A stretch of DNA of 64,000 bases. It comes from an uncultured virus (IMG/VR IMGVR_UViG_3300028887_000113) (taxonomy: Duplodnaviria > Heunggongvirae > Uroviricota > Caudoviricetes). Below are positions 1-64,000 of this stretch, piece by piece. The notes beneath the pieces are model-generated. The model did no database searches. It saw only the letters and a program-made list of their open reading frames with translations, and was not told where the DNA came from. The DNA is taken from IMG/VR virus record IMGVR_UViG_3300028887_000113; one strand, 5' to 3'. The position numbers were made by a program, and so were the translations under genes. Position 1 is the first letter of the stretch. Every line of letters begins with the position of its first letter.

Positions 1-117
1 CCTGATGGAAACTTTAAGCTCGAATACTCGACAGACTTGCGTCTGCCGTCTGGCCTTCGTTGCGGACATGCTCGCCCGTATCTTGGCCTTCGTATCTTCG
101 CTTCTTACAAGTTCCAT
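1..117 (-). CDS. tnpB: N-terminus of a probable TnpB (IS200/IS605 family), running off the window edge
   Basis: Manual translation gives MELVRSEDTKAKIRASMSATKARRQTQVCRVFELKVSIR, resembling the 'K..I..T..RR..Q...V..LK' N-terminus of one TnpB clade. An IS605-type hairpin lies upstream at 218-262. Confidence 0.6.
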   Translation of the reverse strand, partial: MELVRSEDTKAKIRASMSATKARRQTQVCRVFELKVSIR

Positions 118-270
118 ATTTAAATTATTGACTTCGCTTAAAGTTTATAACTATCCAACTCAAATATAATATGATTTAGTAGTCTTGTTATGTAATTTAT
201 TTCTTACATTCACAATTGGCGGGTCTTACCCACACCCTAAAGGGTGTGAGCTTGCGACCGCCTCTTTGTC
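1..270 (-). mobile_element. Left end of an IS200/IS605-family element (partial)
   Basis: Perfect hairpin CACACCCT-AA-AGGGTGTG (231-248) inside an imperfect outer stem GGCGGGTC/GACCGCC (218-262). The minus strand reads GCAAGCTCACACCCTTTAGGGTGTGGG. Confidence 0.6.
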
Positions 271-293
271 AGATGTTGACGCCATAGGAACTC

Positions 294-1424
294 CTAGTTG
301 CTATACTGGTACATCGGCATGCCGACGTCACCGAAGGCACCGTTCATACGACCGACATACTGACCGTTCTGCATGGCGACCGACGCATCCTCTATGCAAG
401 GGGCTATCGGAGTCATGTTGCTGTATTCGGCCTTCAGCTGGGCTTCCTTCAGCATTTCCAGCTGCTGGTGACGGTCATATATCTCGGAGTTGATCCACAT
501 GTGGGTCGGACGGACATGCGTATTCAGCTTCATCACCTGTTCCAGCGCCTTGACTACCTTATGATAGTTCTGTCTGGCATACTGGTACTTTGCACGGTAA
601 TAGTATCCTTCCGGACGGTCTGGAAGCTCATTAATAAGCATCATGGAACGTTCGTCCAGCAAATCCAACAAGTTCTCCCTCAATGCGATGTCGCAGATTG
701 CTTCCATCGCCTTGGCCCGTTCCTCGTTTGTGAAGTCCGGAAACTCGTCCACCGTGATGATGTACCAGTCAAGTGCGGTAAAGAAGTCGTTCATGTCCCT
801 TGCGGAGTTGCCCATGTAGAAGGCGATGCGCTGGGTATGCTCCTTGCGCCATTCCTTCATCAGGCCCTTCACGTTACGGGCGATGTCACGGCATGTCTTC
901 ACGTTGCGGATACGGAACCTCGTAGTGACGATGAAGTTCTCCGGATCTTCGTTGACCATATACTCATGTATAGAGCCAATGAACTTGGCATACTTCCTCG
1001 GAGCGATTCGGACACGCGGGAATGCGAACGAGGGATCCACCTCGGTCAGCATCGTGATGCAAGCGTGCGGCAGCTTCCTAGTAATCTTGTCAAAGGCAAT
1101 ACGAACTTCGTTAGCCTTCAGAACCTCGTCATTCACGTCAATCCACATGACATAATCGCACGTGGCTCTTGAAATAGCGTAGTTCTTTGCTGCACCGAAA
1201 TCGAATATATTGTCGTCGTCATGGAACTTGCGTCCTACGTTGACAAGAACGATACGGGTGTTCGGATGCCTTGTAGCCCAGCCCTTGATAAGCTCAAGCG
1301 TACCGTCCTTGGAACCCGTGTCGACAATGACGTACTCGTTTATAAGCGGAAGTAAAGCGTCGAGACACCTCACGACGCTTTTCTTTCCGTTACGGACAAC
1401 TATACAGCCACTGAGTGTAGCCAT
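294..1424 (-). CDS. Glycosyltransferase family 2 with TPR-like C-terminus
   Basis: GT-A motifs CIVVRNG, VIVDTGSKDGT, DFGAAKNYAI, WIDVNDE and GSIHE, followed by a helical TPR-like region (RPEGYYYRA). Confidence 0.85.
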   Translation of the reverse strand: MATLSGCIVVRNGKKSVVRCLDALLPLINEYVIVDTGSKDGTLELIKGWATRHPNTRIVLVNVGRKFHDDDNIFDFGAAKNYAISRATCDYVMWIDVNDEVLKANEVRIAFDKITRKLPHACITMLTEVDPSFAFPRVRIAPRKYAKFIGSIHEYMVNEDPENFIVTTRFRIRNVKTCRDIARNVKGLMKEWRKEHTQRIAFYMGNSARDMNDFFTALDWYIITVDEFPDFTNEERAKAMEAICDIALRENLLDLLDERSMMLINELPDRPEGYYYRAKYQYARQNYHKVVKALEQVMKLNTHVRPTHMWINSEIYDRHQQLEMLKEAQLKAEYSNMTPIAPCIEDASVAMQNGQYVGRMNGAFGDVGMPMYQYSN

Positions 1425-1951
1425 TAGTCCTCGACGATCATCGGGTCGAGGGCAGCAATGATCTGGAAGCCGTTGCCGTCGACGATTTCCGGGATTTCTG
1501 ACAGCTTTACCGTCTTGATGGCAAAATCGTCCTCTTCGTCCAGGAATTCGTTGCGCTTCTGGTCAATGGAGGCGACTTCGTCAAGCAAGTCCTTGTTCTT
1601 GTCGCGGAGTTCGTTGACACGAGCAATCAGGAGTTCGCGCTTCTCGACAGGCATGACTGTCGGGTCGGACGAGTTGAGAATACTGTCGCGTTCCTGGTTG
1701 GAAAGCTGGCTGAATCCTTCCTTGACCGATTCGCCTACCTCGTTAAGAATAGCGATACGATTGTTTTCGTATTCGTCCCACTGCGGCGGATACGGATTCG
1801 CCTCCACGGAAAGCTTGTATTCTTCCTTTGCGAGTTCACGGTTCTTCACCACGGCATAGTAGAACTTTCCGGTGATGGGTGCCTTGAACAGATTTTCGGC
1901 TTGCATGAGAACAAAACCGAGATCGATAACCTTACGACGTGAAATTTTCAT
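1424..1951 (-). CDS. Hypothetical protein (coiled-coil)
   Basis: 175-aa ORF with RBS AAGGA, translationally coupled to the glycosyltransferase. Confidence 0.7.
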   Translation of the reverse strand: MKISRRKVIDLGFVLMQAENLFKAPITGKFYYAVVKNRELAKEEYKLSVEANPYPPQWDEYENNRIAILNEVGESVKEGFSQLSNQERDSILNSSDPTVMPVEKRELLIARVNELRDKNKDLLDEVASIDQKRNEFLDEEDDFAIKTVKLSEIPEIVDGNGFQIIAALDPMIVED

Positions 1952-2009
1952 CGTTTGATTCCTTTTTGTTGTTTACTGTTGTTAAATTACTTCATTTCGT
2001 TAAAAATCA

Positions 2010-3236
2010 TTACATAGGCGTGAAAAATACTTCACAACCCATTTCCAAGATGTATATCCCTCTAGGAAGGCATCCAGTTGACCCACTCGTGCCATAACTC
2101 CTAATTTGATTAGAAATAAACCCGCAGTTGATGAACGGTACACTAATTCTCGCAATCGATAACCCTGTGGCAACAGAACCTCTTTCTAATTCATATTGGA
2201 AATTGGTCAACGTATCTGTCAACAAGACCATTGCATATTTTTCTGGTATAGTTTGCGGGGCATCTTGTTGTGGGATATTGCCAAACGTATATTCGCCAAG
2301 ATATTGAATGTTCGGAACGCGATTGCCTTGTATTTTACCCTGTTGTCTAAATCCATATGGAATTGCATTTTTTGGATGATTTTCTCCAGATGGCGTCCAT
2401 TCTACTTGATTATCCAAAGTATCAGATGATACCGGTCCTTGCATTGTCATAAGGCTACTAAATTTGAACGGCGCACAATGCGAATATTGACCCAACATGA
2501 TATCGTCTTTCGTAATATAATTAGCAATATCCGTCGGATATATAAAGTTATATGTATAAGTACTAGTTTGACCTTGATTACGATTAAACAAGGATGAATC
2601 AAATAGTACTAACGCATATGTCACCATATCAATCCTATATTGTTGGCTATAGTTCGCTACATATAATGCCGTAAGATCAGGTGCTGGTGAGTACGCAGTA
2701 TTCGTTGTCACCAACGGAATAACTGGACGCACATGTGCATCACTTGGCAAAGTTGTCCAAGTAAGACCAGGAAAATTTGTTTGGTCTGCATAAGTCCACT
2801 TATTTTGACCATAAATTAACGCATCATCATATGGCGTCATCAATGATGCTGCACATGAAGGCTCCTCATTTACTGGTGCATCTGCCGTGGCAAAATGTAA
2901 TAATCTTTTTTTCGCATATTCAGTAGCGGCTGCTGTATTTTGAGCTGCACATATTTGCGGAATATTCGATTTATACGCGGTCTCATATCGAGCAGTATAT
3001 GCAGCGACACATCGTTTACCTGTACTATCTGGGTAGGGGTTATGAACATACGTATTATTGGTACCAGCCTTTGGAAAGACGAACATCCGATTTCCTCGAA
3101 CACCACCAACATCCTCTTGATAATACACGTTAGATGTAGAGCATTGCTGATATCTCCAATCAGCGGCTAACCCAGGATATTCGGCTATAGAAAACCTAGG
3201 CCGCATACCATATGCAGGATCATATGCAAATACCAT
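2010..3236 (-). CDS. Hypothetical protein, probably tail-fibre or receptor-binding associated
   Basis: 408-aa AT-rich ORF rich in T/Y/N/P, directly downstream of the long fibre-like gene. Confidence 0.55.
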   Translation of the reverse strand: MVFAYDPAYGMRPRFSIAEYPGLAADWRYQQCSTSNVYYQEDVGGVRGNRMFVFPKAGTNNTYVHNPYPDSTGKRCVAAYTARYETAYKSNIPQICAAQNTAAATEYAKKRLLHFATADAPVNEEPSCAASLMTPYDDALIYGQNKWTYADQTNFPGLTWTTLPSDAHVRPVIPLVTTNTAYSPAPDLTALYVANYSQQYRIDMVTYALVLFDSSLFNRNQGQTSTYTYNFIYPTDIANYITKDDIMLGQYSHCAPFKFSSLMTMQGPVSSDTLDNQVEWTPSGENHPKNAIPYGFRQQGKIQGNRVPNIQYLGEYTFGNIPQQDAPQTIPEKYAMVLLTDTLTNFQYELERGSVATGLSIARISVPFINCGFISNQIRSYGTSGSTGCLPRGIYILEMGCEVFFTPM

Positions 3237-3245
3237 ACTACAAAC

Positions 3246-6200
3246 CTACCTGAAATAGATGACGCCAACATTCTGTCCATTAGGATCGGCACTGATGCCA
3301 TAACTACACTCAGCTACAGTATTAGCCTGACTAAACCATACTGGACGTTCAGCCGAGCCAGCTGCGGAAATTGTTGCACCACCTCCGCCAGATGTTATAT
3401 AAGTTGACTCAAAAGTATTCCAACCATCATTTTTAGTATATTCTACACAAACATATTTAAACCGAATATTAGCCGCATCAGTTGTATCTCTCATTATGGC
3501 ACTATAAACATATTTATTACCAGTATATACCGAAGTCACAATCTGGCTCAACCTGAGCAAACCCCTGTCACTAGTTTGACTGTCACCTAGTCTCCAATTA
3601 AATGCAATATCAGCACCATCATCTAATGCTTGGTTCATTTGCTGTTTTGTCCACCATTCATTGTTTATATCTATATTAGATATGATGGCAGATATATAAT
3701 GTATTTCAAGAGACCATGCACTTACAACATATTGACTATCCTCAATTTGTACAGTAAACGTTGCTTTATAGAGACGTGATATAATGCTATCCGAATTTGG
3801 ATGTAACGGCTCTTGTACAACCTTACTAAATACATATTCTGTAGTTTCGTGCGGGTACTCATAAGAACCAGTAAACGGTAATATAAGCTCTGCAGCTCGT
3901 GGCAATGTCGCGTCCGTCGAATCAATATATACAGAAACCGCGTAACCGGACTTAATACAGTTCCATGCGTATTCTGCGCCAGTCGACGTATAAGGCACCG
4001 TAGTTTTCATTGGACATGACGACCATATTACTGACTGAATTGTTGGTGTAGATACTCGATTATATACACGGCAGTGAAATGCGTAATCTCTCTCAACACA
4101 TTGGAATTCAAAATAATGGTCCGAAGTCGGAACACCTAGTCGCGGGTCCGGCTGATATACATAAGTTAGCATGTAATATTTATCACCATTATAGTCTATA
4201 CGGTGTTTAATGTACGGTATATAACCCTCATCATACACTTTTTTTATGTTTTCATAAGTTAACGACAACTGACCATCATGAATTTGTTTCAGTAAATGTG
4301 ACTCTAAGTCTTTCGTTATACTTACTGACTTAGAACCGGAACTAGTATACGATGCGGTTAATGTCAACAGCATCGGAGTACCGTTCACTCTGCTAGTAAA
4401 GTACAGTGACATGCCATCGTACTTACTAAATGTCCAATAGGTCGACTTATAATTCGCATCTAGAGGGTCGTACAAAATAACTTGTTTTTTCGGTTCTGGA
4501 CTGTATGTGGAAATATCTAATGTACTGATAAGAGTATCATAGAAGCCAACATAGTCATTCTCATTCGTAGGAATCGCCATATATATCGCAGACGAACCCG
4601 TACCTGAGCCAGAGTCAGACGATACCTTACCCAACCCTACATGCAGAGTACCATCCAATTCCTGCTTATCCTGGACAACCAAGGCCATCCCAGCAAACGG
4701 AGAATCCACTTGCAAGTGATGCACACCGTCGGAGCAGTAGTTATCGTACAGATCAAACGTACCGTTCGCGTTAACCAATTTATTCGGCTTGCTCGTCGGC
4801 TGGTCATCTTGCAGATATACAATGTTACGCACATTGTTCAAATTTGGTGTATACATATTCTGGATATGATCCCCACCAAGCTTTTCGATCAATTCGCTCA
4901 CGTTTGCCGATGAGCTTAAATCGTTATCCCAGCAACCACGCATACCAATTTTCATCAGCATGAAGTTAGAGTCTGCCGTTCCATAACCACCCAGTGCAAT
5001 ACCACCAGAATAAATCATCGGTGCCTTGCACGGCTGGTATAAATCAGACGCACTATAATCAGACCATCCATTACTGTACTTATTAGCTGCACCGTACCAG
5101 TCCGCATAACCGTACTGATATGGGTTTCGACCAACAAACGCGAATACATCACTGAACTCTAACCGATTAGTAGTTGTCCATCGCGACGCAAGGAAATTGC
5201 GTGACGATGCTTGATAATATCCATCACCAGAATATTTAAGATTAGACTCATACGGGATTGACGTTGACGTCTGGTGTCCAATCCACCACACGTTATTAAA
5301 TTTACCCGACGGAGTATTAACTTGTAAATCACCTTGCTGGGTTCCCCAATCATTATGTACTCGCTGACTTTCCGCATCATTAACGAAGCAGTTTGCATAT
5401 GTAATGTTAGCTGACGTACTGTCATTTCCGATGATAACGGTATTACGGCTTCCTTGACCCGGATTATTATAGTTACCAATCATTATCATATTTGACAACA
5501 TGTTACCAGGCTGTAGCGTAGACGTTAGAAATGCTGGATTTGCTTGCGGATTATATGAGCATGACCAATCTGCATTTGGATTTTCAACATACTGTCCGGT
5601 CGTAGTATCTAGAATATAGCGTCCATATGTGATATATAAGCAAGCACCATGTACTTCTCGTGTGAAATTAACCGATCCATTTTTACTCATAGCAGATATA
5701 GTGCCTTCACCGACCACAATCGCCGTATCATAACGAGTTTTACCGTCTGGAGTCATGTAGTCAAACGAATGATCATCATCAGCCACCGTAGTCGTACTAT
5801 ACTTCGCATTAAATTCATCCACAGACAATATTTTTTGCGGGATGCGTTGCGGTGCTAATCGACTCGTCTCAGTTGCACCATAACCACTATTATTATTATT
5901 ACCGATAATAATAGAGTTGCATACATCATAATGTAAATGGTTCTGTGTTCCAAGATTAAGTATCGATTTAATCTGTCGTCCAATCGTATTTGTACGGCCA
6001 GAAACAACTGAGTACAAAATTCCACCAGTTTCAACACCGGTATCAATGACCGTCGTAGAAGAACTATTATATGTGGCATCCGCATTAATAGCGGCAATAA
6101 GATCAGCTCGTCCGATATCGACCCGATCTCCAGTAGACCAACCGTCAGTGAATATCAATGAATATTGAGCCCATCCATACATATTGATGCCACCAGATAG

Positions 6201-8363
6201 CAAGCTGTATGTAATCGGGGTATCCACCATCGTACGGTACAGTGGATTTAATTCACTACGGTCAGTATTATATACACTTATACGACCAATACCGATAGTG
6301 TCATTTACCGCATGGTCGACAAAGCTTCCCTTATCAGCAAATGAATTTCCCTCGCTTTCAATCCACAAACTGCTACGCATTTGCTCGATTTCAGCTGTAT
6401 CGTCCGCCATTATAATCGAGTTACTACTGTTGTCGATACAAATATGTTCATTCAATTCATCGGCATCATCATATATAGGACGTTCGCCCAATAGCAAAAT
6501 CTTACTGGTGTTAGGCCCAATAATTCCGTTGTTGCTCATATTGACAGACAACCTACCCATCGTAGCACTAGAGGTACCTAGTCCCATGGAATAGTCGCCA
6601 ACAATACTACTATATGCATCAATCATTTTAGGTGCAGTCGAGGTCGGATCATCCTCATAACGGACAATGCTGGGATCATTTTCATCACGGACAAGAGTAC
6701 GACCATTTCGTTTGTATACGGTAATCTGATTATCTTCTTGATGAGTATACACACCACGAACAGCGCCGTTTCCAACCATGACAGAGTCAACAATGTTCTT
6801 CAAGTAATTGTGCGTATGTCCAACCAAAGCATAGCGGTCTCCGTCGTCTCCCATGCCACATGCCGAATTGTTATTTACTAAATCAGCAATCTGCTGGCGA
6901 AGATAATTGACTTCGACGCCAAGCGTAGTCACCGCTTCAGCAGCGCTGGCATTTGCAATCAGCTGGTTCTTGTACCACGTAATCGCATCGCTTTCGTATA
7001 GGTTGTAATAGATGCCAGCGTCATCAACAATACCGGTATCAACGACATCAATCTGGAAACTCACGTCATACGTATGCGTACCGTTTTCAGACAACACAAC
7101 CGGCGAATCCAAGTCCATAACGGCGAACAGCTTCGGCTTGCTGTTTCCGGCAATCTGCATCTGCACCAGGTTACGTTCGCACTTGTTATCAGAAGTCTCC
7201 GGAGCCTTGTAAGCATGCAGAGACACAGGTACTGCATAGATACCGATACGATTAAACTTGAACCCAAGACGATACGAGTTAAGCTCCTTCTGATCTTCTG
7301 CATCGTTAGGATTAAGTACAACGCCGTCCTTATAATATACGGTAGAATTCCTGGTCACATCGGTAAATAACTGACGTAAGTCGACTTTAATGGTGTACTT
7401 GACATTCTCGACCTTATTGTCATCCAGAGTATTGATTACGTCGTAATGGGATATCGGGAACAGTCTGGTAGCCAGTGACATGTTGCGGCACGCCGGTTCA
7501 TAATTTACCGCGTTTCCGCTCGCATTGGCAGCGCCATGGAACCGGTTAAAGTTCGACACGCTCTGGTATTGCCATGCTTGCGGTAAATACTTGAACCTGG
7601 CCACCGGGTCGCCATAGGTATATCCCTCGCTTGCCGAGTAGCTGTACTTGTCCGTATTTCCTTCCCAGGTCGACTCATCGATACTGGGCTGAGGAAGCGT
7701 ATTGTCTGACATGCTGATGATACGTGTGTCGGCAGTAATTAAGTGGGAAGGGGTATCCTCTTCGCCACGGCTAGCATTTGTCACGTTATTGACAGCGTTA
7801 TCGATGGACTGCTGTGTGACGACCGGATTATCCCATGCGGACGGTTCGCCCATGTAGTACAGAGGTGCCGGAACCGGGAGTTCCGACGCAGCGGCAACCA
7901 TGCCGTTGTCCTTCTTGGCACCTACGCCAAAATATTCTGTATATTTCTGCAAACCGTACGGAAAGTCGTTACCCTTTACCGGGGTACCGTCTTCGTTCAC
8001 TGATTCAAAGACAATCAGCTTGTTAGATCCGGTGGAATCGAGGACATAGCGGAACTTGCTGATTACGCTGCCGGAATACATGCATTCGTTGTACAGCTTG
8101 CTTGCAGCCGAGTCACCAATGTCGGTATCGAATCCAGTCTGAGTCATAGCTCCCTGGAACACGTTGTAGATGACGTCACCAGTTGTAGTCAGTTCAGTCA
8201 TTCCAGCATGAATCGGGTCAGCTACCTGACTTCCGTCTTCCGATTCCCGGTTCTCATCGGGGACATAGGCCAAACCAAAGTAGCCAAGCCAGTACTGAAC
8301 GGTTCCGTCAGCACGGGTCTGGTTCATGATATTCAATCCGTTGTTGGTGATTAATGACTTCAT
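3246..8363 (-). CDS. Large tail-fibre/baseplate-associated virion protein
   Basis: 1705 aa. N-terminus 'MKSLITNNGL' resembles baseplate-attachment domains. It has an ALVGHTHNY fibre motif, beta-helix-like NSIIIG repeats and a late promoter at 8393. Confidence 0.65.
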   Translation of the reverse strand: MKSLITNNGLNIMNQTRADGTVQYWLGYFGLAYVPDENRESEDGSQVADPIHAGMTELTTTGDVIYNVFQGAMTQTGFDTDIGDSAASKLYNECMYSGSVISKFRYVLDSTGSNKLIVFESVNEDGTPVKGNDFPYGLQKYTEYFGVGAKKDNGMVAAASELPVPAPLYYMGEPSAWDNPVVTQQSIDNAVNNVTNASRGEEDTPSHLITADTRIISMSDNTLPQPSIDESTWEGNTDKYSYSASEGYTYGDPVARFKYLPQAWQYQSVSNFNRFHGAANASGNAVNYEPACRNMSLATRLFPISHYDVINTLDDNKVENVKYTIKVDLRQLFTDVTRNSTVYYKDGVVLNPNDAEDQKELNSYRLGFKFNRIGIYAVPVSLHAYKAPETSDNKCERNLVQMQIAGNSKPKLFAVMDLDSPVVLSENGTHTYDVSFQIDVVDTGIVDDAGIYYNLYESDAITWYKNQLIANASAAEAVTTLGVEVNYLRQQIADLVNNNSACGMGDDGDRYALVGHTHNYLKNIVDSVMVGNGAVRGVYTHQEDNQITVYKRNGRTLVRDENDPSIVRYEDDPTSTAPKMIDAYSSIVGDYSMGLGTSSATMGRLSVNMSNNGIIGPNTSKILLLGERPIYDDADELNEHICIDNSSNSIIMADDTAEIEQMRSSLWIESEGNSFADKGSFVDHAVNDTIGIGRISVYNTDRSELNPLYRTMVDTPITYSLLSGGINMYGWAQYSLIFTDGWSTGDRVDIGRADLIAAINADATYNSSSTTVIDTGVETGGILYSVVSGRTNTIGRQIKSILNLGTQNHLHYDVCNSIIIGNNNNSGYGATETSRLAPQRIPQKILSVDEFNAKYSTTTVADDDHSFDYMTPDGKTRYDTAIVVGEGTISAMSKNGSVNFTREVHGACLYITYGRYILDTTTGQYVENPNADWSCSYNPQANPAFLTSTLQPGNMLSNMIMIGNYNNPGQGSRNTVIIGNDSTSANITYANCFVNDAESQRVHNDWGTQQGDLQVNTPSGKFNNVWWIGHQTSTSIPYESNLKYSGDGYYQASSRNFLASRWTTTNRLEFSDVFAFVGRNPYQYGYADWYGAANKYSNGWSDYSASDLYQPCKAPMIYSGGIALGGYGTADSNFMLMKIGMRGCWDNDLSSSANVSELIEKLGGDHIQNMYTPNLNNVRNIVYLQDDQPTSKPNKLVNANGTFDLYDNYCSDGVHHLQVDSPFAGMALVVQDKQELDGTLHVGLGKVSSDSGSGTGSSAIYMAIPTNENDYVGFYDTLISTLDISTYSPEPKKQVILYDPLDANYKSTYWTFSKYDGMSLYFTSRVNGTPMLLTLTASYTSSGSKSVSITKDLESHLLKQIHDGQLSLTYENIKKVYDEGYIPYIKHRIDYNGDKYYMLTYVYQPDPRLGVPTSDHYFEFQCVERDYAFHCRVYNRVSTPTIQSVIWSSCPMKTTVPYTSTGAEYAWNCIKSGYAVSVYIDSTDATLPRAAELILPFTGSYEYPHETTEYVFSKVVQEPLHPNSDSIISRLYKATFTVQIEDSQYVVSAWSLEIHYISAIISNIDINNEWWTKQQMNQALDDGADIAFNWRLGDSQTSDRGLLRLSQIVTSVYTGNKYVYSAIMRDTTDAANIRFKYVCVEYTKNDGWNTFESTYITSGGGGATISAAGSAERPVWFSQANTVAECSYGISADPNGQNVGVIYFR

Positions 8364-8480
8364 CGAAAAACGTCCAATTTTATACAGAAATTAGTTTATA
8401 ATATCGTGCAGAGAAAACTTCCAACCAGCGCCTCTAGGCGCTGGGGAACACTTCAGGGTGGCAGATGATAGGCGCGGAAC

Positions 8481-8515
8481 TTGACAAAAAAAATTAATTT
8501 AACTATTTATAAACT
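8481..8515 (+). promoter_or_regulatory. Sigma70-like promoter overlapping a phage late promoter upstream of tnpB
   Basis: TTGACA (8481-8486), 17 nt, TATTTA (8504-8509); ATAAACT at 8509-8515. Confidence 0.6.
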
Positions 8516-8540
8516 ATATAAAGATTAGAACTATTGAACC

Positions 8541-9701
8541 ATGTTTCCGCGTGCCTATAACGTCAGACTGTATCCTAACAAGCAGCAAGAAGTCTTGCTC
8601 GGCAAGACTTTCGGCTGCTGCCGTAAAGTCTACAACTGCATGCTGGAAGTACGCAAGAAATCATACGAGGCGACCGGCAAGCAGTGCCGGTCTAAGCCGA
8701 CAGATTTCTACGGAGAGTTCCCCTTCTTGAAGGAAGTTGACTCGAACGCCTTGACAGCCGAAGTGCTTACGTTGAATACGGCGTTCAAGAACTTCTTCGA
8801 GCGGAAGGACGACGGAGTCGGCTTTCCGCAGTTCAAGGCGAAGCACCGGGACAAGGATTCGTATACGAGCTACCGAACGAAGGACAATATCCGCGTAGAA
8901 GGGAGGAAACTCCGCCTACCGAAGGTAGGCTTCGTTCCCTTCCGCAATTACGAAGAGATCGACTGGTCTGTAATGGACATCAAGCACGTGACCGTGTCAC
9001 GGTCACGTGCCGGGAAGTACTATGCTTCAATCTTGGTCGAGGAGACGGTGCCGAAGGCACTGCCGACGACTAATTCAGAAATCGGCATTGATCTTGGATT
9101 GAAGGAATTCTGTGTTACAAGCGACGGCGAATCCGTCGCGAATCCTCGTTTCCTCAAGGAATCAGAAACTCGTATCGCTGACCTTCAGCGAGCGTTTTCC
9201 AAGAAGCAAAAAGGTTCAAAGAGACGAGAGGCATTGCGCGTGCGTATCGCTCGCGAACATGAAAAAGTTGCTAACCGAAGGAAGGATTTCCTTGACAAGC
9301 TGTCTACAAGACTGCTCCGTGAGAACCAAACGGTGGCGGTCGAGGACTTGGACGTACGCGAGGTCGCCGAGGGCGACCACGCGAAGTCCGAGCATGACAC
9401 GGCTTGGAGGATGTTCCTGAACAAACTACAGTACAAGGCTGAATGGTACGGAAGAACCATCGTCCGGGTAGGACGATGGTTTCCCTCGTCTCAGCTATGT
9501 CACTGCTGTGAGTTCAAGAATACGTTGACAAAGGACTTGAATGTACGGTCGTGGACATGTCCGCAGTGCGGCACGTCGCACGACCGTGACGTTAATGCTG
9601 CCATCAACATCCTTACCGAAGGTAAAAGATTATTCGCCGCAGGGACTGCGGTTAAAGGCGCGGGAAACATCGATACGCAACGCGAAGCGCAACGCCTTTA
9701 G
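8541..9701 (+). CDS. tnpB: RNA-guided endonuclease TnpB
   Basis: HTH start RAYNVRLYPNKQQ...FGCCRKVYN, RuvC triad GIDLG / VAVEDL / DRDVNAA, zinc ribbon CHCC...CPQC. Confidence 0.95.
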   Translation: MFPRAYNVRLYPNKQQEVLLGKTFGCCRKVYNCMLEVRKKSYEATGKQCRSKPTDFYGEFPFLKEVDSNALTAEVLTLNTAFKNFFERKDDGVGFPQFKAKHRDKDSYTSYRTKDNIRVEGRKLRLPKVGFVPFRNYEEIDWSVMDIKHVTVSRSRAGKYYASILVEETVPKALPTTNSEIGIDLGLKEFCVTSDGESVANPRFLKESETRIADLQRAFSKKQKGSKRREALRVRIAREHEKVANRRKDFLDKLSTRLLRENQTVAVEDLDVREVAEGDHAKSEHDTAWRMFLNKLQYKAEWYGRTIVRVGRWFPSSQLCHCCEFKNTLTKDLNVRSWTCPQCGTSHDRDVNAAINILTEGKRLFAAGTAVKGAGNIDTQREAQRL

Positions 9702-9737
9702 GCGATGCGTAGTTCACTAGTTTCCAAATCGGAACGC
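9634..9737 (+). ncRNA. Cis omega-RNA (reRNA) conserved 3' scaffold plus predicted guide TAGTTTCCAAATCGGAACGC
   Basis: Overlaps the tnpB 3' end and the right end. The scaffold ends at GTAGTTCAC (9717), and blocks are conserved with the copy at 35115-35199. The 5' boundary is unknown. Confidence 0.7.
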
Positions 9738-9742
9738 GTCGA

Positions 9743-12700
9743 CTAGAACGAGCAATCGTCGGAAATACACGGATCTTCCAGAAGCTCCTTGTCATAATAC
9801 TGGTTCCGATCCAAGACGTACGTAGAATCGTGTATAGCGCCTCCGGAAGTCACCAGTCGAAGAGGAACTTCAAGCTTGCTGTTGAAAACCACGCGGATGC
9901 CGTCAAAAACGACTTGAATCGGCTTGCAGCAACGGATTTGTTCCTTCATCCGGTTCAATTCCTCGTTCCCCATCAATACGCTATGGAAATTCTCGTTTTC
10001 GACAATATCCAGTACCACGTGAGGAGTCGGTACCCATGCCGACGTGGTCTTGCCTGAATTCTGGTCAATATCCATCTGGGTAGGAACATCGGACTGCCTA
10101 ATCAGCTTACCGTACGGGTCATCCGTGTTGGTCCACATGGTAACCAGTTCACCAACCAAGCCGAACGTCGCCATCAGCATGTTGATTCCCGGCTTGGTAC
10201 CGCTCAACGCATAGTACTGAGGAAGATGCGCAATTATCTCTCGGAGTGCCGCCTCGCGTTCCTTGCTGTTTCGGTAGATATTGCTTGAGCTGATGTCATC
10301 GGCGACAGCCGTGATATCATACCCCATGAACCTTGCCAGATACCCTATCAAGTCAATGTCGAGCACTTCCGGATCACGTAGATACGCAAGACGTTCGATA
10401 CGTTCTGCCAACGGATAGCCCATGTCAGGGACGCCCTTGAACTTTGGGTCCATACCGTCACGCGGTGCCACGCTGGCGTAGTCATATTTGGATGAATATT
10501 CCAGCTGGGTATTCTGAGTAGTATCCAAGTGCTCGACATACGGATGCTCGAAGTGATAGTTTCTTGCGCAAGCATAACCGATGGTATATGCCGACGAGTC
10601 TTCGACGACATCACGGTCGGTATAGGTCAAGTACTTGAACTCGACTTCGTTTTCTGGGTCGTCGCCAGCCTCAAACGCCGGATTTACCGTAGAGTCGACC
10701 GACATACGGTCAATCTTGAACGTACGTTTCGCAGCCAACGGGATCCAAGCCGTCGTCGCGGACACTTTCCACGCCCGTCGCTCATCAAGGCACTGCTGTG
10801 CCATGGTCACGACGATATCCCCTTCGACGAACTTGACCACCTCTCCGTCTAGCTTGATACGGTATTCTCCGTTAAGCCGATGGATATTCATGGACTTGAC
10901 CATGTATCCCTTAAATAAATAGCCGGTAGGCGCATTGCTAATGCTCAATTCAACTGTATAGTCGTCCACTACCTCTGTCACCACTCCGGATTTGATCAAA
11001 ATGGCATTGTCTGCGGAGACATTATATACGGTCTTTCCGTCGGGATCTACCAAGACATGGTCACCCTTGGACAAGTTGTGCTTGTACTTTGTCGTGTACC
11101 TATACGGATTCTGTGACGAATGTTCCATTATCGCATTGGATGTGGCATAGGACACCAAGTTACTCTTCTTGTCCCAGTCGTACCCTTTCAGCGTATACTT
11201 ATACCATCGACCGACATGTACGGTCATTTGCCTATTGACGATGGGAGCTACCAGTTCATCCACAGGAACATACGGATCTACATAGATACGGAACGTTCCT
11301 CCGTTCTCGATACTATGAATAGTATGCCAGCCGCATAGAGTTCCCTGGTTGACAAACTCAATGTACACACGTCCCTTACCGGCGTATATCTCGTTTGCAT
11401 TTGGAACATCCAGTTCCGGAATACGTTTCGACACAACGACTTTCACCCAAGGGTTGTCGTCTTCCTTGATAATATCCTTGATGACATATCCGTCGCTTAT
11501 TGCAAACGTCGGATTAGTCACGCTGGTCTCAAATAAATTATGTCGGCTATAGATTGCATGTGGAGTCAATATATCGGTCGGGCTGATCGGAGTCCAACTT
11601 CCAGCGTTCACAAGATACAAGTCACCGCCTACTGCAATTTCATTTTCCGATATGATTGGATATACGTCGTCACGGAATTCGTAGTTGCCCATTTCGGCAA
11701 TAGGCATCATTTCTGGTCCGACAACGACAACATCTCCGTCTTGCGGATAGTCGTCCGATTTATAATATGACCGGTCATACTGCACGGTAATATCAGACTT
11801 GTCGCTCAGTGCAATCGCATATCCCATAACGTCATCAGCCTTGGTAGTATACTGGAACGCGTCCGGTGACAATACGTTGATTTCCGCGTCATCTGCATCA
11901 AACACGGCATGCCAGGCTTCCTCTTCGACAGTGACATTTGCCGTAATTCGTGCGCCATTCGATAGCCCATGAGCACTGGACTGGATCGTTACGACCCATT
12001 CGCCAGAATTCCTTCGTTGAGCAATCGGAGCCGCATCGACATCAATCACATACCAACGTGAGCCACATCCGGACAATAGCGCATTACCCGGCAAAACATG
12101 GGCAGTCTTCCTCAAATTGACATTGACCGGGTTACGACCATTTCCTACCAGCTTGTTGTCCGAATACATTTCGATAAAGCCGGAGCGATCCCTTGACGCT
12201 ACACCAATGTTGTCATTGTAGTACATGTATTCACGCTGTTGCCATCCATACTTCAAGCGAACGTCATCCACCTTCTTGATATACAACGGCAATCTAACAA
12301 GCTTCATATTCCCACTGTAATTAATCTTGTCGTCATAATCTAATGTACTAACCGGACCGCAATACGGCATATAGGAATTCAAAATTTCCTTAAATCCGAC
12401 TGAATAGTGGACAATCTTGTCAACAACCTTACTATTAGTATCTTCAACTACCCCGGCTTCATTTACCTTTACCGTACGAGTAATATAATACACAAGTCCG
12501 TCGGTCGGGTCATACATGTAATCGCCGGTCTGATAAGATGTCTGATCCTTCTTCACGTCGGTATCCATGTACAGTAGACTATATTTCTTGGAACCGTTTA
12601 CCGTAGCAAGCATATACTGTGCAGTAAAGATATCACCGACATAGCTGTTCTGCTCGACAACGCCAATCTTAGTATTGTCGGCATCTTGCTTAATGTATCG

Positions 12701-14638
12701 GAATGCATATATCGATGCGCTATCATTCTCATCTACGGCAACTCGTCTAATCGGCACTACTCCAGTCAGCGCGACAGTCACGCCGAACGGCTTCTTGACC
12801 AAAATACGTCCAGAATTGCTACCATCGGAGAATTCACTGCGATCAACTCGGAACAACACATCCGTAGGGTCTGCACCGTTGATACTTACAGAAATGACAA
12901 TCATGTCATTGTCAATGAAATGCCTATCCTTGCCGCAGACTACGTCAAAATACACGTAGTCAGACTCCATGTCGGTCATCGAGTCTATGCCATATACCAG
13001 TCCGGCACCCAGCTTATACAGAGGAACATTATCCACGCCTAGCTGTGCTTGTACGAACTGGACATTTCCTAACGTAATCCTAAACAATCCGTCGTCGCCA
13101 TTCCTCGTCGATATAACCGTTGCCGCATATGGGGTAAGGCCATCAGCTCCCTTGAACGCAGGAGACCAAACCATGTCGCCCTCGTTAATCTTACCAGCTA
13201 GCGAGCTGTACGTTTGAATCGTATTGGACGCAACTCGTATGATTTTACCTTTATATAGGAGCTCGTTGTCGGTTACCTTGGCACGTTTCATGTAGATATT
13301 GGAATTTACACCAACCAAGTTGCCGAACAAATCCGAAACTTCAGTAGTCCATCTTAATTTTGGCAACTTGTTGTCAAAATCGATAATATATTTGCTGGAC
13401 GCAAGAGGAATCATCACTAGCGACAATTTTCCTTGCCACTCTGGATTTTCAATATGGTAATCGGTACCAGAAATATTGACCAAGTCGACATAAAGCTTGC
13501 CGTCGTCAAATCGGTCACCCTCAGAAACCGTACCGTTCATTCGGTAAATTCCCTTGGATTCCATACCATTCATGATATAAAACACGGCATTTGAATAAAT
13601 TCCAGGAAATGCATCCATAAACAAACGATATACGCCAGATTTCTTTTCAATAGAACGGATACTATATTTATCCACAGACGGGCTTAATAACGGATCAGCC
13701 ACATCCAGTATCCCATAAGTCGACAGATTGGTCAGCCTAGCTGAACTGCTATCACGGAAATAGAATAAGCCGGTCGGATATTCACCGGTCCATCCAAACC
13801 CGTTAGAATCACCAAACTTGATATAAGTACGATACGTGCCACTGTCGGGTGATACCGTACCAGTCAAGTCGTAGTAATCGACGTAAATGCTGTCATCGGT
13901 ACCATCCGCATTAACATCATAAGTAGAAAGCCCGGATGCCGATACACGTTCGACATTGGATACATGCACCTGGAAATATACTTCATAATAGGTAAGCTTC
14001 CCATGGCTTCCACCGTACCTACAGATCACCTTTCCGACATCCTGTACATTGAACTGGATTGCGGTCGCCGGATCGTTGTACGTATCTGTAAACGGGTCTT
14101 GTGAAGAAGCCAGTGGATCCTTTTTCAGTATATTGGCGTCCTTGACATAATAATATGCAACAAGCTCGCCAAGTTCCCTCTTGCGGTACTTGAGATATAC
14201 GACATCGCCGTCATCAAGCGCCTCAGCGCCGCCGATGCGAGACGATGCAGATTCCACGGTATCTACGATATCTGTAAAGTCTACATCGATTGTCTTCTGA
14301 TACTCAGCATTGGCATTTCCGATAGTGACATTGCTTTTCACGTTATTTCGCGGTGCGGACAAGTACATGACATGCTCGCCACGGTCACAAGCAAGCTGGA
14401 ACATGCTGCACAGACGGTTCATCCATTCCTGTACAACAGTACGGTCAGTACTCGTGCATACCTTGATGATTTCGAACTCCTCAGTCACCTCGACATTACG
14501 ATACGCATTGTTGATATAGTCGGACATGACTTGCAAGTACGTGACTACATCCGGCTCAGACCGCAGAAACTCAGGCAAATAGCCTACAAAGTCGGTAAAT
14601 CGATATTGGCCATTCTTGTTATATACTATCGGATTCAT
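9743..14638 (-). CDS. Baseplate wedge protein (gp7-like / P2 gpI-like ends)
   Basis: N-terminal YLPEFLR and C-terminal 'RDPEVLDIDLIGYLARFMGYD...YALSGTKPGI...KPIQV' baseplate motifs; follows gp6. Confidence 0.7.
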   Translation of the reverse strand: MNPIVYNKNGQYRFTDFVGYLPEFLRSEPDVVTYLQVMSDYINNAYRNVEVTEEFEIIKVCTSTDRTVVQEWMNRLCSMFQLACDRGEHVMYLSAPRNNVKSNVTIGNANAEYQKTIDVDFTDIVDTVESASSRIGGAEALDDGDVVYLKYRKRELGELVAYYYVKDANILKKDPLASSQDPFTDTYNDPATAIQFNVQDVGKVICRYGGSHGKLTYYEVYFQVHVSNVERVSASGLSTYDVNADGTDDSIYVDYYDLTGTVSPDSGTYRTYIKFGDSNGFGWTGEYPTGLFYFRDSSSARLTNLSTYGILDVADPLLSPSVDKYSIRSIEKKSGVYRLFMDAFPGIYSNAVFYIMNGMESKGIYRMNGTVSEGDRFDDGKLYVDLVNISGTDYHIENPEWQGKLSLVMIPLASSKYIIDFDNKLPKLRWTTEVSDLFGNLVGVNSNIYMKRAKVTDNELLYKGKIIRVASNTIQTYSSLAGKINEGDMVWSPAFKGADGLTPYAATVISTRNGDDGLFRITLGNVQFVQAQLGVDNVPLYKLGAGLVYGIDSMTDMESDYVYFDVVCGKDRHFIDNDMIVISVSINGADPTDVLFRVDRSEFSDGSNSGRILVKKPFGVTVALTGVVPIRRVAVDENDSASIYAFRYIKQDADNTKIGVVEQNSYVGDIFTAQYMLATVNGSKKYSLLYMDTDVKKDQTSYQTGDYMYDPTDGLVYYITRTVKVNEAGVVEDTNSKVVDKIVHYSVGFKEILNSYMPYCGPVSTLDYDDKINYSGNMKLVRLPLYIKKVDDVRLKYGWQQREYMYYNDNIGVASRDRSGFIEMYSDNKLVGNGRNPVNVNLRKTAHVLPGNALLSGCGSRWYVIDVDAAPIAQRRNSGEWVVTIQSSAHGLSNGARITANVTVEEEAWHAVFDADDAEINVLSPDAFQYTTKADDVMGYAIALSDKSDITVQYDRSYYKSDDYPQDGDVVVVGPEMMPIAEMGNYEFRDDVYPIISENEIAVGGDLYLVNAGSWTPISPTDILTPHAIYSRHNLFETSVTNPTFAISDGYVIKDIIKEDDNPWVKVVVSKRIPELDVPNANEIYAGKGRVYIEFVNQGTLCGWHTIHSIENGGTFRIYVDPYVPVDELVAPIVNRQMTVHVGRWYKYTLKGYDWDKKSNLVSYATSNAIMEHSSQNPYRYTTKYKHNLSKGDHVLVDPDGKTVYNVSADNAILIKSGVVTEVVDDYTVELSISNAPTGYLFKGYMVKSMNIHRLNGEYRIKLDGEVVKFVEGDIVVTMAQQCLDERRAWKVSATTAWIPLAAKRTFKIDRMSVDSTVNPAFEAGDDPENEVEFKYLTYTDRDVVEDSSAYTIGYACARNYHFEHPYVEHLDTTQNTQLEYSSKYDYASVAPRDGMDPKFKGVPDMGYPLAERIERLAYLRDPEVLDIDLIGYLARFMGYDITAVADDISSSNIYRNSKEREAALREIIAHLPQYYALSGTKPGINMLMATFGLVGELVTMWTNTDDPYGKLIRQSDVPTQMDIDQNSGKTTSAWVPTPHVVLDIVENENFHSVLMGNEELNRMKEQIRCCKPIQVVFDGIRVVFNSKLEVPLRLVTSGGAIHDSTYVLDRNQYYDKELLEDPCISDDCSF

Positions 14639-14648
14639 GAATCAACCT

Positions 14649-17252
14649 CTAGTCTGTTAGCAGCACGGAATCCAGTGACACCGTCAAGTCGATCTCGTCA
14701 GTCGGTACAACAATCTGGACAATCTCGTTATCGTTGGTGTAATTGGTAATATTGCCGTTCTCGTCAATCAAGCTCTTTGTCACGTAATATGACAACGCAT
14801 TTCGGATCAGCTTAATGTAATTCAGCCCATACTTCAAGTAAGAATATAACGTATTTCCGTTAACCTCGACCATCGACTCGATTGTATCGGTATTCTTGAA
14901 CGTAAGCGAATCCGGTCCGAGTTCCCATCCCTTGATAGCATCGATAAGCGACCTAAGACCTCTTATCTGGTCAATATCTCCTTGGTTCGTATACTGGTCA
15001 ATCTGATCCTTGATCGGAGTATAAATCTGTTGCATGACCTGTGACCAGATATACGCAACAAACTTGTCGATTTCCAGCTCGGTCACCGTCTGGATATGGT
15101 TACCAATCATCGAATTATAGTACACGTCAATCAGATTCTGGATAGTCGACTGGTCCGGAATAGTAAATGTAGACGTCATTGTCGTCTTCACGTTAGGCTC
15201 TACCACCGTATACTGCAGCGAAAAATCAAACGGTTCTACAGTAATCTGCCCTGGGGCGATGAATTCTCCGGTCACGCTGCCAAGCCACTGCAATTCCGAT
15301 ACGTCGAGCTGGTTGTACTGGTTAGCAACTGGCGAGAATGTAACGTCGACGCCCTCAACCTCAGTCAATCCGTGCACCAGCGCCTCGATTCGTGACCTGT
15401 AGATTGGGGACGCAAACTCCGTATTGTCATTTAGATACTTGTAAATGACATTTTGAACACGTTCCTTCACGTCGGTAAAGTTATTTCCACGGTACAGCGT
15501 AATGTCCAAATGGCACTGCATCTCGTGAACGCTCGGATATACGTAATTGTGGTATCCTCCACCTAGAGTTACCATTCCACGCTGGTTCAAAGCAGTCATC
15601 ACGTTGTACAGCTCGGATCCAGTCTCGACAAAGTCCATCGGAGACAACTTGGCTGAATATACTTGATAATCCAGCGGTATCTCTGACGGCATAACGGCCT
15701 TCCGTAATTCTTGCTTAATCCGACTGCTCACATCCTTGTACTGAGCAGTCGTATCATAACATACAATGTTCTTAAAAATCTTGTCAATCTCGCCGCTCAC
15801 GCGGTTAGCCAACGCCCAATGCCCACTGTCGAGACCTTGCTTGGACAATTCGCCATAGTCATATAGCCATGTATACATCAATCCGTTAATCTTGAATCCG
15901 TCAAGGAAATACTCGTTAGACGTGGTGGGATAATAGTTGTTATCCTTCTTACGGTACAAGCTCTTGAGCACACTGAATCTGACCTGGTTCATGAACTTGA
16001 CATCGATGTTTCCGTTATTCAGCTTGGTATTCAAGATATCCTCGCCAAATGCAGTAGCATACTTCACGTCAGCATAACGGCGCAAGAAAATCTTATAGCT
16101 CATACGGTTGACGAGCTTGTCCAACGAATTGAATATATACGGTGCATCCGCCTTGATAGATTCAATAGACTGGATATCAAGACCACTACGTATATCTGTC
16201 GTCAATGCGATGTTCAAGTCGTCAATAGTAATGTCACTCTCGGTTCCGTCACCCTGAGTAATCACAATCCTCGAATCACTCGTCGCCAATACGCTACCAG
16301 CAACGTCAAGCAAGTTTCCGCCCTCACCAAGCGTCGAGAAATATGTCACGTTGATCAGCCCGTACGGAATAGCAGAGTTCAAACCGTCGCCGAACTTCAG
16401 CTGGACATTACCGTCGTTAGCCGTGGTCAGTTCTACGCTATAGTTATCCGTATAGTTGTCTTGACCAGTCACAAACTTTTCAATATCGTTCAGTACATTT
16501 TCCTTTGACGGATCAATCAATCCACGGCGAGAAATACGCCAATATAGCTTGTCGTTAGATACGACGCTTGGGTCTACATTGTCCATCAACGTAGCATCGG
16601 AAGTCACCGTCGTGAACGCCGCTGCGCGGTGAGCTACATTACCGTCATCATCGAAGTTAGGGTCGTTATCGCCAAAATAATCAGAAAAATTGGGGTCGTT
16701 AATGACATGAATCTGGTTCTGCTTACCGGTAGACACAAGAGTAACCGTCTTGAACTGGCCTTCGGCAACCACCGCCTTTCCAGACACCTGTGTCATCAAT
16801 CCAGTATTCGACGGATCCGTGTTATGGTTATAATAAAATTCCATGTCGTCCATGGCTGTAAGAGTCAGTCCGCCAAGCTTGAACTCGGTTCCCTTCGGAA
16901 TACGGACCCGGATGCTGTTGTACTTGCCAGTCTTCGTGGCGGCGATACCGATGCCAGCCTTTGCAGGAACCGGACGGCGCACGCTGTAGCCAAGCATACG
17001 TGCGTTTGCGTATATGGACGGAGTCGACGTAGACGACGGTTCCATGAAGGCATTCATGAAGCCAGATTCGGCATAGTAACCCATAAGGTCACTCGTACCA
17101 GAGAACAAGTCGATCATCAGTCGCCCATAGGCGCTTTCAGAAGAGTCGGCAAGGTTGCCTCCCTTAGCCTTCATGATCGTCACGAGCTGTTCACGGATAG
17201 ACTCGAACGATATCTTTGCGTACTTGCGTTGGTCTAGTGCATTGCTTGCCAT
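14649..17252 (-). CDS. gp6: Baseplate wedge subunit gp6-like
   Basis: ISFESIREQL, SIYANARMLGY..RR, LKFGDG, QSIESIKADAP motifs. Start taken at MASN (17252), 28 nt from a late promoter. Confidence 0.85.
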   Translation of the reverse strand: MASNALDQRKYAKISFESIREQLVTIMKAKGGNLADSSESAYGRLMIDLFSGTSDLMGYYAESGFMNAFMEPSSTSTPSIYANARMLGYSVRRPVPAKAGIGIAATKTGKYNSIRVRIPKGTEFKLGGLTLTAMDDMEFYYNHNTDPSNTGLMTQVSGKAVVAEGQFKTVTLVSTGKQNQIHVINDPNFSDYFGDNDPNFDDDGNVAHRAAAFTTVTSDATLMDNVDPSVVSNDKLYWRISRRGLIDPSKENVLNDIEKFVTGQDNYTDNYSVELTTANDGNVQLKFGDGLNSAIPYGLINVTYFSTLGEGGNLLDVAGSVLATSDSRIVITQGDGTESDITIDDLNIALTTDIRSGLDIQSIESIKADAPYIFNSLDKLVNRMSYKIFLRRYADVKYATAFGEDILNTKLNNGNIDVKFMNQVRFSVLKSLYRKKDNNYYPTTSNEYFLDGFKINGLMYTWLYDYGELSKQGLDSGHWALANRVSGEIDKIFKNIVCYDTTAQYKDVSSRIKQELRKAVMPSEIPLDYQVYSAKLSPMDFVETGSELYNVMTALNQRGMVTLGGGYHNYVYPSVHEMQCHLDITLYRGNNFTDVKERVQNVIYKYLNDNTEFASPIYRSRIEALVHGLTEVEGVDVTFSPVANQYNQLDVSELQWLGSVTGEFIAPGQITVEPFDFSLQYTVVEPNVKTTMTSTFTIPDQSTIQNLIDVYYNSMIGNHIQTVTELEIDKFVAYIWSQVMQQIYTPIKDQIDQYTNQGDIDQIRGLRSLIDAIKGWELGPDSLTFKNTDTIESMVEVNGNTLYSYLKYGLNYIKLIRNALSYYVTKSLIDENGNITNYTNDNEIVQIVVPTDEIDLTVSLDSVLLTD

Positions 17253-17279
17253 AAATACCCGTTCCAATTAGTCGTATGC

Positions 17280-17318
17280 AGTTTATCAGTTTTCGGATGG
17301 TGCCCATACTGATAAACT
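17280..17318. promoter_or_regulatory. Back-to-back divergent late promoters
   Basis: AGTTTATCAGTT at 17280 (minus, gp6) and ACTGATAAACT ending at 17318 (plus, gp14). Confidence 0.7.
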
Positions 17319-17335
17319 GACAGACGAGGTTACGA

Positions 17336-18355
17336 ATGCCAAGTTTAACGCTACATCTGTCTGGAAACGTTCGTGCGGCCAACATGGTCGTCCCTAATTT
17401 CAGTGTCCTAGCATCTGTATCAAGGCCGTTGTGGAACGACCGGCTTGGCGGTTTCGTTGAACGTTCAGAGAAATCCCAAATCAACCACCCGGACTTCCAG
17501 CACGACACCCGTCTCGGCATGGGTCACTACTACCGCAACGAGAACGCATTCCGTGACCACGAACGCTACAACATCATGGCAGCCGCCCAGATCAAGCGAC
17601 AAGGAACCCAGTTCAAGTATTACACGACCACTTACGATACCAAGGCTGACCCGCTGTTCCACGAGGACAACAGCCGAAATATCGACAGAATGTTCGACGT
17701 GCGTGCGACAATCACATTCACACCGCAGAACGAACTGTATGCCCGATTCGGCATCCAGTACACGGCAAAGACCGAAGTGCTTCTTCACATGGGTCTGTTC
17801 CTCGAATGGAACTACCGTTCACTGCGTGAACATGGCGTGAAGCCTCTCTGCAGCACTGACCCCAAAGACCACAACCCTATCTGGTGGCAGCGTGGATACG
17901 AGAAATTCAACTACTACGGCTATACGGCAGCCCAGATATTCCCCAAGGCTGGTGACTTGCTGAAGGTCGAGTACGACAACAAGCTTTATTCTATCACGTC
18001 CATTACGGACGAAGTTCCGGAATACGAGTACAAGTGGAGAAAGTATTTCTGGAAACTATTCTTGGAGGTCGCTATCGACGACGGAAAGAAAGTCAGCGAG
18101 GACGTTATCAACGATCCGAACCAGGAACACTTCATCGACATGCTCCTCGGACGAAACACTCTTGGCAGTTCTACGGATCCGGACGACCCGAACGCAAAGC
18201 CAGAAGAATCCGGCTACTCGCTCAATGTCGCCAGCACCATAGACGAACTAAAGAAGGACGTGTTGTTCCGTCCTCCTGAAGTCGACAAGTGCGTCAAAGA
18301 CATTACTAACGACCCAGCAAACTACGCTTGCGGCAACTTGCTGGGACAGTGGTAA
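17336..18355 (+). CDS. gp14: Neck/head-closure protein gp14-like
   Basis: DPLFHED, LYARFGIQ and PKAGDLL motifs typical of T4 gp14 homologues. Confidence 0.7.
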   Translation: MPSLTLHLSGNVRAANMVVPNFSVLASVSRPLWNDRLGGFVERSEKSQINHPDFQHDTRLGMGHYYRNENAFRDHERYNIMAAAQIKRQGTQFKYYTTTYDTKADPLFHEDNSRNIDRMFDVRATITFTPQNELYARFGIQYTAKTEVLLHMGLFLEWNYRSLREHGVKPLCSTDPKDHNPIWWQRGYEKFNYYGYTAAQIFPKAGDLLKVEYDNKLYSITSITDEVPEYEYKWRKYFWKLFLEVAIDDGKKVSEDVINDPNQEHFIDMLLGRNTLGSSTDPDDPNAKPEESGYSLNVASTIDELKKDVLFRPPEVDKCVKDITNDPANYACGNLLGQW

Positions 18356-18361
18356 CTTTAT

Positions 18362-20143
18362 TTAAGCCAGATAATTCTTGTTAGCCATGTCGTTACGACC
18401 CTTGATGTGGTCGATTGCGGCATGCACATTTTCCGGTGTGAACGTCGATCCGGTATCGCTATAGATGGCCATGTCGGAGAAGATGTTGCGGATATCCGCA
18501 GCAGTAATCTTGGATTCGACGGCATACTCGAATTCGGCATCGAATTCCGGCTTGTCGAAATCGGTCAGATTGTCCGGATTGATTTCCTTGTCGTTGTAGC
18601 TGAACAGATAGCGCAAAGCCTTGACATCCGGATAGCCGACTTCGATCGTCTGGTCGATACGTCCACTACGGCACATGATGACCTTGTTGATCTTGTCTGG
18701 ATCGTTAATCGTGGCGATGAACACGTAGGACACCTGGTCATTCTTGGTCGACTGGTTAAGGTCATCGAAGAACTTCAAGTAGGCGCACACGGCATCGTTC
18801 TTTTCGGTAAGGTTACTGCGATCCATATCGTCAAGGATGATGATGCAGCGCTTGATAGCCTTCACGTATTTCATCATGCTGTTCATCACGTCTTCGTTCT
18901 CGATCACGTTCTTGGTAATCTTGAATGTACAAACGTCTGGGAACGCATTGGAAATCTGCTGTGCGCCAATAGTCTTACCAGTACCGGCGTAGCCAATCAA
19001 TGCATAGCTGCGAGACAGCTTCTTTTCATGCAACGTCTTGACACCATTGATAATTTCCGGAATTGCGTCGGACACGTAGTTTTCCGGAATAGCCTTCGGA
19101 CGGACAAGTTCATTCAAGTCGCCGTTATCGTCGAACGTGAACATGAACTTTTCCGTATCGATGTTGTTCACGAACAGCATGTTCATGAAGTTTTCGATAT
19201 TGGTGTTCAATGCGTTGACTTCCTTGCGGCTCAATTCAACATCGGTCATCGGAATCCAGAAATAACGCATTTCAGTACTGGGTTCGTACAGAGTGCCACC
19301 ACCGTTTTCGTCATCGTTGATCTGGTTGACCGACTGGATAAGATACAGTCTGACATTGTCAAACATCACCTCGAAAATAGCGTTGCTCGGCTTGCCGTTA
19401 ATGATTGCGTTGTCGGTGAACTCGTAGTTGAGTTCGTAGCTTTCACCGCCGTCCTCGTCACGAGTCCAGTGACGCACGACACCCTTGATATTCGTGCGCA
19501 TCATCTTGATGGTGTGCTCCATCTGGTCTTCGGAAGAGAACCACTTGGTTTCCTTACCTTCGATAGCCATGTTCACAAGCACATACACGCTAGAATTGGT
19601 CAATGACAGTGAATCGTAGTTCTGCTTGGAATACTTTAAGTTGATATCACGGTACTTCTGCATGGACAGAGGTGCACCGCCTTCAAGCTCGTTGTTCACG
19701 ATGATGTACATCGTGTCGACATAGTCCCAGTTGAACGAGATATGCGAGCAGAGGTTGTCACCGATGGAATATAGAGCCAAGCAGTTCTGCATGAATCCAG
19801 CAATCTTAGACACTTCCTTGGCACCGCTGTGGCGAGCAATCAAGTTCACCATCGTACAAGAGAGCAAGAACACCTTGGACATGTTCTGCTTCTTGTACAG
19901 ATTGATGATTTCCTTAAGACCCTCGTAACGGCTTTTGCCTACAATCGTGGACGGAATCGTGATACTCGGGATCGACTCGATAATCTCGTCGATAGTATTA
20001 GTCAGTTCCTTGAACGTATCAAGGGAATCGTCATCAGTCTTCCTTACCTTCTTTCCGAATATCCCAATGGTGCCGTTAAGGCCAAGACGCTGCATATCGG
20101 CGTCTGTTATTAAGCCAAAGTTGTTTACAATCTTATCGAACAT
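18362..20143 (-). CDS. AAA+ ATPase
   Basis: Walker A GYAGTGKT, Walker B IIILDDMD, sensor ATIN, arginine finger RSGRID. Confidence 0.85.
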   Translation of the reverse strand: MFDKIVNNFGLITDADMQRLGLNGTIGIFGKKVRKTDDDSLDTFKELTNTIDEIIESIPSITIPSTIVGKSRYEGLKEIINLYKKQNMSKVFLLSCTMVNLIARHSGAKEVSKIAGFMQNCLALYSIGDNLCSHISFNWDYVDTMYIIVNNELEGGAPLSMQKYRDINLKYSKQNYDSLSLTNSSVYVLVNMAIEGKETKWFSSEDQMEHTIKMMRTNIKGVVRHWTRDEDGGESYELNYEFTDNAIINGKPSNAIFEVMFDNVRLYLIQSVNQINDDENGGGTLYEPSTEMRYFWIPMTDVELSRKEVNALNTNIENFMNMLFVNNIDTEKFMFTFDDNGDLNELVRPKAIPENYVSDAIPEIINGVKTLHEKKLSRSYALIGYAGTGKTIGAQQISNAFPDVCTFKITKNVIENEDVMNSMMKYVKAIKRCIIILDDMDRSNLTEKNDAVCAYLKFFDDLNQSTKNDQVSYVFIATINDPDKINKVIMCRSGRIDQTIEVGYPDVKALRYLFSYNDKEINPDNLTDFDKPEFDAEFEYAVESKITAADIRNIFSDMAIYSDTGSTFTPENVHAAIDHIKGRNDMANKNYLA

Positions 20144-20265
20144 TAGTTAACCCTATCCATGTCGGTACGAATTTTCTTGATAATGTTACGGACAATCACT
20201 ACGGCGATGCCCACATATACGGCATATTGAGCCTTCATTAGAAACTTGATGAACTTTGATAACAT
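20143..20265 (-). CDS. Small single-pass membrane protein (40 aa)
   Basis: MLSKFIKFLMKAQYAVYVGIAVVIVRNIIKKIRTDMDRVN; its stop overlaps the ATPase start (TAATG). Confidence 0.55.
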   Translation of the reverse strand: MLSKFIKFLMKAQYAVYVGIAVVIVRNIIKKIRTDMDRVN

Positions 20266-20321
20266 AAAAATCCCGCCTTGATAGACGGGATTAATATAGC
20301 AAATCGTAAGTTTTTTGGCAA

Positions 20322-21074
20322 CTACGCAGTGAGGTCCGTCATCATGAACGGCTGCGCGGACTGCTCCTGGAGCAACTTGAATAGCTCGTCCCACTGCGCC
20401 TTGGCGTCGTTGTAGATGGCCTGACCGTTGACCTTGGCTCCGCCGGGGAGCGTAATGTCGTCCTTCTTCAGGATCTTTCCCAGCTGCATTTCGGCACGAG
20501 CCAACGCCATATCACGGAATAGCGGATTGGCGAACACTTCGTACTTCTTTGCCTTGACATATACTGTTGCCAGAGCTATACGGTCTGACTTCGGAGTCGG
20601 ATACACCCTGAGTATATGGTCTACTGGATGTAGCTTTATATTGTACTGCGTACCGACGATCTTCTTCACATCATTCAAATAGCGAATTGCTCCAGCATAG
20701 GTAACCAAGTCGAACTGGCCAAGACCTCCAAGACCGGCACCACCGACACCCATAAGGGATTCACCAGGCCCAACGTCCCACGCCATCATTGGCGAGAACG
20801 TGTTACCGTAGGACGGCTGCACGTCTATTACTTCCATGATATTGTCCGGCACACGGTACTGGATAATACCGGCACGGAGAGGAATCTTCATGACATCCTT
20901 GTATGACGCCTCGTCCATGTTGATACGGTAGAACCAGTCAAGAGTATCTTGAATGGCCATATGGATGTGACCTAGGCCATTTTGCTCCTCAACGACCATT
21001 TCGATCTCAGTAACCGGCCAGCCCATTAAATGGCGGATCCTTAGGGCCATATCATCGGTAGTAATAATTTCCAT
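20322..21074 (-). CDS. gp13: Neck protein gp13-like
   Basis: IRHLMGWPVTEIEM at the N-terminus and LPGGAKVNGQAIYNDA at the C-terminus; late promoter at 21098. Confidence 0.85.
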   Translation of the reverse strand: MEIITTDDMALRIRHLMGWPVTEIEMVVEEQNGLGHIHMAIQDTLDWFYRINMDEASYKDVMKIPLRAGIIQYRVPDNIMEVIDVQPSYGNTFSPMMAWDVGPGESLMGVGGAGLGGLGQFDLVTYAGAIRYLNDVKKIVGTQYNIKLHPVDHILRVYPTPKSDRIALATVYVKAKKYEVFANPLFRDMALARAEMQLGKILKKDDITLPGGAKVNGQAIYNDAKAQWDELFKLLQEQSAQPFMMTDLTA

Positions 21075-21089
21075 AGTAATATGTACTGT

Positions 21090-22781
21090 TTATTTACAGT
21101 TTATCACAAACATGTACTTTTCATCAACTAATGCACCATAATTAAATCGAAAACTATCATATATTGATGTATATTGTAATGCAAGTGCTTTGCTATATGT
21201 AATGAACACGTAATTATCCGCATGACATTCTGCCATAACATCGTCTACATCAACCGAATGAACCGTTAGATCACATATTACACACGTAGATGACATAGCG
21301 CCCAATTGAGTCTCGGTTACTTCGGATATTGATGGTAATTCATGTATACGAGAAATAGCTTTATTTTCAGCTAAGACAATACTATCGCATTTATAACTAA
21401 TATATGCACGTCCGCATGCATTTGCAGCCAATAATAATGCTGCGTTGATAGGTGCATATTCAATAATATGTTCTACATGAGGTAAAAAATACTTAATAAT
21501 AAACAGATACATTCCAGTAGATATGAGCCTAGGCATAGGAATCACTGACGATACAAGTAACCCCATAATCGGTTGTGCCGAGCTACATGGACTATTATAT
21601 AAAGACTGTTCGTATACGCATTTATGCCTTAACTCATCATTACGCCACATATCCACTAATGAAGCATTGTTTATTCTAGGCTGTGTATAGATGCTAGTAT
21701 TATACATATATACCGAACTCATACCATATTGAGCATTTTTATACGTATGCTTATTGTTATATAGTTTGCACAACTGTGCATAATCATAATGAATCCTATG
21801 TTCATCATATACTGGATAGGGAAACTCTTTCGAGGTTATATCATATTGATATTTCATCCAAGCATCAAATGATAACCGTAATACAAACTGTAACAAGTCA
21901 TATATTTCATTTAATTTACAGCTATCGCCACAAATCAACTTGACATTGGTATTCTTAAGCATGGCAAAGCGACCACAATCAATCTTTAAGCATTTCCAAT
22001 CGGATTGGTACCCATGATGAAATTCACCATCAATTTCAATAACGGTATCTAATATGCCATTGTTGAATACAGCAAAATCCCACATTTTTCGCTGGAATGC
22101 GTAATTATATTGAAACTGGAGACCATTTTTCGTAAGTAAATCAGCAAAAGCATGCTCCGCCTTTGAAAAATATCCATCCGAATCTTTTTTATACTTATAT
22201 GGCGTCAGTGCACCTGGAATTTGAGCATAGTATTCATATCCATAATGTTTCAACATGGTCTGCCTACTACGCTCTCGTAGTACATGACTATAAGATGGAT
22301 GAATAACACCATAATTCCTAAATAACGTATTTTGAAATTTTTCTTGTACACTCGCCGATTTCATCACATTGTCAACACCATAAAGCGAGAGGCATGTTTG
22401 CTTACTTTTCTGTCGAAATTCATCTGTCTGCATATAGTATTCTACACCAAACTTGTCTAAACAGTGCTGCCGATTTTTATTCTGTGTATACTCCGATGCG
22501 CACACATATTCATTTCCATACTTTTCCAAACAAGTCTTCTTGATACGTTCAATGTGTTCCGGATTCAGCAAGTTAGTCTTATATCCAAATTTATCAATGC
22601 AAACTTGTTCAATCTTCTGACGAATTTCCGGTACTTGTGATACGTATTCTTTGCCATACTTGTCTTTGATTCGTTGCTTGGCAAGCTGTTGCATACTATC
22701 AAGCTTGAATACATTGTCGACACCATATTTTTCAACGATAGCATCGACTACTTTTTTCTCATTAGTTCCCTTGAGAGTTAG
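21090..22781 (-). pseudogene. 3' part of a split homing-endonuclease-like gene: KYG repeats, DUF559-like PD-(D/E)XK nuclease, degenerate methyltransferase-like domain
   Basis: The frame stays open upstream of 22694 to 22781 (LTLKGTNEKKVVDAIVEKYGVDNVF). Contains K(Y/F)G repeats and SKAE...WDF...IEIDGEFHH. Confidence 0.7.
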
Positions 22782-24331
22782 TCAACGTATAGGTAAATAT
22801 ACTCATTGACTTTTTGACGTGTCCGGGACTCTTAGCTCCGAACCATCCATCTTGAATAAGCCATTAGGCAACCAGAAGAAGCCCTCTGTCTTAGCCAGTC
22901 TGGAGAACTCATTTGAGTGAGGTATAGCGGGTAGGTCTATCGCATGGTTCTTAGCCGCATTGATATCGGCATCCATCACGAGTCCGCATATAGGACATAT
23001 ATAGAGCTTTCCCTTCCTCGCCTTTTTGAGTACGTGTCCGCATCCGGAGCAGCGTTGAGAACGGTAGGCATTCGACTGCAGATTTATTCGGACACCGAAC
23101 TCCTCTGCAACTTGTGCCAACCTAGTCACTATCTCCGGATTAGACCAATGTTTCATCTTTCTGGACGTATTCCGCCCATAGTTAATGTTAGTTATTTTTT
23201 CAAGGCCGATTTCCTTGATATTGCTGAAATCAAGCCTCTTGACTGCATAGTTGATATAATTCTTTCGTTCAGTTTGCGCTCGACCGAAGGCTTTTGACCC
23301 TTTCTGTTTCCTAGCGAGCTTGTCTGTTATCGTATCTAGGTTAACTTTAATGACTCGGTCTGGTTCATTCTTCTTGGGTGCCTTTACGAGCATATCGGTA
23401 GTAGTCTGTCCATCAGACAAGGACACGCAAGTTAGTAGTCCTTGATCAGCGCCTACCTTGATTCCGTCAGTCTTGATATGCACATCCTTCTCCCATCGTA
23501 ACTGGACGCCGTATTCATCTATCAAGTATCCGTTGCATCGCGTCCAAGTACCGTCGGTATATTTAGACAAGTGTTTCTGTTGGCATACTGGTACACTGAA
23601 TATGGGCAGTCCAGTTGACTTGATGCGAAGGAACCCATAGAACTCTCCATTCGGCGTAGGACTGAATTCAGCGCACTTGCTGGAGATTTCTATCCCAGCA
23701 TCGGACAAGTCTGGTCTGGACGGCTTTTTAGACTCGATGGTTTCCCACAAATGTTCGAGATATCGCCCTTTCCCAGCTTCCTTGTCAAATACATCTAGTC
23801 TAGCCGCATTCTTGCTACAGATAGCACGCAGCTGTCCGCTTAACTGTGTAACTAGTGAACTCAACATTCTAGCAGACAGCCATGTATCTACCTTAAAACG
23901 GTTATAATCAAGATATTTAGGAAGTTCATACTTGTACTTATCTGGATTGAATTCATGTATGCCGTCGTCTTCTAGCCAAGTATATCCGTTTGACCAGATA
24001 TCATCACAGAAAAGCTGCATTACTCGACGCCATTCTGCAAGAAGCATAGATATTGCCTCTTTTTTGCCAGTATTGGCAAATTTTAGCGTATGTCTAGTCG
24101 AACGTACTATCATATACAAGTAATGCCCAGTTGACGCAATATTGTGGCTGTCTGCATCAACTGGGCATACGAAACCCATTCATAGAACTACAAGACAGCC
24201 ACGAATTGCTTGTTCTAACCAAAGTTTATATGTTTTCATTTTTATAGAAAATTACATCATTTCTATATGAATGTCGTTCTAGACCATTCTTTGACATAGA
24301 TAAGTATATTTTGCTATATTTTTAGTATTAT
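22782..24331 (-). mobile_element. tnpB-only insertion (1555 bp including one CTAAC copy)
   Basis: Bounded by GTTAG at 22777-22781 and 24332-24336. Removal fuses the flanking reading frames in phase. Confidence 0.75.
22803..24113 (-). CDS. tnpB: TnpB/Cas12f-like RuvC nuclease (distinct clade from 8541-9701)
   Basis: VGADQG, IGLEKI, SQRCSGCG...CPICG, DADINAA. The likely start is MIVRSTRHTLKFAN (24113); 24179 is an alternative. Confidence 0.9.
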   Translation of the reverse strand: MIVRSTRHTLKFANTGKKEAISMLLAEWRRVMQLFCDDIWSNGYTWLEDDGIHEFNPDKYKYELPKYLDYNRFKVDTWLSARMLSSLVTQLSGQLRAICSKNAARLDVFDKEAGKGRYLEHLWETIESKKPSRPDLSDAGIEISSKCAEFSPTPNGEFYGFLRIKSTGLPIFSVPVCQQKHLSKYTDGTWTRCNGYLIDEYGVQLRWEKDVHIKTDGIKVGADQGLLTCVSLSDGQTTTDMLVKAPKKNEPDRVIKVNLDTITDKLARKQKGSKAFGRAQTERKNYINYAVKRLDFSNIKEIGLEKITNINYGRNTSRKMKHWSNPEIVTRLAQVAEEFGVRINLQSNAYRSQRCSGCGHVLKKARKGKLYICPICGLVMDADINAAKNHAIDLPAIPHSNEFSRLAKTEGFFWLPNGLFKMDGSELRVPDTSKSQ

Positions 24332-24642
24332 GTTAGAAGACTGCATTTATTGCCATACTTTACCATATTGGTGGCTTCCTAGTGTTTCTGTATACAAGTC
24401 TTGTCGGCACAGGTTTCCTTATATCGACCGTGTGAAAAATTGCGCTCGTTGTCACAGTAAGGACACTTATGCGCGTATGGTTCAACATACTTATCGACAT
24501 ATTCCTTCATCGTACACTGGTTGCTATGGTACTTAGCGACATGTTTGCCGAGAGCATTGAAGGTTTTAAGTGGAAATCCGCAGATAGCGCATACTTGAGC
24601 TTCATCTGGTTTCTTGTGTTGAAATTTGGTTCCTTTCTTCAT
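24332..24642 (-). pseudogene. 5' part of the split endonuclease gene (zinc fingers plus first KYG repeat), with an internal TAG
   Basis: CAIC..H...H..YVDKY..CPYC..C...C as in the intact paralogues. After TAG (24379-24381) the frame continues EATNMVKYGNKCSLL. Confidence 0.7.
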
Positions 24643-24726
24643 GGTCGGTTACCCTAGTACAGAGATTGAGTTTTTGCGATAGAAAATGATCGAGCAACAA
24701 CTCGACCATTAGTTAAATTACATCAT

Positions 24727-25224
24727 TTAAGCGGTAAACTGTGTATACTTATAAATGATAGTCGTCATTGCCTCATCGAAGTCAGCGAAAGCGTTCTTGA
24801 CGCCTTCGGGGAACTTCGGATTCTTGGCACATGCCTGATTCATGTGAGAATCAATCTTCTTGAGCAATGTAAGGGTATCCTTGTCCTTCAAGCCGCGACC
24901 GGTGCTGACCGTTGGGAACTCCTTGTCGCACGGCTTTCCGGTCAATGCGATATAGGTCTCAGCGAGCTTGTCACCAGTATCGCGGCACAGCTCGTAAGCC
25001 TCGTTGAGGAGTTCATGCTTTAGATTAGTGTCAGTATTCCAGTGCAGCTGGTTAAGCACATTGCTTTCGACCAATAGCCATACGGCCAAGTCCTTCAACG
25101 TGTCGTAACCGTCGCCTAGACCATCGGCGGCTTCCATACGGGGCATGAAAGCTGCGGCAACCAGCCCAGCCTTCGATCCGCATACATCAGCAATAGATTC
25201 AAGGAATAGTTGTTGAAACGCCAT
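24727..25224 (-). CDS. Ferritin/Dps-like protein
   Basis: LHWNT...HELLNEAYE...DKLAETY pattern; late promoter at 25254. Confidence 0.7.
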   Translation of the reverse strand: MAFQQLFLESIADVCGSKAGLVAAAFMPRMEAADGLGDGYDTLKDLAVWLLVESNVLNQLHWNTDTNLKHELLNEAYELCRDTGDKLAETYIALTGKPCDKEFPTVSTGRGLKDKDTLTLLKKIDSHMNQACAKNPKFPEGVKNAFADFDEAMTTIIYKYTQFTA

Positions 25225-25420
25225 TATCTGCCTTCAAACTTTCATCTGTAGGCAGTTTATCGGTTTCTACCGGATGTTCTTCGCTCCATTTGGCAGCATA
25301 CTTGACAATCCAGTCGATTCGGGCAGCTTCGCCCAAGTCGTGGCCAGCCTTTTCGGACTCGATCCACTTATGTTTCTCGATCTCTTCGATTTGCAATAAG
25401 TTCCGTTCTCGCAAGTCCAT
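25199..25420 (-). CDS. Small DUF4032-like protein
   Basis: EIEKHKWIESEKAGHDLG...IDW..KY motif. Confidence 0.65.
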   Translation of the reverse strand: MDLRERNLLQIEEIEKHKWIESEKAGHDLGEAARIDWIVKYAAKWSEEHPVETDKLPTDESLKADNGVSTTIP

Positions 25421-25457
25421 AGTGCCCCCTTCTCTTAATATAGCTTATCGCAACGAG

Positions 25458-25489
25458 AAAAGGTCGACTTGGGCTACAAGTCGACTTTT
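25458..25489. terminator. Intrinsic terminator-like hairpin
   Basis: AAAAG-GTCGACTTG-GGCTA-CAAGTCGAC-TTTT. Confidence 0.6.
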
Positions 25490-25514
25490 ATTTACAATCA
25501 AGGTAAATAATGGT

Positions 25515-26051
25515 TTAATCTTCCTCCGGTTTCTCGGTAGGATCGGTCTGGACTTCCTCGGTCACAGCCTTCTTCTTGCGAGTCTTCTTCGGAGTGGTCG
25601 GAATCACGATGGATTCGCCAGCTTCTTCACCCACGGAAATCCCGTTGGCAAGAGGAACTTCCTCTTTAGCCACCGGGGCCGTAGGTTTAGTTTCGACAGT
25701 AGCGTTAACCGTCGACTGTCCGAAAATCTGTGAAGAAAAGTCCATAGTTTCGAGTTCCTTGAGGAACTGCTGATATTCGTCACGGTACTTTGCGATAATT
25801 TCCTCGTTAGTACCAATATCGATCTTGGGTTTAGATTCGGCAAGCTTGTTGCGGATGCCGGACAGCACCAGTTCATCCTCGCGGCCACTCTTGGTGGCGA
25901 CGGTCTTACCGCCGACTTGTTCCACTACTGGAGCGACCTTCGCTGTAGTAGCGCCAGGGATTTTAATTGATGCCTTGACTTTCGCCTTGGAGGTGGTCGG
26001 TTTCTGTTGTACGGCGGAAGCAACCTTCAGCCTAGCAATTAGAGTGCTCAT
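25515..26051 (-). CDS. Hypothetical low-complexity protein
   Basis: ORF starting MSTLIARL, K/E/T-rich. Confidence 0.6.
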   Translation of the reverse strand: MSTLIARLKVASAVQQKPTTSKAKVKASIKIPGATTAKVAPVVEQVGGKTVATKSGREDELVLSGIRNKLAESKPKIDIGTNEEIIAKYRDEYQQFLKELETMDFSSQIFGQSTVNATVETKPTAPVAKEEVPLANGISVGEEAGESIVIPTTPKKTRKKKAVTEEVQTDPTEKPEED

Positions 26052-26373
26052 CTTCTCGTTTCCTTTGGAAATACACATCGTATGGATGCGTGTTGTTAGT
26101 TTCGTTTATCATATTGAATGTCTTAATGTTGTCGTCTCTGTGCATATACTCATCGCACTGCTCGGCACGAACCATGTCCATGGCCTTCGACAACGTAGGC
26201 ATTCCTTCAACCTTCACCGGAGTATCGTCGTACTCACGGTCTTCAAAAAACTGTTTGATCCGATCCAGCTTGGGTACTGACATGTTCGCCCTAGGCATAC
26301 CAGGAAGCTGTTGGTTCTCTGACATTCGGCAGTCAGCTTCCTTTTTCTTCAACAATGCGGCAAAATCCAGCAT
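26032..26373 (-). CDS. Hypothetical protein
   Basis: 113-aa ORF coupled to the gp15 stop. Confidence 0.6.
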   Translation of the reverse strand: MLDFAALLKKKEADCRMSENQQLPGMPRANMSVPKLDRIKQFFEDREYDDTPVKVEGMPTLSKAMDMVRAEQCDEYMHRDDNIKTFNMINETNNTHPYDVYFQRKREDEHSNC

Positions 26374-27980
26374 CAGACTTCCTTCGTTTCCAGTGCGATC
26401 ATCGTGTCCGAGAAATTTGTACGGACACCGAATGCGCCGTTTTGCCCTTCGTTGTACAGAACGAAGTAGATCGAATATATGGTCTTGTCATCAAATTCCG
26501 TCTTGGCGCTGATAAACCGATGATATTGTGACGAAGTGTGATAGGTAAAATAAAGTCTCTGGTCCTGCATGCCCCAGTCGAACCATACAGTCTCGGCCGG
26601 TATCACGGTTCCGTCAGACAGCGTGACGTCATCTGGATTGAACAAGTACTGGAATACCGTATCAACCGACGGATTCTTGAACTGCAGTGTCGCCTTGAAC
26701 GTATACGACGACTCGATTTTACCTTCCTTGTTGTCGCCGAACCAGTTCAATATCTGTGACCAGTCAGTATTATTCGACACATATCCATCCGGTGCATAGC
26801 TACCGTTACCGGGGGCCATGTCAGGCACAAATTCTCTGGCATCTGGGTTCACTGCGACAAAATCACGGTTCAATCCGCTGAAATCATGTTCAAAATCGGT
26901 ATCCTCGTCGAAATTCAAGTGAATGAGGTCAAACGACGGCACTTCCGGCGGACGGTTTACATCGCCGACAACAATATCCTCCCAGTCATAAATCGGAATA
27001 GGATCGCCATCCTTGTCCTTGATCAAGTTACCTTCGTCGTCCCTTTTGTATCCTTTCAGAATAGGATTGTAGCCGGATACGATATTTCCTACCTTGTTAC
27101 GTTTCGTGATATCGTCATCGGTATGGTATGTCAAGTCATAACTCTTCAGTGTCTCGTCTTTCCAGTATTCCTCACCATCCTCGTCATTCTTACGAACAAG
27201 TGTTCTCGTAAACGTCTTCAGCAAAGACCATCCTTCACGGATAGAAGGCTCCACTGTTTCCCATAGATGCTTCTTCTGCTGAGCAATCTCGTCCGGATAG
27301 ACGAATACTTGGAGAGAATCAATAAGTTCGTTATTGACATTGAAATTCATCTGGGCATACTTGATAATGGCCGGAAGCTCGTACTTACGGTGATAGACGC
27401 CATGCGCCTCGATCGTATACGTAGTCTTGTAGTACTGGTATTCCTTGCTGTCAGAATTCTTTTCGTCCTCTATGGAATCAGACCAAGTCACCGAGAACGG
27501 AATCTGCCGTTCGATTTCTGGCGCAAAGTCGAATTCCTTGATGCGTACGGCACGGTACATGTTGAAGTACGCCTCGATATTTTCCTTGAGCTGGAAATAG
27601 TCGGAGAGGTCGTTAGACAGAACCGTCATCTCGAACTTGAACACTTGCGGCACCGGCTGGATATCTCTGATGAATCTGTTAAGCGTCGTAGACAAGATCT
27701 CACGTGCGTAGCACGGCTGAACCATGTTCGCCTGGTCATGATTGTTCCCGGTAAAACGGAAACCGATGATAGGCACCGGCATGGGCTCTTGGCTAGTCTG
27801 CGTAGACGCAACCAAGTTTGCAAAGTTCAAACTACTGTGAGTAACGATAGGCACTGCCACCGTACGGTCAGACTCCTTGCGAGACATATCCTTGTATTTC
27901 TTTACACGCAAGTTATTGAACACGTCCATCAACGCGATCATTATCTTCTCAATTTCTCTAACGTAGTAGTACGGTGTCAT
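26373..27980 (-). CDS. gp15: Tail sheath stabiliser/terminator gp15-like with C-terminal extension
   Basis: YYYVREIEKIMIALMDVFNNL..VAVPI, QPVPQVFKFEMTV, DYFQLKENI; late promoter at 28003. Confidence 0.75.
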   Translation of the reverse strand: MTPYYYVREIEKIMIALMDVFNNLRVKKYKDMSRKESDRTVAVPIVTHSSLNFANLVASTQTSQEPMPVPIIGFRFTGNNHDQANMVQPCYAREILSTTLNRFIRDIQPVPQVFKFEMTVLSNDLSDYFQLKENIEAYFNMYRAVRIKEFDFAPEIERQIPFSVTWSDSIEDEKNSDSKEYQYYKTTYTIEAHGVYHRKYELPAIIKYAQMNFNVNNELIDSLQVFVYPDEIAQQKKHLWETVEPSIREGWSLLKTFTRTLVRKNDEDGEEYWKDETLKSYDLTYHTDDDITKRNKVGNIVSGYNPILKGYKRDDEGNLIKDKDGDPIPIYDWEDIVVGDVNRPPEVPSFDLIHLNFDEDTDFEHDFSGLNRDFVAVNPDAREFVPDMAPGNGSYAPDGYVSNNTDWSQILNWFGDNKEGKIESSYTFKATLQFKNPSVDTVFQYLFNPDDVTLSDGTVIPAETVWFDWGMQDQRLYFTYHTSSQYHRFISAKTEFDDKTIYSIYFVLYNEGQNGAFGVRTNFSDTMIALETKEV

Positions 27981-28002
27981 GTCATGCCTTTCTTACGGTA
28001 TC

Positions 28003-28040
28003 AGTTTATCAGTTCGGACTGAACCAAAAAATGATAAACT
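28003..28040. promoter_or_regulatory. Divergent late promoters
   Basis: AGTTTATCAGTT at 28003 (minus) and GATAAACT ending at 28040 (plus). Confidence 0.7.
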
Positions 28041-28065
28041 ACAGTCATACAACTAGGAGTTATCC

Positions 28066-28386
28066 ATGCGTCAAGCAAACGAATCAGAAAAGTACTTCAT
28101 CTACAAGACACGCCAGTTGATGACAGATACCAACAAGGCGAAGCTGGAAGGCGTTATCAAGGCGTTCGGCTTGATCCATGACGTCGACACGAACCTCACC
28201 GAAAGCGACACAGCAAAGTTCGAATCGATCGAGACTCTGGAACAGATGCGTGGTGATACAGAACCGAAGGTGTTCCTCGAATCTCTCGTCGGCGACGTGA
28301 TCCGTTCAGCCGGGACAGAAGGATTCGCCAAGGCACGCAAGAGCCTCAACTACTACCGAAACTGGCTCAACGCACAATCCGTTTAA
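28066..28386 (+). CDS. Hypothetical late protein, possible internal head protein
   Basis: RBS AGGAG, late promoter, and TES/FES/LES motifs. Confidence 0.65.
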   Translation: MRQANESEKYFIYKTRQLMTDTNKAKLEGVIKAFGLIHDVDTNLTESDTAKFESIETLEQMRGDTEPKVFLESLVGDVIRSAGTEGFAKARKSLNYYRNWLNAQSV

Positions 28387-28403
28387 TCAATTATCTACAA
28401 AAG

Positions 28404-28431
28404 AAAAATGCCGTCCGTCGACGGCATTTTT
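28404..28431. terminator. Bidirectional intrinsic terminator
   Basis: AAAAATGCCGTC-CGTC-GACGGCATTTTT between convergent genes. Confidence 0.8.
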
Positions 28432-28458
28432 TATGGTTCCTCCTTTTTGATTGTTCAA

Positions 28459-28893
28459 CTACTGAATCTGAAGCTGCTTGACTTCAGGTTCAACCTTCGG
28501 CTTCGGTTCGATCGTCACGGTCAGCAAGCCATCGGCATACGTCAGCGTGGCGTTGTCGATATCCTTTTCGCTTGCCAACTCGGTGCGGAATTGGGTCTCG
28601 GTCTTTCCGATCTTTCGCTTGGCTTCAAGCAGCAAAGTGTACTCGCCGGAGACGGTGACCTTGATGTCTTCCTTTTTCACACCAGGCAGTTCCACATAGA
28701 ACGTATCGGCCTTCTCGTCACGTTCAGCACGAATGTTCGGAGTACGATACTTGCTCGTACCACCTTCCAGCGTCTTCATCATGGACTGAATTTCGTTACC
28801 GAGATTGCAGAAACCATTAGCGACATTGGATTCACCGAAGTCGAACGGATCGACACCTAAGAAGTTAAACACAGCGGGAAATCTCATATTCAT
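28459..28893 (-). CDS. Small heat-shock protein (Hsp20)
   Basis: VELPGVKKEDIKV and ATLTYADGLLTVTI alpha-crystallin motifs, C-terminal LQI. Confidence 0.9.
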   Translation of the reverse strand: MNMRFPAVFNFLGVDPFDFGESNVANGFCNLGNEIQSMMKTLEGGTSKYRTPNIRAERDEKADTFYVELPGVKKEDIKVTVSGEYTLLLEAKRKIGKTETQFRTELASEKDIDNATLTYADGLLTVTIEPKPKVEPEVKQLQIQ

Positions 28894-29016
28894 TTTACAA
28901 CTCCTTTGTAGTTATTAAATTATTTCCTTTACCCATACATAAGCAAAAAGCGTGCCAAAACAGAAGGAGGCCGCCTCACGGCGACCTCCAAGGTAGGGCA
29001 AAAGGAAGAAAAATCC

Positions 29017-29496
29017 CTACCTAAGCTTGATCTGGTCTTGATAGTCCTTCTGCTTGATCGGCTCGTCGCCCCAAGCGGAAGCGGTAGAACAAATAGAATA
29101 GCGGACATTCTTGAGCAAGTCGACCACTTCATCCTTAGTAAGAACCTTCTTGTCCTCGGCGGCCTTGCGGTCTTCCTCGGCACCCTTTCCGTTAGGATTC
29201 TTGGTAATATCGTACTCCATACGGCGATAGTTCTTCTGTCCACGGCCCGGAGTATTGTTTACCATGTCGTCTTCAAGGAACTTGTCTTGCAATTCGGCCA
29301 ACTTATCCTCTGTATGCCAGTACATCTGCTCGGCAGCACGCTGCACGAACTTCTCGGCCTTGCCGGACTTGATGTCCATGACACCAGGGATGAGGCTCTG
29401 GGTCTGTACGTAAATATCGTGTCTCCAGTCTGGATGGGTATCAAAATTCGTTCCGTACATACCCAATACGTTTCCACTGTTAATCTTCTGAGCCAT
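29017..29496 (-). CDS. Hypothetical late protein
   Basis: 159-aa ORF with a late promoter at 29522. Confidence 0.65.
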   Translation of the reverse strand: MAQKINSGNVLGMYGTNFDTHPDWRHDIYVQTQSLIPGVMDIKSGKAEKFVQRAAEQMYWHTEDKLAELQDKFLEDDMVNNTPGRGQKNYRRMEYDITKNPNGKGAEEDRKAAEDKKVLTKDEVVDLLKNVRYSICSTASAWGDEPIKQKDYQDQIKLR

Positions 29497-29602
29497 AGTT
29501 TTCGTCCTTGACTTTGCAGATAGTTTATCACAATGTTACACGTTTTGTTTCAATATGGTATAATTTTCATATCAAAATAAACTACAAGAAAAGGAGCTTC
29601 CT

Positions 29603-29848
29603 ATGTTCAAGAATCTTTTTGCCGCTATCATCCTCTGTGCAGTGTTCGCCACCGCTTCCGACATGAACGTGGTTCTCTGCAAGGAAAAGAACTATGACTG
29701 CCAGATTATCCAGTTGCACGATGTCAAGAAGGTAGAAAAGATAACCAGCGGCGAAGTACTGCGTGTCACGTTCTCCTACGGTGGCATACTAGACATCAAG
29801 ATTCTGGGCAAGACATTCGAAATCAAGAAAAATAAAAATAAACGATAA
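29603..29848 (+). CDS. Small secreted protein
   Basis: RBS AAGGAG and signal peptide MFKNLFAAIILCAVFATA. Confidence 0.65.
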   Translation: MFKNLFAAIILCAVFATASDMNVVLCKEKNYDCQIIQLHDVKKVEKITSGEVLRVTFSYGGILDIKILGKTFEIKKNKNKR

Positions 29849-29853
29849 TAATT

Positions 29854-29882
29854 AAAAAGACCACCGATTCCGGTGGCCTTTT
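29854..29882. terminator. Bidirectional terminator
   Basis: AAAAAGACCACCG-ATTC-CGGTGGCCTTTT between convergent genes. Confidence 0.7.
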
Positions 29883-29900
29883 CTGCTACTATGAAGAAAC

Positions 29901-30647
29901 CTATTTCTTTTCCTCGGCGGTCTTCTTCTTGCGTACGGCAAGGATGCGTTTTGCTTCCTTGCAAGCAGCTTCCTCGCTGACACCTTCCTCGTCAACCAGT
30001 TTCTTAGCCAGTTCGATGACCTTGTCGTCCATGTACGGATCGACCTTTTCAAGGACATCGACCGCATCGGACAAGTTGCCGTGATCCATCGCCAAGTGGG
30101 CATTGATCTCGTCCTTCTGACGCGTTTCCTCACGTTCGATCACACCAGCATACTCGTCAATATTGACGCACGTATGGAGAATGTTCTCGTTCAAAGAGGT
30201 GAACTTGATGTACTTTGACTTCTTCTTGAGGTCGGTTACTTGCTGCATGAATGCACGAGACACGATCTGCCCCAAGTAGTAGTAAGGATCCTTGTTCTTG
30301 GAATTCTCCGCCATCTTGTTCGGGTCGAACGAATGGCAGTACTTCAGTGCGCAGAACTGGGCACGAGCGTACATTTCTTCCTTCCAAGAATCCGTGTACT
30401 TGCGCCATGACATCATGCCAGCGGTCTTCTTGATGACGACCTGGATAGCAGTGGCGAGGTCATCCGATACCGGATAACCCTTGCCGTACATTTCCACGTC
30501 TTTTTTGTGTTCGAGGAGAAGTCTGGTCAGATAATCCTTATCAATCTTGTCGTACTTCATCGAGGCGACCGTCTGACGGCCTTTATCGTCAAAGACTGCA
30601 GGGTTTGCCGGACGCTTCTTCGGACCGTTAATGTTCTTGTTGTTCAT
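29901..30647 (-). CDS. gp55: Late transcription sigma factor gp55-like
   Basis: WRKYTDSWKEEM...LKYCHSFDPNK...DPYYYLGQIVSRAF matches the gp55 pattern F..Y...EEM..A...LKY..NFDP.K..NPFAY.TQI...AF. Confidence 0.85.
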   Translation of the reverse strand: MNNKNINGPKKRPANPAVFDDKGRQTVASMKYDKIDKDYLTRLLLEHKKDVEMYGKGYPVSDDLATAIQVVIKKTAGMMSWRKYTDSWKEEMYARAQFCALKYCHSFDPNKMAENSKNKDPYYYLGQIVSRAFMQQVTDLKKKSKYIKFTSLNENILHTCVNIDEYAGVIEREETRQKDEINAHLAMDHGNLSDAVDVLEKVDPYMDDKVIELAKKLVDEEGVSEEAACKEAKRILAVRKKKTAEEKK

Positions 30648-30682
30648 TATAACCCAAATGTTTCATTGATTGTTAAATTAGT

Positions 30683-31771
30683 TCATTTAACTGACGAAAC
30701 GTTGACAGTCCAGCTAAATTGCACATGTGCCGGAATAGAATCAACTGTAGCTTCCCTAGGTAACGCCAACGCAACCGGTACCTCACGACCAATACTATCC
30801 AAGTCGAGCAACGCATCGAAATTAAGAATAGTATACGGAAGCGTCTGATCCCAGCAATACACTTCGGATAGCTTGTCACCTATCTTCAGTTTCAGCCGGG
30901 TCAGCGATATGGCCGACATATACTCATCATTACGAATGCCAACCGACAAATGTGCATGTACGGTATGTACCGCACTATCGCCAATATTCAGTACTCCTAG
31001 ATTATATGGGGCACTCTGATACGGTACCTCGACATCAAAGTACTTTCCTCCGCTGAATGACTCGGCATACGGCTTGACATAGTCAACTACCTCAAGATAT
31101 CCGTTATCGTTGATACGGATAGACGTAGTATCTACCTTTACATACAGGTTGTCGAATCCGTCAATCCTCTCGACACCCAGACCGCCATTCTCGTCCTTTG
31201 CCTTAAGTCTGGCAAATATACGACCGTTGTCATCGATACCAAGGTTGACTTCATCATATCTCAGACTGATGATTCCTTCACGGTCTACCGTAATCGCACC
31301 GTTAGCGCCAATCACACCAGTTCCGTGACACATATTGCATTCAAGGTCAGATTCATCCATGGACGGTTCCAGTACGGTACCGGTTCCGTCACAATGAGGA
31401 CACTTCTCGGTAATTTCCTTCTCGCCATGACACGTAGGACAAATTTCCTGAAGGTCGCAGTCGCCGTCCACAAATCCGGTGCCATTGCAATCCGGACATA
31501 CCTTTGTAATATATCCGTTGTTGCATTCCAGACACTTATGTGCCTCGACATGGCCAGTACCATTGCAATACGGACATTCGGTACCTTCCACGTCTCCATC
31601 GCCCATCGGGTAGAGCGCCCTCGCGGTTACACGACGCTCCTTGGAATCAATGTACGATACCGGAAGCCACGGCCTGGACTCAGTATCCGTCGATCCTTCA
31701 ATCTTGGGCAACCGCATTATCTTGATGAAGGACAGTTCTTCCTTCGTGTATGTATTACTATTGCTAGCCAT
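30683..31771 (-). CDS. Protein with six DnaJ-type CxxCxGxG-like zinc-finger repeats
   Basis: CPYCNGTG, CLECNNG, CPDCNGTG, CPTCHGEK, CPHCDGTG, CNMCHGTG; no HPD J-domain. Confidence 0.7.
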   Translation of the reverse strand: MASNSNTYTKEELSFIKIMRLPKIEGSTDTESRPWLPVSYIDSKERRVTARALYPMGDGDVEGTECPYCNGTGHVEAHKCLECNNGYITKVCPDCNGTGFVDGDCDLQEICPTCHGEKEITEKCPHCDGTGTVLEPSMDESDLECNMCHGTGVIGANGAITVDREGIISLRYDEVNLGIDDNGRIFARLKAKDENGGLGVERIDGFDNLYVKVDTTSIRINDNGYLEVVDYVKPYAESFSGGKYFDVEVPYQSAPYNLGVLNIGDSAVHTVHAHLSVGIRNDEYMSAISLTRLKLKIGDKLSEVYCWDQTLPYTILNFDALLDLDSIGREVPVALALPREATVDSIPAHVQFSWTVNVSSVK

Positions 31772-31772
31772 C

Positions 31773-34346
31773 TTAATCCCTCTTCAAAGCTTCATGGTAC
31801 GTGTCCGAACTTTCATCTGTCTCGATAGGCGTATGTATCGGGTCGCCTCCGTAGGTGTATGCCTCTCCATCGTCGTCCGTTACCAAAATTTCCTGTGTCA
31901 TAAACCAGATGCAACTTGGGTCATACTGGTTATACTCGGCTACGAACTGCGACTTGCTCATCGTAGTCGTATAATACGCGACACCAAACAAATGACTCAT
32001 GCCGACTAGATATCCTTCAGGATTCTTCCCGGTACCGTCACAAGTCTGGCAAATCTCGCCGGTTTCTTGATCGACACCAGTTCCTTCACAGTCCTCGCAC
32101 ATATCACCTATCGCATCAACAGTCTTCGACGCGTCTTCCATATCTGCACATGTCGTGCGTTTAGTCGAATGCGGCAGACTATGGGCGAACAAGTTGGTCG
32201 TGCACGTAATACGCCACGGCATATACAACGTGTCGCTATCCAATCCGTTCCTAGTAACCGGCCTATCGTCTGTATCATATCCAATAAGGAATTCCCACTT
32301 GTCATCACATATACCAAACGCTTCCCCAGCATCACCACCGGCAATAACACCGGTCGTCTCGGTGAACCAGTCGTGCTCATTTACATCAACCAGATTCTCT
32401 GTCGCCTTTCCCTTCACATGCAAATGATATACGTAATAGTCCATCCCATTCTGCTGGGTTCCCGATGCAACATACGCATACAGATGCCATCCATCGTCCT
32501 CCAGACGCCAGAACTTGATTGTAAACCCGTTGCGGTCATTGCTGTTAGTGTAGCCGGACGGCATTCGTATGTTATACACACGAGGTACGTCGCACATACT
32601 GTCGCACATCGGAGTCCGTATGCACTTAGGATTCTGTACGTACTGTCGATGTTCTACTAGACTTAACCCAAAATCGTAATCAAAATCCTCATTGTCAACC
32701 ACGCAAGTTTCCTTTACTGGGTCTCCGGGCGTCCTTCCTTGATATCCGACAAGCGCATCCTCCTCGCCAACCTTAATCTGGTAATCAGTTATGCTGAACT
32801 GATTATATTCCGCATTTGGAGCTATTGATGCCCCGGCGCATACTATCTTTACAGTGCGCTGCAGATGATGCATATAGCATGACGGCGTCAAGAAGTAATA
32901 GTCAATATGAAACACGCCGCCACACTTACAGAAATCGATATCGTTCTGGACAATGATATGGGACGTAAAATCGACACTCGTTCCATTTACATCAGATTCC
33001 AGCACATCGGCAAGCTTTTCCCAAGCACCGCATGTCACCAGATAGATGCCGTCCTCGCCGTTCTTCTGGTTAAGCAACGCCACAACATTTCCGGACGATA
33101 CATTGTAATTACAGATAGTACGGTTGCCGCACTTGTACGGTACGTCGTCACGGCATACATAATCTACCGGATAGCTAGCGCGAGCACCCAAGTCGACCAG
33201 TACAGTATTGTCTACCGGCATCGGTGTCGGAACACGGTAACAGTCGGTTTCACAACCAGTCTCTACGTCATTGAACCCTTGCCAGCTTCCGGATCGCACT
33301 ACCCACAGTCCGTTCTCGGACTCGACAAACTGGTGCGCAAGCCATACGACATCGCCATCAAGCAACTGGACTCCGTCCAGTTTCAACAAGCCAGCCTTAT
33401 GGGACAAATTCTTGTTGTATTTCAGACGAACCATCGTATAGAAGTAATCTTCACAATCTACGGACGGATTGATACGGAAATACACGGTATCGCCGTACTT
33501 CGGATTGGCCGCCGCATCCTTAACAGAATTACCATTGTCGTCTATAGTATCATACACCAACGACATCGTGCCAGTCTGATAGCATTCTTTCTCAATCGTA
33601 ATGCCTTCGGTCGAATAACGCTGCTGCTCATCGGTACCCGAATCGTATTTATAACGAATGATCCCTATACTCGGATCGCCGAACAGCTGGTTACCATAGC
33701 TACAATATATGTCGTACTGGGCACACGGCTCAGAACCCTTTCCGTCCGTGGCCAGCATTCCCGGATATACCGTAAACGCCGCAGTTCCTACGCCGGTTTC
33801 ATCAATATCAAACTCAATCTCGTCAGGTTCGACTACATACTCGGTTTCGCCGTTATACAGCTTAATACTGAGCCCCTCGGTGAGATTCTCCCCATGCACA
33901 ATAACAGAAACGCTCTCATCTACACGAGACGCCAAGTTTTCCACATAAGTAATGGTTGGTAATTCTTTGCCAAATACAGTCGCATATAGATATACATCAA
34001 TACGCTTGTATGTCAAGTCAAAATCATCGTAATAGTCAGCCCCGTTCCTGGCATACACGTCCGCATCCACGTCAACATAGCCAACGACAAACCTTAGCGG
34101 TATTTTCCGATAGACTTCGGCTTCGCCAGCGTATAAAGGAGGAATATTAAGCAGTACATTGTCTTCACCTTCAAGTGTCAAATAAAATCCATTCGACACT
34201 CCGTTTATCGCTTCTAGTTCGATCGAACGGACGCGACCGTCATCCTTGCCATCATCGTCGATGGCAAATACGTCGATAGGTTCATTATGCTCCGAAAACG
34301 GTACTGTATAATAGCCTAAAGTAATTGACGGTACGCCCATAGTCAT
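31773..34346 (-). CDS. Cys-rich probable virion protein
   Basis: Two 'LDGV.L..GD.V.L..Q....ENG.(W/Y).V..G.W'-type repeats seen in phage structural proteins, plus two CxxCxGTG motifs. Confidence 0.6.
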   Translation of the reverse strand: MTMGVPSITLGYYTVPFSEHNEPIDVFAIDDDGKDDGRVRSIELEAINGVSNGFYLTLEGEDNVLLNIPPLYAGEAEVYRKIPLRFVVGYVDVDADVYARNGADYYDDFDLTYKRIDVYLYATVFGKELPTITYVENLASRVDESVSVIVHGENLTEGLSIKLYNGETEYVVEPDEIEFDIDETGVGTAAFTVYPGMLATDGKGSEPCAQYDIYCSYGNQLFGDPSIGIIRYKYDSGTDEQQRYSTEGITIEKECYQTGTMSLVYDTIDDNGNSVKDAAANPKYGDTVYFRINPSVDCEDYFYTMVRLKYNKNLSHKAGLLKLDGVQLLDGDVVWLAHQFVESENGLWVVRSGSWQGFNDVETGCETDCYRVPTPMPVDNTVLVDLGARASYPVDYVCRDDVPYKCGNRTICNYNVSSGNVVALLNQKNGEDGIYLVTCGAWEKLADVLESDVNGTSVDFTSHIIVQNDIDFCKCGGVFHIDYYFLTPSCYMHHLQRTVKIVCAGASIAPNAEYNQFSITDYQIKVGEEDALVGYQGRTPGDPVKETCVVDNEDFDYDFGLSLVEHRQYVQNPKCIRTPMCDSMCDVPRVYNIRMPSGYTNSNDRNGFTIKFWRLEDDGWHLYAYVASGTQQNGMDYYVYHLHVKGKATENLVDVNEHDWFTETTGVIAGGDAGEAFGICDDKWEFLIGYDTDDRPVTRNGLDSDTLYMPWRITCTTNLFAHSLPHSTKRTTCADMEDASKTVDAIGDMCEDCEGTGVDQETGEICQTCDGTGKNPEGYLVGMSHLFGVAYYTTTMSKSQFVAEYNQYDPSCIWFMTQEILVTDDDGEAYTYGGDPIHTPIETDESSDTYHEALKRD

Positions 34347-34991
34347 TTATCCTTCTGTAGGCGGCTGTGCCACTTCCGGAAGCGGTATTCCGCACAGTTT
34401 TCTGATTGTGTTTCCAGTATTCTTGAGTGCCTGAACGATCGGAGCAGACTTCTGGCTAAACGGCTTAAAATACTTCTCGCACTTCGCCGGGAGCCATTCC
34501 TGAGGGTTCTGCAGAGACACACAAAGGTTCTCGATGAAGGAGAGCATCATTTCCGGATTGATGGCGGCACCCTGCACGTCATCCTTCCAGTCGGCCTCGA
34601 CCTTCGTCTTGTATGAGGACATTTCCTTGACACGCTGCACTGCCTCGCTCTTGTTGATGCCTTCCTTGACCTTGCGGTTAACCTCATCGAACTTTCTCAA
34701 GTTGTTCTGGTATGCGTCACGGAATTCCTGGGAGCCTTCACCGATATTAACTTGCTGCGGAACGAAATATCCGTTCGGCTGTACGCCTTGCTGATATTGC
34801 GGCTGCATCGGCTGCTGGTATCCCTGCGGAGGATACTGCGGCTGCATCGGCTGCTGCGGATATCCTTGCTGTGCATAATTCGGCTGCGGTGCATACTGCG
34901 GAGAGTAACCCGGTTGCACGTACGGATTCTGCGGTTGAGGTTGTTGCATCTGGCCACGAGGGGCAATGTTAGTGTAGTCTGGTTGTTTCAT
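34347..34991 (-). CDS. Q/P/Y-rich hypothetical late protein
   Basis: QQPMQPQY repeats, RBS GAGGA, late promoter at 35009. Confidence 0.65.
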   Translation of the reverse strand: MKQPDYTNIAPRGQMQQPQPQNPYVQPGYSPQYAPQPNYAQQGYPQQPMQPQYPPQGYQQPMQPQYQQGVQPNGYFVPQQVNIGEGSQEFRDAYQNNLRKFDEVNRKVKEGINKSEAVQRVKEMSSYKTKVEADWKDDVQGAAINPEMMLSFIENLCVSLQNPQEWLPAKCEKYFKPFSQKSAPIVQALKNTGNTIRKLCGIPLPEVAQPPTEG

Positions 34992-35015
34992 AAATCCTCT
35001 ACACGCCTAGTTTAT

Positions 35016-35199
35016 ATAATAATGGCGTCATCTCAAAGGTGCAAACTATAAATAGAAATTGCCTATTGGAAACTGTGACGATATTTACTACATTAATAAT
35101 GTATCGCAAGGTACTCGCCGCAGGAACGGCGGTTAAAGGCGCGAGCGTCTCTATGAGACTAACGCGAATCTCACCGTATTCCAATGGTGCGTAGTTCAC
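35016..35199 (+). mobile_element. Protein-less mini-element derived from the tnpB element
   Basis: Starts after TTTAT (35011-35015) and ends in GTAGTTCAC (35191-35199); no ORF of consequence. Confidence 0.65.
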
Positions 35200-35219
35200 C
35201 AGTTAGGCACATTTCGTCT
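35101..35219 (+). ncRNA. Stand-alone omega-RNA with predicted guide CAGTTAGGCACATTTCGTCT
   Basis: 27/29 identity to 9634-9662, shared AACGCGAA and TGCGTAGTTCAC, and a 5' GCAA-tetraloop hairpin. Confidence 0.7.
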
Positions 35220-35239
35220 AAGTGGATAAATTACTCTAA

Positions 35240-35268
35240 AAAAGGCCCGGTCTTGCGACCGAGCCTTT
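35240..35268. terminator. Intrinsic terminator (gp22 on minus; possibly also the omega-RNA on plus)
   Basis: AAAAGGCCCGGTC-TTGC-GACCGAGCCTTT. Confidence 0.7.
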
Positions 35269-35295
35269 CCACCATAACAAGGAGATTTTATGGAA

Positions 35296-36210
35296 TTACG
35301 CAAATTTTCCTAGGCCGAGGTTCTCAAACGCCTTGACGTTTGACATGGCTGCCGCAATGTCGGAAGCATCGTCCGTAGGAACATCCATCAGGTCGACGTT
35401 GACATCTTCGAGAAGTGTATCCATACCAGCAGCAAGTCCGGCACGCTGCGGCTTGAGACCCTTCGTCAGAGACTCGATCTTCGGAGTGACCTTTTCTGGT
35501 TCCTCGTCATCACACTCGAATATACCGTCGATAGATTCCAGCTTGTTTTCTCGATCTAACTGGTCGTCGATGTCCTTCAATGCGTTCACGACATTGTCCA
35601 TGTTGAGCTTTCCGTCACGTTCCGGATCAACGTCCAGCATATACACGTCGTTGGAAGAACCGTCGATGAACTTCATGATACTGTCAGACGTAATGTCACG
35701 GACGTCATAAGGCAAGAAGTGGTTCATCACTGCCTGTACAACGTTCGGCTTCATGCCCTGCACTAGTCGCATGATGTAGGACTTCTTCTCTGCATCGTTC
35801 AGCTTGTCCTTCAACGCCTCACGTTCCGCATAGGCGGTCTTCAAGTTGGCGTTAGCCTTGGCCAGCAAGTCACGGAGCTTCTTGGTTTCCTCGGAAGTCG
35901 TGCCGTTCAAGGAAATAGTAATACCGACGCTTTCAAGGACTGCAGACATGGCACTAAGTGCCTTGAACATCTTGTCATTGATAGCATCGGTCTTCATCTT
36001 GGAAATATTCTCGGCAACAGCCTTACCGATCATCTTCTCAGCCTTCGATGACACGGCTTCCAGCATCTTATCAACTTGCTTACGCTGCTTGTCCTTATTG
36101 TCTTCTTGAACAGAAGCCAATTCGGCATCACATGCGGATTCAATTTTCGCAATCACATCTGGATTTATGCCAGAATATTCCTCTTCTGTCAATACTGAAC
36201 TTAGATTCAT
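35296..36210 (-). CDS. gp22: Prohead core scaffold gp22-like
   Basis: Helical and acidic, with many (L/I/F)E(S/D/C/N) motifs; follows gp21. Confidence 0.65.
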   Translation of the reverse strand: MNLSSVLTEEEYSGINPDVIAKIESACDAELASVQEDNKDKQRKQVDKMLEAVSSKAEKMIGKAVAENISKMKTDAINDKMFKALSAMSAVLESVGITISLNGTTSEETKKLRDLLAKANANLKTAYAEREALKDKLNDAEKKSYIMRLVQGMKPNVVQAVMNHFLPYDVRDITSDSIMKFIDGSSNDVYMLDVDPERDGKLNMDNVVNALKDIDDQLDRENKLESIDGIFECDDEEPEKVTPKIESLTKGLKPQRAGLAAGMDTLLEDVNVDLMDVPTDDASDIAAAMSNVKAFENLGLGKFA

Positions 36211-36962
36211 GGATTAAATCCTCGCAATGCAGAAATTAGACCATTTTTATCATAAAGACCACCGCCTACAGAAATAGTGGCGTAATGGTGCGCAATCTCG
36301 GCCCCGTACCGGTTCATGATGTCCGTAACGGACTCGACCAGCGGTCGTGGTCCGGCAACCGATTCTGTCAAAGCCTTAGCCTTGCCTTCGGCAGACTCCT
36401 GACGTGCGGTAAAGATGGCGTCCTGACCAAACGACGGATTACCCACAACATCAATGGTAATCATCGTATAGTCGTCGGCAATTTCCTCGTGCTCGCCCAT
36501 GTTGATCGTACTACCGGCACCGCGCAGCGAGAATCCCGGATGGTATCCGCCACGGATCAATGCGGCAAGCTGCTTACCAGCAACCGTCTCTTCCATCACG
36601 ACCATGCGCACCTTGAGGAGGTCGCCTTCCATATGCAAGTCCTCAATCAACGCACAGATAGACATCAAATCCATCTCGAAGATCGGATAGTCCTTCGCAG
36701 TTCCGTCCGGACCGAGTCGCGGGTGATTCAAGGAAGCGGCAAGACGGCCCTTCATGACGAAGTCCTTCACCAGACGGTTGGCCTCTCGCTCGATAATCGG
36801 CTTCGGGTACGCACGGTTGTTGATACCCGGTACGTTGCACTTGATCGCAGTTCCTTCAATGATCAAACGTTTTACATTGTTACCGAACATGTCCTTGCGT
36901 TCAACCAAGGATACGGTAGAACCCTCGAATATAGCGTCGCCGTATAATTGATTAGTTGCCAT
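36207..36962 (-). CDS. gp21: Prohead protease gp21
   Basis: NNRAYP, LNHP, GFSLRGAGS, IDVVGNPS; start at MATNQLY. Confidence 0.9.
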   Translation of the reverse strand: MATNQLYGDAIFEGSTVSLVERKDMFGNNVKRLIIEGTAIKCNVPGINNRAYPKPIIEREANRLVKDFVMKGRLAASLNHPRLGPDGTAKDYPIFEMDLMSICALIEDLHMEGDLLKVRMVVMEETVAGKQLAALIRGGYHPGFSLRGAGSTINMGEHEEIADDYTMITIDVVGNPSFGQDAIFTARQESAEGKAKALTESVAGPRPLVESVTDIMNRYGAEIAHHYATISVGGGLYDKNGLISALRGFNP

Positions 36963-37128
36963 ATAGCGCCCTGCCCTCTTTGCCGATAGATTCCATGATG
37001 GACTTGGACGCTGATTCCAGTTCGGACGTGAAACACGACTCGAAATATGCGCCGACAATCTTCTTGACCGTCGCCGTGTCATTGTTCAAAATCGCCGTCA
37101 ATAACTGTTTACTGTCCTTGGTATTCAT
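36952..37128 (-). CDS. Small prohead core protein (gp67-like position), 58 aa, missing from the ORF track
   Basis: MNTKDSKQLLTAILNNDTATVKKIVGAYFESCFTSELESASKSIMESIGKEGRALYGN; late promoter 26 nt upstream; FES/LES/MES motifs. Confidence 0.65.
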   Translation of the reverse strand: MNTKDSKQLLTAILNNDTATVKKIVGAYFESCFTSELESASKSIMESIGKEGRALYGN

Positions 37129-37209
37129 CAAAACTACCGCTCAGTTATTCGGTAGTTTATATATGTTGACATCTTGTTTTTTCTTGAAAATCCTGCTATA
37201 TTGAATAGT

Positions 37210-38280
37210 ATGCAAAATCAAAACCAGAATCCAGCCAAAGATCAGTGCAAGTTCAACAGTTCCGACACGCTGCACATACCCGGACTTGAACCGAACCATA
37301 TCGGATACTTCCGTCGACTTGCAAAGCAAATCGGCGTCGAGGAAGCCAGACTGAAATATAACGGAATGTCCAAGGAAAAAGCCGTCTATCTGGCATCGCT
37401 CGACGACAAGATGGACAACTACGGAATCAAGTGGACTGTCGAGGTACTCAAGAAACGATATGCAGACAAGAAGTTCGCACCGTATATCGAACCGAAACCT
37501 CGTGACGACTATGACTATTACGATTATTACGACCGAGACGAATTCTTCGGCCCCAAAGATACAGTAACCTACGCAAGATGGCTGTACAACCGGTACGGTG
37601 CACGAAAAGTGGCCAAACAATTCCATATATCCGACAACATGGCAGAACGAATCGGAACATCATCACTTCCGGGCTCCACGAAAGTCGACGAGCTGGAAAC
37701 TGAAGACGATATCGACGAAAAAGAATCAGAAATCTATGCGCGAAAGGCCGCAAAATCAATTAACGCATACCAGATGAAGCAGTTTCACAATGGAAACTCC
37801 AGAAAACTGAAAATCCGACTCAACAAACTGGCAGAAAACGACACCGCATTCGTTCTGAGAAAGCTCATCGAGACCGAAGACTATAACATCAAGGCAAAGG
37901 AATGCTATTTCGACTATATCCAGTACAATTATGACAAGAAATCGGAAAACCTAGTGGCAGCTATCGAACGACTGTCCAAAATGGACTGGAAATACTGGTG
38001 GGCCGACGACCAGGAAGGTACCGCGTCATACATATTCTACGTAGTACTGCCTACCGGAAAGCAAGTAAGCTGGCACGGTATGCACATCAAGGACGTAGAA
38101 AACGTACCCAAAGACAACGATGCCGAATGGGACGGCGAACTGTCGTCTACACTCCCGAAACTGCTGGAATGCGTCGAGGCAGTTTGCCCGTCGATTAATG
38201 AAGAAAAGTTCGACAAAAAGAAATGCCTTGACGAACTAGAAAAATACTCACATCAAGAGTTCGAACGAGTCCAGTCGTAG
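37210..38280 (+). CDS. Hypothetical protein
   Basis: Long plus-strand ORF preceded by TGCTATATT; C-terminal LPTGKQVSWH motif. Confidence 0.7.
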   Translation: MQNQNQNPAKDQCKFNSSDTLHIPGLEPNHIGYFRRLAKQIGVEEARLKYNGMSKEKAVYLASLDDKMDNYGIKWTVEVLKKRYADKKFAPYIEPKPRDDYDYYDYYDRDEFFGPKDTVTYARWLYNRYGARKVAKQFHISDNMAERIGTSSLPGSTKVDELETEDDIDEKESEIYARKAAKSINAYQMKQFHNGNSRKLKIRLNKLAENDTAFVLRKLIETEDYNIKAKECYFDYIQYNYDKKSENLVAAIERLSKMDWKYWWADDQEGTASYIFYVVLPTGKQVSWHGMHIKDVENVPKDNDAEWDGELSSTLPKLLECVEAVCPSINEEKFDKKKCLDELEKYSHQEFERVQS

Positions 38281-40409
38281 CGGTACTGTCCGCAGTCGTA
38301 TATGCGGTACAGTCCCCGTTCTAGCGTAATCTCGTGCTCGGTCTTGCCTTCATCACCCGGACCGGCAATCTTGTGCCTCTGGAACTGCATACGGTTCTTC
38401 CGGATATCGCCGTCCACGATGAAGTAACCGGGCGAGCTCATCGCCGTGAACTCAAATCCAAGTTTTTCGTAGAACGCATGCCCCGTGCTCCACCTAGCGT
38501 CCGCATACGATACTATGTGGTCCACGTCGTGATGGTCCTTCATGAACGCACTGAACAGCTTACCGGCACCGCCTACCACGTTCACGTCACGGTCGGAACA
38601 AAATCGCACAAGTTCCACTACGTTGGCATCGAAGCGGCTCTGGCCGAACGTCATCAAGGCTACAAGACGATTTCCAGAATACAATCCATATCGGTAAGGA
38701 GAATTCACAGCACCTTGAATATGATTACGGTCGAGGAAGTCTCGTGCCGTCTGAGAGTCTACATCCTTCACCTCGCAGTCTCGCGCATATACCTTGTCGA
38801 CAGACGACATACCGAACAGATAGCGGAGCCTGGACTTCACGATTTCGTTCTTGTACATCCACTCGTCGGAGAAGATATGGATCAGACGGTAGCCCTTCTC
38901 CTCGGCAAGAAGCTTCTTCCTCAAATGATAGCCTGGGTCATGGAACAGCTCGGAATGCCAGTAGACACCGTCATACTCCACGATAATCTTGCTGTCCTCG
39001 ACCACGATATCTGCTCCATAAGTGCCAAGGAAATCACGGTCGTAGTGCGTCACCTCGTGGCCAAGAGACTTGATGAAATCAGATACTTCCCTCTCCTCCA
39101 CGGATACCGGAGGATTCTTCGGCATGCAGTGAGTGCACGGCGTCAGCCCAGCATCCGTACGGAACTTGATGAACTGTGCCTGTTCAGTACACTCGTGTCC
39201 GCACACGTTGCACTTGAACTGCACCGCCCAGAAACTCGAAAATGAGATACCCACACAGTTGTACGAGCCGAGCATCTTATTATATCTTGCCAGATGCTCC
39301 TCTCTGTACGCATCACTCTGCGCATACCACGGAGCATTATAGCGTTCCATCGATGTCTGAGTAACCTTCTCAATAAACAATGGAGACTGGGCAAAGTTAG
39401 GTACATTGTAATGCTCCATGCAAGTCTCCTTGTACTTTTCCTTGACGGTTTCACTCTGAGTGAAGTGCGGCACGTTATAGACTCGCTGGCTGGTTTCATG
39501 TACCTTCTCATTCCAGTCCTTCGTCTGTGAGTAGTTCTCGACGCCGTACTTTCCCTTCATTGTCGCCTTGTTCGCGTCCTTGAACTTGTCCGACTGGAAG
39601 AAGTGCTCAACACCGTGCTCGGCAAGCATCAGCTCCTTCAACTTAGCCTTTCCTTCCTCCGACGCGGAATACCACGTGCCGTACTCGGCTACTTGCGTCT
39701 CGTAGCTCTTCTGCTTGAACTCGTCAGTCTGCACGTAGTACTTTCCGCCGTTCTCGGCGAACTGGCGCTCCTTCCACTTCGAGAGGAATTCCGGATCGTG
39801 CATATTGTGGTCGACACCGTGCTTAGCCATGTACCCGGCACGCGCCGCGTCGTTGCCTTCCTTGCCGGAGAAGAAGTTCGGACGGTTGAACTTCTCCATG
39901 TTGGTTGCCTCTACCGCCGCCCGGCCGGCATCGCTGTGAAGATAAGTCGTAGCACCGTACTTCGCCGTGAACGTCGCCTTCGCCGCATCTTGCACTTCCT
40001 TCGACTGCATGGCGAAACGTACGCCACGCTTGGCAAGGTGTGTCTGCTGCGCCTTCTCTTGGGCGGCGGCGGTGCCTCCGCCGTTCGTCGTGCCGTATCG
40101 CTCCATGCAAGTCGCTACCGTCTTCGCACGCTTGGCTGCCGCCTTTTCCGGGTCGTTCTTGAACAAGATACCGAAACACTTGTGAGAGCAAGTATCTCGG
40201 TAGCCTTCGGTAATAGACCTGAACTTAGTAGGCTTTCCGCATACCTTGCACACTCCCTCATCAGCCAGCTTAACATACTCATCATAGTAGGTCTTAGTAT
40301 CCTTACTATGCGTCTTGTTCACATGCGAAGATATGCCACGTACCGAATCAAACGTGGCAGCATGACAAATAGCACACTCGTATAGGCCGTCCTTATTTTT
40401 CAACAGCAT
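38253..40409 (-). CDS. Hef-like homing endonuclease (zinc fingers, KYG repeats, PD-(D/E)XK, GNAT-like tail)
   Basis: ADIVVEDSKIIVEYDGVYWH, HIFSDEW, YARDC..FLDRNHIQG, GGAGKL, YADARWS, IYDCG; RBS AAGGAGG. Confidence 0.8.
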   Translation of the reverse strand: MLLKNKDGLYECAICHAATFDSVRGISSHVNKTHSKDTKTYYDEYVKLADEGVCKVCGKPTKFRSITEGYRDTCSHKCFGILFKNDPEKAAAKRAKTVATCMERYGTTNGGGTAAAQEKAQQTHLAKRGVRFAMQSKEVQDAAKATFTAKYGATTYLHSDAGRAAVEATNMEKFNRPNFFSGKEGNDAARAGYMAKHGVDHNMHDPEFLSKWKERQFAENGGKYYVQTDEFKQKSYETQVAEYGTWYSASEEGKAKLKELMLAEHGVEHFFQSDKFKDANKATMKGKYGVENYSQTKDWNEKVHETSQRVYNVPHFTQSETVKEKYKETCMEHYNVPNFAQSPLFIEKVTQTSMERYNAPWYAQSDAYREEHLARYNKMLGSYNCVGISFSSFWAVQFKCNVCGHECTEQAQFIKFRTDAGLTPCTHCMPKNPPVSVEEREVSDFIKSLGHEVTHYDRDFLGTYGADIVVEDSKIIVEYDGVYWHSELFHDPGYHLRKKLLAEEKGYRLIHIFSDEWMYKNEIVKSRLRYLFGMSSVDKVYARDCEVKDVDSQTARDFLDRNHIQGAVNSPYRYGLYSGNRLVALMTFGQSRFDANVVELVRFCSDRDVNVVGGAGKLFSAFMKDHHDVDHIVSYADARWSTGHAFYEKLGFEFTAMSSPGYFIVDGDIRKNRMQFQRHKIAGPGDEGKTEHEITLERGLYRIYDCGQYRYDWTRSNS

Positions 40410-42012
40410 CTTTTGCCTCCTTCTTGTAGACGTAACGGTAGTTTCCGCAGTCGTATATGCGGTAGATACCAAGAGATTTCATAATTTCATGTTCACTCAT
40501 ATTCGGGTCAAATCCCCGCTCGACCAACTTATACTTTTGGTACTTCATGCGAGATTCCCTGATATTTCCATTCACGTAATAGTAATTCGGTTCTGTCGTG
40601 CCATCATATACAAAGCCGAGTTTCTCGTAATAGTTGCCGAAATTACTCCAGCGACGGTCTGCGTAGGTCACCAAGGTCTTTCCGTCGAGAGGATGATCAT
40701 CAAGAAAGTGCTTGAGCAGCCTACTGGCACCTCCGACGACAGTCGTGTACAATGCATTACAGAATCGTAGCATTTCCATTTCACCGGGTGAATACCTAGC
40801 CGGTCCAAACGTCATTACAGCAACCATACGGCCATCATGAACAAGGCCGTACCTATACGTGTCATTACATGCTCCTTGGATATGATTCTTGTCCATAAAT
40901 TTGGTAGATTGTTCATAATCCAACGTAATAATCTTACAGTCCCTAGCATAGACCTTTGTTGTCTTTCTTGGTATGTCCTTATGTAGTACACGGCATAGTC
41001 TCGACTTGACGATTTCCTCATGCAGCTCCCATTCGTCGGAAAATACATGGATTAGATGATATCCGAGTGACTCCGCATAATTGGTTTTATCCAAATGGTA
41101 TGTCTTGTTATGGAATTCCTCGGTATGCCAGTGCAGTCCATCGTACTCGACAATGACCTTCTCATTCTCGCATATAATGTCAGCGCCGTATTCACCCAAG
41201 AAATGACGTTCTTTGTGCGACGTATCTACACCCAAGGACTGGATGAACTTTTCTATGTTCACTTCGCCAGCCGATCTGAAATTACGCTTCGGAAAACACA
41301 CGCTGCATGGCGTATTCTTCGCATACAGTCGTGCATTGACAAAAAATACCGTATCATCCAAGACCGATCCACACTTGTCGCACTTATAGGTCAGATCAAC
41401 TTTATTAGGGTGTTCGATGACATGGCATCCATATTGAGCGAACTCACGGTTATAATAATCGGTTGAGATTCGTAAATTCGCCTTAGACCAGTAGTCAGCC
41501 CCATACCGTAAATGATTGGTCGCTAGCGTCTTTTCGCGATATTCGTCAGTTTGAGTATACGATTCTTTACCATATTTAGCCAAATTGCTGGCATGATACT
41601 TGTTGATAAAATCATCACATTGTGAATAGAACTCGACGCCATGCCTCTCTAGCATGGTAGCCTTTCTGGTTTCAAGAATCTTCTTATTGTACTCGCCATG
41701 AGTATCTTTATTCAATTGATCCACAGTAGCTTGTCTGGCAGCGATTTTATGGGCATTACGGTCAGTATCGGCAGCAATATGCTTGGCCGAACATTTCTTG
41801 CTGCAAAATTCCATGTAGCCATAACCAATAGTACGGAATTTAGTAGGCTTACCGCATTCGGCACATTTACCATCAGTCGGCTTTGCCATATACTTGTCAA
41901 AGTACGCTTGCGGCGATAGCTCATGCGTTTTACATACATGAATACCAAGCGAAGACGCCTTTTCGTATTCAACGATTTTTCCAAGTTCTTTACATACATT
42001 ACATTGAAACAT
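40393..42012 (-). CDS. Hef-like homing endonuclease
   Basis: Same architecture: VEYDGLHWH, HVFSDEW, NHIQG, GGASRL, IYDCG; RBS GAGGTGAGG. Confidence 0.8.
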   Translation of the reverse strand: MFQCNVCKELGKIVEYEKASSLGIHVCKTHELSPQAYFDKYMAKPTDGKCAECGKPTKFRTIGYGYMEFCSKKCSAKHIAADTDRNAHKIAARQATVDQLNKDTHGEYNKKILETRKATMLERHGVEFYSQCDDFINKYHASNLAKYGKESYTQTDEYREKTLATNHLRYGADYWSKANLRISTDYYNREFAQYGCHVIEHPNKVDLTYKCDKCGSVLDDTVFFVNARLYAKNTPCSVCFPKRNFRSAGEVNIEKFIQSLGVDTSHKERHFLGEYGADIICENEKVIVEYDGLHWHTEEFHNKTYHLDKTNYAESLGYHLIHVFSDEWELHEEIVKSRLCRVLHKDIPRKTTKVYARDCKIITLDYEQSTKFMDKNHIQGACNDTYRYGLVHDGRMVAVMTFGPARYSPGEMEMLRFCNALYTTVVGGASRLLKHFLDDHPLDGKTLVTYADRRWSNFGNYYEKLGFVYDGTTEPNYYYVNGNIRESRMKYQKYKLVERGFDPNMSEHEIMKSLGIYRIYDCGNYRYVYKKEAKDAVEK

Positions 42013-42157
42013 ATTTATTAACCTCACCTCAAATATAATAACACGAAATGCAATAGTCAACTGTTTTTTAATAAATAATTAAAAAATATTTTATTACATT
42101 CAGTCTAGTACGTCTTTTATCTTCTACAAGACAGCTGGTCAGAAATATATACAAGTA

Positions 42158-42179
42158 AGCGGCGAAGTAATTCGCCGCT
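42158..42179 (-). terminator. Hairpin downstream of the major capsid gene
   Basis: AGCGGCGAA-GTAA-TTCGCCGCT. Confidence 0.6.
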
Positions 42180-42214
42180 CTCTTAGTTTCTTGCTTACTC
42201 GGCCAACAACCGCA

Positions 42215-43708
42215 TTACCAGTTGTTGTCTTCGTAAGAAAGGCCACCCGGCACGTTCACCAAGCCATTCGGCACAGTCTCGTAAGAGAGGCCAGCCTGGA
42301 GAGAAGCACCAGCCACGGAGCCATTAGACTGCCACGGCATGTTCTCAAGGTCAATGCCAGCGATGACGCTGTTGACATTGGCGAAGTGAATGAGACGGTA
42401 GAACTGACCAGCACCGAGAAGGTTAGCCACAATGGCGTAACGGCTCTTAACGATAAGGCGAGGAGAACCGTCCTCTTGTCCCGCAGTTTTGCAGAAAATA
42501 TATGGGATATACGGCATCATGATGATGCCACTTTCGCCCTGGCGCGGCCCCTTGTAGCCGATAAGGGCGTAGGAGGCATTGGCGTAGATATCCTGATACA
42601 GCTTGATGTTGCCGTTCAGGAGAGAACCAGCGTCAGCCACACCACCGCTCGGCTGCACAGCAGCGTCGGTCTGGAGGTAGGTCGGAGTGTAGATACCGTT
42701 GTTGAGGGTAGCAACAGCGGCAGCGATGTCCGGAGACACGATGGCGAAGTTACCGCAACCCATACGAGTCGTAAGAGCGATCTTACGAGAGACTGCGATG
42801 ATGGTGTTCACGATACCACCAGCGATACGTTCAGCAGCCCAGCGGCCCATGCCAGCGTTGAGACGAGCTTCGTCGGCGAGGTCGATCTGGAGAACAGCTT
42901 CACCACCGAGAGCCGGAGTCTGAGCAACGAGGACCATCGCCTGGAGGATTTCACGGTCGATGTTCTGCTGGATTTCGAACTGGAGACCTTCGAGGAGAAG
43001 GGCTTCGACGTCCTGACCATGAGCAGCGGCCATATCCTGCTGGAGTTCAATGGTATAGTGAGACTTGATAGCGCGAGTACCAACGCGGATAGCGCCGGAG
43101 ATCACCTTGATGGAAGCCTTCTTGATGTTGAAGGAGTATTCACCATACTGGTCGTCGCCAGCGAGGTAGGAACCACCAAAGTTGTTGTAGAGGAGGCCGG
43201 GTTCCTTCGGATCGAAGGTAGAGCCGTTAGCAGAAGCGCCGCTAACGCCAGTGCCTTCCATGTAGTTGGAAAGCATTTCGCCCATGCCCGTGGTCCACGG
43301 GTTGAATGTGCCAGCGAAGCCGGTGTGGTCAGCCACGAGGTCGTAGCCGATTTCCTGTTTCTGACCCTGACGGAAGGCAGTGGTCTTGAGCGGTTCGTTA
43401 TCGTAGAGGTAACGGAGAGCGAAGTAGATGCCCTGCGGAGTTGTGGTCGGAATAACGGTGACGGTCTGCATCGCAAGCAGTTCGGGGAACTGACGACGGA
43501 TCATCGGGAGAGCGTACTGCTGGTACTGGGCAACGTCAGCGGAGACGTTGGCAGATTCGAGCATAGCGCCACGGTTGACCTTGTTCTGGTTTTCGAGAAG
43601 GGTAGCGATCACGCTAGCTTCTGCGCGGGTACGAATAGGACGACCAAGGTTGGATTCAAGAATGGTGCGCCACTTATTCGAGAGGTTCTTTTTCTGAAGA
43701 GTCTGCAT
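42215..43708 (-). CDS. gp23: Major capsid protein gp23
   Basis: KWRTILES, TLLENQ, PMIRR, IYFALRY, YTIELQQD..A.HG.D.E, TRMGCGNF, YKG, MPYIP, SRYA; strong codon bias. Confidence 0.95.
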   Translation of the reverse strand: MQTLQKKNLSNKWRTILESNLGRPIRTRAEASVIATLLENQNKVNRGAMLESANVSADVAQYQQYALPMIRRQFPELLAMQTVTVIPTTTPQGIYFALRYLYDNEPLKTTAFRQGQKQEIGYDLVADHTGFAGTFNPWTTGMGEMLSNYMEGTGVSGASANGSTFDPKEPGLLYNNFGGSYLAGDDQYGEYSFNIKKASIKVISGAIRVGTRAIKSHYTIELQQDMAAAHGQDVEALLLEGLQFEIQQNIDREILQAMVLVAQTPALGGEAVLQIDLADEARLNAGMGRWAAERIAGGIVNTIIAVSRKIALTTRMGCGNFAIVSPDIAAAVATLNNGIYTPTYLQTDAAVQPSGGVADAGSLLNGNIKLYQDIYANASYALIGYKGPRQGESGIIMMPYIPYIFCKTAGQEDGSPRLIVKSRYAIVANLLGAGQFYRLIHFANVNSVIAGIDLENMPWQSNGSVAGASLQAGLSYETVPNGLVNVPGGLSYEDNNW

Positions 43709-43847
43709 ATAAGTAGTCCTTCTGTTGTTGTGCCTTCTCGGCAGCACCAATCCGGTACTACTCTGACAGGCGTTTCTTGATATAATGTTTAGGGATATCT
43801 AAAAACGCCATTAAAAAATGGTCAAAAAGCTACATTGAAATGAAAAA

Positions 43848-43868
43848 AAGGCTGCAAAACGCAGCCTT
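43848..43868 (-). terminator. Intrinsic terminator
   Basis: AAGGCTGC-AAAAC-GCAGCCTT, followed by a T-run on the minus strand. Confidence 0.7.
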
Positions 43869-43875
43869 GAGATAG

Positions 43876-45531
43876 TTATCTGTGCCAGATGAACCTTATG
43901 TTACCGCAGTCGTATATACGGTATATTTTCCTTGAGAGCATGATATCATGCTCGCTTTTTTCCTTGTCGAAACCAGCTTGAACGAGTTTTGCCTTTGTGA
44001 ATTCCATTCGGTTGTGACGGTGGCCGTTGATGACATAGAAGTATGACGGTCTGGATATACCGTCGAACATGAAGCCGAGCTTGGGGTAGAAAGCGTCTGA
44101 CGAGCTCCAGCGTCTATCGGCAAAGGAGATGATAGATGAAATCTCTGGATGCTCGGTGATGAACTTATGGAACAGCTTAGATGCGCCGCCTACGACATTG
44201 GTGTTGATCTTGTTGGCGAAACGCAGCAGTTCCATGCCGTCACCGAATCGGTTCTTGCCGAAAGTCATTACGGAGACAAGGTTTCCTTGATAGAACAGAC
44301 CGTACCTATAGGAAGAAACGCAAGACCCTTGCAGATGGTTTGCATCAAGGAAATTATCGGCCTCCTTTGCCGAAATTGTTCCGACGGCGCATTTCCTTGC
44401 AAATATGCGGTCATTGATACCGAGTAGGCCACGAATCCTTGACTTGACAATATCGGGTTGATATTGCCATTCGTCCTCGAATATATGGACAAGATGGATA
44501 CCGTTTTCCTCGCATAGATTAGTCTTTGATAAGTGATATGTAGGAGACTTGCGCCTTTCGTCATGCCAGTACAGACCGTCGAACTCTATAGCGATCTTGC
44601 TGTCTGGCAGATAGATATCGAGTTCCGTATAAGGGATGACGTTACGGACGGACTTCATTACGTTCTCGGAGCCAACAAGTGACTCAACGAATTTATACAG
44701 AGAGATTTCCTCGTTGGAACGGGAAGTCTCTGCCGGAGTGCATACGGTACACCAGTTGACACCATACCTAAATAGCCTCATATATCCGGTATTGATAGGG
44801 ATATCGAACTCGTGTCCGCATTTACGGCACTTGCAGTGGAACTGCCTATCGTCATAGGACAGTATATAGCACTGGTCTTGCAAGAATTTCTGGTACTTGT
44901 CTATTGTCTTCTTGTATACGGTCTGTCTAGCCTTGTCCGGATTGACGAAGTTCGGCACTCCATAGCGTTCAGTTTTCGTGATGGCGGACTGCTTGGAATT
45001 GTTGAAGAACGGGTCGTCGTACTTCAGTTGTTTTGTAGCCGCAGCCTGTTCCTTATTGACGTAGTTAGGGTCTCCATATTTTACGGACTTGGTGGCTTTA
45101 CGCTTTTCTGGATTGTTATAGCCAGCCTTACCATACCATTGTTTCTTGGTAGCCTTGATCCGTGCGCCGTTGACGTAATTCTTGTCACCGTAACGAGTTT
45201 CCTTGGTGCGGTCGATCTGGTCGTGGTTATTAAAGTTTTCGTCACCATGCAGCACTAGGTTAGTAGCCTTTCGCTTGGATACCGTATCTTTATCGTTTGC
45301 TGTGCATTTCTTGGAGCAGTGTTCATAGTATCCACGGTTGAGACGTCCTGAGAACTTGGTAGGTGAGCCGCATAGCTTGCAGATGCCGTCATCTGGTTTC
45401 CTTAGGAACTTGTCATAGTATTCTTGGAGAGATACATCCTTGTGGTCTCTGGACAGATGATGCGACAGGCCAGCATAGGTATTATGCTGCTTATTGCAGA
45501 GTCCACAGGTTGTCAAGTAAATCAAGTCCAT
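43876..45531 (-). CDS. Hef-like homing endonuclease
   Basis: Zinc fingers, YG-D/N repeats, ELDIYLP..IAIEFDGLYWH, HIFEDEW, ARKC..NHLQG, GGASKL, IYDCG. Confidence 0.8.
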   Translation of the reverse strand: MDLIYLTTCGLCNKQHNTYAGLSHHLSRDHKDVSLQEYYDKFLRKPDDGICKLCGSPTKFSGRLNRGYYEHCSKKCTANDKDTVSKRKATNLVLHGDENFNNHDQIDRTKETRYGDKNYVNGARIKATKKQWYGKAGYNNPEKRKATKSVKYGDPNYVNKEQAAATKQLKYDDPFFNNSKQSAITKTERYGVPNFVNPDKARQTVYKKTIDKYQKFLQDQCYILSYDDRQFHCKCRKCGHEFDIPINTGYMRLFRYGVNWCTVCTPAETSRSNEEISLYKFVESLVGSENVMKSVRNVIPYTELDIYLPDSKIAIEFDGLYWHDERRKSPTYHLSKTNLCEENGIHLVHIFEDEWQYQPDIVKSRIRGLLGINDRIFARKCAVGTISAKEADNFLDANHLQGSCVSSYRYGLFYQGNLVSVMTFGKNRFGDGMELLRFANKINTNVVGGASKLFHKFITEHPEISSIISFADRRWSSSDAFYPKLGFMFDGISRPSYFYVINGHRHNRMEFTKAKLVQAGFDKEKSEHDIMLSRKIYRIYDCGNIRFIWHR

Positions 45532-45601
45532 GATGAAAATATACCATAAAACCGATAAACTGTAAAGATATTGCAGAACGTGATGAGCAAAATGAATTAA
45601 A

Positions 45602-45624
45602 AAAGGTGGTATGGCACCACCTTT
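45602..45624. terminator. Terminator after the portal gene
   Basis: AAAGGTGGT-ATGGC-ACCACCTTT. Confidence 0.7.
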
Positions 45625-45627
45625 CCG

Positions 45628-47334
45628 TTACATACCGGGCATCGGAGGCATTCCGCCGCCTTCGTCAGGCGCTCCACCACCTTCGCCTCCACCTTCATCG
45701 CCGACAGTTTCGCCAGCTTCCTCGTCCTTTTCTTCCTTGCACCACGCCTTGTTGAGCGTATACTGCTCGTCGTTAAGACGGAGACCCCAGCGGAGAGCAG
45801 CTTGCTTGGACAGTGCGCCGTTCGGATTTTCCTTGGAAGACACGTGCTTCATCATAGAATCGAACACGGCGAGCTTCGTCGTCCACACTTCGGAGTCGAT
45901 GAAGTTCTGGAAGCCGTTTGACTTCTTGAAACGGACGGTATAGTATTCCTGAAGCTTGATGGAGTCGTCAATGGTATTGTCAGTGTTCAGCACCATTACG
46001 AAAAGACGGATCAAGATTGTCTCGAACGGAGTCTGGTAACGCTGGACGAGCCGAGCGAACGAGACTTCTGCCTGAGTGACTTCACCGATCTTACCTTGTG
46101 AGTAGTTCTGCGAGTCTCCAGCCAAAGCCGTGATACGGCCCGGAGGAACCATCAAGGAGTTCACCAAGTTACGCTTGAAGAACTTCAAGTCATCGATGTT
46201 TCCAAGCTCGGCACCGCCTTGCATACGTTCGATACTAGAACCAGTACGACCGTTACCCACACCGATGATAAAGTGTTCAGTCAAACCAGGTGACGTACCG
46301 AAGTTGGTCACTTCACCAGTCATGGAGTTATAATCGAGACGACGAGAGAACATCTTGGCTTGGTCTTTCATGAACTTTTCGGCAGTAGCCTTGGTCATAC
46401 CAGACACGTCAACCTTGAGGACGAGTTTTTCAGAGCCCCACAATACACGGTACATCACGACAGAGTCTTCGATCGTATTCAACTGGTTGTACGGCTTCAT
46501 GGCCGGTTCCAAGATGGAACGAGGGTCATTGACGCCGCCGGGGCCAGTCATACCGAGGGAAGCATAAAGAATCTGATTCGGGGAGAAGTCGATATAGTTC
46601 TTGCCATTATTCTGGGAAGCGAGCGTACCAGTGAGCATCTGACGGTAGCCGATGATCAAGTTGTCTTGGACAACGATAATCATGTGCTCTTCCGGCAGCA
46701 TGTTCACGCCTTCAATCTTTCCAGTATTCGGATCGTAAAGCACTTCGAAGAAGATACGGCCACGAGTCAATAGGTACTTCATGTACTCCCATCCGTCTTG
46801 ATGGAACTTCATGATACGACGAAGTACGTCCTGATGGAAAATCTTTCCGAGTTTCTTTCGAACCGGTTCACCAATAGAGGCGTCGTGGTCGATGTCAAGG
46901 GAGCAGATTTCGTCCACGTCATCCTTGTACACGCCTTCATTACAGATCTGTATTAAGGATTCGTTCACTTCTGAACGAGACGCGACAGTATCGTACTTAC
47001 GAGCACGTTCCTGGTTTTTCTTCCAGTATAGTTGCGCTTGGTTCTCGGCAATAGCATTCTGGATCTTGTCCGGATCGATTTTAGTCGAGCCGCTGATGCC
47101 GAGGGCTGGCATGTACATGCTGAAGCCGTCAACAGCGGAACCGTCCGGAGACAGCATCTGGTTGACACCCTGACCAACCACGTTTCGAGAAGCACGGATC
47201 TGGCGAATCACGTCGCCACGGTTAAACACTCGGTCGAATATGGCACCACGCTCGTTAGCGGCACCATAGTCACGTACATGGCTCAATAGCCTGGTGGCAA
47301 TATTGTCATGTTCTTCATTCTTCTTTACTAGCAT
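45628..47334 (-). CDS. gp20: Portal protein gp20
   Basis: SILEPAMKPYNQLNTIEDSVVMYR, KVDVSGM...AE, GGAELGNIDDLKFF, LMVPPGR, EVSFARLV. Confidence 0.95.
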   Translation of the reverse strand: MLVKKNEEHDNIATRLLSHVRDYGAANERGAIFDRVFNRGDVIRQIRASRNVVGQGVNQMLSPDGSAVDGFSMYMPALGISGSTKIDPDKIQNAIAENQAQLYWKKNQERARKYDTVASRSEVNESLIQICNEGVYKDDVDEICSLDIDHDASIGEPVRKKLGKIFHQDVLRRIMKFHQDGWEYMKYLLTRGRIFFEVLYDPNTGKIEGVNMLPEEHMIIVVQDNLIIGYRQMLTGTLASQNNGKNYIDFSPNQILYASLGMTGPGGVNDPRSILEPAMKPYNQLNTIEDSVVMYRVLWGSEKLVLKVDVSGMTKATAEKFMKDQAKMFSRRLDYNSMTGEVTNFGTSPGLTEHFIIGVGNGRTGSSIERMQGGAELGNIDDLKFFKRNLVNSLMVPPGRITALAGDSQNYSQGKIGEVTQAEVSFARLVQRYQTPFETILIRLFVMVLNTDNTIDDSIKLQEYYTVRFKKSNGFQNFIDSEVWTTKLAVFDSMMKHVSSKENPNGALSKQAALRWGLRLNDEQYTLNKAWCKEEKDEEAGETVGDEGGGEGGGAPDEGGGMPPMPGM

Positions 47335-47344
47335 ACGGCTACCT

Positions 47345-47548
47345 TCACCACTGTAAAATTACACCATTATAGTCAATGGTAAACTTCGGAGACCGGGAGG
47401 CCACATAGAACTCCCTCAAGTCATCATTCTTGATGTTCTTTGACAACAGGCGCTTATTCATAGTGGCGCACGCCGCTATGTACATGAAATCGTCTGCGTC
47501 CACCTTGAAGCATGGGACGCCATTGAACATCTTGCGCTTACCCGGCAT
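47345..47548 (-). CDS. Hypothetical protein
   Basis: 67-aa ORF filling the gap in a minus-strand operon. Confidence 0.55.
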   Translation of the reverse strand: MPGKRKMFNGVPCFKVDADDFMYIAACATMNKRLLSKNIKNDDLREFYVASRSPKFTIDYNGVILQW

Positions 47549-48308
47549 ATGTCGACAGTGTCCTCCAAGATTTTGCTTCGTTCAACACATTGTTCAAGTC
47601 ATTGTTAAAAATCGTATCGTTGGCAGTAACCAGAGCCTTTGCTATCCTTACCGCAAGCGCATAGCCTTCCGGCTTGACGTTGGCGTAGTCGATCACCTTG
47701 CCATTTTTCAGATAGTTCACGATATCAGCGTATGTTCCTACGGAACGGATATTGAACGTGGCCTCCGTAGCTGCCAAAACGTCGTGGTCAAACGTATCAG
47801 CCATCATGGTCTCACGCTGTACAGTACCGTTGTTGATAATGCAGAACATGAGGAACTGCGCACAAGTGAACGCACGCTGCAGACGCTGTTCCATTGTCAT
47901 GCCGGGTTCATCGGAGTTTGGTTGCATCTTTCCTTCGCCACGGTTCTCTGGAGGCAGATATGAAATCTCTTCCACTAGTCCGATCACCTTTCGGTATACC
48001 GGAACATTCTTCACGAGATCCGTCTTGTTCATCAAGACAAGCGAGTCGATTCCGTCAAACACGTTAGGCAACGTATCGACGGACTGACCCATGGCGGACT
48101 TTATAAAGAACACCAGCTTATCAAGGTCCGTATATGCCCAAGTAGCATTGGGGTTGCCCTGGGCTGTCGGCGTTTCGGCACCTCGTTCATCGATGATCTT
48201 GCAGCCGTATGCGTCGGTCTGTTCGACCGGTTCACGGAGACGCTTCACCAAGTAGGCGTAAACTTGTCCATCAAATTCTTGTTTGGTCTGTTTGTACACT
48301 TCAGCCAT
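47538..48308 (-). CDS. Hypothetical (probable virion) protein
   Basis: 256 aa with RBS GGAG; TDAYGCKIIDERG motif. Confidence 0.65.
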   Translation of the reverse strand: MAEVYKQTKQEFDGQVYAYLVKRLREPVEQTDAYGCKIIDERGAETPTAQGNPNATWAYTDLDKLVFFIKSAMGQSVDTLPNVFDGIDSLVLMNKTDLVKNVPVYRKVIGLVEEISYLPPENRGEGKMQPNSDEPGMTMEQRLQRAFTCAQFLMFCIINNGTVQRETMMADTFDHDVLAATEATFNIRSVGTYADIVNYLKNGKVIDYANVKPEGYALAVRIAKALVTANDTIFNNDLNNVLNEAKSWRTLSTYAG

Positions 48309-48316
48309 AATTACTC

Positions 48317-50494
48317 CTATACCATAACTTGGTCATGCACATAGACCAAATCCCACGTATTCGGGTTTTTCAAATTTTCATCAAGAACCTTGCAGTCGAC
48401 AGTCGGCGGAGTCGGTGTCGAACCAAAATCAGTCGGATGCTTATGATTGTCGTCTTGCCAAATAGCGATGTGGAACGCCGGGTCGGCAACCTTCGGGCCA
48501 CCATATTCCTTCGGGCATAGGTATTCCTTCAAGTACCCTTCTTGATATGCGTCATAGCAAGCCACGTGGAACTTACGCATATCGGCATCGGAGCAATGAT
48601 ACTTTGCCTTAGTTCCGTTAGGTGCGACGTCGACAGCTTGAATCCGGTCAGGGGCATAGCCATGGTTAGATACGGGTATATCTTGGGCAGCAAATGATTC
48701 AATCTTACTAATCATTGCATTGAGCGTTTGTTTCTGTACTGCCGGGTCCTCTATAGCAAGGCACTGTCCATTATTGACCTTTTTCGAGTTTTCAAAGAAA
48801 ATATTATTGACTTCACGTCCGGCCTTGGCGCGAGATGTCTTAGCCTTTCCGTTATTTTCCTGAAGTTCGTTAAACATTACCTGGCCTTGCTTTTCGTTAC
48901 TACGATAGAGCGAGCTGATGTCGACACCAGGTATACCAGCTTTATAGCATAAGTACTTTAGCGTCTGTATGGTAACTTTAGACATAGTTCCTTCCACTTT
49001 ACCTTGGAAGGAGTACTTGAAATTATTGTCACTTAGGGGCAATGTCGAGTTCTTGTTCTCGTATACCTTAATGGTAGCATTGACCAAGTCCTCGAATCCG
49101 CGTTTTTTCATTGCATTGGCTGACAATTCTGGCGGAATTAGAGTTTCACCGAACTTCATAGTCGGCAACCCGACATAGTTATATATAAGGTTAGCCTCGT
49201 CTACACGCTGCTTTCTCAATTCAGTTCGGTTCGGATTAGAATCATAAGTCAAATGTGACAAGAAATCGGCCACATAGGTAAAGTACAAGTTTGCAAGTTT
49301 CTTATCTACCGGTACGCCGCTATTGTTGCTAGACCATTCATATACACCGTCATCGACTTTGATTTTTTCATTATTGTCATTCAGGTACGTCATTCCCGGC
49401 ATCAAGTACATATATACGGTCTTAGTACGCCCAGTCAGATATGCCATGCCCATACTGACACAATACGAGATGAATCCAGCCTCCGGTGTAATCTGCGGAT
49501 CTACAGCGAACCCATTCGTGTGGATGAAGCTGCATACGGCAGTTTTTACGGCGCATGGACATGAGTTGTGAGTCAGCGAGCCCCAGTGCAAATACGCCCA
49601 GTTATCCGGATTCTTGATAGCTCCCCACAAAGTCAACTGAATGTAGCGGAAATACGCCAACTGCATCTGTGTGGCATCCAGCTCGAATTTCTCGATAATA
49701 TCCTTTGTCTCATCATCGGCGGCGGCTTCCGCAAACTTCTTGTCCGAAATCTGGTACATGTCATTAAAATCAGTCGGCGTAATACCGCCCTCGACATCGC
49801 CTTCGGGCATACCGTTCTTGTCTACATTCGGTACTGAGAATACCAGTTTCAATATCTGCTGTCTGGACTGACCAAGATTCAGCTTGATATTTGCACCGAT
49901 TGCAATGCCGCCGTCATCAGCCTCATAATAATTCTTGGACTTGACCGTTTCATGGTCATACAGAAACGTCCAATCAGCTGGATATGAACCGCCTGGATAT
50001 GCATTGGCAACACTAAGCGGTAACCCAGGTATATTGAGCGCAATTGGTGGAAGGATGTCGGGATCAAACGCAAACCCGCCCATTAGTATGGCCGTAAGTT
50101 GTCCCATTGCCTGTCGTGCAATCTCAGACGAACCGCCAGTTAATCCTCCCATCACACCACCGATGACATTCAACTCGGCAGCATTCTTGGTAGCATTTAA
50201 ATCCAGTTTTCCAACCACATCGTCGACTTGCGGGTACAGAATACCGTATTCGTCATTTGAAAACATATCGCCAATCATGTCGGCAAATGCATCGCACAAG
50301 TCTGAAATCCTATGCTGGTTATATTCTGGTACACTGGCACGCTGCCAGTCGGTCAAGCCATTATTCTCGTCAGCAATATCATAAAAACCGTGGGCGTTCA
50401 TTATCTTGTATAACTGTCCCTCGGTTCCTTTAGCTTTATTGACTGCTCGGTCAATAAACTTCTTTATTTTTCCTGAATAGTGGCCGTTGTTCAT
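48317..50494 (-). CDS. Probable virion protein with C-terminal peptidase M15-like domain
   Basis: ISSLYRSNEKQ...SNH...AVD...FHI. A late promoter at 50504 makes the start uncertain. Confidence 0.6.
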   Translation of the reverse strand: MNNGHYSGKIKKFIDRAVNKAKGTEGQLYKIMNAHGFYDIADENNGLTDWQRASVPEYNQHRISDLCDAFADMIGDMFSNDEYGILYPQVDDVVGKLDLNATKNAAELNVIGGVMGGLTGGSSEIARQAMGQLTAILMGGFAFDPDILPPIALNIPGLPLSVANAYPGGSYPADWTFLYDHETVKSKNYYEADDGGIAIGANIKLNLGQSRQQILKLVFSVPNVDKNGMPEGDVEGGITPTDFNDMYQISDKKFAEAAADDETKDIIEKFELDATQMQLAYFRYIQLTLWGAIKNPDNWAYLHWGSLTHNSCPCAVKTAVCSFIHTNGFAVDPQITPEAGFISYCVSMGMAYLTGRTKTVYMYLMPGMTYLNDNNEKIKVDDGVYEWSSNNSGVPVDKKLANLYFTYVADFLSHLTYDSNPNRTELRKQRVDEANLIYNYVGLPTMKFGETLIPPELSANAMKKRGFEDLVNATIKVYENKNSTLPLSDNNFKYSFQGKVEGTMSKVTIQTLKYLCYKAGIPGVDISSLYRSNEKQGQVMFNELQENNGKAKTSRAKAGREVNNIFFENSKKVNNGQCLAIEDPAVQKQTLNAMISKIESFAAQDIPVSNHGYAPDRIQAVDVAPNGTKAKYHCSDADMRKFHVACYDAYQEGYLKEYLCPKEYGGPKVADPAFHIAIWQDDNHKHPTDFGSTPTPPTVDCKVLDENLKNPNTWDLVYVHDQVMV

Positions 50495-50600
50495 AACATG
50501 CACAGTTTATCAGTTGTTCGAAGGAAATTACTCTACATTGGACAAAAAAGAAGCCACCACTTTAGTGGTGACCTCTTCAAGAGAACAATATGAAGATTGA

Positions 50601-52373
50601 TTAAGCGTTCTTCACTTGGGAAACAATGTCGGCAAGCTGCTTGTCGATATCGTTAGCGGCCTTGTTGATAGCCTGGGACTTCTGTACGCCTTCCAGAATA
50701 CCGTTCAGAGTATTCTTGAACTTCTGTTCAGACGTCACCTTGGCTTCGATGCCTTCCAAGACAACGTTCAGCTTGGCTTCACGCGGATCGGCCTTCGGCT
50801 TCTGAGCGGCTTCGAATTCGGCAATGACCTTGTCAGCCTTTGCACGGATATCGGACTTCTTAGACGTAGCCAATGCCTTATCGATCATAGCGATAGTAGA
50901 CTCGAACATGGACTTAGTTTCGTCCACCTTCGGTTCTGTCTTGGCCGGAGCAGCAGCGGATTCCATCATAGCGGCCTTACGCTTGGATTCTTCACCGTAC
51001 TTCTTGATGATAGATTCCGTCAAAACTTGCTGTTTGAGGTTATTAACCACGCCATCAAGCTTGGCCAACGTGCTTTCACGTTCACGATTCTTGTGATAAG
51101 ATTCCAAGATGGCATTAGCCTTTTCCGCAGTCATCCGCAGACGAGCTTGAGACACGATAGATTCAACCTGTGCTGCTTTCTTGCGAAAATCACAAGCAAG
51201 GTCAGCATCAGTATCTTGTTCACCGCATTCAGTAACCGCATCCACAGAGTCATCACCACCTTCGGTAGCGTCACCAGACAATTCTGCATCTGCGGTAGCT
51301 TCACCCACGGACTGTCCTTCCGCCGCAGCAGCATCTTCACTCGGCATGTCGTCAGCTGCTGTATCGGCCAATTCCGTATCCTCTAGGAGGCCACGAGCCT
51401 TAGTTGCGATAGCTTCGAAATTGAAGTCTTCGTCTTTGTCTTCAGACTTGTCATCGCCTTCTTCCGATTCAGTATCATCGTCAGCATCCAAAATGCTATC
51501 CAAGTCGTCACTGCCTTCTGCACCAGCGTCATCGCCCGACTTAGTGTCATCTTCTGCAGCGGTATCATCACTAGCATTGCCTTCATCAGCCGGAACATCA
51601 CTTTCGGAACCTTCTCCGCCAAGATCGTCCAGACCACCGAGATCACCTTCAGTACCCATATCGGCCAAAGGATCTTCGCCACCTTCAGTACCTTCGAGAC
51701 CTTCGTCACCAGTCGGCTCGGCAAGCGGGTCATCCATGCCAGCAAGCGGATCGCCCACATCGGCATCGAGACCAAGACCCATGTCGTCACCAGCATTAGC
51801 GTCAAGAGACGGTTCAGCGGTCGGATCAATCGGATCCATCGTCGGAATGGAAGCATCACCCATAGCAGCCGGGTCACCCAAACCAGCGTCCGCACCAGCG
51901 TCACCAGTCTTAGCGATGTCCTGAGCAACAGTACCATTCGGCTGGGCTTCGGACACGTTCTGCTGTTGCTGAGCTTGAACGGCGTGGTCGATAGTCTGCT
52001 GGATGAACGAACGTACGTCACCAGTAATGTGGTTGTTCATCTGAATCACGGCAGAGATACCAGTGATATCTTCCGGGCTAATGTTGCCGTCCGGAAGTTC
52101 GGCAATTTTCTTGGCGAATTCATCGACCACAAACTTCTGAGTCTGCTGATCTTGCATGTCATCGCCTTCGCTAGCGAAGTTCTCGCCATATTCAAGAGGT
52201 TCGTCGCTCGGATTCACCTCAAGCATATCAGAGAAAGACTTCGGAGCGTCGTCTTCTGCTGGCGGCAAGCCCAAGTCAAGCTGGCTACCAAATGATTCAA
52301 ACTGGCTAACAGCTTCGTCAAGTGCGAAGATGTCTTGCATAGCCTTCTGTTGGATTGTTGCTTCATTCTGCAT
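50601..52373 (-). CDS. Acidic low-complexity late protein, probable prohead core or internal protein
   Basis: D/E/G-rich, with repeated FES/FEA/LED/VES/LES/MES/LEG motifs; late promoter at 52419. Confidence 0.6.
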   Translation of the reverse strand: MQNEATIQQKAMQDIFALDEAVSQFESFGSQLDLGLPPAEDDAPKSFSDMLEVNPSDEPLEYGENFASEGDDMQDQQTQKFVVDEFAKKIAELPDGNISPEDITGISAVIQMNNHITGDVRSFIQQTIDHAVQAQQQQNVSEAQPNGTVAQDIAKTGDAGADAGLGDPAAMGDASIPTMDPIDPTAEPSLDANAGDDMGLGLDADVGDPLAGMDDPLAEPTGDEGLEGTEGGEDPLADMGTEGDLGGLDDLGGEGSESDVPADEGNASDDTAAEDDTKSGDDAGAEGSDDLDSILDADDDTESEEGDDKSEDKDEDFNFEAIATKARGLLEDTELADTAADDMPSEDAAAAEGQSVGEATADAELSGDATEGGDDSVDAVTECGEQDTDADLACDFRKKAAQVESIVSQARLRMTAEKANAILESYHKNRERESTLAKLDGVVNNLKQQVLTESIIKKYGEESKRKAAMMESAAAPAKTEPKVDETKSMFESTIAMIDKALATSKKSDIRAKADKVIAEFEAAQKPKADPREAKLNVVLEGIEAKVTSEQKFKNTLNGILEGVQKSQAINKAANDIDKQLADIVSQVKNA

Positions 52374-52441
52374 ATTGAAAGTCCTTTCAGTGAGCCAGTC
52401 TGGCCCGAATTTCCGAATAGTTTATATAGTTGCCATTTTTT

Positions 52442-54025
52442 CTAATTTTCGTCGTACTCGATTTCGATATCCGGTACACAATAACCAGGATCCGCCTGAC
52501 CGCCGACCTCAAGCTGGAGATAGACATAGTCCGTCTCTCCAGCCTTCATTGGGTTATATATACCACCGTCGACACGGCACATATTGTAGTTTCCGCACAT
52601 GCAGACCGGCGCATTATGGACATAACTGCCCATTTCCGGTGTCGTAACGCACTGGTAGGCATTGATTTTCTTGCCAGACTTGAGCACTCGTTCCGGATCG
52701 ACATAGATGACTTCATTGTCGGTCGAGCCATGCTCTACGACCACACCGTCAACTACGACATCATCGATGAAGTTGGCGATCGGTGAGAACGGATTTCCGA
52801 TAAAGCGCAACGGACAAGATGCGCCGGACGTATTCTCGAAACGATATATTGCGTTAAGGCTAAAGGTCAACATCGGTCGTCGCATACCGTTAATCAGGTA
52901 GCCGAGGTGTCCGAAATTGTCCTTCTCGATAGAAACCTTGTAATTGATAACCGGCTTGTTCGTATGGTCGAACGGCGAATTAGCCTTGTGGGTCGTAACT
53001 ACACCAGTAGCTGGATCCAACTCGGTCGAATGCCACTGGGTCGGAACGTAGGCTGGATTGTTTTCACCGTATTGACCCGGCGTTCCGTTATACATGTAGA
53101 CCATCTGGATAATTCCGCCAGTACCCAAGTTCTTGCCGTACTCATCATCCGGACGCTTGTATAGCAAGCCATGCGGATAATCACGGATAATGTCCAACCC
53201 TAGATTCTTGTCCTTGACGACCAAGCAAACTGTGTTATAATCAATTTCACCGTCAATTTCCGGGTTGTATACGTAATTCTTTCCCTTCTCGGTCTGGTCA
53301 ATAGGCACTATCTGGTCGCCATAGGTCGGCGAGCAAGTCGGCTCGATAAAGTCAATGAAACGGTACGGAGTCATGTTCTTGCCGTGCTGCTTCGTGTAGG
53401 ACACGTTACGGAAAATATAGACGACACTATCGTCTTCAGCATTATTGGTACGAGTAGCAATCGTGACAGTAGGCTGACGGTCTCCGTCGAGGTAGATGAT
53501 GTTGCCATAACCGCAATCTTTGTAGTCTACGTTATACTCGTACTTGCTGAGCCTTGGGTCTGGGACCTGGCCAAACAGTCCGGCCACGGTCAAGTAAAAA
53601 GGATGCTCCTTAGAATAGTTCCAGATGTCATTGAGTGCGATTTGGGATTTCTGGTTAGTCGGGCGGCTATAGGAGATAGAGTTGCCTATGAACAGTTTTG
53701 CGACTGTCGGAGATGTTGGCCTTTCACCTACTGGATAGAGTCTGATGTTGCTTAGTTGGACATCTGGAGCATGAATCAAATGAATCTTGAATACACTTTC
53801 CATGGAGTACGAATAGCACTCCGGATTGTCTGGGCGGTAAATGCAATAGGCACCAGCTTCGGACGCATCGTCCGCCGGTACGGTATGGCCGGTTTCTTCG
53901 AGAGCCGCCGAGCTATATACTGACGGCACGCAAGTATCGACCCTTTTTAGACCGATGGATGACACCGGAGTACCGAAATCGCCATCCTTACCAGTATATT
54001 TCTTTATGAGCAAACGTGCGGACAT
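52442..54025 (-). CDS. Hypothetical late (virion) protein
   Basis: 527 aa with a late promoter at 54050; C-terminal TDYVYLQLEV...IEYDE. Confidence 0.6.
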   Translation of the reverse strand: MSARLLIKKYTGKDGDFGTPVSSIGLKRVDTCVPSVYSSAALEETGHTVPADDASEAGAYCIYRPDNPECYSYSMESVFKIHLIHAPDVQLSNIRLYPVGERPTSPTVAKLFIGNSISYSRPTNQKSQIALNDIWNYSKEHPFYLTVAGLFGQVPDPRLSKYEYNVDYKDCGYGNIIYLDGDRQPTVTIATRTNNAEDDSVVYIFRNVSYTKQHGKNMTPYRFIDFIEPTCSPTYGDQIVPIDQTEKGKNYVYNPEIDGEIDYNTVCLVVKDKNLGLDIIRDYPHGLLYKRPDDEYGKNLGTGGIIQMVYMYNGTPGQYGENNPAYVPTQWHSTELDPATGVVTTHKANSPFDHTNKPVINYKVSIEKDNFGHLGYLINGMRRPMLTFSLNAIYRFENTSGASCPLRFIGNPFSPIANFIDDVVVDGVVVEHGSTDNEVIYVDPERVLKSGKKINAYQCVTTPEMGSYVHNAPVCMCGNYNMCRVDGGIYNPMKAGETDYVYLQLEVGGQADPGYCVPDIEIEYDEN

Positions 54026-54063
54026 ATACCACCGAAAGTGTTTGTACGCAGTTTATCAGTTTT

Positions 54064-57000
54064 CTATTTCTTAAACATGTCATTGGCTTGGGTCATTGCG
54101 CCCTTCATGATCACCTTGTACAGTTCCTCGGTAGACATGTTGCTCGGCTGGACGGTCACTGTAATGTGTTCCTTGGTCAAGCTCGCCTTACGAACACCAG
54201 CAAGTTCTGCATTGGACACGACCTTTTCGAAGATATCTCCGCTCATGCTACCAGAGCTACCAACTCCGCCAGCGCCTTGTGTAGAACCATCCGAGAACTT
54301 CCCAGCATTATCCTCAATAGATTTCTGTCTGAATATTGCCCTCAGTTCATCAAATCCGATCAAGTCTTGACCAGCAATCAAGCCGAACTCATTCTCGACC
54401 ATGTCGGCCATAGAGGCATTCGGGCCATCCACGAAATGGTCGTACATGATGCCGCCGCCATAATTCTCGAACAAGTCCTTCAACGCATCGAACTCTTCCT
54501 TGATCTGAGTAGCTACGAGCGTATGCAGTAACAATGCATCGTCTCCGATAACTTTGCCATTATTGAATCCATCAATAAAGCTATGCTCGCTAACAGTTTC
54601 AATCGGATATCCCATCTGTACTAGTTCATCTTCAGTACGGAATACTCCGTCAATATACAACCCACGTTCAGTGCATTCCACCGGTGCCAGTTTTTCTCCA
54701 TAGAAATCGTCCTTTGAATTCTGATCAAACGTCGGTCGTATATCGGTAGTCTTAAGATGCAACTTACCGTCACTCAATGACAACCATGCACCGCCGTCGG
54801 CAGACTCTTCTACAAATATCTTGGCATCTTGGTATAGATTTCCAAGGTAGTCCTTGACCATCTCAACCATATCTTCGGTATACTTACGGTCGACTATATC
54901 CTTGTATGTCTCGACATATTCACCAGACACGAGGGCACGCGCCGCCGTCAAGCTTCCAGTCAGACCATAATAAATCAACAACTGCTTGTACGACTTATCA
55001 TTCAGAGCCTTCCATTCATATATGTTGTCACGATTGTTCAGAGAAGAACCGTTAGCTTGCATCTTGGTACGGATCAAGTTACAGAACTCAAGCACATTCC
55101 GTAATACAATATCATGCGGAACCGTATAATTACGAATATTTCTAGGACTGACGTAATGCTGGCCGTTAATCAACAACGCGTTCTTGTATGCCGCGCTATT
55201 CCTTAGCACATAAGGCAATTTGCCTTGTGGACGCGTATTATATACCAATTTATTGGCATCTACATTGACATATCCCAAACTAGCCACCGGGTCTTCTTGG
55301 TTCAATGTCGCTTCACGGAACTTCATCGCATCCTTATGGTTCACTCCGATAGGCAAAAATTCCCATACAAATATATTCGCACCAATCTTCAATCGGCCAC
55401 ACCATACAACGTTCAACGGTTTGCCGAACACACCATTCAAGCACGCAGTCGTAAAGCCATCGGCTATATCGATCAGCTGCATGAATTCCGGGCTGCCGTC
55501 TTCGATCGGCATGCCAGTCGCCTTACCGCTAATAAGAATCTTAACCGCAAGACCATAGTTGTGCCATGACAAGAACGTACTTTCACCGCCACCGGAACTC
55601 ATCAGCTCTTGGTCGTCCTTGGAACGCATAGTCTCTACCAGCTCGACCATCGAGGCACCATAGGTATTGCGCAGAATTCCCATCAAGATAGCAACGGCAT
55701 CATATATGCCCATGCTAGCACGCATATCACCAATACGCTTGGAACTGTTCTTGAAGATTACCCATCCGGGAACCTTCGTGTCCGGATCTGACGGCATCTC
55801 TCTAGTATCGCTGGCATACTTGTCTTGGTCAAATGCGCCATAGTTCATGAACGCCCAACGACGGATCTCGGAATCATACGGAATATACGGCATGTTGTAT
55901 TCAAGCCGAATCTTGGTACGTTCATCCGACTTTTCCGTATTTTCCAGTGGAACATATATTCCAACGACATATACACTTCTACCGATACCGTCTATGACAG
56001 TATTTGCAGTAAATTTTGATGCATTATTGATAGTCACGTCAACTTCCAGTCCGTCGTCACTTATCAGCAACAATGTACCGTTTGTAAACTGTGTAACTTT
56101 ACCAACGCCAATCAGATTAGCAGAATCACCTTCTATAGGATAATCAAACGTACATACAGTTGATGAGCTGCTGGTCGACACATTCGCATCCTTACCTATC
56201 GGATAGTACTGCATCGGCTCACTACTATTAGGAGGATATGCCTCGTAGACATCGTTATCTACAAACGTAATTTCGCACCAACGGACACCGATAGATCTCT
56301 TGACCATCTTGTGCCGAGTCCGTCCCCATCGCTTGTACCTAACCTTTACCCGTTTGTACATCTGAACCGGCAATAAAAAGCGAGCTGGCATGAAATTATA
56401 CGGTGTATCAGCGAATCCATACGACGGACGGGTGCCAATAAAAGTCTTATTAGTAAACACGGACTCGTTCGTATATATTTGATACCATTTAATACGGTCA
56501 ATAGTGTCCTTGAGCTTTTCATAGGCGCGTTTAGCATCACGTAATCTAAGTTTCTGTAGAAGCAAGAACGTCAAGCCAAAATGAAGCCCTTGTACGGTCA
56601 ATATGTTGTCAATCTCGTCAATAGCATCATCCATCGTATTAAGCGCAAACTTTACACAGTCGTTGACTGTATACGTTGTAGCTTCGCCAATATCATCAAT
56701 AGTTTCATAGGACGGCTCGAATTTATGCTCATCCAGCAAATCAGTTGCTGTTGACGAAGTATCCCAGCAGACCACCGGCAACTCGTCATCATCAGAGTAT
56801 GACCCAGTCGTTACATATTGACACATGTTATCGATATGGTCGCTACTTCCTATATTAAAGTAATATGGCTGATTGTCATACGACACATTATTGACATCAT
56901 TACCGATTCTATTGTACAATCCGCGAATCATAGTTATACATATGTCAATAAATTGAGATACACTACCAAGATACGTGCATTGATGGTTATCATTCGTAAT

Positions 57001-58869
57001 CAAATAATCCATTATATCTGGTGTCCACATATATGGAGTCAATTCTGATTCCGGTGGATCAGTATCAGTAGACAGCCCAGCATTTACATTAAAGTCAAAC
57101 GGCTGTCCATCGGTGCCCAAGACCGTGCACTGACATATTTTCTGATCTGGAATGTAGTAACATTGCAAAAAACCGGGGTCTCCGTTATCAAATCCATAGT
57201 AATCATTGTACATACCGGCATAAATATCAGCCAGCTGCTTTTTGATATCGGACACTTTCATAGGCTGATAGGCCATTTGCCAATCGGAATACGTAGCATT
57301 GCCCATCATACCATGCAGAAATCCGCTCCACCACTCCTTCGGAAAATTGCTTTTAAGCTGTGTTTCGTCATATCCGGTAAAAATCCTATATGACACACCT
57401 AGATAATATGGCGGCGTAGAATTTTTCGTCGCAACCTTACCATCGGATTCTTTAGCCACAGTTCCTAAAGCATATAAGGTTTCAAATCCCTTAGTACTAA
57501 ATAGACGAATGCCTTTCGTCCACACATTCATATTTCCGTTATCGTCGCCAATATCGGAAATACCATACGATAATTGAGGGATACCATACTCATACATCGC
57601 TTTCAAGAAATTCGTGCATGATGCTAAGTCAAGCGCAAATACCTTTTCGGTTGCATATTTTTTCAGCTTGTATCGTTCCTGGCTTAACTTGCGCTTCAGT
57701 CCGCTAGACATAAACCGACGGACACCACGTATGCTCATTATCTCGTTATATGTGTCAAAATACCGTTCGGTAAATTCGTCAGCAAGTTCTTCCTTCGGTG
57801 TATAAAGCTTCTTAAATACATCGGATACTGTCGGAATTACTGCAGTCGCACCATCAGCACGTATGTTGGGTAATGGCGACGGATTGCGGTCCATACACTT
57901 GAAATAAAACGAAGACGCGGTGGTCAATTTTTGCTTATCGACATCAGACGTATACACGTCGATCATTTTGGCATTATTCTTAATCTTCGTACGTGTCCAG
58001 TCAGCATAGTACGTCTTTACGGCAATTTGCCAGTCAGACAGACCCTCGGTATCGCCAATCGGGTCGGCATATGACGAATCATAAAATACAGTTTTGATAC
58101 CAAGATTATTCTCTCGTGCATGTTCTCCAAGTACGTTTACCGCCTTAACGAAAGAATCATACCGATAAACAGCATTGGATTTTCCCTTGGTCTGCTTGTT
58201 ATACCACTTAAAACCCTGATACAAGTTTCCTCGCAACCCGACGGCAGCCAGTGCACGCGATGTCCATATGTAATTCGTCTGATGCCAGAAATTCTGGTCG
58301 ACATTTGTATAGTTTGCGTCGAACGGGTTAATGTCATACTGAGGCAAGCTTGGATTCATCAATCTAAAACGCGGCGTTACTGATACGGTCAATGCCGTAA
58401 CCGTAGTACCCTCGACATCCGAATCATCTACATCGCACAGCCGCATATTCGTCAATGCAACGTCATTCACTACCATCCCAACGGTCAAACTAATGTCGAG
58501 AATAATCGAACGTGATTCCGGAATTTCAAAAATACCAGATTCAGCCAAGTCATCCAACGGATAGCCAATCGCTATATAGTATGATTTCGCAACTTGGCCG
58601 CCATCGGCCAGGTCAGTAGTAGTAACATCCAGTACAACTCTATCTTCTACGCTAACGGCAGAACCATCTGACTTGTATATGCCAGTAATCAGGTACATCA
58701 CGTTATTCGTCACCAGCTCATTCATGTTGACGTCATCGATAGATCCGTCATCATTTGTTGCCAACGAACTGGGCGTAGTTTTCAAAGGAATATCACTGAC
58801 ATCGAGCTTGATGTCAGTTTTTATTGTCTTTTCCTTGTAATAATGTTCGAAATCAAACAGTCCAGCCAT
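54064..58869 (-). CDS. Large virion protein with a degenerate M15 peptidase-like domain
   Basis: ETMRSKDDQ...SWHNYGLAVKI; late promoter at 58893, 24 nt before MAGLFD. Confidence 0.6.
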   Translation of the reverse strand: MAGLFDFEHYYKEKTIKTDIKLDVSDIPLKTTPSSLATNDDGSIDDVNMNELVTNNVMYLITGIYKSDGSAVSVEDRVVLDVTTTDLADGGQVAKSYYIAIGYPLDDLAESGIFEIPESRSIILDISLTVGMVVNDVALTNMRLCDVDDSDVEGTTVTALTVSVTPRFRLMNPSLPQYDINPFDANYTNVDQNFWHQTNYIWTSRALAAVGLRGNLYQGFKWYNKQTKGKSNAVYRYDSFVKAVNVLGEHARENNLGIKTVFYDSSYADPIGDTEGLSDWQIAVKTYYADWTRTKIKNNAKMIDVYTSDVDKQKLTTASSFYFKCMDRNPSPLPNIRADGATAVIPTVSDVFKKLYTPKEELADEFTERYFDTYNEIMSIRGVRRFMSSGLKRKLSQERYKLKKYATEKVFALDLASCTNFLKAMYEYGIPQLSYGISDIGDDNGNMNVWTKGIRLFSTKGFETLYALGTVAKESDGKVATKNSTPPYYLGVSYRIFTGYDETQLKSNFPKEWWSGFLHGMMGNATYSDWQMAYQPMKVSDIKKQLADIYAGMYNDYYGFDNGDPGFLQCYYIPDQKICQCTVLGTDGQPFDFNVNAGLSTDTDPPESELTPYMWTPDIMDYLITNDNHQCTYLGSVSQFIDICITMIRGLYNRIGNDVNNVSYDNQPYYFNIGSSDHIDNMCQYVTTGSYSDDDELPVVCWDTSSTATDLLDEHKFEPSYETIDDIGEATTYTVNDCVKFALNTMDDAIDEIDNILTVQGLHFGLTFLLLQKLRLRDAKRAYEKLKDTIDRIKWYQIYTNESVFTNKTFIGTRPSYGFADTPYNFMPARFLLPVQMYKRVKVRYKRWGRTRHKMVKRSIGVRWCEITFVDNDVYEAYPPNSSEPMQYYPIGKDANVSTSSSSTVCTFDYPIEGDSANLIGVGKVTQFTNGTLLLISDDGLEVDVTINNASKFTANTVIDGIGRSVYVVGIYVPLENTEKSDERTKIRLEYNMPYIPYDSEIRRWAFMNYGAFDQDKYASDTREMPSDPDTKVPGWVIFKNSSKRIGDMRASMGIYDAVAILMGILRNTYGASMVELVETMRSKDDQELMSSGGGESTFLSWHNYGLAVKILISGKATGMPIEDGSPEFMQLIDIADGFTTACLNGVFGKPLNVVWCGRLKIGANIFVWEFLPIGVNHKDAMKFREATLNQEDPVASLGYVNVDANKLVYNTRPQGKLPYVLRNSAAYKNALLINGQHYVSPRNIRNYTVPHDIVLRNVLEFCNLIRTKMQANGSSLNNRDNIYEWKALNDKSYKQLLIYYGLTGSLTAARALVSGEYVETYKDIVDRKYTEDMVEMVKDYLGNLYQDAKIFVEESADGGAWLSLSDGKLHLKTTDIRPTFDQNSKDDFYGEKLAPVECTERGLYIDGVFRTEDELVQMGYPIETVSEHSFIDGFNNGKVIGDDALLLHTLVATQIKEEFDALKDLFENYGGGIMYDHFVDGPNASMADMVENEFGLIAGQDLIGFDELRAIFRQKSIEDNAGKFSDGSTQGAGGVGSSGSMSGDIFEKVVSNAELAGVRKASLTKEHITVTVQPSNMSTEELYKVIMKGAMTQANDMFKK

Positions 58870-58922
58870 GAAAATGCCTCGGTTACGCACCTAGTTTATC
58901 AGTTTGCAACCGAGGCTAATTC

Positions 58923-61181
58923 CTAGGCAGTCTCTTTTTCCCACATCGGCTTGATCGGTCCCAACATCGAGTACAGACCGTTGTTGGTCACTGCCTGGTG
59001 GAAATCGAACTTGTCAGACACCACCTTGCCACGGTGAGTAATGATAACGGCACAACCGATATCGGCAAGCATCAGCTTGGCGAGGTCGAGCATGTCCCTC
59101 ATGGAGTTGTCGTCGGTAGAAATGTCGAGCACTTCGTCAAGAGACAAGAAGTTGACATTGAAGTTACCGACCAGCGACACGAAGTCACGGAACGCCATCG
59201 ATATAGCGAATCCAAGCTTGCGCTTCTGGCCTTGTGACAACATCGTGTAGGACGGCGACAGACCCGGAAGAGTCTTGAACGTATAGTCCATAGAATCGCT
59301 GAACGTCACCACGAACGGCAAGTGAGCCTTGGCAATGTTGCGCTGCACGGCCTTGTTAAACGCCGGGACGAACATACTGAATACCATCTTCTTCATACCG
59401 TCGTCGGCGCAGACCTTCGTGATGGTATTGCAGACGGCGATAGTGTCACTCGCCTCATGCATATGCTTTTCGGCTTCGGCTAGTAAAGCTTGATTCTTCT
59501 TGATCTTGGATTCCATAACGGCTATTGAGTCGTCGGTAGAATTCTCGGCACGCTCGATGTTGTCCTTGAGAGTATCAAGCTGTTCCTTCATCTGAGACAA
59601 CTGTCCATTCAAGTCGCTCTGTACAGCAACGATATCGCTGAACTGTCTGTTCAACTCATCATATTCAGTACGGATAGCTGGGAATGCCAGCTTTTCTTTC
59701 TTAAGCTCATCGAGGCGGATCGTCAACGAATCGACATCGACGCCAGAAAGTTCACGTTCCAGTCGGCTGACTTCGTTCTTTGCCGTAATCATTTCAGTAT
59801 AGGCCGGAGTCTTTTTCTCATCCAGATACTTCTGGTAGTCTTGGATTTTCGGTTCCATACCCTCAATAGCGGCTAGTACGTCAGCTTTGTCAGAATCAAT
59901 GCGACTGAGTTCCTTTTCCAACGGAGTAAGTTCAGCCTTCAATGCCTTGACTTGGTCATTGAGTGCCGACCACTGTACACGCAATTCGGCCTTGTGGCGT
60001 TCAACATCAGACTCGTCAGAAATATGTCCGCAAGTCGGACACGGCGTTCCAACCTTAAACGACTTAGCAGTCTCGGTAAGCTGATCACGCTGTTCGGTAC
60101 GCATACGGATCTCGTTTTCCTTAATGCCATACTCTCGGTCGACCTTGGCACGTTCTGCTGGTAGCTCTGCCAACTTTTCTTGAGCTTGCTTATACGCTTC
60201 GGTAAGATTCGTCATGATACCTTCGTATCGCTCATTCTCTTCTATTAACTGATTGTAGTCAGTCTCGGCATCAGCATAGCGTGCCTTTGCATCATGGAGC
60301 TGCGGAATCTTGGCGGACTGCCGGTTAATCTTGTCAATCTCCAGATCGATCTCGCACTCTTTCGCCAACTGGGCACGCTTCTCAAGAATCTTCGACTTGA
60401 TTTCTGTCTTGTCATTCTCGTGACCGTCATAATCAAATTTTAATACCTTGTACTTGTTATCAAGCGCCTTATAGTCGGCCTTCATCTGGTCAAGATTTTC
60501 TGCACGCTCGGCAAGCATCTGCTCATGAATCTTCTGGAGTTCGGCAACTTCATCACCAAGCTGAGTCATGTCTGACTGGGCAACATTGAACGAAATCGTC
60601 GCTTCGGACAGACGCTTATGGTTTGCCTTCTTCCAAGTATCGAGCGACAGCGAAATTATTGACTCCAGCAATTCACGCTTCTTCGCAGCAGGGAGCATAA
60701 AGAACGGAAGCGTTTCCTGGGTGTTCATGGCTATTACGTTCTTGAACAGCACCTCGTTGAACTGGAGAACCTTTTCCTCAAAGTCTTGCTGGCTGAACCC
60801 GGCACGCTTGTTCTGCGCTACCCATTCCTCGCCTATTAACTTTTCAATAGTGAACTTGACCGTAGACGTCTTGCCAGAAATACTCCTCATGATACGCCAC
60901 GATTCGTGACCGTCTTGGGGATTTTCCGTATCGAACGTCAACTGAACGACTGTCGGTTCACCGGCACTTGCGTTCTTCGTGTTACGGAGTTCTTCCTTCT
61001 TGCCGCCACGGTAAGAAACGCCTAGTAAGGCGAAAGTCATCGCCTCGACAATGGCGGACTTGCCGAAGCCGTTGTCGCCACTGAGCCATGTCAAGCCGTC
61101 ACGGAACTCGAAGACGTTCTTCGTGTTACCGTACGACATGAAATTACGGAACTGGAGTTCCTTGAAAATAATCTTATGCAT
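58923..61181 (-). CDS. gp46: Recombination endonuclease ATPase subunit gp46 (Rad50/SbcC)
   Basis: FRNFMSYGN, Walker A GDNGFGKS, CPTC zinc hook, LSQGQ signature, LDEVLD, ITH. Confidence 0.95.
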   Translation of the reverse strand: MHKIIFKELQFRNFMSYGNTKNVFEFRDGLTWLSGDNGFGKSAIVEAMTFALLGVSYRGGKKEELRNTKNASAGEPTVVQLTFDTENPQDGHESWRIMRSISGKTSTVKFTIEKLIGEEWVAQNKRAGFSQQDFEEKVLQFNEVLFKNVIAMNTQETLPFFMLPAAKKRELLESIISLSLDTWKKANHKRLSEATISFNVAQSDMTQLGDEVAELQKIHEQMLAERAENLDQMKADYKALDNKYKVLKFDYDGHENDKTEIKSKILEKRAQLAKECEIDLEIDKINRQSAKIPQLHDAKARYADAETDYNQLIEENERYEGIMTNLTEAYKQAQEKLAELPAERAKVDREYGIKENEIRMRTEQRDQLTETAKSFKVGTPCPTCGHISDESDVERHKAELRVQWSALNDQVKALKAELTPLEKELSRIDSDKADVLAAIEGMEPKIQDYQKYLDEKKTPAYTEMITAKNEVSRLERELSGVDVDSLTIRLDELKKEKLAFPAIRTEYDELNRQFSDIVAVQSDLNGQLSQMKEQLDTLKDNIERAENSTDDSIAVMESKIKKNQALLAEAEKHMHEASDTIAVCNTITKVCADDGMKKMVFSMFVPAFNKAVQRNIAKAHLPFVVTFSDSMDYTFKTLPGLSPSYTMLSQGQKRKLGFAISMAFRDFVSLVGNFNVNFLSLDEVLDISTDDNSMRDMLDLAKLMLADIGCAVIITHRGKVVSDKFDFHQAVTNNGLYSMLGPIKPMWEKETA

Positions 61182-62811
61182 CTAAATTACCAAATGCGGA
61201 AAGGTCAGTATTGTTAAGAAGATTGGTTTCACCAAGGTCGAGTTCGACGTCGTCTTCATTCTTTTCTGGTTCGGACGAAGCTTCACCAATCTTGACGACT
61301 GGATCTACACAATGAGTATCTTGGTATACCTTGATTTCGCCATTCAACAAAGGATCGGCTTCGGCAGCCTTCTTAGCGGCTTCCTTGTTAGCCTTCTTCT
61401 TTTCACGAGCCTTCTTGGCTTGTTCACGACGCTTTGCCTTACGGTCTTCAGCTTCCTTATCGAACTTCTGGGCATCTTCCTGGGAGATCGGAGTAGCATT
61501 GACCGTTTCGTCGAACTGCTTTGTCAATTCGGCAATATCGGAAGATTCGACGACGGCCTTGGCTTGTTCTTGGTCAACCTTGATTTCGACGGCATTTTCG
61601 GTAGCCTTCTGGGCAAGGTATTCCTTGATATTCAGAACAGCAAGGCACTTACGGAGCTTACCGAGCGCCGGAATGCTGATCTTGAGTTCGGTGCAAATCA
61701 TCGCATCGGTACGACCGCCTTCTGCATCCAGTTCAGCAAGCTTCTTGTAGACCGGAGTAGACTCGATGATCATGGCGCATTCACGCTTGTACACTCGTTC
61801 GATGACAGCACGGTGTTCCGGAGTATCCTCATAACCGTTCTTGGCAGCAAAGTCAACCAAGTGTTCCACTGGATAGCCATAAAGGATGAATGTATCGATC
61901 TTGCCAAGCGGAACTGGTAATTCGAGTTCTGCAGCTTCTTCTGGAGAAATCTCACGCTTCGGCAGCTGCGGCTGTTCCACAAGGGCTTCGTTCTTGGCGA
62001 ACAGTTCCTCGGTAGCCTCGTTGACAGGAATCTGCAGCAAGGCCGCACGTTCGATCAACATGTTGTTGTCACGGACGGTATAGCCAACCGGCTTGGTTCC
62101 CGGCTGCATACCCATTTCGAAGCCAGACTTCAGACCGTACTTGTAGCCACGAATCGGATAGGCGTCCGGATTGTACTGGCTGGACACAAGATACTTGCCA
62201 AGATAGTCATTGGTAAGCGTACTGCCCTTGGAATCACGCCAGTGCGGAGTATTCGGTGTAAGAGGGCCACTCATCGGCATGCAAGCGTTATTCGGCACGG
62301 AGAAGAAAGTCAAAGTGTAGTTCGGCGTGTGGGAACACGGATGAACGAGACCTTGCGGATTCGGACGAGTGTGCTGGAAGCAGTCGATCAGAGTTCCGAC
62401 ACGGTTCTTCATAGCCTTCTCGGAAGACAGATACTTCACGAAAACGGACATAGCCATGGCCTTGTTGACCATGTACTTGTTGATGAACTCGCTGATTGAC
62501 TTTGTGAAATTCAAGTCGATCCAGACAAATTCGTCATCTTCCAGACAAACTGTCCAAGTCGGTTCCGTAGACTGTGCCACGTAGGACTTGATGATGTTGC
62601 TTTTCTTGCGCCAGTCATTACCAGCCATCGGAACGAGCGTCACGTGTTCTTCACGCTTTCGGCAAGCCTCCGGAAGCCAGCCGTGGCTACCAGAATCATA
62701 GACATATATTCGATCGAATCCGAGTGCGATATGGAAATCGAGCCATTCATTGAAATCAAGTTCATTGTTCGTTGACACACGAACCAAAGCATTTACGGGT
62801 ATATTCGCCAT
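61174..62811 (-). CDS. Glycosyltransferase-like (GT92/GT2-like) N-terminus fused to a helical, charged C-terminus
   Basis: EWLDFHIALGFDRIYVYDSGS and LEDDEF motifs. Confidence 0.7.
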   Translation of the reverse strand: MANIPVNALVRVSTNNELDFNEWLDFHIALGFDRIYVYDSGSHGWLPEACRKREEHVTLVPMAGNDWRKKSNIIKSYVAQSTEPTWTVCLEDDEFVWIDLNFTKSISEFINKYMVNKAMAMSVFVKYLSSEKAMKNRVGTLIDCFQHTRPNPQGLVHPCSHTPNYTLTFFSVPNNACMPMSGPLTPNTPHWRDSKGSTLTNDYLGKYLVSSQYNPDAYPIRGYKYGLKSGFEMGMQPGTKPVGYTVRDNNMLIERAALLQIPVNEATEELFAKNEALVEQPQLPKREISPEEAAELELPVPLGKIDTFILYGYPVEHLVDFAAKNGYEDTPEHRAVIERVYKRECAMIIESTPVYKKLAELDAEGGRTDAMICTELKISIPALGKLRKCLAVLNIKEYLAQKATENAVEIKVDQEQAKAVVESSDIAELTKQFDETVNATPISQEDAQKFDKEAEDRKAKRREQAKKAREKKKANKEAAKKAAEADPLLNGEIKVYQDTHCVDPVVKIGEASSEPEKNEDDVELDLGETNLLNNTDLSAFGNLDA

Positions 62812-62840
62812 AAAATCCTCATTTTCCGCTAAATATAGTA

Positions 62841-64000
62841 TTAAAGAGCATTAAAGTCAAATGACGGGCCACCGAAGGCTCCATCGATGTCTTCGAAGTC
62901 GAGACCACTTGCCATTTCGTCCATTAGCTTCTTGTTCATGTCAGTTTCCTTCTGTACAAGTTGTTCACCCTTGAAGGATTCTGGGTTGGCGTTCTCACGA
63001 GCGATTACGGAGAAGAATCCGAACTGCTGCAGCGTACGGTAATAGTCCACCTTGCTTTCCGGTATGCCCCATTCATTTGTCTTCGTCCAGTCGATAGTCA
63101 ACTCTGGTGCCGGACGTTCCATGATCTCGTCAATCTTCTCGGAGACATTTCGAGGAACCATCGACAAGTCAATCAGCGTACGGTTACGCATATACTGTTC
63201 AGCCCAGCCGTTAGCCTCGGCAACCGCATAGATGTTCGGACAGTTTTCCATCAGCATCACGGCTTCCTTTTCGGAAACTGCGTTAGCCTTGGTAGGCTTG
63301 TACTCGCCAGTCTTCGCATCCACATAGGCCATGCCACGGATATTATCGGACGTATCGCCAGACAGAACCTTGGCGGACAAGTATGCTTGCGGATAGGCGC
63401 ACTCGACAAAGTTTTCTTGAGTATGGTTGAAAATCTTCACGTTCTTGACATCGATCTGCGACATATCAGAGTCACGAGTAATCACGATGACATCGTCGTA
63501 GTCACCGCTATACTTCTTGACGGCGGCATAAATCATGTCGTCACCTTCGGCAATATCGCACTTGACGGCCTTTGCACGGAGGAACGGAGCCAGTTCCATG
63601 GCGTATTCGTCCTTGTAGGATTGCCAATACTTCTTGTCTACGGAGAATTCCCACGCGGACGCGCCTCGCTTTCCCTTGTAGGAAGGCAGCACCGGAGTTC
63701 CGGTAGGTGTCTTGACACCCCACAGCATGTACTGGGTATCTTCGGGAAGCTCACCAAGCTTCTTGTGGCTCAATGACTCAAACAACGACCGCTGCTTGGG
63801 CGGAATCTTCACCACTCCATATCCGTCACCAGCCTTCGTGACACGGTAGGCATAGTTGTCGCTGCAGACATAGTAACCGGTCGTATCCCAATAAATTGTA
63901 GCGTGCTTGGCGTAGTAATCCTTGACTACTTGCTTGCGCCACGCATTCTTTCCTTCCAAACACAGAATAATGTCCATCGGGTTGAAAAGACGGATATAGT
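62841..64000 (-). CDS. rnh: RNase H / 5'-3' exonuclease (T4 rnh-like), 5'-truncated by the window edge
   Basis: AWRK, YKGKR, EGDDMI, RDSDMSQI, GDTSDNIRG, RNRTLIDL; frame open to the window end. Confidence 0.85.
   Translation of the reverse strand, partial: YIRLFNPMDIILCLEGKNAWRKQVVKDYYAKHATIYWDTTGYYVCSDNYAYRVTKAGDGYGVVKIPPKQRSLFESLSHKKLGELPEDTQYMLWGVKTPTGTPVLPSYKGKRGASAWEFSVDKKYWQSYKDEYAMELAPFLRAKAVKCDIAEGDDMIYAAVKKYSGDYDDVIVITRDSDMSQIDVKNVKIFNHTQENFVECAYPQAYLSAKVLSGDTSDNIRGMAYVDAKTGEYKPTKANAVSEKEAVMLMENCPNIYAVAEANGWAEQYMRNRTLIDLSMVPRNVSEKIDEIMERPAPELTIDWTKTNEWGIPESKVDYYRTLQQFGFFSVIARENANPESFKGEQLVQKETDMNKKLMDEMASGLDFEDIDGAFGGPSFDFNAL

Follow-up and report, generated by a model that had tools for sequence, protein, structure and literature searches.

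RNA-guided homing by a TnpB nuclease has been demonstrated in a bacterium by Meers et al. (10.1101/2023.03.14.532601), who describe for the ISGst elements of Geobacillus stearothermophilus a TAM common to TnpA and TnpB, with cleavage of the empty site or donor joint by TnpB driving the renewed copying of the element. Homing by TnpB has also been reported for plasmids (PMC11870625), and a 2026 review, in the part consulted here, treats phage co-infection as theoretical. Three further systems bear on the present locus. In IS608 of Helicobacter pylori the left-end guide (GL) AAAG is described as pairing with TTAC (PMC3201880), residues K76, F77 and N124 of ISDra2 TnpB are given as TAM contacts (PMC10097598), and TldR repressors encoded by phages are on record (PMC13418256). 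Our search of main texts in the literature found no TAM-promoter link of the kind described below.

We analysed a stretch of 64,000 nucleotides from an uncultured virus of the Caudoviricetes (IMG/VR IMGVR_UViG_3300028887_000113), referred to as the window. The sequence at 8400-9717 is almost certainly a non-autonomous, tnpB-only IS200/IS605 element, inserted 3' of a plus-strand TTTAT at the upstream edge of the ATAAACT core of the divergent 1705-aa gene, with the extended promoter motif split and the core kept with the gene. The best explanation of the locus as a whole is probably such a promoter-edge element combined with RNA-guided homing between co-infecting phages. The features on which the argument draws are as follows.

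3246-8363, minus strand: 1705-aa gene, downstream of the split promoter and served by it.
8392-8399, minus strand: late-promoter core ATAAACTA, lying 29 nt upstream of the start codon (ATG) of ORF 3246-8363; read on the plus strand, it has the predicted TAM, TTTAT, as its last letters.
8400-9717, plus strand: tnpB-only IS200/IS605 element of 1318 bp without target duplication, delimited by the junction in a contig from run X4, relatives' empty alleles and sister ends at TTCAC.
8400-8540, plus strand: left end of the element, where AAAA (8414-8417) is the putative DNA guide block and CCAGCGCC (8425-8432) forms a hairpin with GGCGCTGG (8437-8444); nhmmer left-end profile, E 4.6e-39.
8509-8515, plus strand: internal ATAAACT motif, 25 nt ahead of the start codon of tnpB, which gives the element a copy of the phage late-promoter core.
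8541-9701, plus strand: tnpB, 386 aa, with D184/E268/D350, a zinc finger CHCC (320) and CPQC (340), and TAM-linked S68, N69, V75 and K114.
9540-9717, plus strand: predicted omegaRNA scaffold region, overlapping the 3' end of tnpB; right-end hairpin at 9688-9709, end TTCAC at 9713-9717.
9718-9737, plus strand: right flank, predicted to supply the guide (TAGTTTCCAAATCGGAAC...); the upstream half of the split promoter region.
9743-14638, minus strand: 1631-aa gene, upstream; its stop codon lies 25 nt past the right end of the element.
29901-30647, minus strand: gp55-like late sigma factor, phrog_234 (late sigma transcription factor), E 1.1e-16.

The element is bordered by TTTAT (8395-8399, within TTAGTTTAT at 8391-8399) on the left and by TAGTTTCC (9718-9725) on the right, its own last letters being TTCAC (9713-9717). 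A 589-nt contig from public run X4 joins 8399 directly to 9718, skipping 1318 nucleotides at an unambiguous junction that has neither extra nor missing letters. The left boundary, which the preliminary description had flagged as an inference, was therefore placed correctly, and the empty junction predicted there has an exact match in this contig and in three IMG/VR relatives with an uninterrupted site. Compared with the window, the X4 contig differs at 2 of 141 letters on the left and 20 of 448 on the right, making the filled and empty alleles a polymorphism between phages about 96% identical. In the three relatives (L004, L005 and L006) the intergenic region is 60-67 nt long, the motif is unbroken and the core is conserved at the empty site. 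When a degenerate empty-junction pattern was searched against viral_contigs, the contig of L006 was its sole match; the record G001, at 100% identity, is the same phage fragment and uninformative as a comparison. Homology among sister copies ends at TTCAC in 15 of 15 (TTCAT in one). The X4 junction and the sister flanks together show that, as in IS200/IS605 elements, insertion took place 3' of a specific short motif and that both target duplication and terminal inverted repeats are lacking. In runs X1 and X2, contig depth summed over the element is higher than over its flanks; this figure is not a copy number and gives a hint that related copies of the element are common there.

The left flank of the element is the reverse complement of ATAAACT, a motif found no more than 75 nt upstream of 16 of the 20 listed gene starts (0.48 expected) and absent from the recombination-gene block at 59-64 kb of the window. 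The longer form TAGTTTAT occurs nine times against 2.06 expected, a count reached by none of 100 shuffles. The T4-type late promoter consensus is TATAAATA; the window motif, ATAAACT(A/G), differs from it and is a variant of that type. Like a T4-type late promoter, it is a short, AT-rich, -10-like element that precedes late or structural genes without a -35 element, and a T4-type late promoter is plausible since the phage encodes a gp55-like sigma factor. When joined, the flanks give TAGTTTAT-TAGTTT, which differs at one letter from the TAGTTTAT-CAGTTT at 58892, as had been noted from the letters alone, and insertion took place within the extended late-promoter motif, between AAACTN and ATAAACTA, of which the ATAAACTA core remains with the downstream gene. 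The products of the two giant genes (1705 and 1631 aa) have no match in PHROGs, Pfam, a PDB sequence search or the Atlas; among GenBank phages, 7400-10700 has no nucleotide match and the ends of both ORFs no protein match. The preliminary description had called the 1705-aa gene a fibre gene and had spoken of essential genes; both labels are tentative. The window also carries many free-standing homing-endonuclease genes and, at 22803-24179, a second TnpB-like gene.

The nuclease itself appears complete. It matches the Pfam families OrfB_IS605 (2.8e-29), Cas12f1-like_TNB (2.5e-25) and HTH_OrfB_IS605 (1.2e-17), and phmmer aligns residues 4-368 to ISDra2 TnpB (8bf8) at E 7e-78 with the triad and zinc finger conserved. 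The triad D184, E268 and D350, whose retention had been asserted at the outset, aligns to that of ISDra2, whose residues we take to be D191, E278 and D361. TnpB is under strong purifying selection, with dN/dS of 0.06-0.16 in 18 pairwise comparisons. ATAAACT stands ahead of tnpB in 14 of the 16 loci with an upstream region, and the other two, which represent one insertion (L029=L035), have ATAAACA. In genome_contigs the sole close relatives of the protein (88-94%) lie on four contigs of 2.7-25 kb from two rumen MAGs, the next best being at 46% or less; the labels of these MAGs, Prevotella and Fibrobacter, are not taken as a host assignment.

Both ends of the element have the architecture expected of the family. 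Subterminal hairpins are present at each (DNA folds with z of -2.3 on the left and -2.4 on the right); the left-end hairpin of the window copy has two mismatches in its outer stem relative to the family consensus, and the right-end stem carries compensatory changes over 15 copies. RNAalifold on those 15 copies gives the predicted omegaRNA scaffold a structure of 43 pairs, 10 of them with compensatory changes, while an Rfam scan of 8000-10200 found no family above chance, its lone sRNA match lying inside tnpB at 24 bits against a gathering score of 100. The element is not autonomous: 1318 bp leave no room for TnpA, and Y1 TnpA (PF01797) is absent from all five related phage contigs (three of them at least 91% complete), with control genomes positive.

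From the known architecture of TnpB systems, we infer that the guide of the omegaRNA is the flank from 9718 onwards. In the filled allele the DNA matching this guide is preceded by TTCAC and not by a TAM, and within the window the guide's own template is its only match. At the joint of the X4 empty allele the TAM is followed, in silico, by the guide, whose match is not readable over its whole length. Against the empty sites of the IMG/VR relatives, 3 of 20 guide positions differ in L006 and L004, and more in L005. The preliminary description had proposed that the nuclease cuts element-free promoters of essential genes in co-infecting relatives; as a statement on element-free promoters in general this was too broad, as the guide addresses one site and the three empty IMG/VR relatives have at least three mismatches to it. 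Some of these observations also weigh against an RNA-guided repressor of the adjacent promoter, a nuclease-dead protein resembling TldR. Such a repressor would account for a guide that covers promoter-proximal DNA, and has a precedent in phage-encoded TldR as reported (PMC13418256), yet here all three catalytic residues and the zinc finger are intact, the guide match in the filled allele follows TTCAC in place of a TAM, and the guide finds only its own template in the window. We give this reading almost no credence.

Comparison of sister copies bears on what sets the insertion sites. Among 26 independent insertions of the family, 17 adjoin TTTAT and nine adjoin TTTAG or TTGAG. Where the flank is TTTAT it is extended to AGTTTAT in 15 of 17 cases, and an opposite-strand ORF starts within 40 nt in 16 of 17. 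This division is mirrored in the protein. All 14 copies with S/N/V/K(R) at TnpB positions 68/69/75/114 adjoin TTTAT, and nine of 11 copies with A/Q/K/N adjoin TTTAG or TTGAG, the exceptions being L034 and L177, which have A/Q/K/N beside TTTAT. No TnpB column separates the TAM types perfectly, four do so with one exception, and the tree requires at least two switches. The four positions align to K76, F77, L83 and N124 of ISDra2, three of which are TAM contacts. The TAM-linked residues map to ISDra2 contacts of TAM -3 to -5, whereas the visible flank change is at -1, which counts against the reading, as do L034 and L177. The left-end block also differs, being AAAA-C in TTTAT copies versus AAAC-A in TTTAG copies. 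TTTAT, already put forward as the TAM on inspection of the locus, is the likely TAM, backed by a flank that is conserved at 17 sister sites and that varies together with the left-end guide and with residues at TAM-contact positions.

The association with promoters could also be that of an ordinary insertion sequence, for which the promoter link would be a by-product of a TAM that lies in the reverse complement of the core and of survival between genes. TnpB would then serve at most for retention after excision, and the element would spread by descent or ordinary recombination, not homing. In the window, 17 of 35 intergenic TTTAT sites are AGTTTAT promoter cores, so much of the association needs no special targeting. 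One TTTAT-type copy (L124) sits at a TTTAT outside any ATAAACT core with no opposite-strand ORF start within 40 nt, the TTTAG-type copies are located at other intergenic sites, and orthologous insertions common to related contigs (L028=L032, L029=L035, L024~L037) fit vertical inheritance. However, 13 of the 14 S/N/V/K(R) copies are at AGTTTAT, with a binomial tail of about 7e-4 at p = 0.49, a value of p that comes from one window and sites that are not fully independent. Retention after TnpA excision alone is moreover a weak reason to keep TnpB, given purifying selection on the protein and the absence of TnpA from the five related phage contigs. The filled/empty polymorphism among phages about 96% identical, and the phage late motif before tnpB across copies, also count against an ordinary insertion sequence, which we regard as possible but unlikely. 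The earlier suggestion of RNA-guided homing that uses late promoters as safe insertion sites goes too far on one point: new promoters would be set by the TAM and the left-end guide, following TnpA-type logic, and not by the guide RNA, and promoter cores make up about half of the intergenic TTTAT sites in any case.

A second insertion of the family in the window lacks the tnpB gene.

35008-35015, minus strand: late-promoter core of ORF 34347-34991, adjoined by the miniature.
35016-35199, plus strand: tnpB-less derivative of 184 bp; nhmmer E 8.2e-17, model positions 91-178.
35200-35220, plus strand: guide-encoding flank of the miniature, with a 21/21 match to the sequence beside TTTAT at the empty site of the relative G003.

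This miniature splits a second late promoter at the point where the element at 8400-9717 splits the first, and its insertion is precise relative to the empty site in L187 and L188. Of the omegaRNA/right-end model it retains the 88 positions on the 3' side, and it terminates in GTAGTTCAC; its left part is degenerate and contains a TATAAATA-like motif, and a sister miniature in L213 has an intact left end. With insertion-sequence ends and a predicted omegaRNA segment but no protein gene, it is a guide-only derivative of the PATE-like kind, and such miniatures probably borrow TnpB in trans. A 24-letter pattern for its junction gave no match in viral_contigs. A 16-letter pattern gave 18 loci there, none of which matches the right-end profile, so all are chance matches.

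Guide-only miniatures at other late promoters raise the alternative that the phage has co-opted TnpB, which with several omegaRNAs, those of miniatures included, would cut or block the late promoters of competitors in a form of marker exclusion that benefits the phage. The phage's own late motif heads tnpB, the miniature's guide matches a target in the sequenced relative G003 without mismatch, and the many homing-endonuclease genes of the window imply that such conflict is common in this phage. Against co-option, the TnpA-type end geometry is conserved and co-varies with the TAM, as for a still-mobile element, and copy number and sites differ between relatives. We consider it improbable. More ambitious, and in our view doubtful, is a phage-specialised RNA-guided gene drive in which the TAM is evolutionarily matched to the gp55-type core, the nuclease is timed late by the same signal and guide-only satellites retarget it to further promoters. 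If this were true, the element could land without harm at every late promoter in any related phage, and a carrier could attack a co-infecting relative at several late promoters simultaneously. In the same vein, the excess of promoter sites over the null of TAM plus intergenic position could reflect melted late-promoter DNA acting as a preferred single-stranded integration substrate.

For the reading that we prefer, a promoter-edge element that homes between co-infecting phages, a sequence of working steps can be proposed. Transcription of tnpB would start from the late-promoter core that the element itself carries, and the 3' end of the transcript would yield the omegaRNA, with the flank from 9718 on as guide. 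The TnpB-omegaRNA complex would cut TTTAT plus flank, a sequence present where a closely related co-infecting phage lacks the element, or at the donor joint after excision, and recombinational repair off the filled genome would copy the element in. Landing at new promoters would depend on a hypothetical Y1 TnpA acting in trans, with the target set by the left-end guide through pairing of AAAA with TTAT. TTTAT lies within the reverse complement of every late-promoter core, and with insertions in genes purged, late promoters would be the usual surviving sites. Taken jointly, the working steps (late transcription, omegaRNA, cutting of the empty allele, repair copying and TnpA in trans) seem to us to have a little better than an even chance of being right. 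Homing between co-infecting phages would be their outcome. Relatives' copies stand at the same late signal in sister phages, so this TnpB lineage appears adapted to living in phages, between which it probably spreads.

The family offers a natural case in which the likely TAM is the carrier's promoter core and the nuclease gene stands on the carrier's late signal. Placement at promoter edges accounts for how a lytic phage with densely packed genes can carry many transposon copies. When the TAM switches in nature from TTTAT to TTTAG, the left-end DNA guide and residues at known TAM contacts change with it, which yields four candidate residues through which the TAM specificity of a compact editor might be re-programmed. 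Alleles of all three kinds (filled, empty and guide-only) exist for comparison.

Set beside ISDra2 of Deinococcus radiodurans, the element has its TAM 5' of the left end, an omegaRNA predicted to overlap the 3' end of tnpB and a guide taken from beyond the right end, and three of its residues that change with the flank stand opposite the contact positions K76, F77 and N124 in the alignment. Unlike ISDra2, whose TAM is TTGAT, it has a likely TAM of TTTAT or TTTAG, the loop with Y52 (the TAM -1 contact) is missing from the alignment, tnpA is absent from the element and from related phage contigs, and the carrier is a lytic-type huge rumen phage whose late motif heads tnpB. With IS608 it shares subterminal hairpins at both ends, a cleavage or target motif some 18-19 nt to the 5' side of the foot of the left hairpin and the lack of target duplication. 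As described for IS608 (AAAG/TTAC; PMC3201880), a 4-nt block 5' of the hairpin tracks the target, here as AAAA/TTAT and AAAC/TTAG, although this element has no transposase, the guide block is placed only to within one base and L034 and L177 break the rule. ISCaje1-3 of the T4-like Campylobacter phages CP220 and CPt10 (PMC2853527) are alike by description, being TnpB-only and present in several copies at differing places in the genome; the sections of that report consulted here give no link to promoters, a TAM or guide RNA. ISGst and PATE-like elements, in the account of Meers et al. (10.1101/2023.03.14.532601), resemble the family in that most copies lack tnpA and in having miniatures without a protein gene, whose omegaRNAs depend on TnpB supplied in trans. 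ISGst differs in residing on a bacterial chromosome and homing, according to that account, between sister chromosomes, whereas here the genomes of co-infecting phages are the proposed targets, and the TAM and the promoter core of the carrier fall together. Finally, the arrangement resembles that of the T-even Seg and Mob homing endonucleases as portrayed in PMC13565253: an intergenic nuclease gene between conserved phage genes, variably present among relatives and expected to spread in co-infection. Here, unlike in Seg and Mob, recognition would be by guide RNA plus TAM rather than by protein, with self told from non-self by the insertion itself.

The element occupies 8400-9717 (+, 1318 bp), directly 3' of TTTAT (8395-8399), in the spacer between two giant genes. 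It belongs to a family that is placed at the phage promoter core in most of its TTTAT-type copies.

Features of the window discussed here
3246-8363, minus strand: giant ORF on one side of the element, 1705 aa
8541-9701, plus strand: tnpB ORF, 386 aa
9743-14638, minus strand: giant ORF on the other side, 1631 aa
22803-24179, minus strand: second, divergent TnpB-like ORF, 458 aa, with a match to phrog_506 (transposase); in Pfam the TNB domain alone passes
29901-30647: gp55-like late sigma factor, phrog_234, E 1.1e-16
35016-35199, plus strand: tnpB-less element, 184 bp, directly preceded by TAGTTTAT (35008-35015) and ending in GTAGTTCAC

The sequence reads as the preliminary description had it, with TTAGTTTAT at 8391-8399, TTCAC at 9713-9717 and TAGTTTCC at 9718-9725. 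Homologues of both giant ORFs adjoin in three IMG/VR contigs, separated by 60-67 nt, and in the gene orientation these spacers (loci L006, L004 and L005) read GAAACT[A/G/T]ATAAACTAGTTTCTG[C/T]ATAA. Comparison of these uninterrupted spacers with the joined window flanks, GGAAACTA|ATAAACTAATTTCTG, delimits the element to 8400-9717. Since the base 3' of TTTAT differs among the three relatives (T, C or A), this leaves an ambiguity of 1-2 bases, which is removed by a 589-nt contig from the public run X4, a different study from the runs that best cover the region. Here 8399 is joined straight to 9718, skipping 1318 bases with zero shared bases, and, as expected of IS200/IS605, the joint shows neither duplication nor loss of bases. 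The contig differs from the window at 2 of 141 letters on the left and 20 of 448 on the right, and is the empty allele of a ~96% identical phage; filled/empty polymorphism exists between near-identical phages. The left boundary that had been inferred is therefore correct, and the predicted empty junction was found both as an uninterrupted motif in L004, L005 and L006 and as the exact join in X4. A more diverged empty allele comes from a contig of run X5, where 8401 is linked to 9727 across seven other letters. Sister copies give independent confirmation of the right end: in all 15 of them homology ends after GTAGTTCAC (TTCAT in L026). Positions 9717-9721 are also where loose ends in runs X2, X4 and X5 diverge.

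D184, E268 and D350 of the TnpB align with the ISDra2 catalytic residues D191/E278/D361, so that the previously described D-E-D triad is kept. The protein matches OrfB_IS605 (2.8e-29), Cas12f1-like_TNB (2.5e-25) and HTH_OrfB_IS605 (1.2e-17) in Pfam, aligns with ISDra2 TnpB (8bf8/8exa) over residues 4-368 (E 7e-78) and contains the zinc-finger pairs CHCC and CPQC. Among copies at different sites, dN/dS is 0.06-0.16 (pairwise, 18 pairs); the nuclease motifs are intact and TnpB is under purifying selection. The 3' 178 nt of the element copies share a conserved fold of 43 pairs, 10 of them with compensatory changes.

TAGTTTAT is found 9 times in the window (2.06 expected), a count that none of 100 shuffles reached. 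The 7-mer ATAAACT occurs 20 times, with 16 copies no more than 75 nt upstream of a same-strand long-ORF start (0.48 expected, 39 listed starts), mostly at distances of 12-45 nt. The genes that bear it include those for the baseplate wedge, the sheath stabiliser and both TnpB-like proteins (43 nt upstream of the ATG in 22803-24179), and it is absent from the recombination-gene block at 59-64 kb. The T4 late-promoter motif is TATAAATA, from which the window motif differs; since the phage encodes a gp55-like factor, the putative signal can reasonably be named a ‘late promoter’. By our own count AAC[T/C]G precedes 8 of the 20 copies, so the complete signal is in many cases AACTG-ATAAACT; it is an extended motif of this kind that the element has split. 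We infer that ATAAACT probably still works as a late promoter after the insertion; 15 further insertions at promoter edges before long ORFs suggest that such events are tolerated.

Several other arrangements surround these motifs. A short inverted repeat, GTTC(C)-N5-7-(G)GAAC, is conserved immediately upstream of the promoter in all four phages compared (window 9721-9737; L004-L006 spacers), and in the window now falls within the putative guide-encoding flank. The promoter at 58892-58899 is flanked by the inverted repeat CCTCGGTT … AACCGAGG (58860-58915), so its core could lie in a hairpin loop. One ATAAACT (45555-45561, +), in the spacer between the portal gene and an endonuclease gene, points the opposite way to the minus-strand genes around it and has no convincing gene downstream; it could be what remains of a promoter internal to an element.

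TnpB relatives 71-97% identical occur in related huge-phage contigs, several per genome; the phage contig G004 holds four close copies, one frameshifted, and more distant ones. With orthologous duplicates merged, 26 independent insertions were tabulated. TTTAT is abutted by 17, within AGTTTAT in 15 cases (CGTTTAT in L105, ATTTTAT in L124), and at all of these sites except L124 an opposite-strand ORF (at least 40 aa) starts no more than 40 nt past the motif. The remaining nine abut TTTAG (8) or TTGAG (1), and none shows ATAAACT. The lineage also uses the phage signal for its own gene, as 14 of 16 loci that include an upstream region have ATAAACT ~20-35 nt before the tnpB ATG; the other two (L029 and L035, one insertion) read ATAAACA. 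At L108, L127, L129 and L136 tnpB is intact and has the late motif, and the hairpin region of the left end is missing or replaced; these copies keep the nuclease gene, yet a TnpA would no longer be able to move them.

How much of this association needs explaining depends on what chance would give. Of 137 TTTAT sites in the window (both strands), 35 are intergenic and 17 of these lie within AGTTTAT, so that if insertion were random among TTTAT and intergenic copies alone survived, about half of the copies would be expected at promoter cores. AGTTTAT was found at 13 of 14 sites of the S/N/V/K TnpB type (binomial tail ~7e-4 by our own arithmetic, with p taken from a single window). The TTTAG group shows no conservation past the 5-mer, which argues that the extra ‘AG’ of the TTTAT group is promoter context and not part of a 7-nt TAM. 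The promoter association is thus largely, perhaps not wholly, a consequence of TAM sequence and purifying selection.

Flank, left-end block and TAM-contact residues co-vary. TnpB columns 68, 69, 75 and 114 read S, N, V and K (R once) in 14 copies, all abutting TTTAT, and A, Q, K and N in 11, nine abutting TTTAG/TTGAG and two (L034 and L177) TTTAT; for this 14/0 versus 2/9 table our own Fisher exact p is ~3e-5, ignoring relatedness, and flank type changes at least twice on the protein tree. These columns align to ISDra2 K76, F77, L83 and N124, and K76, F77 and N124 are among the TAM contacts in the ISDra2 cryo-EM structure (PMC10097598), although the co-varying residues correspond to contacts of TAM -3 to -5 and the visible flank change is at -1. 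The block 5' of the left hairpin (register uncertain to within one base) reads AAAA-C in 13 of 15 TTTAT-flank copies (excluding L034 and L177; L029 reads AATTC and L108 lost that part) and AAAC-A in 9 of 11 A/Q/K/N copies. In IS608 the equivalent four bases, GL (AAAG), pair with target TTAC, and altered GL retargets insertion (PMC3201880). Applied position by position, this rule matches AAAA to TTAT and AAAC to TTAG, and the cleavage site lies 18 nt before block-plus-hairpin here and 19 nt in IS608. By this analogy the co-variation would reflect TnpA-type logic of target choice, which the nuclease appears to have followed, as predicted by the TAM shared between TnpB and TnpA in Geobacillus (Meers et al., 10.1101/2023.03.14.532601). 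The proposal that TTTAT is the TAM gains from a flank kept at 17 sites and from this co-variation, but L034 and L177 break the rule, abutting AGTTTAT promoter cores with TTTAG-type residues; L177 also has an AAAC block, and the left end of L034 is heavily substituted.

A profile built from 15 right ends gave a second match in the window, at 35111-35199 (E 8.2e-17, model positions 91-178), within the tnpB-less miniature. The preceding TAGTTTAT forms the promoter core for ORF 34347-34991. The related phages G003 and G005 (loci L187 and L188) have the site uninterrupted, …CCTAACTG|ATAAACTAGGCGTG…, so here too the insertion has parted AACTG from ATAAACTA. Beyond the right end of the miniature, 21 nt are identical (21/21) to the DNA beside TTTAT at the G003 site, which is thus a full in-silico target of its guide. 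In G004, a sister miniature (L213) has its left end intact and contains an ATAAACT of its own; directly after this come the short 5' module shared with the window miniature and the 3' part of the omegaRNA. This copy, too, follows AGTTTAT and faces a gene start. The 5' module, joined at the same element position, was seen as loose ends in runs X1, X2 and X5.

The window belongs to a T4-like myovirus and encodes a portal protein, major head protein, baseplate wedge protein and gp15-like sheath stabiliser, together with an SbcC-like nuclease and several homing endonucleases. Related phage contigs span 175-355 kb, and most runs covering the region carry the label bovine gut metagenome. Within 38253-45531 (-), the block of head genes surrounding that for the major head protein is broken up by three large paralogous genes for homing/HNH endonucleases (phrog_3339, E 1e-109 to 1e-118); with a fourth, weaker endonuclease-like gene at 21090-22694 (-) they form a dense selfish-nuclease cluster. 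Among ~186,000 species, one genome each, close TnpB relatives (88-94%) are confined to four contigs (2.7-25 kb) in two rumen MAGs, the next-best matches being no more than 46% identical; the family is so far seen on phage or phage-like DNA alone. Y1 TnpA (PF01797) is absent from all five related phage contigs (three at least 91% complete), with control genomes positive. In the mechanism we propose, the flank from 9718 onward would serve as omegaRNA guide, TnpB would cut empty alleles during co-infection with repair copying the element in, and TnpA supplied in trans would make new insertion sites. The preliminary description had element-free promoters of essential genes cut in co-infecting relatives. 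This is narrowed here: the guide is predicted to address one locus alone, and its 20 nt have 3 mismatches in L006, 3 in L004 and many in L005, which would limit cutting to close relatives.

A literature search found no paper in which the TAM of a TnpB is tied to the late promoter of a phage, and homing into co-infected phages is given as a theoretical case in a 2026 review (PMC13565253). A plasmid gene drive has been reported (PMC11870625) and TnpB homing demonstrated in Geobacillus (10.1101/2023.03.14.532601), where protein-less PATE-like elements, which need TnpB in trans (Meers et al.), resemble the miniatures found here. TnpB-only IS200/IS605 elements have likewise been described in the T4-like Campylobacter phages CP220 and CPt10 (PMC2853527).

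What the first reader, a model, noticed from the sequence alone, without database searches (positions are those of the whole stretch)
35005..35210. Removing the mini-element also rebuilds a consensus late promoter
Seen: CCTAGTTTAT (35006-35015) joined to CAGTTAGG (from 35200) gives TAGTTTATCAGTT. This contains the AGTTTATCAGTT found at 17280, 28003, 50504, 54050 and 58893, and sits 18 nt upstream of the gene starting at 34991. It is a second case of the same insertion rule as at 8400. TTTAT plus the first five guide bases (CAGTT) therefore match at least five of the phage's own late promoters. Inferred and speculative: besides cutting the empty allele, TnpB could bind its own late promoters through the seed and tune late transcription.
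Basis: partly seen in the sequence, partly recalled or inferred. Interest (0 to 1): 0.75.

Follow-up and report, generated by a model that had tools for sequence, protein, structure and literature searches.

The report
Guide-RNA mini-transposon splitting a phage promoter
A 184-base, gene-less offshoot of a TnpB transposon that still carries its guide RNA sits exactly inside a promoter motif of a huge rumen phage, and its match to the phage's other promoters is a side effect of where it landed, with no sign that it regulates them.

Summary
35016-35199 is a 184-nt insert with no target duplication. All 8 IMG/VR relatives examined lack it, and 4 of them carry exactly the predicted joint CCTAACTG|ATAAACTAGG. 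The full TnpB element at 8400-9717 follows the same rule, and its empty site is also seen.

The insert is a non-autonomous IS200/IS605-type element. Its last ~100 nt are a structurally conserved omegaRNA scaffold (83 bits to my model; covariation). It lies 3' of TTTAT, the complement of the core of the phage's commonest promoter motif, ATAAACT (20 copies against 9 expected).

Of 16 independent insertions of this element family in related phages, 12 follow AGTTTAT.

The regulatory reading is not supported:
- The guide is simply the flanking DNA.
- It matches the empty allele of three relatives at 21 of 21 bases, but the phage's own promoters at no more than 5.
- TnpB keeps its nuclease motifs.

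The most likely role is selfish homing or retention, or the element is a fossil. This scan had already noted the same family landing in phage promoters on other DNA.

The parts
35016..35199 (+). 184-nt gene-less IS200/IS605-type mini-element (left end at 35016, right end at 35199)
   Evidence: Absent from 8 of 8 relatives with an exact scarless joint. The last 12 nt are identical to the right end of the TnpB element, and 29 of 32 nt match in an inner block. Sister mini-elements of 155-186 nt align along its length.
35101..35199 (+). omegaRNA scaffold (three to four hairpins, ends ...GCGTAGTTCAC)
   Evidence: Covariance model R1 gives 83.2 bits, E 7e-21, at 35105-35199; the next best chance hit scores 15 bits. 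On 14 sequences 86.3% of cells pair against at most 40% when slid. The covariation score is 0.252 against 0.123, reached by 0 of 500 shuffles.
35200..35220 (+). Guide part of the omegaRNA (flanking DNA). The first 5 nt, CAGTT, are the upstream half (AACTG on the minus strand) of the split promoter motif
   Evidence: 21 of 21 bases after the TAM are identical to the empty allele in L001, L002 and L003, 10 in L006 and 6 in L004/L005. The phage's own promoters match at most 5.
35009..35015 (-). Promoter core ATAAACT. Its complement on the + strand holds the TAM TTTAT (35011-35015)
   Evidence: ATAAACT occurs 20 times against 8.99 expected, reached by 0 of 100 shuffles. 18 of 20 copies face an ATG within about 45 nt (read by eye). 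It is invariant at this site in 8 of 8 relatives.
35016..35100 (+). Left-end remnant plus a weak sigma-70-like promoter for the omegaRNA (TTGGAA 35066-35071, 17 nt, TACATT 35089-35094)
   Evidence: It aligns with TTGACA-N17/18-TAAACT/TATATT of the sister mini-elements. It matches only 8 of 12 positions, so the scan did not list it. There is no left-end hairpin as single-stranded DNA: -1.6 kcal/mol, z +0.5, against -13.6, z -3.2 for the full element.
34347..34991 (-). 214-aa gene served by the split promoter (no family match)
   Evidence: ORF list. No PHROG or Pfam hit. Orthologues lie behind the same motif in 8 relatives.
35233..35272 (-). Intrinsic terminator of the upstream 304-aa gene, 30-odd nt before the promoter motif
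   Evidence: Hairpin followed by UUUUUU, -25.5 kcal/mol, z -4.6. Conserved in relatives.
8400..9717 (+). Full-length TnpB-only element (tnpB 8541-9701), inserted by the same rule after AGTTTAT (8393-8399). Possible source of TnpB in trans
   Evidence: Pfam HTH_OrfB_IS605, OrfB_IS605 and Cas12f1-like_TNB, all above cut-off. PDB ISDra2 TnpB E 7e-78. Empty site in G004 and G003. ATAAACT lies 26 nt before its ATG.
17280..17291 (+). Intact copy of the 12-mer AGTTTATCAGTT. Others lie at 28003-28014, 50504-50515, 54050-54061 and 58893-58904
   Evidence: Each lies just upstream of a minus-strand ORF start.

Best explanation
35016-35199 is a non-autonomous, protein-less derivative of an IS200/IS605-family element of the TnpB-only (IS1341-like) sort. 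It amounts to a PATE-like cassette that encodes an omegaRNA. It is inserted on the + strand immediately 3' of TTTAT, with no target duplication. That TTTAT is the complement of the core of the phage's most frequent promoter motif, (AACTG)ATAAACT. The motif drives the minus-strand 214-aa gene and is probably read by the phage's gp55-like sigma factor. The insertion parts AACTG from ATAAACT but leaves the core in place (it now reads TATAAACT), so the gene probably stays expressed. This step is inferred. The element's guide is the flanking DNA, which is why its first five bases equal the consensus of other promoters: a by-product of the landing site. If the RNA is made and a TnpB accepts it, the complex would cut the uninterrupted allele of related phages during co-infection. 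Recombinational repair would then copy the cassette in, or the rival would be damaged. That is homing or retention as shown for IS605-family TnpB, and for this element it is inferred. The family prefers such sites because its TAM is embedded in the promoter core. In a genome that is 94% coding, about half of the non-coding TTTAT sites are promoter cores.
For: - Scarless 184-nt insert; empty site in 8 of 8 relatives.
- The full element obeys the same rule, and its empty site is seen in 2 relatives.
- Right-end homology.
- Model hit of 83 bits.
- Helices kept through compensatory changes across 14 sequences.
- Sister mini-elements in two other phage records.
- 12 of 16 independent phage insertions follow AGTTTAT.
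- Window counts: TTTAT 137 in all, 37 non-coding, of which 17 lie within AGTTTAT.
- ATAAACT enriched in the window and in three relatives: 85, 62 and 56 copies against 42, 25 and 34 for the reversed control.
- gp55-like sigma factor at 29901-30647, phrog_234, E 1e-16.
- A terminator precedes the motif.
- The guide matches the empty allele at 21 of 21 bases in 3 relatives.
- TnpB closely resembles ISDra2 TnpB, with GIDLG, VEDL, HDRD and CxxC...CxxC present.
- The filled allele is also present in an independent sample: an X4 contig spans 34000-35242 with 26 differences and no gap.
- PATEs that encode omegaRNAs used in trans are described in PMC10055086 (passages read).
Against: - No Y1 TnpA in 5 of 5 related phage records or in 102 window ORFs of 85-260 aa, so how the element reached this site is unexplained.
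- The left-end hairpin that TnpA would need is missing.
- The scaffold is of the G007 type, with an extra hairpin. The resident TnpB element is of another subtype whose TnpB is about 75% identical to the G007 ones, so use in trans is not assured.
- The putative omegaRNA promoter matches only 8 of 12 positions.
- There is no transcript evidence.
- No contig with the empty allele was seen in the four runs laid.
- The excess of promoter sites over 'TTTAT plus survival in non-coding DNA' is modest (P about 0.02-0.05), and the window-derived baseline may not fit the other phages.
- The class of the promoter (late) is inferred.
Confidence: 0.8

Rival explanations
1. One reading: TnpB loaded with this RNA binds the phage's own TTTATCAGTT promoters through TAM plus a 5-nt seed and tunes late transcription.
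For: Five promoters in the window carry TTTAT plus CAGTT, and G004 has 10 copies of the 12-mer. tnpB has its own ATAAACT motif, so it may be made alongside the late genes. TldR relatives repress promoters, and off-target ChIP peaks show similarity only in the TAM-proximal ~6 nt (PMC10705468, passages).
Against: The 5-nt match follows automatically from landing in a consensus motif. Own promoters have 4-7 mismatches in the first 12 guide positions. Sister copies at the same motif have unrelated guides. G007 has several copies of the family but 0 copies of the 12-mer. The nuclease motifs are intact, unlike TldRs. Five bases is below the reported ~6-nt seed. Only this one cassette among those seen carries that guide.
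Confidence: 0.04
2. Inert fossil: the cassette is a decayed remnant that is neither transcribed nor used, and it persists only because it is harmless where it sits.
For: The left-end hairpin is lost. The promoter is weakened relative to the sister mini-elements. No TnpB of the matching subtype lies in the 64-kb window. No TnpA was found. Four near-complete or partial relatives and the nearest record have no further mini-element.
Against: All helices of the scaffold still pair in this copy, with compensatory differences from its relatives. The same filled allele persists in a second sample at about 2% divergence. The rest of the roughly 350-kb genome could not be searched.
Confidence: 0.3
3. 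Promoter rewiring: the insertion changes expression of the 214-aa gene, either by removing AACTG or by supplying an outward -35-like hexamer.
For: The scan finds TTGAGA (35036-35031), 16 nt, TAAACT (35014-35009) on the minus strand, 9 of 12 positions. The region holds 3 such sites against 0.6 expected. AACTG precedes the core in the 5 exact intact 12-mers and is restored at this site when the insert is removed.
Against: A consensus match only. AACTG is not kept at the orthologous promoter in the more distant relatives L007 and L008, so it is probably dispensable. T4-type late promoters need no upstream element (established knowledge, recalled).
Confidence: 0.1

Closest known systems
PATE-like non-autonomous IS200/IS605 elements that encode omegaRNAs (Meers et al., PMC10055086)
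   Same: No protein gene. Keeps the transposon right end with an omegaRNA scaffold. Sits 3' of a TAM without target duplication. Would need TnpB in trans.
   Different: It lies in a huge virulent-type phage, not a bacterial chromosome. No left-end hairpin and no TnpA in sight. The TAM coincides with a promoter core.
ISDra2 TnpB and its omegaRNA (Deinococcus radiodurans; PDB 8bf8, 8exa, 8h1j)
   Same: The resident TnpB aligns over residues 4-368 at E 7e-78, with the RuvC and zinc-ribbon motifs. The guide is the DNA flanking the right end.
   Different: The flank here is TTTAT (or TTTAG in 3 copies), whereas TTGAT is what I recall for ISDra2. The elements here carry no tnpA.
TldR, TnpB-like nuclease-dead repressors of prophages (PMC10705468)
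   Same: A phage-borne TnpB relative with a guide RNA whose TAM and target overlap a promoter.
   Different: TldRs have lost the nuclease and use guides of 9-16 nt that match the target promoter. Here the nuclease motifs are intact and own promoters match only 5 nt.
Free-standing homing endonucleases of T-even phages (Seg and Mob; marker exclusion), as reviewed in PMC13565253
   Same: A selfish nuclease system in a T4-like phage that would cut the allele of a co-infecting relative lacking the insert. This window also holds several HNH-type homing endonuclease genes.
   Different: Recognition would be by RNA guide plus TAM, not by protein. The review treats transposon homing into co-infecting phages as theoretical (passages read).

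Membership tests
IS200/IS605-family non-autonomous element (PATE-like) with omegaRNA | Insertion 3' of a short TAM with no target-site duplication, and a scarless empty site | tested here: met
   8 of 8 relatives lack the insert. The joint AACTG|ATAAACT has no duplicated bases, and the boundaries are unambiguous.
IS200/IS605-family non-autonomous element (PATE-like) with omegaRNA | Right end homologous to that of a TnpB-encoding element, folding as an omegaRNA scaffold | tested here: met
   83.2 bits; 11 of 24 pairs changed on both sides, covariation reached by 0 of 500 shuffles.
IS200/IS605-family non-autonomous element (PATE-like) with omegaRNA | Subterminal hairpins at both ends for the Y1 transposase | tested here: not met
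   Left end: no hairpin (-1.6 kcal/mol, z +0.5) against -13.6, z -3.2 in the full element. The right-end terminal hairpin is present (helix 5). It therefore works like a PATE-borne guide cassette but is probably no longer mobile by TnpA.
IS200/IS605-family non-autonomous element (PATE-like) with omegaRNA | No protein-coding gene | tested here: met
   The element is 184 nt. Only chance ORFs of 66 and 51 aa overlap it, and these were not searched for relatives.
IS200/IS605-family non-autonomous element (PATE-like) with omegaRNA | A cognate TnpA somewhere to mobilise it | tested here: not met
   Y1_Tnp was found in 0 of 5 related phage records (the control rings in 6 of 14 genomes) and in 0 of 102 window ORFs. 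One lies in the Fibrobacter MAG, but its ends are unrelated. The rest of this phage's genome is not held.
TnpB RNA-guided nuclease (partner gene 8541-9701) | OrfB_IS605 RuvC fold with D-E-D and a zinc ribbon | tested here: met
   Three Pfam domains score above cut-off. The alignment shows GIDLG, VEDL, HDRD and CxxC...CxxC. That these are the catalytic positions is recalled from ISDra2.
TldR (nuclease-dead TnpB repressor) | Loss of RuvC catalytic residues or of the C-terminal domain | tested here: not met
   the motifs and the C-terminal zinc ribbon are present.
T4-type late promoter (gp55-dependent) | A short A/T-rich -10-like box upstream of late genes, no -35 box, and a phage gp55 sigma factor | tested here: inconclusive
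   A gp55-like gene is present (phrog_234). ATAAACT is enriched and faces gene starts. The T4 box TATAAATA itself is not enriched (3 copies against 2.7 expected). No start sites or timing data exist.

The most novel reading that the evidence does not exclude
Guide-only cassettes like this one may be phage-against-phage weapons that are hard to escape. The family's TAM is the promoter core, and the first guide bases are the promoter's upstream consensus. A co-infecting relative therefore cannot mutate the TAM or seed without damaging a needed promoter. TnpB, made from its own ATAAACT promoter, would cut every unmarked rival allele and either convert it or exclude it. Landing in promoters would then be an adaptation of the element, not only a safe harbour.
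Probability: 0.2. Interest if true: 0.7.

Novelty: new member of a known kind. Interest (0 to 1): 0.4.

Why it matters
This is a clean natural case, with both filled and empty alleles in hand, of a TnpB guide-RNA cassette in a virulent-type jumbo phage.

It adds a second, independent insertion to the evidence that this element family lands at the core of phage promoters. It also shows that a tempting 'guide matches promoters' signal can arise trivially from the landing site.

If the cassette is active, it would be a worked example of RNA-guided homing between co-infecting phages. A 2026 review still treats that as theoretical (PMC13565253).

My two full-text searches pairing TnpB with phage late promoters or with phage homing found no paper describing promoter-core targeting.

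Tried and rejected
- The whole genome of the window is not held, so a TnpB of the matching subtype or a TnpA elsewhere in this phage could not be sought.
- The named phage collection gave no match by megablast of 33500-36500 or by tblastn of the two flanking proteins.
- Rfam at gathering scores found nothing in the window.
- The exact 15-mer scan of IMG/VR gave 77 loci, of which only 8 were real right ends; the remaining 69 look like chance matches.
- The T4 box TATAAATA at 35047-35054 inside the element looked like a late promoter for the RNA. That box is not enriched in this phage and is not conserved in the sister mini-elements, so I dropped it.
- The MFE fold of 35056-35199 proposes a long closing stem. 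The family alignment supports the terminal hairpin instead.
- The host TnpA in the Fibrobacter MAG shows no end similarity to these elements.
- Reads: no joint skipping 35016-35199 was seen in X1, X2, X4 or X23. RNA contigs of X23 cover parts of the flanking genes but not the element. These are contigs, so neither point says anything about absence or expression.
- The earlier-findings look-up by place returned nothing.

Full report
**Setting.** The window (46.8% G+C) is the structural-gene region of a distant T4-like phage. It holds a gp55-like late sigma factor (29901-30647), major head protein, portal, prohead protease, baseplate wedge and tail sheath stabiliser, with several HNH-type homing endonuclease genes among them (PHROGs). 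Its relatives are IMG/VR contigs of up to 348-355 kb. The window's own genome is not held, and the named phage collection has no match.

**The observation.**
- The 12-mer AGTTTATCAGTT occurs 5 times exactly and 9 times within one mismatch, against 0.31 expected.
- Read in the direction of the genes it is AACTGATAAACT.
- Its core ATAAACT occurs 20 times against 8.99 expected, reached by 0 of 100 shuffles.
- 17 of the 20 lie in non-coding DNA by a crude gene map that is 94.5% coding.
- 18 of the 20 face an ATG within about 45 nt on the same strand. I read this by eye; the exceptions are 45555 and 50454 on the + strand.
- The core is also about twice as frequent as its reversed control in three related genomes: 85, 62 and 56 copies against 42, 25 and 34.
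- At the site in question it follows a strong terminator of the preceding gene (-25.5 kcal/mol, z -4.6).
- The T4 box TATAAATA is not enriched (3 copies against 2.7 expected).

I therefore take ATAAACT as the core of this phage's main promoter, probably for late genes and gp55-dependent. No transcript data show this.

**The empty site.** Eight IMG/VR loci encode relatives of the 304-aa gene upstream (60-96% identity), and five of them were also found with the 214-aa gene.
- All 8 lack the 184 nt.
- L001, L002, L003 and L006 read ...CCTAACTG|ATAAACTAGGCGTGTAGAGG....
- L004 and L005 read GATAACTG|ATAAACTAGG.
- L007 and L008 keep only ATAAACTAGGC.

The insert is therefore 35016-35199, exact to the base, with no target duplication. 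The full TnpB element (8400-9717) behaves the same way. G004 and G003 carry GGAAACTA|ATAAACTAGTTTCTG in front of the orthologue of the 1705-aa gene. The nearest record, G001, has the element.

**What the insert is.** Its last 12 nt equal the right end of the TnpB element, and an inner 32-nt block matches at 29 of 32, at the same spacing.
- A covariance model of the last 94 nt of nine copies scores it at 83.2 bits (E 7e-21). The full element scores 116 bits and the best chance hit 15 bits.
- A gapped pattern from the conserved blocks found sister mini-elements of 155-186 nt in two further phage records: L121, L122 and L123 in the 260-kb G007, with two of these sites also present in G008.
- These share with the window's copy the segment GTATCGCAAGGTACTCGCC, an extra hairpin absent from the window's full element, and a sigma-70-like promoter just upstream (TTGACA, 17-18 nt, TAAACT or TATATT). 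In the window's copy this promoter is weakened to TTGGAA, 17 nt, TACATT.
- On 14 right ends (4 mini-elements, 8 full phage copies, 2 from a bacterial MAG), 24 pairs in 5 helices are 86.3% paired, against at most 40% when the partners are slid. 11 pairs change on both sides. The covariation score is 0.252 against 0.123 in shuffles, reached by 0 of 500.

The RNA part has therefore been kept by selection. The left end has not: as single-stranded DNA it has no hairpin (-1.6 kcal/mol, z +0.5), whereas the full element has an 8-bp one (-13.6, z -3.2).

**The partner and the missing transposase.**
- The 386-aa TnpB has all three Pfam domains. It aligns with ISDra2 TnpB at E 7e-78, with GIDLG, VEDL, HDRD and the zinc ribbon in place. 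That these are the catalytic positions is recalled.
- ATAAACT lies 26 nt before its ATG.
- No Y1 transposase was found in 5 of 5 related phage records or among 102 window ORFs of 85-260 aa.
- A Fibrobacter MAG from rumen holds TnpB copies 88-94% identical to the phage's, which points to the host. Its single Y1 gene has unrelated ends.

How these elements reach new sites is thus open.

**The landing rule.** I could read the left flank of 16 independent insertions in phage records.
- 12 follow AGTTTAT: the two in the window, L091, L092, L093, L096, L136, L139, L122, L123, L142 and L147. The boundaries of L092, L093 and L147 were set by eye, to within 1 nt.
- 4 do not: L121 (GGATTTAT), L144 and L146 (TTTAG), and the decayed L094 (TTTGAG).

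All 12 therefore sit at the upstream edge of a promoter core, pointing away from the gene. Their right flanks, which become the guides, are unrelated to one another. In the window, 17 of 37 non-coding TTTAT sites lie within AGTTTAT. 'Insert at TTTAT, survive only outside genes' thus predicts about half. 12 of 16 exceeds that only modestly (P 0.02-0.05). After insertion the core is preceded by T from the left end (TATAAACT), so the promoter core stays whole.

**The regulatory idea.** The guide of this cassette is the DNA after 35199.
- It matches the empty allele of L001, L002 and L003 at 21 of 21 bases after the TAM, L006 at 10, and L004 and L005 at 6.
- It matches the phage's own promoters at no more than 5, with 4-7 mismatches in the first 12.
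- The extended 12-mer is specific to certain lineages: 10 copies in G004, 3 in G002 and none in G007, although G007 carries at least four tnpB copies and three mini-elements.
- The TldR preprint reports a ~6-nt seed and transient off-target ChIP peaks (PMC10705468, passages). Weak contact at TAM plus 5 nt cannot be excluded.

Nothing here suggests a function for such contact, and the match needs no explanation beyond the landing site.

**Reads.**
- Contigs of the two probable source samples hold the filled allele without differences.
- A contig from an independent sample (X4) spans 34000-35242 with 26 differences and no gap, so the insertion is not private to one assembly.
- No empty-allele contig was seen.
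- Other contigs carrying only the omegaRNA core are present at higher depth.

**Comparison with what is known.** PATE-like elements that encode omegaRNAs and depend on TnpB in trans are described in PMC10055086 (passages read). Homing into co-infecting phages is listed as a theoretical mode in PMC13565253 (passages read). Full-text searches for TnpB with phage late promoters or with phage homing returned no paper on promoter-core targeting. Earlier notes of this scan on other DNA reached the same view of the family (e1-5748875) and of a guide-promoter match as a by-product (e1-5525367). I re-derived both here from my own calls.

**Verdict.** The thing is a new member of a known kind. The selfish homing or retention reading, or simple decay, fits the evidence. 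The transcription-tuning reading is not supported.

Noticed in passing
window 22803-24179 (-): A second, very divergent TnpB/Cas12f-like gene (458 aa). Pfam hits only the TNB zinc-ribbon domain. It aligns with Cas12f chains at E 1e-9 with the E and the last D motif present, and it has its own ATAAACT motif at 24223-24229. Relatives G007 and G008 have similar open frames of 402-466 aa.
   Followed up: partly
L114, L134, L138 (Fibrobacter sp. ruminal MAG, handle G009): The bacterial MAG carries TnpB elements 88-94% identical in protein to the phage's, with near-identical right ends. This suggests Fibrobacter as host or exchange partner. One copy's left flank reads TTTAG rather than TTTAT.
   Followed up: partly
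G007 (IMG/VR record of 260 kb; L121-L123, L136, L139, L142, L144): One phage record holds at least four tnpB copies (one frameshifted, one cut by the contig end) and three protein-less omegaRNA mini-elements. That is an unusually high load for a phage.
   Followed up: partly
window 38253-40472, 40393-42060, 43876-45531, 21090-22694 (all -): Four large HNH/homing-endonuclease-like genes (phrog_3339, phrog_559) are packed around the major head and portal genes. The first two ORFs overlap by 80 nt.
   Followed up: no
window 45550-45561 (+): A near-consensus promoter motif (AACCGATAAACT) points rightwards between two leftward genes, with only a tiny ORF behind it. It may be an antisense or orphan promoter; unexplained.
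   Followed up: no
window 17280-17318, 28003-28040, 29522-29583: Promoter motifs occur as divergent pairs 15-50 nt apart, serving genes on both strands. The same pairing shows in the motif positions of G002 and G007.
   Followed up: no
window 35009-35036 (-): The left end of the mini-element supplies TTGAGA 16 nt upstream of TAAACT, a 9-of-12 sigma-70-like hybrid promoter facing the 214-aa gene.
   Followed up: no
run X4, contig record 20: In another sample, a contig whose match to the omegaRNA core starts at 35094 is preceded by what looks like the 3' end of a tRNA gene (GGTTCGAATCC...). This suggests a related cassette next to a tRNA.
   Followed up: no

What the first reader, a model, noticed from the sequence alone, without database searches (positions are those of the whole stretch)
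35016..35219. Stand-alone omega-RNA cassette 25 kb from its cognate TnpB
Seen: 35115-35143 (TCGCCGCAGGAACGGCGGTTAAAGGCGCG) matches 9634-9662 at the tnpB 3' end at 27/29 positions. Both copies then share AACGCGAA and end in TGCGTAGTTCAC. The intervening sequence differs but still folds (GTCTC-TAT-GAGAC; CACCGT/ATGGTG). A GTATC-GCAA-GGTAC hairpin precedes the scaffold, TATAAATA lies at 35047, and a terminator-like hairpin follows at 35240. No tnpB coding remnant is evident. Known: TnpB guides are the roughly 16-20 nt after the element's right end. Inferred: a separately transcribed guide (CAGTTAGGCACATTTCGTCT) that could load the TnpB at 8541 in trans, giving one phage nuclease several guides.
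Basis: partly seen in the sequence, partly recalled or inferred. Interest (0 to 1): 0.9.

Follow-up and report, generated by a model that had tools for sequence, protein, structure and literature searches.

The report
Gene-less guide-RNA mini-transposon in a jumbo phage
A 184-base jumping element that carries only the guide-RNA part of a TnpB nuclease system sits in a large gut phage; this kind of element is already known from bacteria, so here it is a tidy new example.

Summary
Window 35016-35199 is a discrete 184-bp insertion. Two sister phage records (G003, G004) and a contig of an independent metagenome run (X6) carry the exact empty site ...AGTTTAT|CAGTTAGG.... A contig of another run (X4) carries the filled site.

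The element has no coding remnant beyond 13 codons that overlap the RNA. Its 3' ~99 nt (35101-35199) is a TnpB omega-RNA scaffold. A covariance model built only from 15 tnpB-linked copies scores it 54.3 bits (E 9e-11). Across 24 family members the helices are 90% paired, and 14 of 28 pairs change on both sides.

It belongs to a family of gene-less mini IS200/IS605 elements (PATE-like, "standalone omega-RNA"). I found eight other insertions with the same build in phage and metagenome contigs.

The "guide" is simply the flanking DNA. TTTAT plus that guide matches the empty allele of G003 at 20 of 20 positions.

Caveats:
- Transcription and loading onto the intact TnpB at 8541-9701 are not shown.
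- This copy has lost the DNA end hairpins that transposition needs, and it has a competing RNA fold.
- Its scaffold is slightly nearer another tnpB subfamily than the resident one.

One new detail: the family's target, AGTTTAT, is the reverse complement of the phage's own enriched promoter-like motif ATAAACT(A).

Verdict: new member of a known kind.

The parts
35009..35015 (+). Target / TAM: AGTTTAT (minimal TTTAT, 35011-35015) immediately 5' of the insertion. It is the reverse complement of the promoter-like motif ATAAACT(A) that serves the 214-aa gene 34347-34991 (-).
   Evidence: Empty sites in G003 and G004 read ...CCTAGTTTAT|CAGTTAGG.... ATAAACTA occurs 9 times against 1.85 expected, 0 of 100 shuffles. 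ATAAACT occurs 20 times against 9.0 expected.
35016..35199 (+). The mini element: a 184-bp gene-less IS200/IS605-family insertion (PATE-like).
   Evidence: Absent, with exact junctions, in G003 and G004 and in a contig of run X6 that joins 35015 to 35200, skipping 184. Present in a contig of run X4. No coding remnant.
35016..35100 (+). Left-end part. It starts ATAATAATGGCG like the left ends of the L162-type minis. The subterminal hairpin is eroded to CATC-TCAAA-GGTG. Promoter-like candidates: GCAAACTA 35041-35048, TATAAATA 35047-35054, TTGCCT 35061-35066, and ATTTACTA 35085-35092 at the position homologous to the family promoter.
   Evidence: Alignment of 8 minis. DNA fold of 35016-35060 is -0.3 kcal/mol, against -14.5 for the L162 left end. 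No + strand sigma-70 call.
35101..35114 (+). 5' hairpin GTATC-GCAA-GGTAC (GNRA-type loop). It takes the place of the TTACC-GAA-GGTAA hairpin that tnpB codons encode in full elements.
   Evidence: The same 19-mer, GTATCGCAAGGTACTCGCC, occurs in other minis. The hairpin forms in the MFE of the L162 mini and of the tnpB-linked RNA.
35101..35199 (+). Omega-RNA scaffold. Helix S1 is 35117-35133 (one A.G mismatch, 35122/35128). S2 is 35140-35143 with 35163-35166. S3 is 35147-35159. S4 is 35167-35196. It ends at the right end ...GTAGTTCAC.
   Evidence: R1 hit 54.3 bits, E 9e-11. Structure counts on 24 sequences. Energies.
35200..35219 (+). Guide-equivalent flank CAGTTAGGCACATTTCGTCT. This is ordinary phage DNA that was there before the insertion.
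   Evidence: Identical 20 of 20 in the empty allele of G003 and 15 of 20 in G004.
35242..35267 (.). GC-rich inverted repeat. It is the terminator of the 304-aa gene 35296-36210 (-) and a possible stop for a + strand transcript.
   Evidence: RNA folds -25.5 kcal/mol (-, followed by UUUUUU) and -16.9 (+). Conserved in G003 and G004.
8400..9717 (+). Full-length tnpB element (1318 bp). Left end 8400-8540, with hairpin and ATAAACTA promoter motif at 8509-8516. tnpB 8541-9701. Omega-RNA scaffold about 9613-9717. TAM at 8395-8399. Guide flank at 9718-9737.
   Evidence: Empty sites ...ACTAGTTTAT|TAGTTTCC... in G003 and G004. Pfam OrfB_IS605, Cas12f1-like TNB and HTH. R1 152 bits.
8541..9701 (+). TnpB, 386 aa: the candidate nuclease that would use the mini's RNA in trans.
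   Evidence: E 7e-78 to the ISDra2 TnpB structures 8bf8/8exa. The residues aligned with D191, E278 and D361 are D, E and D (the residue numbers are recalled from the literature).

Best explanation
Window 35016-35199 is a gene-less miniature IS200/IS605-family transposon (PATE-like, a "standalone omega-RNA") that landed in an intergenic spacer of a ~350-kb rumen-type jumbo phage.

Shown:
- It inserted without duplication immediately 3' of AGTTTAT.
- It consists of a short left end, a promoter-like stretch, and a ~99-nt TnpB omega-RNA scaffold that stops exactly at the right end.
- The next 16-20 nt of phage DNA therefore become the guide.

Inferred: if it is transcribed, the RNA is bound in trans by a TnpB of the same family, such as the catalytically intact one at 8541-9701. 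That complex would cut TTTAT+CAGTTAGGCACATTTCG, which exists only in phage genomes that lack the insertion. During co-infection the cut empty allele would be repaired from the filled one. The element, and flanking markers, would then be over-inherited, like a homing endonuclease site.

This copy has eroded end hairpins. It has probably stopped transposing, and can now spread only by such homing or by descent.
For: Discrete insertion:
- Exact empty junctions occur in G003 and G004.
- A 302-nt contig of independent run X6 joins 35015 to 35200.
- The filled allele occurs in a 1771-nt contig of run X4.

Omega-RNA identity:
- R1, built from 15 tnpB-linked copies, scores this copy 54.3 bits, E 9e-11.
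- On 24 sequences (9 minis, 15 tnpB-linked), 90.4% of 666 cells pair, against 23-36% when partners are slid by 1-3 columns. Changes on both sides occur in 14 of 28 pairs, against 2-9 slid. In 0 of 500 shuffles is the covariation score reached.

A mobile family:
- Eight other gene-less insertions share the same build at different sites. Three are in phage record G007. Five are in metagenome contigs: L160, L162=L163, L167, L168=L175, L176.
- Of the 17 loci from that metagenome scan, 11 are family members and 6 are chance matches.
- TTTAT precedes 8 of 8 minis and AGTTTAT 6 of 8. AGTTTAT precedes 10 of 13 full elements.

Nuclease present: TnpB 8541-9701 has all three Pfam domains. It keeps the D/E/D aligned with the ISDra2 catalytic residues.

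Target exists: G003 carries TTTAT plus 20 of 20 guide matches.

Precedent: passages in PMC10691335 say standalone omega-RNAs work in trans. Passages in PMC10055086 say PATEs often encode omega-RNAs used in trans, and that TnpB cleaves the vacant site to restore the element.
Against: - No transcript is shown, and no + strand sigma-70-like promoter is called in 34900-35400.
- The family's promoter motif is degenerate here: ATTTACTA or GCAAACTA against ATAAACTA.
- As single-stranded DNA the left end (-0.3 kcal/mol) and the right end (-3.0) lack the stable hairpins seen in the L162 mini (-14.5) and the full element (-13.7 and -11.0). Mobility is doubtful.
- As RNA the family fold costs -27.5 kcal/mol against an alternative MFE of -33.0. 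The L162 mini and the tnpB-linked RNA adopt the family fold as their MFE.
- S1 carries an A.G mismatch. The X4 allele does not have it (35128 G>T).
- The scaffold is nearer to the second tnpB subfamily (74-79%) than to the resident one (72%). It also has a hairpin, S3, that the resident RNA lacks.
- No Y1 TnpA (PF01797) was found in 5 related phage records (0 of 5). None was found among the 43 window ORFs of 70 aa or more that I scanned. What mobilised the family is unknown.
- Only 64 kb of roughly 350 kb of this phage was visible.
Confidence: 0.6

Rival explanations
1. Dead relic. The mini element inserted once, lost its transposition hairpins and promoter, and now persists only by descent. 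Its RNA is not made or not loaded, and the conserved scaffold reflects too little time to decay.
For: - Left and right ends do not fold as DNA hairpins.
- The promoter motif is degenerate and there is no promoter call.
- A competing RNA fold is 5.5 kcal/mol more stable than the family fold.
- S1 has a mismatch and S4 has three unpaired positions.
Against: - 24 of 28 family pairs still form in this copy: S1 6/7, S2 4/4, S3 5/5 with two compensatory pairs, S4 9/12 (read with the structure).
- Between the window and the X4 allele, 5 of 6 differences inside the element lie in the left part and 1 in the 99-nt scaffold. This is weak and not significant.
Confidence: 0.3
2. In-situ deletion. A full tnpB element once sat here and later lost its gene, so the cassette never moved as a mini element.
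For: The 13 codons that overlap the RNA still translate like the TnpB C-terminus. Element length and ends are compatible with a left end plus right end after an internal deletion.
Against: - The junction (promoter, then GTATCGCAAGGTACTCGCC) is shared letter for letter with minis at unrelated sites in G007 and another record. The deletion therefore predates this insertion.
- The minis form their own lineage at eight other sites.
Confidence: 0.05
3. Regulatory side effect. The insertion matters mainly because its left end supplies outward promoters, or an antisense RNA, for the adjacent 214-aa gene (34347-34991, -). That gene's start lies 24 nt from the junction.
For: Three sigma-70-like sites on the - strand lie inside 35009-35072, pointing at that gene. 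Shuffles give 0.6 on average. The insertion separates the core motif ATAAACTA from its former upstream DNA.
Against: - The core motif next to the gene is untouched.
- Sister phages express the gene without the insertion.
- The same family inserts next to many unrelated genes.
- A consensus scan is not evidence of function.
Confidence: 0.08
4. Chance resemblance of two GC-rich hairpin regions.
For: Single short motifs are within chance.
Against: R1 E 9e-11, exact insertion boundaries, and the family of like elements.
Confidence: 0.01

Closest known systems
Standalone omega-RNAs of OMEGA systems (described by Altae-Tran et al. 2021, as summarised in PMC10691335; passages read)
   Same: A mobilised copy of the guide-RNA scaffold without effector or transposase, in the same genome as an effector-bearing locus. 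Its guide is set by the flank. It is proposed, and reported there, to work in trans.
   Different: Here it sits in a jumbo phage rather than a bacterial chromosome. Activity in trans is not tested. This copy looks immobilised.
PATE-like minimal IS200/IS605 elements, e.g. in Geobacillus stearothermophilus (Meers et al., PMC10055086; passages read)
   Same: Left and right ends without any protein gene. Insertion 3' of a TAM with no duplication. An omega-RNA encoded at the right end, needing TnpB and TnpA from elsewhere.
   Different: In this family the tnpB promoter is fused directly to a new 5' hairpin of the RNA. This copy lacks the palindromic end hairpins that give PATEs their name. No TnpA was found in the phages.
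ISDra2 TnpB / omega-RNA of Deinococcus radiodurans (PDB 8bf8, 8exa, 8h1j)
   Same: The resident TnpB matches at E 7e-78 over residues 4-368, with the catalytic D/E/D kept. The RNA overlaps the 3' end of tnpB and ends at the right end.
   Different: The TAM here is TTTAT / AGTTTAT (ISDra2: TTGAT, recalled). The RNA sequences were not compared. ISDra2 carries its own tnpA (recalled).
Free-standing homing endonucleases of T4-like phages (Seg/Mob; review PMC13565253, passages read)
   Same: The predicted outcome is the same: the allele lacking the element in a co-infecting relative is cut and then converted.
   Different: Recognition would be by RNA guide plus TAM rather than by protein. The nuclease gene is 25 kb from the site it protects.

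Membership tests
Non-autonomous IS200/IS605 mini element (PATE-like) | Precise insertion 3' of a short conserved target, with no target-site duplication | tested here: met
   Empty alleles join ...AGTTTAT directly to CAGTTAGG... in G003, G004 and an X6 contig.
Non-autonomous IS200/IS605 mini element (PATE-like) | No protein-coding gene between the ends | tested here: met
   184 bp. tblastn of TnpB gives only a 13-aa match over the RNA overlap. The ORFs listed there are short and overlapping.
Non-autonomous IS200/IS605 mini element (PATE-like) | Subterminal DNA hairpins at the left and right ends (TnpA binding sites) | tested here: not met
   This copy: left end -0.3, right end -3.0 kcal/mol, no better than shuffles. 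Family members have them: L162 left end -14.5, full element -13.7 and -11.0. I therefore file it as an eroded member.
Non-autonomous IS200/IS605 mini element (PATE-like) | Several copies with like ends at unrelated sites | tested here: met
   Eight other insertions with different flanks. Only one copy was found in this window.
Non-autonomous IS200/IS605 mini element (PATE-like) | A Y1 TnpA available in trans | tested here: inconclusive
   PF01797 was found in 0 of 5 related phage records, while the control rang in 6 of 14 known genomes. None was found among the window ORFs scanned. The host genome and the rest of this phage were not seen.
TnpB omega-RNA | Scaffold homologous to the tnpB 3' end, ending exactly at the right end | tested here: met
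   R1 54.3 bits, E 9e-11, model positions 1-130, ending at 35199.
TnpB omega-RNA | Conserved secondary structure supported by compensatory changes | tested here: met
   90.4% of cells paired. Changes on both sides in 14 of 28 pairs. Slid controls give 23-36% paired and 2-9 pairs. The structure was drawn by me from these sequences, which favours it over the slid controls.
TnpB omega-RNA | Guide lies directly 3' of the scaffold, and its target lies next to the TAM at the vacant site | tested here: met
   G003 has TTTAT plus 20 of 20 guide matches. G004 has 15 of 20.
TnpB omega-RNA | Transcribed and bound by TnpB | not testable with these tools
   The runs available were contigs only.
TnpB omega-RNA | A catalytically competent TnpB of the same family in the genome | tested here: met
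   8541-9701: three Pfam domains and D/E/D aligned with ISDra2. Compatibility with this scaffold variant was not tested.
Any curated RNA family (Rfam 15) | Match at gathering score | tested here: not met
   0 matches in the whole window. This is no argument against an omega-RNA, since even the tnpB-linked copy gives no match.
TldR-type nuclease-dead TnpB with a regulatory guide | Loss of RuvC catalytic residues | tested here: not met
   The D/E/D are kept in the resident TnpB.

The most novel reading that the evidence does not exclude
In these rumen-type jumbo phages, one TnpB plus a set of promoter-fused, gene-less omega-RNA minis works as a multi-guide, RNA-directed exclusion and gene-drive system between co-infecting phages. 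This would be a natural step from single-guide TnpB toward array-like guide sets.

The family has tuned its TAM and target (AGTTTAT) to the reverse complement of the phage's own promoter motif ATAAACT(A). Every promoter is then a safe landing site in self and a cuttable site in rivals.
Probability: 0.2. Interest if true: 0.75.

Novelty: new member of a known kind. Interest (0 to 1): 0.4.

Why it matters
- It shows that gene-less omega-RNA elements, so far described in bacterial chromosomes, also live and move in very large phage genomes.
- Filled and empty alleles co-exist in nature: filled in the window and run X4, empty in G003, G004 and run X6. That polymorphism is what an RNA-guided homing drive between phages needs, and it gives a concrete pair of alleles to test.
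- The family's target coincides with the phage's promoter-like motif. This is a simple, checkable rule for where such elements land.
- For tool builders, the family offers a compact (~99 nt) natural scaffold variant with a fused promoter and a TTTAT TAM, related to ISDra2 TnpB.

Tried and rejected
- Own assembly search: not held. G001 is only a 15.8-kb fragment identical to part of the window and lacks this locus.
- INPHARED phages: no match to 34000-36500, and one irrelevant 75-nt hit for the tnpB region.
- Rfam: nothing.
- The 15-mer scan of viral contigs returned 77 loci, of which 8 are real, all tnpB-linked, and 69 are chance.
- The genome contigs pattern scan returned 31 loci, of which 1 is real (L190, a contig of a Fibrobacter sp. 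MAG, with tnpB cut at the contig start) and 30 are chance. Its neighbours (UDP-galactopyranose mutase and others) do not settle whether it is host or mis-binned phage.
- TATAAATA as a T4-type late promoter is not enriched.
- The long-range pairing of the NAAIN-codon stretch with GGCGCG, predicted by RNAalifold on tnpB-linked copies, is absent in all minis. I dropped it from the structure.
- The R1 hit at 29170-29271 (17.4 bits, E 0.02) lies inside an ORF and has no right-end motif, so I treat it as noise.
- RNA run X24: its contigs cover parts of the neighbouring genes but none lies on 35011-35621. Contigs cannot show absence, so this gives no verdict.
- Literature: a search for TnpB with "late promoter" gave 2 papers, neither of which, by title, concerns transposon targeting of phage promoters. 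A search with jumbo/huge-phage terms and passages of PMC12607003 gave only general statements that phages encode TnpB. I did not find this family or phage-borne PATEs in those searches, which is not proof that they are unpublished.
- Structure prediction, complex prediction and the large protein searches were not used, because the question did not need them.

Full report
**What is in the sequence.**
- 35115-35143 matches 9634-9662 at 27 of 29 positions. Both copies then share AACGCGAA and end in TGCGTAGTTCAC.
- The ORF at 8541-9701 is a TnpB with OrfB_IS605, Cas12f1-like TNB and HTH domains.
- It matches the ISDra2 TnpB structures at E 7e-78. The residues aligned with D191, E278 and D361 are kept (the residue numbers are recalled from the literature).
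- Rfam has no match anywhere in the window.

**It is a discrete insertion.**
- The window is part of a large phage. It encodes a portal protein, a prohead protease, baseplate and sheath-related proteins and a gp55-like late sigma factor.
- Its own assembly is not held. Pattern and protein scans found relatives of 175-355 kb (G002, G003, G004).
- In G003 the syntenic spacer reads ...CACGCCTAGTTTAT|CAGTTAGGCACATTTCGTCTAGG.... The window has 184 extra bases (35016-35199) at the bar. G004 has the same empty junction.
- A 302-nt contig of an independent public run (X6) joins 35015 directly to 35200. A 1771-nt contig of another run (X4) runs through the element with 20 differences.
- Filled and empty alleles therefore both exist in nature. 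The boundaries are exact, and no bases are duplicated.
- The full tnpB element is bounded in the same way. G003 and G004 read ...ACTAGTTTAT|TAGTTTCC..., which sets the element at 8400-9717.

**It carries an omega-RNA and nothing else.**
- I collected 15 distinct tnpB-linked 3' ends. Two subfamilies are about 75% identical in protein. The set also includes L117.
- I built covariance model R1 from them without the finding. R1 scores 35071-35199 at 54.3 bits, E 9e-11. The resident tnpB copy scores 152 bits, and nothing else in the window is credible.
- tblastn of TnpB against the spacer finds only 13 residues, over the RNA overlap.
- I drew a four-helix structure on an alignment of 24 sequences (9 minis, 15 tnpB-linked). 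It is 90.4% paired against 23-36% for slid partners. Changes on both sides occur in 14 of 28 pairs.
- In this copy S3 is GTCTC/GAGAC where subfamily 2 has GCCCC/GGGGC. The 5' hairpin GTATC-GCAA-GGTAC replaces the codon-encoded TTACC-GAA-GGTAA.

**It belongs to a family of mini elements.**
- R1 run over five related phage records found three further tnpB-less copies in G007.
- Pattern scans found five more insertions in metagenome contigs.
- All have the same build: (A)GTTTAT, then a left end with a CACCGCC...GGCGGTG hairpin, then a promoter-like stretch, then the GNRA-looped 5' hairpin, the scaffold, GTAGTTCAC, and finally a different flank.
- Their left ends resemble those of subfamily-2 tnpB elements.
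- The minis are therefore a propagating lineage in which the tnpB promoter was fused to the RNA. They are not local deletions.

**State of this copy.**
- Its left end begins like the family (ATAATAATGGCG), but the hairpin is eroded.
- As DNA, neither end folds better than shuffles: -0.3 and -3.0 kcal/mol, against -14.5, -13.7 and -11.0 for intact ends. It has probably stopped transposing.
- As RNA, 24 of 28 family pairs can still form, but an alternative fold is 5.5 kcal/mol more stable. In the X4 allele (35128 G>T, which repairs the S1 mismatch) the gap is 1.7 kcal/mol.
- The family promoter position reads ATTTACTA here. No + strand sigma-70 promoter is called.

**A side finding on targeting.**
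- ATAAACTA occurs 9 times against 1.85 expected, and all 9 copies are intergenic.
  - All point at the next gene.
  - In 8 of the 9, an ATG that opens a long ORF lies 16-44 nt downstream.
- ATAAACT occurs 20 times against 9.0 expected.
- The same motif precedes tnpB inside the left end (8509-8516).
- Its reverse complement, AGTTTAT, is the sequence just before 10 of 13 full elements and 6 of 8 minis. Only the two window elements have boundaries proven by empty sites.
- The family therefore lands at the upstream edge of the phage's promoter-like motif and leaves the core motif next to the gene.
- That the motif is a promoter, perhaps read with the gp55-like factor, is inference.

**Mechanism.**
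- Shown: the insertion, the scaffold, the guide position, a matching TAM and target in the empty allele of G003 (20 of 20), and an intact TnpB in the same genome.
- Inferred: transcription, loading in trans, cleavage of empty alleles in co-infecting phages, and conversion to the filled state.
- This is the vacant-site homing role shown for bacterial TnpB (PMC10055086, passages), moved to a phage population. It is analogous to T4 Seg/Mob homing (PMC13565253, passages).
- No Y1 TnpA was found in the phages. The mobilising enzyme is unknown and may be host-encoded.

**Known or new.**
- Standalone omega-RNAs that are mobilised and act in trans, and PATEs that encode omega-RNAs, are in print (PMC10691335 and PMC10055086, passages).
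- What I did not find in my searches is such elements in jumbo phages, the promoter-RNA fusion, or the coincidence of target and promoter motif.
- I rate it a new member of a known kind, of moderate interest.

Noticed in passing
window 22803-24179 (-): A second, divergent TnpB-like ORF (458 aa). Pfam matches only the Cas12f1-like TNB domain, and PHROGs calls it a transposase. ATAAACT lies upstream at 24223-24229. R1 finds no related omega-RNA next to it. Its guide RNA and activity are unexamined.
   Followed up: partly
window, 20 sites (e.g. 8392-8399, 17280-17286, 17312-17318, 28034-28041, 29521-29528, 29577-29584, 37153-37160, 52418-52425, 54050-54056, 58892-58899): ATAAACT(A) is enriched (20 against 9 expected; the 8-mer 9 against 1.85). 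It lies almost always in spacers and points at the next gene. It is probably the phage's promoter core, and a gp55-like late sigma factor is encoded at 29901-30647 (-).
   Followed up: partly
window 38253-40472, 40393-42060, 43876-45531 (all -), and 21090-22694 (-): Three large paralogous genes match the PHROG 'homing endonuclease / HNH endonuclease' families at E 1e-109 to 1e-118. A fourth gene has DUF7487. The region is rich in selfish-nuclease-like genes.
   Followed up: no
G007 (260-kb phage record): L137, L140, L144 (tnpB-linked) and L146, L147, L148 (minis): One phage genome carries at least three subfamily-2 tnpB elements plus three gene-less minis. L112 and L122 indicate further tnpB copies. 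It is the best natural case for one nuclease with many guides.
   Followed up: partly
L168 / L175 (metagenome contigs): A mini with the usual mini left end and 5' hairpin, but with the subfamily-1 version of the middle region (GGAAACAATGATACGC, no S3 hairpin). This suggests recombination between mini and full elements.
   Followed up: no
L190 (contig of a Fibrobacter sp. MAG, 15.8 kb): The only hit in 185,579 species genomes. It is a subfamily-1 tnpB 3' end at the contig start, followed by a UDP-galactopyranose mutase gene. It is either a host copy or a mis-binned phage contig, so it is a lead to the host.
   Followed up: partly
L167, right flank: Another mini is followed by CAGTTAGTCAGC, like CAGTTAGGCACA here, although the left flanks differ. 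This probably reflects the conserved (T)AACTG just upstream of the promoter motif rather than the same locus.
   Followed up: no
L110 (G003), L115, L122: Three full elements are not preceded by AGTTTAT (TTTTGAG, and TATTTAG twice). L110 also ends in GTTCAT. They may be variants with another target, or their left boundaries may be misjudged.
   Followed up: no
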